From the NCBI GenBank assembly GCA_048881705.1, contig JBHLSH010000044.1, forward strand, positions 1 through 32,158: a stretch of 32,158 nt of DNA, written 5' to 3'. A program made the position numbers and the translations under genes. The DNA is from Candidatus Heimdallarchaeota archaeon (GTDB taxonomy: Archaea; Asgardarchaeota; Heimdallarchaeia; Hodarchaeales; Hodarchaeaceae). The notes under the pieces were generated by a model that made no database searches, had not been told where the DNA came from, and saw only the letters and a list, made by a program, of their open reading frames with translations. Shown here piece after piece: positions 1 through 32,158 of the stretch; position 1 is the stretch's first letter; every line of letters begins with the position of its first letter.

Positions 1-419
1 GTTTTGGCTGATCTAAATTTGTGGGATGTCGCCGCGCCTCGCGAGTTGCGATAAGACCAACGAGATTGTTCAATACACTTGGCAGGGATATCTAAAGGCT
101 GTGATTCAGTGTATCCAGAAGGAACAAGGATTGGCTCAAAGATTGTCCTATCTTGTTTACCTCCTTCAACCTGATGGAGATAAGGAATTAAAACAGGAAA
201 TTCGGTCTTATTGACCGCTAACAATTTGTCCACTCTTTCAGATCCTTCCGTTTCTTGTATCCAAGCCTGTTCCTTCGCCTCGGTTTCCATAATGCCTAGT
301 ACGCCCGAATTGGTATTTCCTCTGGACAAGATTGGAAATACCGTGAATTGATCATGCGACAAGGCCTCACCAAAGTTGTATATCCCACCCAAGTTTGATA
401 TTAACTCCTGAAAGCTCAT
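1..419 (-). CDS. ARPP-1 (DUF6569) family protein, 3'-partial (runs off the left edge; absent from the ORF track)
   Basis: My translation from ATG at 419: MSFQELISNLGGIYNFGEALSHDQFTVFPILSRG...VDKLLAVNKTEFPVLIPYLHQVEGGKQDRTIFEPILVPSGYTESQPLDIPAKCIEQSRWSYRNSRG. 139 open codons. The GGKQDR...IPxxCxEQxRWSY pattern matches ARPP-1/DUF6569 as I recall it. Confidence 0.75.
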   Translation of the reverse strand, partial: MSFQELISNLGGIYNFGEALSHDQFTVFPILSRGNTNSGVLGIMETEAKEQAWIQETEGSERVDKLLAVNKTEFPVLIPYLHQVEGGKQDRTIFEPILVPSGYTESQPLDIPAKCIEQSRWSYRNSRGAATSHKFRSAK

Positions 420-678
420 CTATTAGTTCATCTCTTTTCCAACTGTTTTTGAAATCTAAGTTTTAATGCGAAAATACTGTTTTCCAACCGTTATCAATGC
501 TAGCAGACATTTTCACGTCTCTACTGACACAGTTAGTTGAAAAACTGCACCTATATTTTCTGATACTTTTTGAGAAGGATAACTTTTAAAGCTTGCCAAA
601 AAGTAAAAAATATTTGTTATCACCTATGGAGCCATAATTAAGAATTCTGCTATTTGAATCGTTCAAAATGCCTTGCTT

Positions 679-1374
679 TCAACCGCTAATCGGAGTTCGT
701 GTCCTATCCAACCAATGAGCCACACCAGCAAAGGTTAAAAGGAGTAATATAAGAAAAAACGAAGCGCTAGCTATTTCAAGACCTGGCGGAGGAACAGGGG
801 TAATAAGGATGATAGATGTCGATAGAAGAACCACCATAAACACCCCCATCGCGTATTTTCCTATGACGCCTTCTCCAGAACGCGTAACCCTGAAATAGAT
901 CATATATCCTCCCAATAAGATCGTTAACTCTAGAATTAACGTTATTGGGTAAAAGTTCCATAATCCTAACCCAATTTTTAAGTTAATACCAGGAATTATG
1001 AGTAAATCGGGAGTATGGACCAAAAAATCCAAAAAATAATGTGAAGATACTGCTACTCCCACCAAAAGAGAAGTTTGGTTCTTTTCCTCCTTTGTTTTTT
1101 GCTTGAATCTAAAAATACCATACCGGAATACGAGATAGGCAGCAAATGCCATGATAAGTGTTCCCAATAGACTATGAGAAAAGGGGAAATTATAGAGCTC
1201 GAAAAAGGAGGCTTCAGCAAAGTTTGGAACAATTCGAGCATTTTCAATTCCCAAAATAATGAAAGTAGTAAAAACAATATCGATTAGTTGCGCAGCGATG
1301 AATAGGATGCCCAAGGATAAAGTCGGATCATACCTTTTTAGAGCGAAAGATATACCATAATGTCCAATGAACAC
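679..1374 (-). CDS. Membrane-bound metal-dependent hydrolase-like protein (YdjM/DUF457-like)
   Basis: N-terminal GH, LIDIV, FSHSL and HYFLD..VH motifs in a multi-TM 231-aa protein. Confidence 0.7.
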   Translation of the reverse strand: MFIGHYGISFALKRYDPTLSLGILFIAAQLIDIVFTTFIILGIENARIVPNFAEASFFELYNFPFSHSLLGTLIMAFAAYLVFRYGIFRFKQKTKEEKNQTSLLVGVAVSSHYFLDFLVHTPDLLIIPGINLKIGLGLWNFYPITLILELTILLGGYMIYFRVTRSGEGVIGKYAMGVFMVVLLSTSIILITPVPPPGLEIASASFFLILLLLTFAGVAHWLDRTRTPISG

Positions 1375-1470
1375 TGTTGTTCCTCTTGTTGAATTCAGGT
1401 TTCATAAAACAGATCTGTAGAATAATTGGAGGCCTTTAACTTCACGAAAAAACCCCGATTATGATCAGTT

Positions 1471-2094
1471 CTAGCTCACCGGCTGCCTAATGATCGTTTT
1501 TAACCGATCAGGTTTCGTTCGTCTTGGATCGGACAAATATATCTCGTGGTGTTTGCCACGGCGAGAATAACCTTGCTTTTCAATAAATTTGTGGAGATTC
1601 GCGATAGTCGGACCTTCATCCGAGTAGGGCCCAAAATACAAGATCTGTACGGATTTACCTTCTTCATAAACTTCGAACCGAACCTTGTCCAGTGCAGCAG
1701 GGGCTTTTTTTTTCTTAACTTCGGCCACTGCTTGATCAAACAACGCAGGGGTTATAAAATCTGGTTGCATGATCATGGATGTCCAGTACCAGGCGTCTTT
1801 GTTCTCCTCACTAAATCCTTCCATGTTTGGCACCCACCAAAGTCCTTCCAAGGGCATAACCACATAATCATTTCCTTTGTCCTTCATCATGAACTTCAGG
1901 GTGTATGATATCGGGTACAGGGCCTCCATAGCAGCTTGATAATCGGCCGATGTATTGGGATCACCTTGACCATCAATCATCAGAAAATTGAGGGGGGGAA
2001 CATCCACAATAGAAAACTTTGAAGATGAAATATTGGAGTAAATCCCTTTCAATTCTTTTTTAAGGTCAATCTTCGCCACAAGAACACGCTCCAA
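1471..2094 (-). CDS. GyrI-like small-molecule-binding domain protein
   Basis: FLMIDGQGDPN, DYVVMPLEGLWW and HHEIYLSDPRR...KTIIRQPV motifs typical of this subfamily. Confidence 0.85.
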   Translation of the reverse strand: MERVLVAKIDLKKELKGIYSNISSSKFSIVDVPPLNFLMIDGQGDPNTSADYQAAMEALYPISYTLKFMMKDKGNDYVVMPLEGLWWVPNMEGFSEENKDAWYWTSMIMQPDFITPALFDQAVAEVKKKKAPAALDKVRFEVYEEGKSVQILYFGPYSDEGPTIANLHKFIEKQGYSRRGKHHEIYLSDPRRTKPDRLKTIIRQPVS

Positions 2095-2287
2095 GATGTT
2101 AAGATCAATTGAATCTGGGACTGGGCTTCAAAAGTCGAGAAAAAAAAGGAAGTTTATGTTAAAAAGATTCTCCCCCTCCTTGCAATATCCCTAAGTTATG
2201 GGATTCAAAATTGTAAATAACTTGGTTTCTTTCATTACCTATATACAAATAGAAGGGTTAATGAGAACCCGTTACCAATTAACCTGA

Positions 2288-3241
2288 ATGCAAAATGGAG
2301 GTTATAAACTGTCTGAAGTGGCCCTAATCCAAACCGATAGCCCTAAGGAGGGACTTAAGGCTATTTTCGTCCATTATAGTGACTTATTCACCTCGTTACG
2401 TCAAAAAATCGTCGTAATAAAACCAAATTTCAATACTGCGGATCCACCGCCAGCATCTACTGATATTCAGTTATTAAGGCAAGTCATAGAGCATATAAAG
2501 GGGAAAGATCCCAAAAAGATCATAGTTGCGGAACGCGCAGGCCCCGCAAACACCTACGAAACAATGAGGATTAAGGGGCTTTATCAGCTGCAAGAGGATA
2601 TTGGCGGATTTAACATTGTAGACCTGTCCTCCTTGCCCGAACACGAGTGGATTCATATCCGCCCAGAGGGGTCACACTGGCGGGATGGATTTTTGTTCCC
2701 GAAACTCATAAACAGAGCTGATGCGTTTATAGCCCTTCCCTGTTTGAAGACGCATCGTTTTGGAGGGCATTTCACGTTATCGCTTAAATTGGCAGTCGGT
2801 TTGGTTCCGCGTCAGGGATATTCGTATATGAAAGAATTACACTCTTCTCCGCACCAACGGAGGATGATCGCCGAAATAAATCAGGTATTTAATCCAACGT
2901 TGGTCATTATGGACGGTATCAAGGCATTTGTTGACGGCGGACCGGAGAGGGGCACCTTAATGTCGCCCAATGTGATGTTAGCTAGTCCAGATCGAATTGC
3001 TATTGATGCGGTAGGAGTAGCAATTCTACGTGATTGTGGCACAACGAAAGAGGTTTCAAACGGTCCAATCTTCAGGCAAGAGCAGATAGCGCGGGCGGTA
3101 GAGTTGGGAATTGGAGTAAGTGAACCTGAGAAGATAGAAATCAAGGCCTTGGATGTCAAGAGCCAAGAATATGTGAACAAGCTGCACAGAATGCTAATCG
3201 AAGACGAAGACTCGGCAATGGAGACCCTTTCTATCCATTAG
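2288..3241 (+). CDS. DUF362 domain protein
   Basis: IKPNFNT, LPCLKTHRFGGHFTLSLK, IMDG and DRIAIDAVG motifs. Confidence 0.85.
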   Translation: MQNGGYKLSEVALIQTDSPKEGLKAIFVHYSDLFTSLRQKIVVIKPNFNTADPPPASTDIQLLRQVIEHIKGKDPKKIIVAERAGPANTYETMRIKGLYQLQEDIGGFNIVDLSSLPEHEWIHIRPEGSHWRDGFLFPKLINRADAFIALPCLKTHRFGGHFTLSLKLAVGLVPRQGYSYMKELHSSPHQRRMIAEINQVFNPTLVIMDGIKAFVDGGPERGTLMSPNVMLASPDRIAIDAVGVAILRDCGTTKEVSNGPIFRQEQIARAVELGIGVSEPEKIEIKALDVKSQEYVNKLHRMLIEDEDSAMETLSIH

Positions 3242-3294
3242 GAATCTAATCTACTAGTACCAGTTGATCGGGATAAAATGCCCAGTACCTTTGT

Positions 3295-4317
3295 TTAACG
3301 CCAAATATTGGCTGTGTACGAGGGGATTGGGAGATCTTTCATTGTGTGTATCCCTGGCGCAGCATTTACGACCCTCGGAATTAGGTTTGCAACCATGGCA
3401 GCGGTGCCAAGGTCACCATGCACACCTCCCATGATTTTTTGATCAATACGAGGGAGACCTTCAATCACAACAGCATCATATTCTTCATGATCGCCTGCGT
3501 ATGCGACAAATTCGAGATTGATGAATTCCCGACCATTATACTTTGCAGTTGCTCGACTACGTAAACCACAGACATAGCCTTCGGGGACTAGCTCACCATA
3601 GGAAGTAGTAAATTCGGAGGTTGCCGTAATGGCTTCTGGAGGATATTCAAGAACATCGTCGCATTCTATTCCCATCGCGGAAGCGATCAGTCTGATAGAT
3701 TCTTCGAGCCCAACGTGTCCCGTTATGATATGATCTCTGATTTTTTTATCAAATTCGGTAGTGCTGAGGCCAGTACCAATCTTCCGTTGGAAGGGGGTTC
3801 GTCTTCGTCCTGAATTCATCATCCGAGTTACGGATATTTTGTCCACCCTCTGACACGGAGCAGCTAGAACTATTGGAAGAACATCCATAAGATAGCCCGG
3901 ATTAATCCCCGTTCCTGTAATTGTTACTCCTTTGGTAACAGCTAACTCACTTAATTGTCTTGAAAGGTCAGGATATCTTCTGTAAGGGAAAGCGAGTTCT
4001 TCACAGATTGAAATCACATTGCATTGAGCCAAGACAGATTCTTGGATAAGAGGAGCGACCTGGGGGAGTGCGGATGCTGTTGTTATTACGACGATGTCTA
4101 TTTCACCTATCTCGAGCGCTTCTGAGAGAGATGAGCGTACAATTACTTCTGGGTCAGCAGAAACGGCAAGAATATCTTGTAAAGATCTGCCAACCAACCC
4201 AGGTGCAATGTCAACTGCACCTACCAAGATGAGATTTGGCCGTTCTATGATAAGTTTAGCTATTAAACGCCCCATCGGTCCAAGACCCACGTGAATTACT
4301 CTGAACGGTTTTGTCAT
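3295..4317 (-). CDS. NAD(P)-dependent oxidoreductase, DapB-like / 2,4-diaminopentanoate dehydrogenase (Ord)-like family
   Basis: Rossmann GLGPMG, ISICEEL, GTGINPGYLMD and C-terminal GGVHGDLGTAA...N motifs. Substrate cannot be assigned from sequence. Confidence 0.75.
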   Translation of the reverse strand: MTKPFRVIHVGLGPMGRLIAKLIIERPNLILVGAVDIAPGLVGRSLQDILAVSADPEVIVRSSLSEALEIGEIDIVVITTASALPQVAPLIQESVLAQCNVISICEELAFPYRRYPDLSRQLSELAVTKGVTITGTGINPGYLMDVLPIVLAAPCQRVDKISVTRMMNSGRRRTPFQRKIGTGLSTTEFDKKIRDHIITGHVGLEESIRLIASAMGIECDDVLEYPPEAITATSEFTTSYGELVPEGYVCGLRSRATAKYNGREFINLEFVAYAGDHEEYDAVVIEGLPRIDQKIMGGVHGDLGTAAMVANLIPRVVNAAPGIHTMKDLPIPSYTANIWR

Positions 4318-4346
4318 GATTTAAACCAGGGAAAAGATCTTTTCTT

Positions 4347-5042
4347 TCAATTCTCGTTTTCTTTGTTATGATTAAATTGGTGCGCCAGCTGAGTTTTTTC
4401 GAGCCAACGAATGTCTTTAAGAGCTTCTTTCAAAAGATAGATGGCGCTCAGCCAAAGTACGGCACCAAGCATGATTATAACTAGAATTGGTAATCTTAGG
4501 GGAAGTGGATAGGCAGTAATAAGATATCCCAGATCACTTGGAGCATCAGTGAAGTAAACATTATAGATCCTAATCCCCAGGAAAACAGCTATCGATAAAG
4601 TAACCAATCCACCGAGAATTTCTTGCCAATTTTCACTAAAAGACAATAACGATGAAGTAGACGAAGAAGTTTGAGGACGGGGTTTTTCCATCTTCTCAGT
4701 TGACTCAAACCCACTAATATCGGGAGATGGAGGAGAGGAAGAGGGAGATGCTCTTATTCTCAAAGTAATAAGAAATTTGAGTAGAATTTCGTTCCATACG
4801 GGTTTCAGGAGGTAATATGTAATAATCAGGAATATCGCTGCAACCAGTGCTGTTTGCAGAAGGGATAAAATAATAGGGATTGGCTCTAGATTAACCGGGC
4901 GAAAAATCGCCGAAAGGGAGTATACGTAATAGATGTCAACTACTCCACTAAGCATTAGAGCTCCGAAGACAAAAACATATCCAGCCAAGCCCAGGGATAG
5001 GCAGGCGGTAATAAAGATCCCCAAGCGATTCGACAACGTCAT
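4347..5042 (-). CDS. Hypothetical membrane protein (about 4 TM, Ser/Pro-rich central loop)
   Basis: 231-aa ORF with four hydrophobic segments, 20-29 nt from co-oriented neighbours. Confidence 0.7.
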   Translation of the reverse strand: MTLSNRLGIFITACLSLGLAGYVFVFGALMLSGVVDIYYVYSLSAIFRPVNLEPIPIILSLLQTALVAAIFLIITYYLLKPVWNEILLKFLITLRIRASPSSSPPSPDISGFESTEKMEKPRPQTSSSTSSLLSFSENWQEILGGLVTLSIAVFLGIRIYNVYFTDAPSDLGYLITAYPLPLRLPILVIIMLGAVLWLSAIYLLKEALKDIRWLEKTQLAHQFNHNKENEN

Positions 5043-5062
5043 TTCAACCTGATTATCCAGAT

Positions 5063-5788
5063 TCAGCTGGAACGATGTTTGTCTATTATCTTTTTGGCCT
5101 CTTCCAAATGATTTTCTATTTGGATTTGGTCGTACGACGGAGTTTGGGAGGCCAAGATCTGCATAATCCCCGTGGTTCTATGATTCTTTCGTTTTAAGGC
5201 AGAAATCAATTCCCGATCCACGGAGGGAATTAAGAATGAGTAATAAATGAGCTGATCTAGCGATAGGACGTATCTTTCCCAGAGTTTGGTTTTTCTGAGC
5301 GTATTGATCAATGAAGTGCGTAAGCTCTGCCAATGGGACAGAAGCGTATCTTTAACCTGATCAATTACGTTAACAAGGGTGTCGACTTCATCGTAAATTG
5401 TCCGAAAAGCTGTAATCAATGCCATTGGATATGAAGGGGCTTCGTGGTGGTAATAATAGGTGAGGGCTTCTTTGGAATAATCGAAAGGAACCAAGATGAA
5501 AAAGCCACGAAGAATCAAAGCAATATCTTTGCTATCTATTTCTTCAGCCCATAGGGTAAACAAGCGGGCACTACGGGGGTCAATATCAGGGATTTCCGCG
5601 TGAAAATCCTGGATGTTGGTATAGTCGACGTGGACAGAACCAATATCATTTAACACCTTGGCAGCGGTGAGTGTTCGATTGGAATAAAACCGATCGAGGA
5701 CGGAACGAATTTCAAATTGGATTAGACGATCTTTTTCAATCGCATCTATCCTTCCGTCATGAAACTTTAACCGAGGGATTTTTCGCAT
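5063..5788 (-). CDS. Hypothetical soluble protein
   Basis: Long ORF with protein-like composition. ATG at 5788 (MRKIPRL) preferred over the track start at 5833. No family recognised. Confidence 0.65.
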   Translation of the reverse strand: MRKIPRLKFHDGRIDAIEKDRLIQFEIRSVLDRFYSNRTLTAAKVLNDIGSVHVDYTNIQDFHAEIPDIDPRSARLFTLWAEEIDSKDIALILRGFFILVPFDYSKEALTYYYHHEAPSYPMALITAFRTIYDEVDTLVNVIDQVKDTLLSHWQSLRTSLINTLRKTKLWERYVLSLDQLIYYSFLIPSVDRELISALKRKNHRTTGIMQILASQTPSYDQIQIENHLEEAKKIIDKHRSS

Positions 5789-5936
5789 CGTATCATCGAC
5801 ACCGTATAATGTAGCGGAGCTAGAGCACAGCAATAAAAGAATATGCGATTTTGCACTTAAGCCCTGGCCACCTTCTTACATAAATATGATTATAGTGACA
5901 TAGATTACGAGAGGAGAACACAACATAAGGCAATTT

Positions 5937-7166
5937 GTGATGATTTTTTTGAATGAGAAGATTTCCAAAGCAACAAATGCAATCCAATCGGAACTTACCG
6001 TATTCACTCGTGATATAATAGCAATTCCTTCATTTTCAGATGAAATCTTGGTGATTAATAGAATTAAAGAAGAAATGAAGGAAATTGGATTTCAGGGAAT
6101 CACGTACGATAATATGGGCAATCTACGAGGTTCTTTAGGTTCTGGGCCAGGGCTTCTGGTGATAGACGCTCATGCTGATACAGTAGAAGTTGGTAATGAG
6201 TCAGGATGGAAACATGACCCTTTTGTGGGTAAACTAGAACAAGGAATTATTTATGGCCGAGGTGCATGTGATCAAAAGGGGGGCCTCGCCGCAGCGCTAT
6301 ATACTGGTAAGGTATTGCTAGATCTGGGTATTCCCGAAAATTTGACGTATATGGTCGTTGTTTCGGTTAAGGAAGAGATCTACGAAGGATTAAATTGGCA
6401 ATTCCTGGTGAAAGAAGAACGGATAGCGCCCGATGCTGTTATCCTCAGCGAGCCATCAAACTTGGATATTATTATCGGACAACGTGGTCGGGCTGATGTA
6501 AAAGTGCGTACATTCGGTATTTCCAGCCATGGTGCCACTCCTGACAACGGAGTTAACGCCATCTACAAGATTGCGCCTATTATTCTAGAGATAAAGGAAC
6601 TTCACGAGAAACTAGTATCAGATCCCATATTTGGGAAGGCAAGCATTACCGTGACCAAGATCGATTCAACGGCGCCTGCGATTAATGCGGTAGCAGACGG
6701 AGCCACAATTCATCTAGATCGAAGGTTAAATCGCGATGAAACAGATAAGACTGTACTTACTGAAATTCGGGCACTTCCCAGTGTAAAACTAAGTGATGCT
6801 GAAGTCTTCATCCCAGAATATGAATACACAAGTCCGAATGGATTATCTTATCCTATCAGGGCATACTATCCAACTTGGAAACTTGAAGCGGATCACCCCC
6901 TCGTTCAATCAGCAATCAAAGCATATAAAAATCAGTTTAGCAAGGAACCAAGGTTGGGGTATTGGCCGTTTTCAACTAATGGTGCTGCAACGAAAGGATT
7001 GTTTGATATTCCGACCATAGGTTTTGGACCTGGTAACCCGAAGTATGCACATACAACTGATGATCAAGTTCCAGTCGACCACCTGCTTAGGGCTGTTGAA
7101 TATTATTCTGCATTCACAATGTCATGGAAGAATGGAGAACGTACTATCCATGAGAATTCAGCTTGA
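5937..7166 (+). CDS. M20 family metallo-amidohydrolase (YgeY/ArgE/DapE-like)
   Basis: IDAHADTV, YGRGACDQKGG, KEE, LSEPS, FSTNG and GFGPG...AHT zinc-binding and signature motifs. Confidence 0.8.
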   Translation: MMIFLNEKISKATNAIQSELTVFTRDIIAIPSFSDEILVINRIKEEMKEIGFQGITYDNMGNLRGSLGSGPGLLVIDAHADTVEVGNESGWKHDPFVGKLEQGIIYGRGACDQKGGLAAALYTGKVLLDLGIPENLTYMVVVSVKEEIYEGLNWQFLVKEERIAPDAVILSEPSNLDIIIGQRGRADVKVRTFGISSHGATPDNGVNAIYKIAPIILEIKELHEKLVSDPIFGKASITVTKIDSTAPAINAVADGATIHLDRRLNRDETDKTVLTEIRALPSVKLSDAEVFIPEYEYTSPNGLSYPIRAYYPTWKLEADHPLVQSAIKAYKNQFSKEPRLGYWPFSTNGAATKGLFDIPTIGFGPGNPKYAHTTDDQVPVDHLLRAVEYYSAFTMSWKNGERTIHENSA

Positions 7167-7167
7167 T

Positions 7168-8544
7168 TCATTGTTTTTTCACCTTTTCTATAGATTCGAC
7201 TGATTCAATGATGATGTCTGTGGCGATCCTAGCTAGTTCATCTGTTAGGATAAGGGGAGGTAAAAATCGAGCAACGTTATCATAATGTCCTCCGATTTCG
7301 ATGAGCAAACCCCGCCTAAAACATTCGGTACGTAATGTTCTGGCTAGTTTGGATGAAGGTTTTTTTGTTTCTTTATCTTCTACCATTTCCAGGCCAAGCA
7401 TAAGACCCTTGCCTCGTACATCTCCCACAATTGAGCTAGTTTCTTCTAATTTCGACAATCTTTTCTTAATAAGTGCCCCAATGCTTTTCGCATAATTTCC
7501 TATATTGTTCTCCAGCATAAATTCAATAGATGCCACACCGGCTGCCATAGCCGTTACATTGCCACGAAAAGTTCCAATATGAGCGCCCTTACGCCAAATA
7601 TTTAGCTCTTCCTTGAAAGCAATGGCCGAAAGGGGAAAACCACCCCCTAGGGCTTTCGACATAGTGATAATATCGGGGATGGCATCATAGTGCTGAAACG
7701 AAAACAGTTCCCCTGTTCTGTAAAATCCTGCCTGAATCTCATCAAAAATAATTGGAACATGATAGTCTTCACTTGTATTCCGTATGCTCGGGATAAAACT
7801 ATCAGGCGGTATAATCGAACCTCCCTCTCCTTGAATCGGTTCCACTATGGTACCCGCGGGAAGAACGACCCCTGAATGGGGATCTTCCAGTACATGTTCG
7901 TAATATGATGCACATTCAAGGCCACAATCATTCGGAGTCCTGTCGAAGGCGCAACGGTAACAATAGGCATATGGAACAAAGTGTACCTCTGGCAACATCG
8001 GAATATACTTCTCTTTCCAATATTTTCCCGAGGTAAGTGAACTGGCCCCGGCTGTCATTCCATGGTAGGCCCCCTCAAACGAAATCAGCCCATGTCTTTG
8101 AGTATAATATTTGGCCAACTTGATAGCCATTTCTACCGCATCGGACCCTGTTGGCCCTCCAAATTGAATTCGTACAGTATCCTTTAGTTGACCGGGCATA
8201 AGAGAACGAAGTAACTCGATTAACTTCAATCGGATTTTTGTCGGAAAATCCAGTGTATGGGTGAGTTTTTGCTGTTGTGTTTTTACCGCGTCCATAATCT
8301 GGGGGTTACAGTGACCTAGCGCTAAAACGCCCGCCCCCGCAAAAAAGTCAATGAAAATGTTACCATCTATGTCTTGAACGGTGGCCCCTCGCCCTTCCTC
8401 CAATACTAGAGGGATTCCCCTCGGATAGGAGATCGCATCCCCCTCGATCTTTTTTTGCTTAGATAAAAGGGCGATTGCTTTCGGTCCAGGCAGTTCGGTC
8501 CTTATTTGGGGAGCTTCATCATAATTCAATTCTTCAAACTTCAT
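7168..8544 (-). CDS. Class III PLP aminotransferase, diaminobutyrate-2-oxoglutarate transaminase (Dat/EctB)-like
   Basis: QFGGPTGSDAVEMAIKLAK, FEGAYHGMT, EPIQGEGG, DEIQAG, SKALGGG (PLP Lys) and GAHIGTFRGN motifs. Confidence 0.85.
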   Translation of the reverse strand: MKFEELNYDEAPQIRTELPGPKAIALLSKQKKIEGDAISYPRGIPLVLEEGRGATVQDIDGNIFIDFFAGAGVLALGHCNPQIMDAVKTQQQKLTHTLDFPTKIRLKLIELLRSLMPGQLKDTVRIQFGGPTGSDAVEMAIKLAKYYTQRHGLISFEGAYHGMTAGASSLTSGKYWKEKYIPMLPEVHFVPYAYCYRCAFDRTPNDCGLECASYYEHVLEDPHSGVVLPAGTIVEPIQGEGGSIIPPDSFIPSIRNTSEDYHVPIIFDEIQAGFYRTGELFSFQHYDAIPDIITMSKALGGGFPLSAIAFKEELNIWRKGAHIGTFRGNVTAMAAGVASIEFMLENNIGNYAKSIGALIKKRLSKLEETSSIVGDVRGKGLMLGLEMVEDKETKKPSSKLARTLRTECFRRGLLIEIGGHYDNVARFLPPLILTDELARIATDIIIESVESIEKVKKQ

Positions 8545-8571
8545 TTATACCACGCAGTCCAGTTTAATCAA

Positions 8572-9024
8572 TTATTTTTTCTTCATCGAATGGATTCTTG
8601 TGATAGATTCGGGTGGGGTGGTTCTTAATCCCAAAAGCCAGGCCCATCGTTCAAAATCTAAAGTGAAGGCCACCAGAGTTACCACCGATTGAAGAATAAG
8701 TCCTGGTTCCTTGAATAATACCCACGCTCCAATTACTCCCAAGAATCCGGAGAATATTTCAATGGTCACTCTATGGTAGCCTGTAACATTAATAGGCCCT
8801 TCACGTGTCTTATCCCCAGGGGCATTAAATGCGCCTAATAAGACCGCGCTTAGGATAAATCCGACAAAAAAAATCACATGTACGGTTATGGCGGCGATAA
8901 TGAACCATAACCAGGTTGTTAATTCGATCAGAAATCGGAAAAGAGGTGGAATAAGAGGAGGAACTGCCGGCTTATGAGATTCCGTATCAGATAAGTCTTT
9001 TATATTCAATATTATTACCTTCAA
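8572..9024 (-). CDS. Small membrane protein, possibly YrdB/DUF2568-like
   Basis: RFLIEL...FNAPGD pattern and about 4 hydrophobic segments. Family call is weak. Confidence 0.5.
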   Translation of the reverse strand: MKVIILNIKDLSDTESHKPAVPPLIPPLFRFLIELTTWLWFIIAAITVHVIFFVGFILSAVLLGAFNAPGDKTREGPINVTGYHRVTIEIFSGFLGVIGAWVLFKEPGLILQSVVTLVAFTLDFERWAWLLGLRTTPPESITRIHSMKKK

Positions 9025-9057
9025 TTGAATTTTGGCTGGTAAAAAGGGGTCGTTTAT

Positions 9058-9951
9058 TTAGGAATTAAGAAAGGTGATCATAGATTCATTAACCCGGTTA
9101 GGGACTTCTAGATGTACCCAATGTCCGCTGTTCGGATGATAAATAAGCTTGAATGAACCTTCAATCCGCTCTTCCAATCCATAGGTTAAGGATTTATCTA
9201 ATGCTATGTCTTGTTCTCCCCAAATTACCAGGGTAGGGCATTTAATCATCGGAAACCTTCTAAGGAAGTTTTCTTGATTTTCCTTCATTACCGAAAAAAT
9301 CTGAGCAATATTCCAATTTGCTCGATAGTAATTGATACTAGCTGTTAATGCCCCGGGTTGTAACCAGGCCCGAATATATCGCTGCATATCCGCTTCTGTA
9401 AAGGCCTGTTTATTGCTGAGAGATCCGCGTACCATTCGTTGAAGAACTTCACAATTATTATGAAGTAAAACCGCTTCAGGAATTTTGGGGATTTGGAAAA
9501 AGAAGACATACCAACTTTTCTGGAGCTGTTGAAATCTTATTGACCAAAAGGCTTCTAAAAGAGACACAGGATGCGGACAATTAAGGATAGCCAGTTTAGA
9601 TACCTTTTTGGTCATCATAGCTAAGTTCCATGCAATTGCTCCTCCCCAATCATGGCCAACCACCACTGCTTTTTCTTCTCCCAATGATTCAATAAGGCCC
9701 ACGATATCCTGAACCAGAAAATGGGTAGTATATTGATCCACTCCCTCAGGTTTACTACTCTTATTATAGCCTCGTAAATCGGGAGCAACAACCCGATAAT
9801 GCTCGGATAGAGACGGGATTTGTTTTCTCCATGTATACCAAAAATCAGGAAATCCATGGAGCAAAATTATAAGATCTCCAGTACCTTGTTCCACATAGTG
9901 CAACCTAATCTCCCCAATATCGATAAAATTATGCTTCCAATCTTCTTTCAT
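9058..9951 (-). CDS. Alpha/beta hydrolase, epoxide hydrolase-like
   Basis: HGFPDFWYTW, APDLRGY, GHDWGG (Asp nucleophile), WGEQD and GHWVH motifs. Confidence 0.9.
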   Translation of the reverse strand: MKEDWKHNFIDIGEIRLHYVEQGTGDLIILLHGFPDFWYTWRKQIPSLSEHYRVVAPDLRGYNKSSKPEGVDQYTTHFLVQDIVGLIESLGEEKAVVVGHDWGGAIAWNLAMMTKKVSKLAILNCPHPVSLLEAFWSIRFQQLQKSWYVFFFQIPKIPEAVLLHNNCEVLQRMVRGSLSNKQAFTEADMQRYIRAWLQPGALTASINYYRANWNIAQIFSVMKENQENFLRRFPMIKCPTLVIWGEQDIALDKSLTYGLEERIEGSFKLIYHPNSGHWVHLEVPNRVNESMITFLNS

Positions 9952-10085
9952 ATTTTAACCCACTAAATCACGCATAATTCGAATCTTTATCTGCACTTTG
10001 AATCATTCATGTCATTTTTGAAAAAGAAACTCCTTTCTTGGAGTCAAGAGAAATATAATAAAAAAGGAAACGAGTAGTTCCTTTC

Positions 10086-10757
10086 ATGGAAAAAATGCGG
10101 AAAATCAGTATCGAACTCTCGCCTAAGTTGAAAAGGTCATATTCTAATCCCAATTTTGGAAGCCTTTTTGTAAGAGAGGTACCAAATATAAAAAAACATG
10201 AAATGTTGGAACAAGGAAAAAAAAATTTGGAAAAGATGATAAGGGAGGCGGATTTGGAGAGCGATAAGGATGAAATACTGCAAAATTATGCTTCCTATTT
10301 CAAAAGGTGGGGAAAAACATACCCTATTGAATTTCAATTGAAAACTATCCGGGAGGGGGGACAGTTTCCCCAAGTTTCGGTCCTAGTTGATAGTATGTTT
10401 TTGGCCGAACTTAAAAGCAGGATACTTACTTCAGGACATGATACAGATGCTATCCAGGGAGACTTACTGTTTGATGTGTCAGATGGGGGAGAAGGATATG
10501 TGAAAATCAACGGGAAAGAACAAACTCTGAAAGCAGATGACGTTATCCTGAGGGATAATAACGATATCCTAGCGAGCGTCTTGTATGGACCCGCAATGAA
10601 AACCTCGATTAATCCGAATACACGTAATCCTCTCTATCTCGCATGGTGTCCTTATGGAATGCCCGAGGTGCGTATCAAAGAGCATTTAAACAATATTCTC
10701 TCAAATTTGGAACTGGTATTCGATTCACCATTCTCTGCAGTCCAAATTCACCAATAG
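10086..10757 (+). CDS. Stand-alone B3/B4 (PheRS beta editing-like) domain protein
   Basis: YFKRWGK.YP, LVDSMFLAEL, GHDTDAI, DVILRD and YGP pattern of the B3/4 family. No synthetase domains. Confidence 0.75.
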   Translation: MEKMRKISIELSPKLKRSYSNPNFGSLFVREVPNIKKHEMLEQGKKNLEKMIREADLESDKDEILQNYASYFKRWGKTYPIEFQLKTIREGGQFPQVSVLVDSMFLAELKSRILTSGHDTDAIQGDLLFDVSDGGEGYVKINGKEQTLKADDVILRDNNDILASVLYGPAMKTSINPNTRNPLYLAWCPYGMPEVRIKEHLNNILSNLELVFDSPFSAVQIHQ

Positions 10758-10974
10758 CGATAGGTTTTGGGATATCACCGGAACGCACAATCACTCGAAT
10801 TTGGTACCTTAAGTAAAGATACAGTGAAATTTGTACAGGATTCGTTTCTTAATTATTCTAAACCTTAAGTTGGACTTAACAGGCAACAGTAATGACATTA
10901 ATAGAGATCTATTTCGGGAATTATTGAAATAAAGGTATATACAAAGCCATAAGGTTATCTACAATATTCACTAA

Positions 10975-11955
10975 TCACGCTCGATTCAATTTTGGATGTT
11001 CTTGCTCGCAGATGATTTGTTTCAAGGTACCCAATCCAATATTTCTGCCACATATGATCAGAACTACATTTTTATCATGAAAACGTTCTTTTTCTTTTAA
11101 GTAGGCCGCAACAGTGACTCCAGCGGCCCCCTCAATGATCATGTGGTGTTGTTTCAGCATGAAAATGATTGCATGCTTGATATCTTCCTCTGTAACGACA
11201 ATAAAATGATCAATCAACTTTTGACATAAATCCAGGGTTATAGTATTGGGTTCAATTCCGCCTGCGGTTCCATCAGAAAGTGTTGGATGAATGGGAACAT
11301 TTACAATCCTGCCTGCCTTTATGGACTCGTAAAGGGGGGGAGAATTTAGCGGGGTACAACCTATAACCTCAACCTTTGGATTGACATCTTTTAAATACGT
11401 ACCAACACCAGAAATCAATCCGCCTCCACCAATGGCTACCAAAACGGAATCAATGTGCGGAAGCTGCTTCTCCAACTCTATTCCAATTGTACCTTGACCT
11501 GCAATTATATCCCAATCGTTATATGGGGAGATATACGTCTTTTCCTCTTGATTGGCAATCTGACGTGCATGAAGCTCGGTATCCGAACTATCTTCTCCGT
11601 AAATCTTAACCTCGACATCGAACTCTTGTAAAGCATCAATCTTTGCTTGAACAGTATTTTGTGGTAAAAAAATTAACCCAGTTCCGTCTACCAGACTCAA
11701 TGCCTTTGCAACGGCGAGCCCATGGTTTCCCGAGGAAGCGGTGACCACTTCCTTCTTCGTTAGGGAGAGAATTTTATTGATTGCTCCTCGAAATTTAAAG
11801 GATCCTGTGATCTGAAGATTTTCTAACTTAAGGTGTACTTGGCACCTCCCAATCTTACTAAGAGGGAGTGAAAACTCGACGGGAGTCTCGCGGATATAAT
11901 CCCGGATGCATTTATCTGCTTCTACGATTCTTTTCACCAGAATTGGATTATTCAA
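10975..11955 (-). CDS. PLP-dependent threonine/serine dehydratase (catabolic type, no regulatory domain)
   Basis: LKLENLQITGSFKFRGA, ASSGNHG, AGQGTIG, IGGGGLISG and IEGAAG motifs. TTG start. Confidence 0.9.
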   Translation of the reverse strand: MNNPILVKRIVEADKCIRDYIRETPVEFSLPLSKIGRCQVHLKLENLQITGSFKFRGAINKILSLTKKEVVTASSGNHGLAVAKALSLVDGTGLIFLPQNTVQAKIDALQEFDVEVKIYGEDSSDTELHARQIANQEEKTYISPYNDWDIIAGQGTIGIELEKQLPHIDSVLVAIGGGGLISGVGTYLKDVNPKVEVIGCTPLNSPPLYESIKAGRIVNVPIHPTLSDGTAGGIEPNTITLDLCQKLIDHFIVVTEEDIKHAIIFMLKQHHMIIEGAAGVTVAAYLKEKERFHDKNVVLIICGRNIGLGTLKQIICEQEHPKLNRA

Positions 11956-12042
11956 GTTTAAATCCCTTCAAAAAAGGTACTTAAAGATCATTATTCTGTT
12001 ATTTAACGTTTTTAATGGGGATGATCATTCAATCTCAATTGT

Positions 12043-12777
12043 CTAAGAAATGATACGATTGATCAATTCTAGTAGCTCCAAAGGAGTTCTATAATAATAC
12101 TTCCAACCTGGTTCTAAATCCCTTAGGACACAAGATTGAATGGTAAAGGCACCGAGTTGATCCGCTAGCCTTAACATCTTAGGATTATCATCAATCACTA
12201 GAGATTGAGACGGATTTACTTCAGCATGGGAGAACATATGTTTGTAAAATTCGTTCCCTCCCTTCATCACACCAATTAGATCAGGACCGTAGAGGGTGGT
12301 AAAGCAATCGAGAAGATCCATACCTGATAAATAGCCATGTAATGTCCAGGATGTCTCTCCAGAGGCAGTATAAAGGTGATATCCTAATGAATGTATTACC
12401 TTAATTACTGGGATTATGCCATCGATAGCCGCTTGAATTTGGGGAGTTATCCATTCCTCCACATTCCGGCATATTCGATAATAATCTTTCTTTGGGGGCC
12501 TTTGTACTCCTACAGTGTCAAACATATGATTTATCCATATTTCATCTAGTAATTTTTGGTGCTTTTGGAATTCCAGGTTCTGGGAATCGTGAATCCGAGC
12601 GTCCAATTCATCGATAAGGATCGCAATTGCCTGATGATTAGCTTCTCGCCATGTTTGATGCATGCCACCATACCGAGGTTGAAAGTATTGGGCACAGAGT
12701 TCCATCCATTGGTCATGTCGCATAGAATTATCATTCAAGACTCCCCCGTCATCAAAGAAAATGGATGATAGATCCAT
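12043..12777 (-). CDS. HAD-superfamily hydrolase
   Basis: Motif I FDDGGVL, motif II TASG, motif III K, motif IV VIDDN. Confidence 0.8.
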   Translation of the reverse strand: MDLSSIFFDDGGVLNDNSMRHDQWMELCAQYFQPRYGGMHQTWREANHQAIAILIDELDARIHDSQNLEFQKHQKLLDEIWINHMFDTVGVQRPPKKDYYRICRNVEEWITPQIQAAIDGIIPVIKVIHSLGYHLYTASGETSWTLHGYLSGMDLLDCFTTLYGPDLIGVMKGGNEFYKHMFSHAEVNPSQSLVIDDNPKMLRLADQLGAFTIQSCVLRDLEPGWKYYYRTPLELLELINRIIS

Positions 12778-12938
12778 ATGCTACATTTTTGTGTAAAGTT
12801 TAAATGCATTCGATTCTTGGTAAGTTGGTATACTTTTTTTAAGTAAGAAAATACGATCTCACGAAGGTTTGAGAGAAATCGCTGTTCTACTCCCTCGAAA
12901 AACCATTCTTATTAACGCGGTTCTAAGTCGATACATTT

Positions 12939-14105
12939 GTGCAAATCAAGCTGCAAGTTAAATCTAAACTCGAGAAACAACAATACAGGTTTATAGGGGA
13001 CCATTCCGCCGTTAAAATCTGCGGTTGGACAAAAAAAATGATAAAAGGGGAAGGAGGATGCTATAAATTAAAATTCTATGGAATTATGAGTAATCAATGT
13101 ATGCAAATGACAACGAGTATGAGTTGTGCAAATAGATGTACTTTTTGTTGGCGTAGCGAAAAAGCACCTGTATCTAAAGACTGGAAGTGGGAAATTGATG
13201 ATCCACGTGAGATATTCGAAGACAGTCAAGAAGAGCATCACCGATTGTTAGCAGGGTATAAGGGATCGCCGAATGTTAACATGAATGCATACCTGAAATC
13301 GAAAACCGTCAAGCACGTAGCCTTATCATTGACGGGCGAACCAATTACTTATCCTCGGATTAATGAATTGATTGATTTATACCATCAGCATCAAATCAGT
13401 ACGTTTCTCGTGACGAATGCCACATATCCTGACCAGATCAGAGATCTACGCCCTGTTACGCAACTATATATAAGCTTAGACGCCCCTAACAAAGAATTAT
13501 TGAAGATCGTGGATGTTCCTCTCTTTAAAGATTATTGGGAGCGCCTAAATCAGAGTTTAGACTATTTGGCATCAAAACCATATAGAACATGTATTCGTTT
13601 AACAATGATCAAAGATCTCAATATGATTGAACCCCAGAATTACGCTCATTTAATCCACAAAGGGGATCCTGATTTTATCGAGGTCAAGGCCTATATGCAT
13701 GTAGGTGCTTCAATGAAACGCCTTAAACGGGAAAATATGCCGCTGCACGAGGAAATAATAGAGTTTGCTAAATCCTTATTGTCATATTTACCAGAGTACG
13801 ATATAGTTTCTGAGCACATCCCCTCTAGAGTTGTGATGCTGGCCAAAAAGAACTATAAAAGAGGATCCGAGTGGTACACCTGGATAGATTTTCCGAAATT
13901 CCATGAACTAAGTCAGTCGGGTTTGACCTTCACCACGGAAGACTTTTTACGGAAAACACCCACTACTGGACTCAGCGGTTATGGGACTTTAAACTATTCG
14001 CGTAATAACAGGGGTAAATTCGTTTTAACAGTAAGTAGCGTCAACATAGATGTCAATGTGAATGAAAAAACTTCGGAAATGGAGTTCTGGGAAGATTCGG
14101 AATAA
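12939..14105 (+). CDS. taw1: 4-demethylwyosine synthase (radical SAM, TYW1/Taw1), no flavodoxin domain
   Basis: HSAVKICGWTKK, GCYK.KFYGI, QCMQMT, CANRCTFCWR (CxxxCxxC), ALSLTGEP and PDFIEVKAY motifs. GTG start. Confidence 0.95.
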   Translation: MQIKLQVKSKLEKQQYRFIGDHSAVKICGWTKKMIKGEGGCYKLKFYGIMSNQCMQMTTSMSCANRCTFCWRSEKAPVSKDWKWEIDDPREIFEDSQEEHHRLLAGYKGSPNVNMNAYLKSKTVKHVALSLTGEPITYPRINELIDLYHQHQISTFLVTNATYPDQIRDLRPVTQLYISLDAPNKELLKIVDVPLFKDYWERLNQSLDYLASKPYRTCIRLTMIKDLNMIEPQNYAHLIHKGDPDFIEVKAYMHVGASMKRLKRENMPLHEEIIEFAKSLLSYLPEYDIVSEHIPSRVVMLAKKNYKRGSEWYTWIDFPKFHELSQSGLTFTTEDFLRKTPTTGLSGYGTLNYSRNNRGKFVLTVSSVNIDVNVNEKTSEMEFWEDSE

Positions 14106-14244
14106 CTATTCCGAAAGCGTTAAGTCTAATGGCTTCTCTCTTTTTTTCGCCCAGGTGGTTGCGAGGTTTCAGGGAGCATGAAAGACTGGTCGTAACCCTG
14201 ATTTTGGAATAACACAGATATACTGGGTACTAGATTTTATCCAT

Positions 14245-14736
14245 ATGATTCTATCTAACTTGGGAAAATATAATCTTTGGGCTGGTAACGAATCACGCAA
14301 AATTCTGCAAAAATTGGCCTTGGATAAGTTCGACAAAATCTTTGAAGAGCCTATCGGTTCATTAAGAAAAAAGGTCGAACATATCCTCTTAGCATACGAG
14401 ACGTGTTATTCTTTCTACTACAGCAGATGGGATGACATAGAAAAAAGACGAGAAAGAGTGAAATCTATGACCAAAGCTGAATTATTGGAATATTGGGAAG
14501 TAAAGGATAGGTTTTTAGCAGAACAGCTGGAAAAAAGGGCGGTTGAGAAAGTAAGAATCCAGAGGACGTCCCAGAATGATTATTTCGTGATGAGTGGAGG
14601 AGATTTTCTCGTCCAATACATTTTACACACGGTATACCATAGGGGACAACTTAACTATTGCTTGAAACTCCTAGATTCCCCTAGGATTGAAGCAGATTAC
14701 CTTTACTTCTTTGATGAGCTGGATGCAAAAGAATAG
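14245..14736 (+). CDS. DinB/YfiT family protein
   Basis: YNLWA, HILLA and HTVYHRGQL His motifs. Confidence 0.8.
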   Translation: MILSNLGKYNLWAGNESRKILQKLALDKFDKIFEEPIGSLRKKVEHILLAYETCYSFYYSRWDDIEKRRERVKSMTKAELLEYWEVKDRFLAEQLEKRAVEKVRIQRTSQNDYFVMSGGDFLVQYILHTVYHRGQLNYCLKLLDSPRIEADYLYFFDELDAKE

Positions 14737-14737
14737 A

Positions 14738-15064
14738 TCAGCGCTGTTCAGCTTCAGAGAGCTCCATGGCTTTCCCTTGAGTGCAATAGTACTCCCAACG
14801 CATGGACATGGTTTTGCTAATCAGACATTGCCCACATAAACAGCCCTTATGTTCCTTAATGATGCTGCTTTTTCCCAAGGCACAAAAAGCAAGCCAAACT
14901 TCCCCTGTTCCTTGATAGGTCGGACACTTTCCACAGTAATCCTCACAAATGTGCAGCACGTTCTCCGCAGCACTCTCCCGATCCGTTTCAGACATAACGG
15001 CCATCATCTTGACCTTTTCTTCGTAGGTTGCGGTGGGAAACCTTTCATCATCATCATTTGCCAT
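14738..15064 (-). CDS. Cys-rich DUF2769-like protein
   Basis: CxxxCxxCPTY, FCALGKS, GCLCGQC and YYC..G pattern. Confidence 0.65.
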   Translation of the reverse strand: MANDDDERFPTATYEEKVKMMAVMSETDRESAAENVLHICEDYCGKCPTYQGTGEVWLAFCALGKSSIIKEHKGCLCGQCLISKTMSMRWEYYCTQGKAMELSEAEQR

Positions 15065-15182
15065 ATATACCGCAGGCTTATGAGTTATTGAATTATCTTA
15101 TGGAGCCAAAAATCGACAATGAAAAAAGGGATGAAAGCCTATTACGCCTATTTGAGGTAAAAACCAATTTGGAGGCATTAAT

Positions 15183-15764
15183 ATGGATGTCACCTTATCA
15201 AAACCCAATTACCTTCTTGTAATTACTGGCCCCCCTGCCTCAGGGAAATCAACTCTGGGTTTGAAATTAGCTGAAGAACTTCAATTACCATTTATTTCAA
15301 AAGATAACATCAAGGAATTATTGTTTGATGCTTTGGGTTGGAAAGATCGCAATTGGTCAAAAGAATTAGGGAGAGCAAGTCTTAATATACTCTATCATGT
15401 CCTAGAAATGAATCTTCAGGTAAAGAAACCTCTGATAATTGAAACCGCATTTTATCGAGAGGAAGAGTCCGAAAAGTTACGAAAAATAAAGCGTACTTAC
15501 TCCATAAAATCTATTCAGATATACTGCTTTGCCACAGCGGAGGTTTTGCGTAAGAGATTCTTAGAAAGAGTTCTGATCAATAATAGACATCCTGGCCATG
15601 GAGACATTGCAGTAGCTAAAACTGAATACGATAGGTTGGATATCTTTGACCGTTATGGAGAATTGGACATCGGGGGGTCAATTGTTCGCGTTGACACGTC
15701 GGATTTCAGCAAAGTAGAGTATGAAGCAGTATTTCAAACCATCAAGGATTTAATCGGACGTTGA
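15183..15764 (+). CDS. P-loop NTPase / small-molecule kinase (AAA_33-like)
   Basis: GPPASGKST Walker A, ISKDNIKE, IIET and RHPGH motifs. Confidence 0.8.
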   Translation: MDVTLSKPNYLLVITGPPASGKSTLGLKLAEELQLPFISKDNIKELLFDALGWKDRNWSKELGRASLNILYHVLEMNLQVKKPLIIETAFYREEESEKLRKIKRTYSIKSIQIYCFATAEVLRKRFLERVLINNRHPGHGDIAVAKTEYDRLDIFDRYGELDIGGSIVRVDTSDFSKVEYEAVFQTIKDLIGR

Positions 15765-15818
15765 AGTTTTGAGAAGGGTCGACTCTCGGAAATGATTGAA
15801 TGAAAGGGCTTGGAGGAT

Positions 15819-16121
15819 CTAATCACGGTTTCCGACCGCGAGCAGGAAACGTTTGAAAGATGGAAACACTACTTTCTGTTGAACTGAAGGATCCTGGCTC
15901 ATGATCATTTGGGCCTCGTTTAAAGACCTCGTTTTCAATATAATATATCCCGTCCCGTCATCAAGATTTCTACCAGCAACTGCCAGCTTTCCCTTTACAA
16001 ATAACTCCTGAAGATATCGGAAATGGTCTTCCATGATATTTTGTTCCTCCTGGGTAATATCCTTGGGAAACGACTCCCGTAGGCCTCGAATTGTAACAAA
16101 ATAAGCGTTATGGTTATCCAA
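15819..16121 (-). CDS. YciI family protein
   Basis: HFRYL...GKL..AG...G..I...SL.EA......DP pattern. Confidence 0.8.
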   Translation of the reverse strand: MDNHNAYFVTIRGLRESFPKDITQEEQNIMEDHFRYLQELFVKGKLAVAGRNLDDGTGYIILKTRSLNEAQMIMSQDPSVQQKVVFPSFKRFLLAVGNRD

Positions 16122-16135
16122 CCTTTCTCATCCTC

Positions 16136-16672
16136 TTAACATGCTGTTACCAGCTTGTTGCGTAGGTATAGAGACTGTAGCCTTAGAGACTGACCTATAT
16201 GAGTTACCGTATGCATAACATTCAAATTTAACCACTCCCGTAACTTCATTTGAGTTTGGCCGTTAAATACATCAATATACTTATTCAGATCATTCTCTTG
16301 CAATTGCTGTTCGACTTTCTTAAGGAGAGAAATCGTTCTAGCATAGAGATCCAGGTATTGTTCAAGAGGTCCGAAACTAGCATTTAATGAGGGGTCTGGT
16401 GTAGGGTGATCGTTTCCGCTTTCTAAAAGCTTTTGACATGACTGAAACAAAGGTGTAATCCCGTGAATGTATACCTCCGCTGCAGATTTCTCGTTAGTAA
16501 AGAGCCTATTCTCAAAAGATTCTTGGAAATGTTCTTTTCGGCTCCTTAGGACGTTTCTAACATAAGACAGTTGTTTTTCTAATACAACGATTGAATCCAT
16601 CATTTTAATCAATTCCTGAGATTCTTCAAGTTTTAATATCTCTATGAATGTATATTGAAACTCATCACACAC
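16136..16672 (-). CDS. DinB-superfamily-like protein
   Basis: C-terminal MHTVTHIGQ His motif and helical composition. Start codon uncertain (GTG). Confidence 0.55.
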   Translation of the reverse strand: MCDEFQYTFIEILKLEESQELIKMMDSIVVLEKQLSYVRNVLRSRKEHFQESFENRLFTNEKSAAEVYIHGITPLFQSCQKLLESGNDHPTPDPSLNASFGPLEQYLDLYARTISLLKKVEQQLQENDLNKYIDVFNGQTQMKLREWLNLNVMHTVTHIGQSLRLQSLYLRNKLVTAC

Positions 16673-16806
16673 GTTATTTACTCATTTTGGCGTTTTTACT
16701 TCTGATTTGTAAGATTGGGTTATGCCTGCGATTTGAACCCAGTTTCACTGATATGAAAGCATAAATTTCGCACGAATATAATATCTCTGCAACCCAAAGG
16801 TAAAAT

Positions 16807-16824
16807 TATTACTAATTAGTAATA
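16807..16824. promoter_or_regulatory. Perfect 18-bp palindrome, candidate operator
   Basis: TATTACTAATTAGTAATA is self-complementary and lies between the divergent DinB-like and HxlR genes. Confidence 0.5.
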
Positions 16825-16964
16825 GAATGTTTTTTAGTTAATCTGTTACCAGACAGCCCAGAGAGATTCTCATTTCCAACGGTATTTACATCAAATTCTA
16901 TATGGGTAAAAACAAGTCTTCGGATGATAAATAACCGCTAAATCAGTCCACAAGAGGTTATCGC

Positions 16965-17399
16965 TTGAAATTAGATCTAAATAGACAGGAACAAACGAGT
17001 AGCATGATAAGAGATCCGAAAACCTGTCCTACGAAATTTGCCCTGAAATTGTTCAAGAAATGGAGTATTGAAATTGTAAGGGACATCTGGTTTGGGAAGG
17101 AACGGTTTTCAGACATCTTAAAAGCTAATCCTGGTCTCAGTACGAAAGTCTTGTCGCAGAGATTGCGAGAATTGGAACAATACAACATAGTCGAGAAAAT
17201 TATAATTAGCAAAACGCCCCTACGCGCAATATACCAATTAACGGAAAAAGGGAGAGCTCTAAACAGGATTATGTATGATCTTGCTATGTTTAGCTATGAT
17301 TATTATCCCCAAGAAATCTTTGAAGGAACACCTCCCACGAGACCAGAAATGGTTGCAAGAACTGAGGCCATCTTCAAACTAGATAGCGTGGAAGTCTAG
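16965..17399 (+). CDS. HxlR (MarR/DUF24) family winged-helix regulator
   Basis: CP.....KKWS, RFSDI..ANPGLSTKVLSQRLRELE and YQLTEKG motifs. Confidence 0.9.
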   Translation: MKLDLNRQEQTSSMIRDPKTCPTKFALKLFKKWSIEIVRDIWFGKERFSDILKANPGLSTKVLSQRLRELEQYNIVEKIIISKTPLRAIYQLTEKGRALNRIMYDLAMFSYDYYPQEIFEGTPPTRPEMVARTEAIFKLDSVEV

Positions 17400-17585
17400 G
17401 TTAAAGAACGTACGGGCGCAATTACGATAATTCGAACCCGATTATTCTCGTCTGTTGATTTGCTGCTTTCTATGCAGCAGTGCCATGGGTTTGGGGATAA
17501 AAAAAGAAAAATAGGAACTGATTGATTTTCATTTAGCGAGAGAGTAGGAGAAGGAACTACTAACTCTCATGCACTGAAAATGCAA

Positions 17586-17948
17586 CTAAGATGACGGGGG
17601 TGTAAACAATCCAAACTCATTCCCGAAGCAGTCTTGAAACTGCGCAGAGTGTCCGATTTCGGGTGCAATTTCGTACTTCTCGCGTTTCACGACTCCACCA
17701 GCCTTTTTTACCTCATCAAGGGTCTGATTGATATCGGAAACCTCAAACACTACATTAACACCGTGTTCAGGGATTTTTTCTACGACGAAGATTCCGATGC
17801 TTGAGGCGCCCGCACTCGGCGCCGAGACCAATCCATAGTTGGGCATTGCCTCTAGATCTACATTCCAATCAAAAATCGATTCGTAGAACTCTTTGGCCTT
17901 TTTCAAATCAAGAACGGGGATTTCTACATGATTAACTGTATTTGACAT
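17586..17948 (-). CDS. VOC/glyoxalase family protein
   Basis: HVEIPV.DL.KAKEFY, FEVSDI and FQDCFGNEFGL motifs. Confidence 0.9.
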   Translation of the reverse strand: MSNTVNHVEIPVLDLKKAKEFYESIFDWNVDLEAMPNYGLVSAPSAGASSIGIFVVEKIPEHGVNVVFEVSDINQTLDEVKKAGGVVKREKYEIAPEIGHSAQFQDCFGNEFGLFTPPSS

Positions 17949-18042
17949 GTTATAAACACCAAGGCTCTCATTTTTTCTATCTTAAAAAGCAATTTGTTAC
18001 CGAATGGTAAGATCACTGAATATGAAGCAAAAGCGAGATATT

Positions 18043-19377
18043 CTATATCCTAGGACGATTTTTTATCTTTTTTAAGATTATAGTTATACCAAACGCTAGC
18101 ACTGTATTTGTAATGACCCCAAAACTAGTGGTAGAAGGCGTTGTTGAGCTAGTGTTGGTTCTTTCCCTTGGAGACAATACTAGTGGGAAATTGTCTTGCC
18201 CATCAATACCGTCCAATACGTAGGGATTATCAACGATGCCATCATTATCAGTATCGGGGGATGTCCAATCATTCCAATAATTATGAGTAATCTGATTAGG
18301 ACCCTGTGAAAACTGGATCGCCTGCTTGCCATTCCCTTTATTGTTATCAATAAACGTGTTTTCCTGCACTAAATTGTTCCCGCCTTCAAGCCTAAGCCCG
18401 TGTAGCTGGGAATTGATTATTAGGTTATGTCTCATTGAATTAAAGACGGAGGTAGGGCCCGCTATGTGAACTCCCTCTGTACCTGCGTGATCAACCGTAT
18501 TATTGGTGATTGTGCTGTTTTGGACATTGCTTAAGAAAATCGCTTTGGAGGTAGTCTTTCTAATCGTATTATTTTCAAAGATACTCCCTCCAGTATCGGA
18601 TAAGACCCAAAGTCCATAGCGGCCGATCGTATCGATGATATTATCCCTAATTATATTGTTGAATGATTGTGTACTGCCGCCCGCGCCAAGGCCCTCATAA
18701 ACGATGGTATTATAAACCTCATTACCCCGTACTATGGAATTAGATACATTCAACCAGAGCCATATTCCGTCATGGTTATTGTAAAGTAAGTTATGCTCAA
18801 CAATGATATCCGTTGATCTGCGTACATCTATAGAAAAGGGGTAATTCGTGAAACCATCCACGTCAGAATAGGTGGGAATGCCCTTTGTCCCATTTATCAC
18901 ATTGTGTGAAATGATGGCATTTGAGGAGGAGACTAAAAAGAGGGCATCTCCACTATTATTGATGAAAATATTATCTGTAATTAGTGCATTGGAAACAGCG
19001 TCCAGCTTGATACCCCCTTTTCCCCCATCACTAAACTTAGAGTTTCTTATAATGAAATGATGGTTAGTATTATTGATTTCCAGTTGGTAATTGACTGACA
19101 TACTTGAAAATTCCAAATTTTCCAAGATAAAGGGATTATCGGCTGAACCAGTTCCTGACCATCCTTCTGATGTCGCCAGATCCTCCATTTCTTGATTTCC
19201 ATTAATCACGATGGGAGAATAAAAATCAAAAACCTGATGTTTCTCACTAATCTTCAAATTCGAGCTTGTTTTTGCATGAAAGTTCGATTTACTTGAGTTG
19301 TGATTAGCTAACATCAAATTCATGGAAAAAAGCACAAGAAAAAAGAGAAAAAAGGTTTTTATGGTCATTCGTACCAA
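18043..19377 (-). CDS. Exported right-handed beta-helix (NosD/pectin-lyase-like) protein with C-terminal membrane anchor
   Basis: Signal peptide, N-cap GWSGTGSADNPFIL, repeated IxNNxI units, NYWNDWTSPDTDNDG C-cap, Thr/Ser linker, TTSFG + TM + KKIKNRPR. True start may be ATG 19368. Confidence 0.85.
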   Translation of the reverse strand: MVRMTIKTFFLFFLVLFSMNLMLANHNSSKSNFHAKTSSNLKISEKHQVFDFYSPIVINGNQEMEDLATSEGWSGTGSADNPFILENLEFSSMSVNYQLEINNTNHHFIIRNSKFSDGGKGGIKLDAVSNALITDNIFINNSGDALFLVSSSNAIISHNVINGTKGIPTYSDVDGFTNYPFSIDVRRSTDIIVEHNLLYNNHDGIWLWLNVSNSIVRGNEVYNTIVYEGLGAGGSTQSFNNIIRDNIIDTIGRYGLWVLSDTGGSIFENNTIRKTTSKAIFLSNVQNSTITNNTVDHAGTEGVHIAGPTSVFNSMRHNLIINSQLHGLRLEGGNNLVQENTFIDNNKGNGKQAIQFSQGPNQITHNYWNDWTSPDTDNDGIVDNPYVLDGIDGQDNFPLVLSPRERTNTSSTTPSTTSFGVITNTVLAFGITIILKKIKNRPRI

Positions 19378-19785
19378 TAATCATCCTTTCCGAATGTTTT
19401 TAGGAGTTCTGGATAATATACCTACCAAACAATCCATCCCGATTTAGGGAGTCAATAAAAGGTGGTTATAGGTGCAACGAAGTTTACGATAATCGGAATT
19501 ATAAAGGATCTAATCCATTTCGACCGAGGATTCGGGCAAAGATCAGCCCATGTATAATTGTGAAGAAAAGATTAGACCTACTTCGTAAATTTCGCTAAGT
19601 ATTCCCTGATAAACATTTGGATAACCATAAGTTTATATCTGTAGATCCGAAAGAGAAAACTAGTATGCGCTGAAACGTATAAGGAGAGTTCACTTCACTC
19701 TTGATTATAGTTGCCAATTTCAGTTCATTCAATGCCGTTTAACCTATCATTGGCCGAAGAACAACTCTTTTAAGGTTAATATAAT

Positions 19786-19805
19786 ATTCAACCATGTGGT
19801 TGAAT
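19786..19805. promoter_or_regulatory. 9-2-9 inverted repeat overlapping the ArsR start codon, candidate autoregulatory operator
   Basis: ATTCAACCA-TG-TGGTTGAAT. TTAATATA lies about 21-28 nt upstream of the ATG, suggesting a leaderless promoter. Confidence 0.7.
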
Positions 19806-20154
19806 GAGCGTCCAATTAGACCGTATCTTCCGTTCCCTCTCAGATAGGACTCGTAGAGATATATTAAAACGTCTTGTGAAAAAAGAACTCTCCATATCCG
19901 AGATTGCTGCTTCATATGACATAAGTCTTGCCATGGTTTCAAAACATCTAAAAACCCTCGAAATGGCGGGTTTGTTGGGAAGAAGAAGAGAAGGAAGATG
20001 GTATATTCTTCGTACAAATGTCAAGCCATTGAAGCAAGTTGATGAATGGATTGATTTTTACAGAAAATACTGGGATGAAGCCTTCAATAAATTGGATGAG
20101 TATTTGACCGGTCTCCAAAAAGGAGGAGAAAATAATGACTCAGAAACTTCTTGA
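19804..20154 (+). CDS. ArsR/SmtB family transcriptional regulator
   Basis: FRSLSDRTRR.IL, SLAMVSKHLK.LE.AGL and WIDFYRKYW tail typical of SRPBCC-linked ArsRs. Confidence 0.9.
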   Translation: MSVQLDRIFRSLSDRTRRDILKRLVKKELSISEIAASYDISLAMVSKHLKTLEMAGLLGRRREGRWYILRTNVKPLKQVDEWIDFYRKYWDEAFNKLDEYLTGLQKGGENNDSETS

Positions 20155-20611
20155 ACTGAATGAATCAACAACGGACCAATTAGTTGTGATTAGAGAATTT
20201 GCAGCTCCAAAAAAACTAGTATTTGCCGTTTTAACACAACACGAGCACATCAAGAAATGGAACTGTCCAAAAAACTTTGTAGTTACCTTTAGCGAAGGTG
20301 AACTTAAAGTTGGTAATACCTACAAATACGCGATGCAATCGGAATCTCGCGAGGGCCCAGAGATAGTATTGACCGGTGAGTACCGTGAAATTAATCCCCC
20401 TGATAAAGTCGTTTATACACAAACCGCGGTCAGGCCCGATGGGAATATGGGTCCAGAAACAATAATTACCATCACGCTTGAAGAGAAAAATGGCAAAACG
20501 CAGATGGTTTTTCGACATACTGGTTTTCCTGCTAAAGAATGGAGAAACAATGCTCTTTTTGGTTGGAATCAAGCATTTGACAAGTTTGAAGCTCATTTAG
20601 CCGAGATCTGA
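20135..20611 (+). CDS. SRPBCC (AHSA1/START-like) domain protein
   Basis: REFAAP..LVF, GEYREI.PP.K.VYT and GW...FDK motifs. Overlaps arsR by 20 nt, with GGAGG upstream. Confidence 0.9.
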   Translation: MTQKLLELNESTTDQLVVIREFAAPKKLVFAVLTQHEHIKKWNCPKNFVVTFSEGELKVGNTYKYAMQSESREGPEIVLTGEYREINPPDKVVYTQTAVRPDGNMGPETIITITLEEKNGKTQMVFRHTGFPAKEWRNNALFGWNQAFDKFEAHLAEI

Positions 20612-20735
20612 TGATCAGGACGGGAAGTGGGAACCTCCAACAATAGCATCGAAAGACAACCCCGAAGTGCACTATAACTATAGGGAAAAAAGCGGCTTGA
20701 AAAACATTCATCCATGAATATTTACGGTGTAGAGG

Positions 20736-22058
20736 ATGGATGAGAAGGTAACTGAAGATAAAACCTCATTTAGTACCAGTGCACTTGGCGTCCTGTTCTT
20801 AGCAGTCTTCATTGACTTGTTAGGATTTGGAATAGTACTTCCCCTTCTTCCTTTCTGGGTGTCGAGCATTGGAGGGAGTGCCATTATTTATGGTTTACTG
20901 GTTTCATCCTATAGCCTGATGCAGTTCATCTTTTCTCCATTTTGGGGAAGGCTTAGTGACAGAAGAGGGCGTCGGCCAATTATCCTTGTTGGATTAACTG
21001 GTACTTTAATTTCATTCATCTTATTATCGATTACCGCGTTATTGTTCTCTGAATCCTTACTTATGCTTTTCCTGTCTCGTATTCTTGGAGGAATTTTCAC
21101 AGCGGCCACACTACCCACGAGTCAAGCTTATATTACAGATACTACAACTGGTGATGAACGAGCAAAAGGTTTTGGACTGATTGGAGCTGCTTTTGGACTC
21201 GGGTTTGCCATTGGCCCCGCTCTCGGCGGTTTTCTTTCAATTTGGGGTTATGCTGCTCCTGCGCTATTTTCAGCGGTTTTGGCTTTCATCAATCTGATAG
21301 GGGGGATTATTCGGCTTCCGGAATCATTGGACGAAAAGAAAAGAGAAGAATTGATGTCTCTCAAAATTACGAGAAAGGAAGCTAGTCCAAACATTTTCAA
21401 GATTATTCTTAGCAATCCCACGATTATGCTGATTATTCTTCTATTTGCAAGTATTTCCTTTGTTTTTTCCAGCTTGGAAGCAACTCTTGCTCTGTTTGGA
21501 GAAGCACGATTTGGGCTTGATGAATCGCTTACAGGATTTGTTTTCTTGATTGTCGGAATTGTGGCAATTATCACTCAGGGAGGGATTTTACGACCTTTAT
21601 CATCACGTTATGCGGATACTCTCCTCATTGCCTCGGGCATCTTAGCCTTGGTTATTGGGTTCGTGGGTTTAAGTTCCGTAACTGATTTACTGGGAATGAT
21701 GATATGGGTTATTCCTCTGGCATTTGGATCCTCGATTGCCAATCCAGCCTTGGGGGCTTCATTATCAAAAAATGCTCCTTCAGATATATCAGGGGCGGTG
21801 TTGGGTGTAAATCAAGGTTCGGGTTCTTTAATGCGAATTTTCGGGCCCATTGTGGGTGCTGGGTTATTTGAAATACAAGAAACTTTGCAATGGCTTTTGG
21901 CTGCTGGAATTCTTATTATCTGTTTGATCCTAGCAGTAGTTTTACACAGAATAGCTGTTAAACCAGTATCACTTAGTGTTTGTTTAAATTGCGGAAATCA
22001 ACTAAAAGCAGGCATTGCTAATTGTGGAAACTGCGGAATCCAACTTGAAGTTTCATGA
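20736..22058 (+). CDS. MFS transporter (TetA/DHA1-like) with C-terminal zinc-ribbon
   Basis: FIDLLGFGIVLPLLP, motif A GRLSDRRGRRP, motif C GFAIGPALGG, about 12 TM, and C-terminal CLNCG...CGNCG. Confidence 0.9.
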   Translation: MDEKVTEDKTSFSTSALGVLFLAVFIDLLGFGIVLPLLPFWVSSIGGSAIIYGLLVSSYSLMQFIFSPFWGRLSDRRGRRPIILVGLTGTLISFILLSITALLFSESLLMLFLSRILGGIFTAATLPTSQAYITDTTTGDERAKGFGLIGAAFGLGFAIGPALGGFLSIWGYAAPALFSAVLAFINLIGGIIRLPESLDEKKREELMSLKITRKEASPNIFKIILSNPTIMLIILLFASISFVFSSLEATLALFGEARFGLDESLTGFVFLIVGIVAIITQGGILRPLSSRYADTLLIASGILALVIGFVGLSSVTDLLGMMIWVIPLAFGSSIANPALGASLSKNAPSDISGAVLGVNQGSGSLMRIFGPIVGAGLFEIQETLQWLLAAGILIICLILAVVLHRIAVKPVSLSVCLNCGNQLKAGIANCGNCGIQLEVS

Positions 22059-22088
22059 ATTTCTAATTACAACTTTCCTCCCAATACT

Positions 22089-22124
22089 TCAAATGGTAAT
22101 CTCGATGTTTAATATGCACTCTAA
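22089..22124 (-). repeat. Dispersed gene-tail repeat, copy 1 (most degenerate)
   Basis: Contains the exact 17-mer GTAATCTCGATGTTTAA (22096-22112) shared with 24723 and 31707. Minus strand reads LECILNIEITI*. Confidence 0.85.
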
Positions 22125-22314
22125 TCAGGGCCTTTTCTTATTCTTTCGCAGTTGACCGTGTTTAGGGCTAGAAGAACAGGCGTAGGTGCCCAGGCAACCG
22201 TAAGAGCAGGCGTGGTTGTATTGGGAAACCTAGTTATCAAAAGAACTGATTGGGCAAAAGAAATCAAAGAAGTCCGTGAGGGATCAAATTAGAAATCGTT
22301 GCTACTCTGATCCC

Positions 22315-22644
22315 CTAGCCAGATGAGTATTTTCTTACATTAAAATATACAAAAAGAAGCCACACCGCGTATATCAACGGAAATACGAATCCTAGGAGCA
22401 TCAAGATTGGAAAAATTTCATTGGTAGCTAAAAGCCCAATAATCGGGATCTCTGGCAATAGCCATAATTTCGTAGCATCATACCAGACTGGTATCAATAG
22501 CAGATAGCCCCAGCCAATCCCCATAAACGCATTTGCTGCCACTGAAGGAATTCGCCCCTTTTGTCTACTTCTCATTACCATCAGATATCCTGAGCTGCCA
22601 AGACTTGTTACTAGCGGCCCGTAAAGGAAAAACATCTCCAACAA
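22315..22644 (-). CDS. Small hypothetical membrane protein (about 3 TM)
   Basis: Three hydrophobic segments. Start is TTG 22644 or the ATG two codons later. Confidence 0.55.
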   Translation of the reverse strand: MLEMFFLYGPLVTSLGSSGYLMVMRSRQKGRIPSVAANAFMGIGWGYLLLIPVWYDATKLWLLPEIPIIGLLATNEIFPILMLLGFVFPLIYAVWLLFVYFNVRKYSSG

Positions 22645-22792
22645 GCCAAGTCAATCCCTTGCCAACAAAAAGGAAAAAAAAATGATAGGATTTTTCCATC
22701 AGCTAGTAGATTCATAACATACTTAGAAACTCTTTCTAGTTTGATTATAGATCCTCAAAATGGAAATATTTCTGTTGGCAGTTTCTAAAAGA

Positions 22793-22808
22793 GACCCGTA
22801 ATCGGGTC
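22793..22808 (-). terminator. Possible hairpin terminator downstream of the 22889 gene
   Basis: GACCCG-TAAT-CGGGTC, 6-bp stem, followed on the minus strand by TCTTTT. Confidence 0.25.
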
Positions 22809-22888
22809 ATTCCACTTTGTCTACTTTCTGGATTGGCCAGCTCAAACGAACCACCAAAAAATTTTGCCCGTTCCGTAGCTTTCCTTAT

Positions 22889-24406
22889 CTATCCCTGTTT
22901 ACTTCCGTTTGCTTTTCCTCTTAGCCTTCTAAAGATGATGAACAGAACCACTACTACAACTAATATAAATAGCCAGCTTGGATCAATCGCGGCGTTTATT
23001 GAAAAACTGAAACCAAACTCAGGTTCAATTGGAGGCGAGTTATTAAGTAGTAATAACATATTGATTAAATTCACCCAAATCCCAATTTGTAACAGCAATA
23101 ACGACATCAATATTGCGATACCAGGTGCCCCATAGATGAGTGAATCGAAAATCAGCGTTAGAATACCAGGAGACACTAGTCCAGGTTCAAGGACTGCAAT
23201 TCTAGGGTTGTTTGGGTGATAGTATACTTGAACTGGTTTTTCAACCGCATATTTTTCAGTCAAGGGCAGCGGATCACTTTTCTTGGCATCCTGATAGCCA
23301 AAAACCCTCCTTTGGGAATGGTACCTTTGTAGATGGATATCATATTCATAGTACACATTAAATGCGGACGCCCCCGTCCCATTGGAAAAGGTTGTGGCTA
23401 CAACTTCTCCTTGGATAGTGGGCCACGTTTGACTTTTGACTCCATAATAAATTCCCCTGATAATGGACTTATGAATAAGTTTGCTGATTTCAAAGAAAAA
23501 GTAAATTGGAATGTTTATGAGAATTAGGGGCAGAAAAAGAATCTGGACGGGGAAAGAAAGAGCGAGATATCGTTCTCGCGTTGACTTTACCTTTATCGCC
23601 TCTGAATCCTCTGGAGAAATAATAAAATTTCTAAAATCCTGTCTTTCAAGGTGAAAAAGACAACAAAATGCTGCTAGAGCAGAGTTAAACACACTTCGTG
23701 GATCGTAAATCTTAACCAAATCATTTTGAATGCGGTATTTTTCGGATTGCTTCGTGGTTACCCCAGTTTTCACGTAAAAAGCGAGCCTTTCAGCTGAATC
23801 GACGATTCTTAGTTCAGAATGTAGACCCCTGTACGCAATTTCATGATAGATTCTCTCAGGCCTATTAAGATACTTATAGTCCGAAGTAAATCGGCGATTA
23901 TCCGCTGTATCCATACTGAGAAAACGTTTTTGACCAAAAGAGTTGAACTTCAAGGAAGAAAGAAGAATACCTTTATCATCGTAAATCTGGTAGTTTCCTT
24001 TGTGTGGTAATTCCCGGATTTTGCCCATATACTGTTTTTCCATATTCCAAAATTTAATATCAGGCAGAACGGCTTTTCTCAAAACTTTATAGTAGAACAG
24101 AATAAATGCACTTATCCAAAATGAGGCTAGAAGGATTATGAGAATGTACATTCCTTGTCTTTGGTATTCAGAGGATAAGATATTGGGAGATTGAATACTG
24201 CCAAATCCAGCCGCCGCTACAGGCACTGAAATCACTCCCATCACCCAGATCAAGAGATATTTTAAGGTTGATTTCCGTCCAATCAGAGAAATCGTCCCAT
24301 TGACGTCTCTAATAGTGAATTTGGTATATTTAAATACCCTAGAGCCAGCAGCTGAAATTTCTAGTACAGTAATGTTCTTGTCACTCGTTTTTTCTGGTAT
24401 GCCCAT
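22889..24406 (-). CDS. Membrane protein with C-terminal DUF3592 domain and a possible LURP-one/scramblase-like N-terminal domain
   Basis: SQTWPTIQGEVV...YEY...Y.SQR...Y......V.VYYHPNNPRIAVLEPG is DUF3592-like. About 5 TM. Beta-rich middle region ends in a hydrophobic helix. Confidence 0.7.
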   Translation of the reverse strand: MGIPEKTSDKNITVLEISAAGSRVFKYTKFTIRDVNGTISLIGRKSTLKYLLIWVMGVISVPVAAAGFGSIQSPNILSSEYQRQGMYILIILLASFWISAFILFYYKVLRKAVLPDIKFWNMEKQYMGKIRELPHKGNYQIYDDKGILLSSLKFNSFGQKRFLSMDTADNRRFTSDYKYLNRPERIYHEIAYRGLHSELRIVDSAERLAFYVKTGVTTKQSEKYRIQNDLVKIYDPRSVFNSALAAFCCLFHLERQDFRNFIISPEDSEAIKVKSTRERYLALSFPVQILFLPLILINIPIYFFFEISKLIHKSIIRGIYYGVKSQTWPTIQGEVVATTFSNGTGASAFNVYYEYDIHLQRYHSQRRVFGYQDAKKSDPLPLTEKYAVEKPVQVYYHPNNPRIAVLEPGLVSPGILTLIFDSLIYGAPGIAILMSLLLLQIGIWVNLINMLLLLNNSPPIEPEFGFSFSINAAIDPSWLFILVVVVVLFIIFRRLRGKANGSKQG

Positions 24407-24708
24407 TGTAAACCACTAATTTGTTACTATCGTAAGACTCATCCGTACTCCGTTACGACCTTCCGAGTGACACTGAAGTAATCTATAAGGCTTATGCCCT
24501 CGAAAACAGCAGTGATTAAGCTACAGTTTGAGGAAACAAAATTGGAAGTTCTAAAGAGCCTCGGGATGTTCGGAAAGATTAAGGGCTTTTCTTCCCAAAG
24601 GGATAGGAAAGAAACGCAAGGCCTTTCGACCAATCAGCCGCTTCTGAACTATTAAGATCCGTCAGTACTTTTTTTTATCACGGATTTCAACTAGAATAAA
24701 AGAAATAA

Positions 24709-24784
24709 AACGATTCTAGATAGTAATCTCGATGTTTAACTTGCGTACTAACTCCTTGTAGCGATTTCTGATATGATGATTCAT
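24709..24784 (-). repeat. Dispersed gene-tail repeat, copy 2 (intact 22-codon ORF at 24716-24784)
   Basis: Minus strand ATG...TAG = MNHHIRNRYKELVRKLNIEITI*. 24709-24761 matches 31693-31745 at 44 of 53 nt by manual count. Confidence 0.9.
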
Positions 24785-24900
24785 AGAAAAAGGAATTATA
24801 AAATGAAAAAAACTATATTCATTACATGAAAAAAGACACGAACCAAGGCATTGATGGATTTCTCTTTATTATTGGTTTAACTTCGAACAGATGTGAATGA
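24738..24900 (+). repeat. Upstream region duplicated at 29980-30145
   Basis: About 85% identical by manual alignment over the first ~134 nt, with a few indels. Homology continues into the two esterase genes. Confidence 0.9.
24786..24803 (+). promoter_or_regulatory. Candidate archaeal BRE-TATA promoter of esterase 1
   Basis: GAAAAAGGAA-TTATAAAA, identical at 30029-30046, about 95 nt upstream of each ATG. Confidence 0.45.
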
Positions 24901-26354
24901 CTATGAAAAAAAAGGCACTTGGAAGTTTTAGTATAGTCTTGTTATTCGTTGTATTTACTCCAGTCTTAGCTTTGAAGGTTGATGATGGTGAAGCAGAATT
25001 CTATTTAAACCCCAAAGTGGTTCAAGAAAACCGCGTTGAAGCGTTTAATACCTTACTTTTTGACCTCGCTGGCTTTACGGATAATGCCACTAAGATGATC
25101 AAAATTAATGAATTTATGGCTGAACAGCAGCCGTATGGGTTTCCCGTAACCCATAATGACAAAATTGTCTTTATTTATCGGACAAATAATACATTACAGG
25201 TGGAAATTGACGGAAGGATGACAGGACAGGTACCACTCGAGCATATCGAAGGAACAGATTTCTTCCATAAACAATTTACATTTTATAATGATTCACAGGG
25301 GGGTTATGGTTTCCGAGAAGATGGAGGTTCTATGTTAAAGGATCCTTTAAATCCAGATACACTCCTCGTTGGCATCCCGCCACAATTTATCGTAGTATCC
25401 AATTTTCAAATGCCTGAATATACTGATGATGGAGCCTATCTATTTTCCGACACTACAGGGTCCGTTATGCTGAATGAGACAATTTTCTCGACGAAAACTA
25501 ATCATAATTATACAATTAACATTTACCTCCCCGCAGGATATAATGACTCACAAACCCAACGCTATAAATCGGTTTATGTGGCTGATGGGGAGTTATATGC
25601 CTATGCGTGGAAGGCGCGCAATACCCTAGATTACTTGGACTTTTATAACAAAATAGATCCATTGATTGGTGTATTCATTACACCCGTTGATTTTTCATTG
25701 TATCGGAATAATGATTTAACCGATAACCGGAAAGATCATGCCGATTTTATTGTCGAAGAATTAATGCCGTATATCGATTCGAATTATCGTACATTCAATG
25801 ATTCTACAGCACGGGCTCATCTAGGATCATCTCATGGAGGGTTTTTTTCCCTTTACCTAGGAGCAGAGTATTCCGATTTCTTTAAACTCATAGGAGCACA
25901 CTCACCTAGCCAATATGCGAGCCAATATCTTAAACAACTGTTCACAGATTCTTCGAAGGTTGACGGGATGCGATTTTATTTGAATGGAGGAACTTATGAG
26001 CAGGGAATTCTGAATCACGCGTATTCTATTTCCGAAATTCTGGCAGAAAAAGGATACGCGGGAAAATTCCGCGCCTTTCACCAAGCCCACGCTGCGGGCC
26101 AATGGCGAGCCACGCTAGGCGAATTGTTGACCTTCCTGTTTACTGATGAGGCGTCAGACTACTCAGGGTCACCAATTATGTTTGGGAACATCGAAATTCC
26201 ATCAACAACAACCACAACTACAACTAATCCAGAAACCACTTCCTTTGGTCTAACTGTCCCGTTTTTCGGGTTGATGATCCTAATACTAGTATTACAGAGA
26301 AAAAACTCCATATTTCGGATAACTGGGAAAAGAAAGGAAAAGAGGGAAGGATAA
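24897..26354 (+). CDS. Exported, membrane-anchored esterase (Fes/putative-esterase alpha/beta hydrolase with N-terminal E-set/CBM48-like domain), paralog 1
   Basis: Signal peptide, LKDPLNP, IYLPAGY, ADG, FIVEELMPYID, GSSHGG nucleophile elbow, GTYE, FHQAH, Thr linker, TTSFG + TM + basic tail. Confidence 0.85.
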   Translation: MTMKKKALGSFSIVLLFVVFTPVLALKVDDGEAEFYLNPKVVQENRVEAFNTLLFDLAGFTDNATKMIKINEFMAEQQPYGFPVTHNDKIVFIYRTNNTLQVEIDGRMTGQVPLEHIEGTDFFHKQFTFYNDSQGGYGFREDGGSMLKDPLNPDTLLVGIPPQFIVVSNFQMPEYTDDGAYLFSDTTGSVMLNETIFSTKTNHNYTINIYLPAGYNDSQTQRYKSVYVADGELYAYAWKARNTLDYLDFYNKIDPLIGVFITPVDFSLYRNNDLTDNRKDHADFIVEELMPYIDSNYRTFNDSTARAHLGSSHGGFFSLYLGAEYSDFFKLIGAHSPSQYASQYLKQLFTDSSKVDGMRFYLNGGTYEQGILNHAYSISEILAEKGYAGKFRAFHQAHAAGQWRATLGELLTFLFTDEASDYSGSPIMFGNIEIPSTTTTTTTNPETTSFGLTVPFFGLMILILVLQRKNSIFRITGKRKEKREG

Positions 26355-26971
26355 CACTCTCACCTGCGTCTTTGTATCAGGATTGACACACCTAACGCAC
26401 CCAGGATAATTAGCGCCAGCATTAGCGCGTTGAGCTGGACTATAGGAAATCCGTCTACAGGATTACCTAGGGGCGATACCCGGGGGAACCCATCGTGATT
26501 ATCTGCCGAACCCTCTATATGGTAGGGGTGATCGACTACCCCATCTAGGTCGTCGTCTGGGCCCGTCCATTCACTCCAGTAGTTGTACCGGAACGTATTA
26601 TTCCACCCGTCATCAAATGCCTGGCAAGAGCCCAAGGGCTTATTGGCGCTAAAATCATTCCAGATGATCAAACAGTTGTCGCTTATTCTTAGTTCGACCC
26701 CATAGTCGCGATTATCCGCAAGTAAATTCAGGGAAACGATAATGTTGTATGATGCCCACAGCCTAATGCCGACGCCGTGCTGAAGGCTGACCGTGTTCTC
26801 GGAGAGCATGCTAACGCGTGAATTATCCAACGAAATCCCGGAATACTCGTTATAACTAATGGTATTCCTGGAAATAGAGTTGTTCCTCGAGTCTACCAGA
26901 AAAATTCCATCCCCTTCATTACTGGTGATTGTGTTGTTCGTAATGGCGCTATTATCTGAAGGTTCGAGATT

Positions 26972-27178
26972 AATCCCGTTCCCACTATTTTTGCTGGCTG
27001 TATTCCCAGAAATAGTGCTACTATCCGAATCCTCTAGGTCAATCCCGTTCCCACTATTTTTGCTGGCTGTATTCCCAGAAATAGTGCTACTATCCGAATC
27101 CTCTAGGTCAATCCCGTTCCCCCTATTTTTGCTGGCTGTGTTCCCAGAAATAGTGATACTATCCGAATCCTCTAGGTC
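26972..27178 (-). repeat. Intragenic tandem repeat, 3 x 69 nt (23 aa, GIDLEDSDSSTISGNTASKNSGN)
   Basis: Units start at 26972, 27041 and 27110. Units 1 and 2 are identical, unit 3 differs at 3 nt, and a partial fourth starts at 27179. Confidence 0.95.
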
Positions 27179-27785
27179 AATCCCGTTCCCCCTGTTATTA
27201 CTGACCATGTTCCCAAAAATAGTGCTATCGTCGGTACCCCATAGTTCAATTCCGTTCTCACCGTTATTACTGACCGTGCCCCCAGAAATAGTGCTGTGCG
27301 CTGACCGGAGAAGCTGGATGCCGTGTCCACCGTTGTCGTGGATGGTATTGGCAGTAATATTGCTTTCTTCTGAATCGATCACATGAATCCCGTCCGCTCT
27401 ATTTTTAATGACCGTATTCCCCAAAATGGCACAGTTCTCCGAATTTTCTAGGAGAATGCCTATCCCAGAATATATTCCCCAGTCTCCGTCCCCTACGGTA
27501 TTGATGACCATGTTCTCTAAAACAGTGCAAAAACCTGAATCCCGTAGGCCAATCCCGTCCCCACCAGTATTATTGACCGTATTCCCAAAAATGACGCAGC
27601 TTTCTGAGAATTCCAGTCGAATACCTTTCCCGGAATCCCACCCCCAACCTCCTTCCCCATTATGAGTGACCGTGTTCCGTAAAATGGTGCAGTGCTCTGA
27701 ATTTTCCAGCCGAATGCCATCCCCACTATTATTGATGACATTGTTGTTTGTGATCTTCAAAGCAAAACTGTAGACTGCGAAGATA

Positions 27786-28581
27786 CCAGTGGAGACATGA
27801 GAAATGCTTTGGTCTGACACCGTTACCTGAGTGCAATTGACCAGCACCACCTGAGCCGCTCCTGCGGGAATAGATCCCCCCATCTTATGCTGCCAATACA
27901 CGACAGGTTTCCCATTGAGGGAATTATTCTCCACTTCCGCCTGCAAGAAGTCTTCCATCGCCTCACCCTCAACGTCCAAACTATTGTTCAACAAAATATT
28001 GTGCAGGATCCAACTATTTCCCGAACTATATAGGGAAATGCCCGTTTCCCTGTTGTTGCCTATGATATTACTGGCAATGGTGCTATATCCTGAACCTCCC
28101 AGAATAATCCCGTTCCCACTGTTATTATTGATTATGTTTCCCGATATGGTGCATTTCTCCGACTCCCCCAATTCTATACCTCCCCCGCGGTTATTGAGGA
28201 TACTATTGTTGATCAAACTACTGTCGCTTGAGTTGATCAAGCGAATACCGCCCTTAGTACTGTTGATAATCCTTGTGTTTGCGATTATCAGGCCAGAACT
28301 GTAAGCTGCGAGGACTCCAGTGGAGACATGAGAAATGCTTTGGTTCGACACCGTTACTTGAGTGCAATTGACCAGCACAACCTGAGCCGCTCCCGTAGGA
28401 ATGGAGCCCCCGCTCTTATGCTGCCAATACACGACAGGTTTACCATTGAGGGAATTATTCTCCATTTCCGCTTGCACAAAGTCTTCCATCACCTCACCCT
28501 CAACATCCAAACCATTGTTCAAAAGAATATTGTGCAAGATCCAATTATTTCCCGAACTATGTAGGGAAATGCCCGTTTCCC
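27786..28581 (-). repeat. Intragenic duplication, 27786-28050 and 28317-28581 (offset 531 nt = 177 codons)
   Basis: Both copies encode ETGISL.SSGN.WILHNILLNN.LDVEGE.MEDF.QAE.ENNSLNGKPVVYWQHK.GGSIP.GAAQVVLVNCTQVTVS.QSISHVSTG. Confidence 0.9.
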
Positions 28582-29544
28582 CGTGACTGCTTATGAGATT
28601 GCTGGTAATGGTGCAATAACCTGCGTAAAAGAGACCAATCCCGTTCCCATTAGTATTGTTGATTGTATTCCCTGAGATAGTACTAAAGTCCGAACTCGAC
28701 AGAATCCCGTACCCATCGATAATGCCAATCCTATTCCCCGAAATAGTGCTAAAATCCGAACTCGACAGATCAATCCCTTTCCCACTGTTAGTCGTAACAG
28801 TGTTGTCTCTGATGGTGCTGTTCCCTGAATCCCACATACGAATCCCGTTCCCCCTGTTATTTATGACCATATTCCCAAAATGGTGCTGTTTTTCGATTCC
28901 CCCAATTCTATACCTGCCCCCCCGTTATTACGGATAGTATTGTTGATAATAGTGCTATTTTCAGACCTATCCAGCTCAATGCCTGTCCCCCCGTTATCGC
29001 GTACAGTATTGTTGAGCAATATATTTCGGTTTGAATTCTCGAGACGAATGCCAGCTCCATCGGTGGTGGTGATTACGTTCTCTGAAATCCACGCATTTCT
29101 TACGGTGTCCAAGAGAATACCCTCACTCAGACCTCGCCCCTCTACCCAGCAATTGATGAGGTGAAAGAAAACAGTTGTATAGCTAATATGAATCAATGGA
29201 CGCCCATCCGCCTGGATATCTGAACTCCCAGTAACGTTCAGGCCTAAAATGAGATACGGAGAAGCAGCGGTTCCGTTCCCCGTCCAATTCCATTGCATTG
29301 CCAGTTGCGCAAAATCTTGGTTTCCCCAGATACGAATTCTGGAATGGGGTACATAGGCGATCGAAAAGCCCTCAGATACCCGGGAATGGACATCCAGCCG
29401 TTGAACCAGCAGGGGCAAGAACAACAGAAAAAGGATCAGCGTTCGCCCGCAGGATCGGGATCGGCCTCGTGCCCTCATCTTGGGATCTGCCCCGTAGTGT
29501 ATTTAGTTAGGCCATTTTTACTTGATAAATTACCTTAAAGGAAT

Positions 29545-29901
29545 TTAGCTTTTTTGATATGTCTTGTCCTTTTTGTGGGATTCCAACTTTTCCACCATTT
29601 CTTGAGGTGAATAAACATTACCTTCTTCATCAGACACATCTGATCTGAAAAGGAATGTTTTAATCTCATCAATGTCGTGATCGGTGCGTAAATACCACAT
29701 TCCTCGCGGAGTATTCATCAAAACCACCGTGCTAATTTTGATGACCTTTTTACAGGATTTACAGACCACAGAGAAGAGGCTGCCATCGAGTAACTGTTCT
29801 ACCAGACCGGGATCCAACCAGGTGCAAATGCTTTGCGGTAAGAAAGCTTCAACGGGATTCCCACAGGAACAGTCAAAGTGAATAACGCTATATGATGTCA
29901 T
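29545..29901 (-). CDS. CpXC domain protein (Cys-rich)
   Basis: DCSCG...I....DP.L...LLDG.LF...CKSC pattern. Confidence 0.75.
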   Translation of the reverse strand: MTSYSVIHFDCSCGNPVEAFLPQSICTWLDPGLVEQLLDGSLFSVVCKSCKKVIKISTVVLMNTPRGMWYLRTDHDIDEIKTFLFRSDVSDEEGNVYSPQEMVEKLESHKKDKTYQKS

Positions 29902-29945
29902 ATTGGCTTAGTTCCTCGTACTCCTAGAGAACCTCTACTATAAGA

Positions 29946-30017
29946 TCAGAGTCCTCTAATAAAATTTTTCTCAATGGTTAACTTGCGTACCAAGTCTTTG
30001 TAGCGATTATTGATCAT
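29946..30017 (-). repeat. Dispersed gene-tail repeat, copy 3 (23-codon ORF with divergent 3' end)
   Basis: Minus strand ATG...TGA = MINNRYKDLVRKLTIEKNFIRGL*. Confidence 0.85.
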
Positions 30018-30028
30018 GATGATTTATA

Positions 30029-30046
30029 GAAAAAGGAATTATAAAA
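30029..30046 (+). promoter_or_regulatory. Candidate archaeal BRE-TATA promoter of esterase 2
   Basis: Identical to 24786-24803. Confidence 0.45.
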
Positions 30047-30141
30047 TGAAAAAGACTATATTTTTAACATGAAAAAAGACGAGACCCAAAGCATTAATGG
30101 GGTTCTCTCTATTATGAGTTTAAACTTCAGAACAGATGTGA

Positions 30142-31620
30142 ATGAGTATGAAAAAGAAGGCACTTGGAAGTTTTAGTATAGTCTTGCTTTTCGTTTTATG
30201 TACTCCAGTCTTAGTTTTGAACGTTGATGGAAGTAAAGCAGAATTTTATTTAAAACCTAGAATCGTTCAGGAAAACCGCGTTGAAGCATTTAATACTTTA
30301 CTTCTTGAACTGGCGGGTATTTCGGATAATACCACGAAGATGAGCAAAATTAACGAGTTTATGACGGAACAACAACCGTATGGTTTTCCTGTGACTCATG
30401 ATGATGCAATAATTTTCATTTATCGGACAAACAACGCCTCAGTGGTCGAGATTGAAGGTACTCCAGATCGTGTTCGCGTAGAACTCCATCACATTGAAGG
30501 AACCGATTTATTCTATCGGCAATTCACATTTCCTAATGATGCCCGTGGAAGTTATGGATTTCGAGAAGATGGGGGCCCTGGGTTAAAGGATCCGTTAAAT
30601 CCCATTAAAATTGCCCTTGGCTCGCTTGATGTCATTCCCGATACATTCTCCGTTGGCCAACAGTTACTGGTAATTTCCGATTTCCAAATGCCTGAATATG
30701 CTGATGATGGAGCTTATCTGTTTTCTGAAACAATCGGTTCGGTAATGGTAAATGACACATTTTTTTCTGCTAATACAGAGAGTAACTACACGCTTCAGAT
30801 TTATCTTCCCGCAGGATACAACAAATCACAAACACAACGCTATGCATCGGTTTATGTGGGTGATGGAGTGTATTACGCATATGCGTGGAATGGTCAACAG
30901 ATCCTTGATTACCTAGACTTTCATAACAAAACAGAGCCATTGATTGGTGTATTTATTACCCCTATTGAGTATTCAGCCAATCGTAATCGTGATTTTTTAT
31001 TCGGCCGGAAAAATTATGCTGATTTTATTGTAGAAGAATTAATGCCATATATCGATTCGAAATATCGTACAATAAATGATTCTAAATCTAGAGCTCATAT
31101 AGGTTCATCGGGGGGTGGTGTTTTTTCCCTGTACATCGTAGCAGAGTATCCCCAATTCTTTAAACTGGCGGGAGCACAATCAGTGAGTGTTTATGAGTAT
31201 TCCACAGGGATGATTTCGGGAACAACCTATCCTACTTTAGAAGAATACTTCAGACACTCTCCCAAAATTGAGGATACACGATTTTATCTCAATGGTGGAA
31301 CATATGAAGAAGGAATTCTGAAAGAAGCCCATAAGATCGCCAATACACTAGCAGCAAAAGAATATGTAGGGAAATTTCGAGCTTTTCACCAGGCCCATGA
31401 TCCTGGTCAATGGCGAGCCACGCTAAGCGAAATGCTGACGTTTTTATTTACTGATGCCGAACCAGACTATTCAGGATCACCCATTTACTATGGGAACATC
31501 GGTAAAGCAACACCTTTCCCAAGCGTATCCATCTTTGGGGTGATGCTCCTCATCCTTGCGTTCCGTAGAAAAAACTCAGTTTTTCGAACACTTATCCTGA
31601 AGGTCTCAGGAAAGGAATAA
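30142..31620 (+). CDS. Exported, membrane-anchored esterase, paralog 2
   Basis: Collinear with 24897-26354. GSSGGG elbow, GTYE, FHQAH, ATPFP + TM + RRK tail. Confidence 0.85.
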   Translation: MSMKKKALGSFSIVLLFVLCTPVLVLNVDGSKAEFYLKPRIVQENRVEAFNTLLLELAGISDNTTKMSKINEFMTEQQPYGFPVTHDDAIIFIYRTNNASVVEIEGTPDRVRVELHHIEGTDLFYRQFTFPNDARGSYGFREDGGPGLKDPLNPIKIALGSLDVIPDTFSVGQQLLVISDFQMPEYADDGAYLFSETIGSVMVNDTFFSANTESNYTLQIYLPAGYNKSQTQRYASVYVGDGVYYAYAWNGQQILDYLDFHNKTEPLIGVFITPIEYSANRNRDFLFGRKNYADFIVEELMPYIDSKYRTINDSKSRAHIGSSGGGVFSLYIVAEYPQFFKLAGAQSVSVYEYSTGMISGTTYPTLEEYFRHSPKIEDTRFYLNGGTYEEGILKEAHKIANTLAAKEYVGKFRAFHQAHDPGQWRATLSEMLTFLFTDAEPDYSGSPIYYGNIGKATPFPSVSIFGVMLLILAFRRKNSVFRTLILKVSGKE

Positions 31621-31628
31621 AAAAAAAG

Positions 31629-31648
31629 GCCTGACCTTTCGGTCAGGC
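31629..31648 (-). terminator. Hairpin + T-tract terminator between convergent genes
   Basis: GCCTGACC-TTTC-GGTCAGGC, 8-bp stem (GAAA loop on the minus strand), with an adjacent A-run at 31619-31627 that gives a T-run on the minus strand. Confidence 0.55.
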
Positions 31649-31692
31649 AAACAGCTCTGTAAACATCTAGAGTCCAGTTTTAGACTGATTAG

Positions 31693-31762
31693 AATGACTC
31701 TAGATCGTAATCTCGATGTTTAACTAACGTACCAATTCTTTATAGTTAGTCCTGACTGACAC
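31693..31762 (-). repeat. Dispersed gene-tail repeat, copy 4 (internal nonsense codon)
   Basis: Minus strand 31762-31700 = VSVRTNYKELVR*LNIEITI*. Confidence 0.9.
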
Positions 31763-31802
31763 TTAGACAAACCATCCTATAGTTGGACTGAATCCGATGT
31801 TC

Positions 31803-32158
31803 TTATGATTTCTTCCGTCTACGGGAAAAATACTTCGAGAATAGCAATAGTGTGCTAATAACCAGAATATCGATTAATCCTAGCCGGTGACCCGTTATTT
31901 CTGCAGTTGTTATCGTTGTAGTGGTTGTTGGCTTTGTAGGTGTTGTTGTTGTAGTCGAGGGTTCCTCTGTAATGAAAACAAAAACCGTATTACCTTCATT
32001 CCCCAACTTGTCCTTCGCTACGAAGTAGTACTCGACCCCCGTGATGTCGAGCGGCGGGGCGGGGAGAGCACTGCTACAGCAACCGCTCTTGTCCAGAGCC
32101 AAGGGTTGCTTCGTGTAGGCCAGGCCTCCCTGTATGCGGTGAAATACGTGAAGGCTCT
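31803..32158 (-). CDS. C-terminal part of an exported surface protein (Ig-like domain, Thr linker, TM anchor), 5'-partial
   Basis: Frame stays open to the window edge: SLHVFHRIQGGLAYTKQPLALD...PPLDITGVEYYFVAKDKLGN...PSTTTTTPTKPTTTTT...TM...RRRKKS. Confidence 0.75.
   Translation of the reverse strand, partial: SLHVFHRIQGGLAYTKQPLALDKSGCCSSALPAPPLDITGVEYYFVAKDKLGNEGNTVFVFITEEPSTTTTTPTKPTTTTTITTAEITGHRLGLIDILVISTLLLFSKYFSRRRKKS

Follow-up and report, generated by a model that had tools for sequence, protein, structure and literature searches.

Intergenic repeats in a Hodarchaeales genome are displaced 3' ends of the TFIIB-homologue gene tfb

Main finding

The repeats found between genes in the window (the whole stretch of 32,158 nt that was analysed) come from tfb, the conserved TFIIB homologue of this Hodarchaeales (Asgard) archaeon, as displaced copies of its 3' end. 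The repeat unit consists of the tail of the gene, its stop codon and, where it has not decayed, the tfb 3'UTR/terminator (~85 nt), and the copies keep the last 7-22 codons. In the genus, blocks of accessory genes lie between tfb and the conserved downstream chromosome, each bounded by such a tail. The best explanation, to which we give a probability of about 0.5, combines this tfb-tail origin with insertion by recombination and a LAGLIDADG homing endonuclease as the likely break-maker. Below, G000 is the genome of the window and G001 and higher numbers are the related genomes compared with it.

Tail copies and cargo in the window

Four repeats had been described from the letters of the window, and all four were recovered at the same places, on the minus strand and between long open reading frames (Table 1), with the same minus-strand peptides; the matches span 22090-22124, 24716-24784, 29969-30017 and 31700-31765. 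The 17-mer GTAATCTCGATGTTTAA is exact at 22096, 24723 and 31707, as described, and no site beyond those three was found in the 3.96-Mb assembly with one mismatch allowed. From Y to stop, 7 nt separate copy 2 from copy 4, namely six synonymous third positions and one change from AAG to TAG, and recalculation returned the same probability of 15/2187 for this excess at third positions. The nhmmer E-values were 4e-16 (copy 2), 7e-15 (copy 4), 1e-8 (copy 3) and 0.011 (copy 1). A fifth copy, also on the minus strand, was found elsewhere in the assembly at a contig end (C137:3796-3839).

The unit of copy 4 is longer than originally noted, running from 31765 down to about 31617 and including a two-hairpin 3'UTR module. 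Copies 2 and 3 sit in a duplicated unit of ~1.65 kb (tail, spacer and esterase gene) and are paralogous to each other (duplicate families D13/D14).

Table 1 Features of the window between the conserved distal flank and the contig end
Feature	Position	Strand	Match or remark
MFS transporter gene, conserved chromosomal flank at the distal array end	20736..22058	+	Pfam MFS_1 2.6e-60
Copy 1, relic tfb tail, just the last 7 codons (LNIEITI) and TGA stop	22089..22124	-	Distal edge of a G000-specific 0.58-kb block
Small cargo block with 109-aa ORF (22315-22644)	22125..22666	-	No Pfam family
Cargo block with 505-aa DUF3592 protein (22889-24406), common to G001	22667..24511	-	Pfam DUF3592
Copy 2, tfb tail from codon -18 (IRNRYKELVRKLNIEITI) and TAG stop, decayed 3'UTR	24716..24784	-	
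Esterase A, 485 aa, cargo, paralogue of esterase B	24897..26354	+	Pfam Esterase 1.6e-21
NosD/beta-helix surface-type protein, cargo, two overlapping ORFs (26360-28870, 28861-29478)	26360..29478	-	Pfam Beta_helix and NosD
CpXC zinc-ribbon protein gene	29545..29901	-	Pfam CpXC
Copy 3, codons -18 to about -4 of the tfb tail, diverged beyond (similarity ends after ...TIE, followed by KNFIRGL and stop)	29946..30017	-	
Esterase B, 492 aa, cargo	30142..31620	+	Pfam Esterase 9.6e-22
tfb 3'UTR module of copy 4 (hairpin 1, spacer, hairpin 2, T-run)	31617..31699	-	
Copy 4, tfb tail from about codon -21, internal TAG, TAG stop	31700..31765	-	
Thr-rich membrane-anchored surface protein, C-terminal part, cargo	31803..32156	-	42% identical to L025:13914-15725

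At the distal end, window positions 21000-22086 match G001:C11:68800-69886 (94%), and the G001 homology restarts 3 nt beyond the stop codon of copy 1. The DUF3592 block corresponds to G001:C11:66958-68800 with 90% identity. For neither the small block at 22125-22666 nor the stretch 24708-29470 (copy 2, esterase A and the NosD/beta-helix protein) was a counterpart found in G001. The two esterases share 62-63% identity. The CpXC gene lies directly behind a tail copy in G000 and in G001 alike, and it is 85% identical in amino acids (86% in nucleotides) to L025:18049-18405.

Both G000-specific blocks carry a tail at their distal edge only, and no clear tail was seen at the matching empty sites in G001; a simple scheme of insertion into an existing tail fails to predict this arrangement. 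Since the contig stops in the region of 32156, the array probably continues toward tfb. The live tfb of G000 is absent from the assembly, and the window shows displaced copies only.

The parent gene and the history of the tails

A search for a full-length parent ORF, which had been proposed together with the four repeats, led to tfb in the relatives, where the same peptide forms the C-terminus of ORFs of 312-355 aa. The product of L025:2078-3046 matches TFIIB (5.7e-43, two stretches) and Zn_Ribbon_TF (1.6e-19), in keeping with the N-terminal zinc ribbon and two cyclin-like TFIIB repeats of an archaeal TFB. Its final 18-22 residues, where the C-terminal helix of the second repeat is expected, are those that align with the window peptide. 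TFBs are 95-100% identical across the genus, and copy 2 shares 94% amino-acid identity with the end of the G001 TFB. The original prediction had also offered the repeats as tail scars of a transposase, a reading that by its own terms a housekeeping-gene parent would exclude; as tfb is such a gene, the transposase reading is refuted.

Protein-level selection, also proposed at the outset, is borne out: the sequence is the TFB C-terminus, and tails in the genus differ almost only at synonymous sites. Over this larger set of copies, pS was 0.76 and pN 0.020 for pairs of live tails, and pS was 0.80 and pN 0.108 for pairs of fragments (pN/pS 0.135). On contig G020:C49, four copies encode an identical stretch of 22 aa with ~10 synonymous differences, and one of the four terminates a tfb ORF that the contig border truncates. 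Variation at synonymous sites would follow from the descent of each copy from a functional tfb end.

The UTR shows a comparable pattern. The module of copy 4 aligns with the region behind the live G001 tfb and with six G001 fragments, and standard pairs occupy 82% of the pair cells in the hairpins compared with 25-45% in slid controls. The arms covary, with double changes in 7 of the 15 pairs. We infer that every tail once served a tfb gene as its functional 3' end. Such a history would explain the synonymous and the compensatory hairpin changes, followed by decay (stops and truncations) once a tail was displaced.

Arrays behind tfb in related genomes

Displaced tails separating variable cargo behind tfb were observed in 11 of the 22 genomes of this Hodarchaeales genus and are co-oriented with tfb wherever both lie on one contig. 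Among 19 genomes from the order or class to which the genus belongs, no displaced tails were found. G002 represents the empty site, with an MBL-fold gene directly after tfb. At this position G014 has a 0.98-kb insert flanked by a ~93-nt repeat (8 codons, stop and UTR), and G004 and G018 carry 3 and 5 fragments, respectively, ahead of the same MBL gene. In G014 compared with G002, as well as in the arrays, tfb carries an in-frame replacement terminus and the old one is retained downstream as a fragment.

When the displaced copies were compared, 23 of 36 started at codon -22 (give or take 1-2 codons), and the fragment edges fell into at least three classes. Cassettes carry between one and a few genes, none of them for mobility, down to the smallest of 0.53 kb (L029). 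Other gene-end repeat sets are present in G000 as well, including a membrane-protein tail in five copies on C62, an SMC tail in two copies on C23, and pairs on C56 and C99.

Recombination tract, integrase search and endonuclease genes

The tfb genes of G002 and G014 diverge by 2.2% over the first 846 nt and by 10% over the last 120 nt, where all the differences are at third positions. In the other 35 tfb pairs the two figures were similar, with no comparable excess. The displaced 93-nt repeat of G014 is no closer to the G002 tail than the live repeat is; thus, the resemblance of the native copy to relatives, a criterion for the fungal elements discussed below, was not seen in G014.

No tyrosine integrase was found near any array. 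PF00589 matches in G000, G001, G004, G018 and G020 are all on other contigs, and the family is absent from the top 25 Pfam families of the 74 cargo ORFs. Each genome has one XerA-like recombinase. An integron with IntI and attI was not recognised either: the genes upstream of tfb are housekeeping genes (Vps4, ESCRT-II, S2, RimK, RadA and PAC2), and the repeats combine a coding tail with terminator hairpins. In the case of the reading as duplicated 3' ends of an insertion-target gene, the geometry put forward in the original prediction is retained, but its att/integrase part gains no support: no tyrosine recombinase lies near any array, and the tract in tfb argues for gene conversion.

A LAGLIDADG (I-DmoI-like) gene, or what is left of one, adjoins a tail at seven tfb loci, directly behind the live one wherever tfb is in view. 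It is the first gene behind the live tail, intact or nearly so, in G018, G020 (two contigs) and G011, and a remnant stands beside a tail in G014, G021 and G013. One member of the family is encoded at L029:10388-12211. Other genes are involved in G008 and G015, where their duplicated 5' ends border paralogues of the family. The conserved motifs HI.GDG and FL.AF..DDG are LAGLIDADG-like and have acidic residues. The match to Pfam LAGLIDADG_3 was weak (E 8e-4, below the cut-off), and a profile search of PDB sequences returned HTH matches only. Foldseek on the predicted model gave I-DmoI for all top PDB matches (probability 1.00, TM by target 0.52-0.56, with a modest E of 3e-3). Motifs and model together point to a predicted homing-endonuclease fold with catalytic motifs, with putative cleavage activity and target. 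Six-frame hmmsearch found no member or remnant of the family in G000, and none was found in G001. The driver for the window is therefore extrapolated from the relatives.

Preferred explanation and alternatives

The arrays would have grown by recombination, without conservative integrase action. Near codons -22 to -8, tfb would suffer a double-strand break, repaired from a donor that supplies a recoded replacement tail together with cargo; the old tail would be pushed downstream, and earlier tail/UTR copies would provide the right-hand homology. The break-maker would most likely be a free-standing LAGLIDADG homing endonuclease, by analogy with the mobile ORF (mORF) elements of fungal mitochondria. 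More tentatively, we suggest that free-standing LAGLIDADG endonucleases of Hodarchaeales, travelling with recoded ends of essential genes (tfb and possibly SMC, Vps4-like and membrane-protein genes), may break and replace those ends, and that successive rounds could pile up foreign cargo behind core genes in the manner of an integron. In this way genes would be gained without an integrase, and the process would be a chromosomal counterpart of the mORFs.

Plain homologous or homology-facilitated illegitimate recombination could act with no dedicated nuclease, with tfb as one anchor and earlier tail/UTR copies as the other. DNA of related species would enter by RadA-type recombination, or circles looped out between tails would re-enter by single crossover, and the endonuclease genes would be hot-spot passengers. 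The lack of an integrase and of the endonuclease in G000 and G001, the recombination tract in tfb, the further gene-end repeat sets of G000 (C62, C23, C56 and C99) and 0.53-kb cassettes free of mobility genes are all consistent with this. However, if joins were random, 23 of 36 fragments would not share an edge codon. Unaided homologous recombination works poorly on repeats of 70-150 nt at ~80% identity, and the endonuclease family is tied to duplicated ends of three different target genes, beyond what is expected of a passenger. We consider plain recombination rather unlikely.

It is also improbable, in our estimation, that the tails are true att sites, with cassettes that bear a tail being inserted and excised at the 3' end of tfb by a site-specific recombinase whose gene lies elsewhere, either host XerA or an enzyme not yet recognised. 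Such cassettes would resemble those of integrons, IMEX elements, or cis-mobilisable elements that stack by tandem accretion. The appeal of this reading is the sharp and recurrent 5' edge of a defined unit that spans the stop codon and contains an inverted repeat, along with cassettes of one to few genes devoid of mobility functions and the single XerA-like recombinase in each genome. Yet no recombinase gene stands beside tfb or, by PF00589 matches and the top 25 Pfam families of the cargo, in the arrays; conservative recombination leaves unexplained the raised divergence that reaches >100 nt upstream into tfb, the hairpin arms covary instead of keeping a fixed binding sequence, and the edges are of at least three classes. 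Far less credible still is a birth-and-death family of ~22-aa micropeptide genes, as in the original prediction, or a regulatory DNA motif upstream of the esterase paralogues. Although copies 2 and 3 begin with ATG ~115-125 nt upstream of esterase genes, this ATG is common to them through local duplication only, and copies 1 and 4 and the one on C137 do not precede an esterase gene. The peptide matches the TFB C-terminus exactly, and the third-position variation was inherited from a coding past. Among the fragments of other genomes, 5' edges vary, stops are frequent and no start codon is conserved.

Significance

The site behind tfb is a hypervariable site of gene capture next to a core transcription gene in Asgard archaea. 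Hodarchaeales are among the closest archaeal relatives of eukaryotes, and the routes of gene gain in Asgard archaea bear on eukaryote origins. The finding accounts for a puzzling signal, variation confined to synonymous sites in intergenic repeats, and it offers a mechanism for integrase-free arrays of gene-tail cassettes: an endonuclease would trigger the exchange of a gene end for a recoded copy. If that mechanism is true, the displaced tails would be a record of successive donors, and pairs of endonuclease and recoded tail would be natural cases in which synonymous recoding makes a target site immune. Assemblies also break at the repeats, as in the missing tfb region of G000, which matters when gene presence is scored in metagenome-assembled genomes.

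Comparison with known systems

The arrays resemble integron cassette arrays and CALINs, which have co-oriented, small, promoter-poor cassettes, repeats of ~60-150 nt with inverted repeats, and cargo that varies between close relatives. They differ in having no IntI, no attC sites of R''-L''/L'-R' architecture, judged from the make-up of the repeat (a translated gene end plus terminator), and an essential gene instead of attI as the platform. Prophages and islands that reside in the 3' end of a protein gene, such as e14 in E. coli icd, rely on a tyrosine integrase of their own and on a short core site. The e14-type elements likewise bring a replacement 3' end and leave the old end as a direct repeat, whereas here no integrase was found and flanking gene conversion was seen. 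In the intronless homing of T-even phages, a free-standing endonuclease gene by a conserved gene is spread by break repair, with co-conversion of flanking markers. The free-standing endonuclease gene adjoining a conserved gene is shared with the present arrays; to our knowledge, the phage cases show no duplicated target-gene end and no arrays.

The model for the proposed mechanism is provided by the mORFs of fungal mitochondria, described in Glomus atp6, atp9, cox2 and nad3 and in Allomyces atp6 (PMC3630166). There, the ORF of a LAGLIDADG or GIY-YIG endonuclease moves together with a foreign C-terminal part of the target gene. This part takes the place of the native end in frame, and the latter persists downstream as a duplicate with mostly synonymous differences (PMC3630166). 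In relatives, though not in the window, which has no such gene, an endonuclease gene next to the gene end recalls the mORFs, as do an old end retained downstream and synonymous differences. The present arrays differ in lying on an archaeal chromosome, in targeting tfb (plus other genes), and in an endonuclease gene that is free-standing and convergent instead of fused in frame. Furthermore, the duplicated unit includes the 3'UTR, and the tails form stacked arrays, with up to six or more tails and kilobases of unrelated cargo.

Repeat copies in the window and their parent gene

The repeats are, with a probability that we put at about 95 %, displaced 3' ends of the transcription factor gene tfb that mark serial insertions. 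The four copies in the window lie where they were originally predicted, all on the minus strand and between long ORFs, and their minus-strand peptide readings were correct. The 17-mer GTAATCTCGATGTTTAA matches three of them exactly (at 22096, 24723 and 31707) and has no further site in the 3.96-Mb assembly when one mismatch is allowed. Contig C137 (3.9 kb) of the source genome (G000) carries a fifth tail copy at its end, and copies 2 and 3 are held in a duplicated unit of tail, spacer and esterase gene. As no Rfam family (Rfam search) and no tRNA (ARAGORN) were found in the window, this is not a tRNA-anchored island.

When the peptide was searched by tblastn against its own genome, a check proposed with the original prediction, three TFB paralogues gave weak matches at their C-termini. 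Across 40 related genomes, ORFs of 312-355 aa terminate in this peptide, with the ending ...TEVTVRNRYKELVRKL(S/N)IEIT(V/I), and contain two TFIIB repeats and a TFIIB zinc ribbon. The parent TFB shares 95-100 % identity within the genus and about 73 % with the Heimdallarchaeum TFB, and was thus taken as the product of the main, conserved tfb. This orthologue is absent from the G000 assembly. Contig C15 (L124, 1-3000) stops right after vps4, ESCRT-II and S2, from which the related genome G001 runs on into rimK, radA, pac2 and tfb; the missing segment probably reflects an assembly broken by the tail repeats. The window contig stops 400 nt past copy 4.

Coordinates of the repeats and associated features (G, genome; C, contig; L, locus)
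Feature	Sequence	Position	Details
Copy 1	window	22089-22124	tail-profile E-value 0.011
Copy 2	window	24709-24784	tail-profile E-value 4e-16
Copy 3	window	29946-30017	tail-profile E-value 1e-8
Copy 4	window	31700-31765	tail-profile E-value 7e-15
MFS transporter gene, distal flank	window	21000-22086	G001:C11 68800-69886 (94 %)
DUF3592 block	window	22667-24511	G001:C11 66958-68800 (90 %)
CpXC gene	window	29471-29928	G001:C11 65021-65477 (86 %)
G000-specific block	window	22087-22666	109-aa ORF, copy 1
G000-specific block	window	24708-29470	copy 2, esterase A, NosD
NosD/beta-helix ORFs	window	26360-28870, 28861-29478	minus strand
403-408 aa gene	G000:C137 (L121)	2091-3317	
403-408 aa gene	G001 (L025)	4890-6113	
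403-408 aa gene	G013 (L030)	1136-2344	
Second ESTIRNRY... helix	L047	11206-11256	
Second ESTIRNRY... helix	L055	1831-1881	
Second ESTIRNRY... helix	L066	5026-5079	
Second ESTIRNRY... helix	L053	5769-5822	
tfb-tail copy, Thermoplasmata	L076	2526-2570	VTIRNRYKELIRELG
Repeats around LAGLIDADG paralogue	G008:C52 (L125)	6115-6223, 7885-7993	paralogue 6308-7588; repeat is first ~33 codons of 396-aa gene
Repeats around LAGLIDADG paralogue	G015:C411 (L128)	82-299, 1987-2204	paralogue 728-1969; 220-nt repeat
Membrane-protein tail copies	G000:C62 (L122)	1-69, 1071-1243, 3130-3285, 5825-5932, 9508-9641	parent gene 9563-10144, minus strand
SMC tail copies	G000:C23 (L123)	147-207, 5764-5825	
Direct repeats, 80-190 nt	G000:C56	20268-20386, 24766-24884	
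Direct repeats, 80-190 nt	G000:C99	1052-1239, 4827-5014	
Direct repeats, 80-190 nt	G000:C99	1236-1315, 7338-7417	

Three stretches of the window are collinear with contig C11 of G001. A tail copy marks the distal edge of both G000-specific blocks, and the match to G001 sets in again 3-9 nt past the stop codon. At the 'empty' sites of G001 that match copies 1 and 2, no clear tail relic was observed. The two NosD/beta-helix ORFs share 10 nt and probably represent a single gene of ~1040 aa, interrupted by a frameshift or by faulty assembly. Consecutive 69-nt (23-aa) beta-helix repeats (families D1-D3) are present in the larger ORF.

Repeat unit and synonymous variation

In the G000/G001 lineage, the repeat unit includes about 85 nt after the stop codon, which contain two hairpins and a T-run. 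This 3' module is retained by copy 4 (down to ~31617) and by the C137 copy, and is decayed in copy 2. Across nine copies, 82 % of the pair cells are standard versus 25-45 % with slid partners, and 7 of 15 hairpin pairs have changed on both sides; as the nine sequences are a small and related sample, this covariation is supportive and not conclusive. It is consistent with a past in which each copy served as a functional gene end, terminator included.

The seven differences between copies 2 and 4 had been counted correctly as six synonymous third-position changes and one AAG to TAG change. When 22-codon tails were compared, the live tails of full-length tfb genes from different species gave a pS of 0.76, a pN of 0.020 and a pN/pS of 0.026, and displaced fragments compared with each other gave 0.80, 0.108 and 0.135, respectively. 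On contig C49 of G020, the same 22 aa are encoded by three fragments and by the terminal part of a tfb ORF that the contig edge truncates, with approximately ten synonymous differences among them (AGA versus CGC is one). The copies in one array are therefore as divergent as the tfb genes of different species, and we infer that each was the end of a different functional tfb and decayed only after displacement. The statistic that led to the original prediction of protein-level selection is explained by this origin, and selection on the intergenic copies themselves is not needed.

Arrays behind tfb in related genomes

Displaced tails are present in 11 of the 22 genomes of the genus, and are co-oriented with tfb wherever both lie on one contig. 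None were found in 19 searched genomes of the same order or class, or at the tfb loci of Heimdallarchaeum, Jordarchaeia, Archaeoglobaceae, Bathyarchaeota and Nitrosarchaeum. The arrays occupy the gap between tfb and conserved downstream genes. Their cargo differs from genome to genome (NosD/beta-helix proteins, PIN toxins, helicases, P-type ATPase, beta-lactamase, methyltransferases and solute-binding proteins), with the shortest cassettes down to 0.53 kb. In G002, an MBL-fold gene follows tfb after 214 nt. In G014, a 0.98-kb insert lies between the two genes, its flanks are 92-95 % identical to G002, and it is bounded by a repeat of ~93 nt that comprises the final 8 codons, the stop and ~66 nt of 3'UTR. 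Three fragments (G004) and five fragments (G018) precede the same MBL gene. The start points of 36 displaced copies cluster, with 23 at codon -22 from the stop (within 1-2 codons), nine at codons -18 to -15 and four shorter, which points to defined break or junction sites.

Other Heimdallarchaeia have a second, diverged ESTIRNRY... helix in a reading frame downstream of tfb, which starts ~300 nt past tfb in three loci and ~1.9 kb past it in L053. This could represent either a small gene resembling the TFB C-terminus or an end displaced long ago. A tail copy ~280 nt behind tfb at the end of a Thermoplasmata contig may represent a separate occurrence beyond the Asgard archaea.

Possible mechanisms of array formation

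A putative LAGLIDADG gene immediately follows the live tail, in convergent orientation to tfb, in G018, G011 and both G020 contigs, and remnants of it adjoin a tail in G014, G021 and G013. Several traits of the family are those of LAGLIDADG homing endonucleases: two conserved LAGLIDADG-like motifs, a LAGLIDADG_3 match below threshold, and a predicted protein model (pLDDT 78) whose best PDB matches were all I-DmoI, followed by PI-SceI. A PDB sequence-profile search returned only HipB-like HTH matches (E ~0.05-0.2), and a protein-atlas comparison only sub-0.9 leads to LAGLIDADG_3/HTH clusters. Paralogues elsewhere (G008 and G015) are bracketed by direct repeats of the neighbouring gene's 5' end, and in G008 both repeat copies encode a similar N-terminus of ~33 aa; these loci look like a gene-head version of the tail design. 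Neither G000 nor G001 contains an endonuclease gene or remnant, so for this lineage we infer the driver from relatives. Another gene, encoding 403-408 aa, recurs just behind a tfb tail in convergent orientation in three genomes. Its product is not a LAGLIDADG protein; it has no Pfam family and a Cys-rich, zinc-ribbon-like C-terminal end.

Such an endonuclease would trigger replacement of the gene end, and that this drives the arrays is, in our judgement, an even bet. Plain homologous or illegitimate recombination and a recombinase acting in trans are both live explanations. No tyrosine recombinase was found near any array, and the top Pfam families of the 74 cargo ORFs include none; upstream of tfb lie housekeeping genes. 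In the closest genome pair (G002 and G014), tfb shows 2.2 % divergence over the first 846 nt and 10 % over the last 120 nt, all at third positions; the other 35 tfb pairs have similar 5' and 3' divergence with no comparable excess. This appears to be a conversion tract adjoining the insertion, which a conservative integrase would not leave. When the live and displaced repeats of G014 were compared with G002, neither stood out as the native one. Transposase scars and micropeptides, both offered with the original prediction, were considered and rejected.

Other gene-end repeats and published parallels

A second array of the same kind was found on contig C62 of G000, with five co-oriented copies of the tail and terminator of a 193-aa membrane-protein gene. 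The unit consists of the last ~15 codons and a hairpin-bearing downstream region of ~75 nt. The contig also bears a vps4-like paralogue. On contig C23, the last ~19 codons and stop of a 1216-aa SMC gene have a second copy 5.6 kb downstream, which can still be translated as an SMC C-terminus in which two residues are conservatively replaced (V to I and M to V). The repeats on C56 and C99, each with one copy reaching into the 3' end of an ORF (179-328 aa), may be further displaced gene ends.

A full-text literature search, which included the Asgard mobile-element papers PMC8813620 and PMC11529989 and whose incomplete coverage makes it no proof of novelty, returned no mention of tfb/TFIIB as an insertion site. 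The closest published parallel to the tfb-tail arrays is the mobile ORF element (mORF) of fungal mitochondria, in which a LAGLIDADG or GIY-YIG ORF brings a foreign C-terminal copy that takes the place of the native end; the latter is retained downstream with mostly synonymous differences (PMC3630166).
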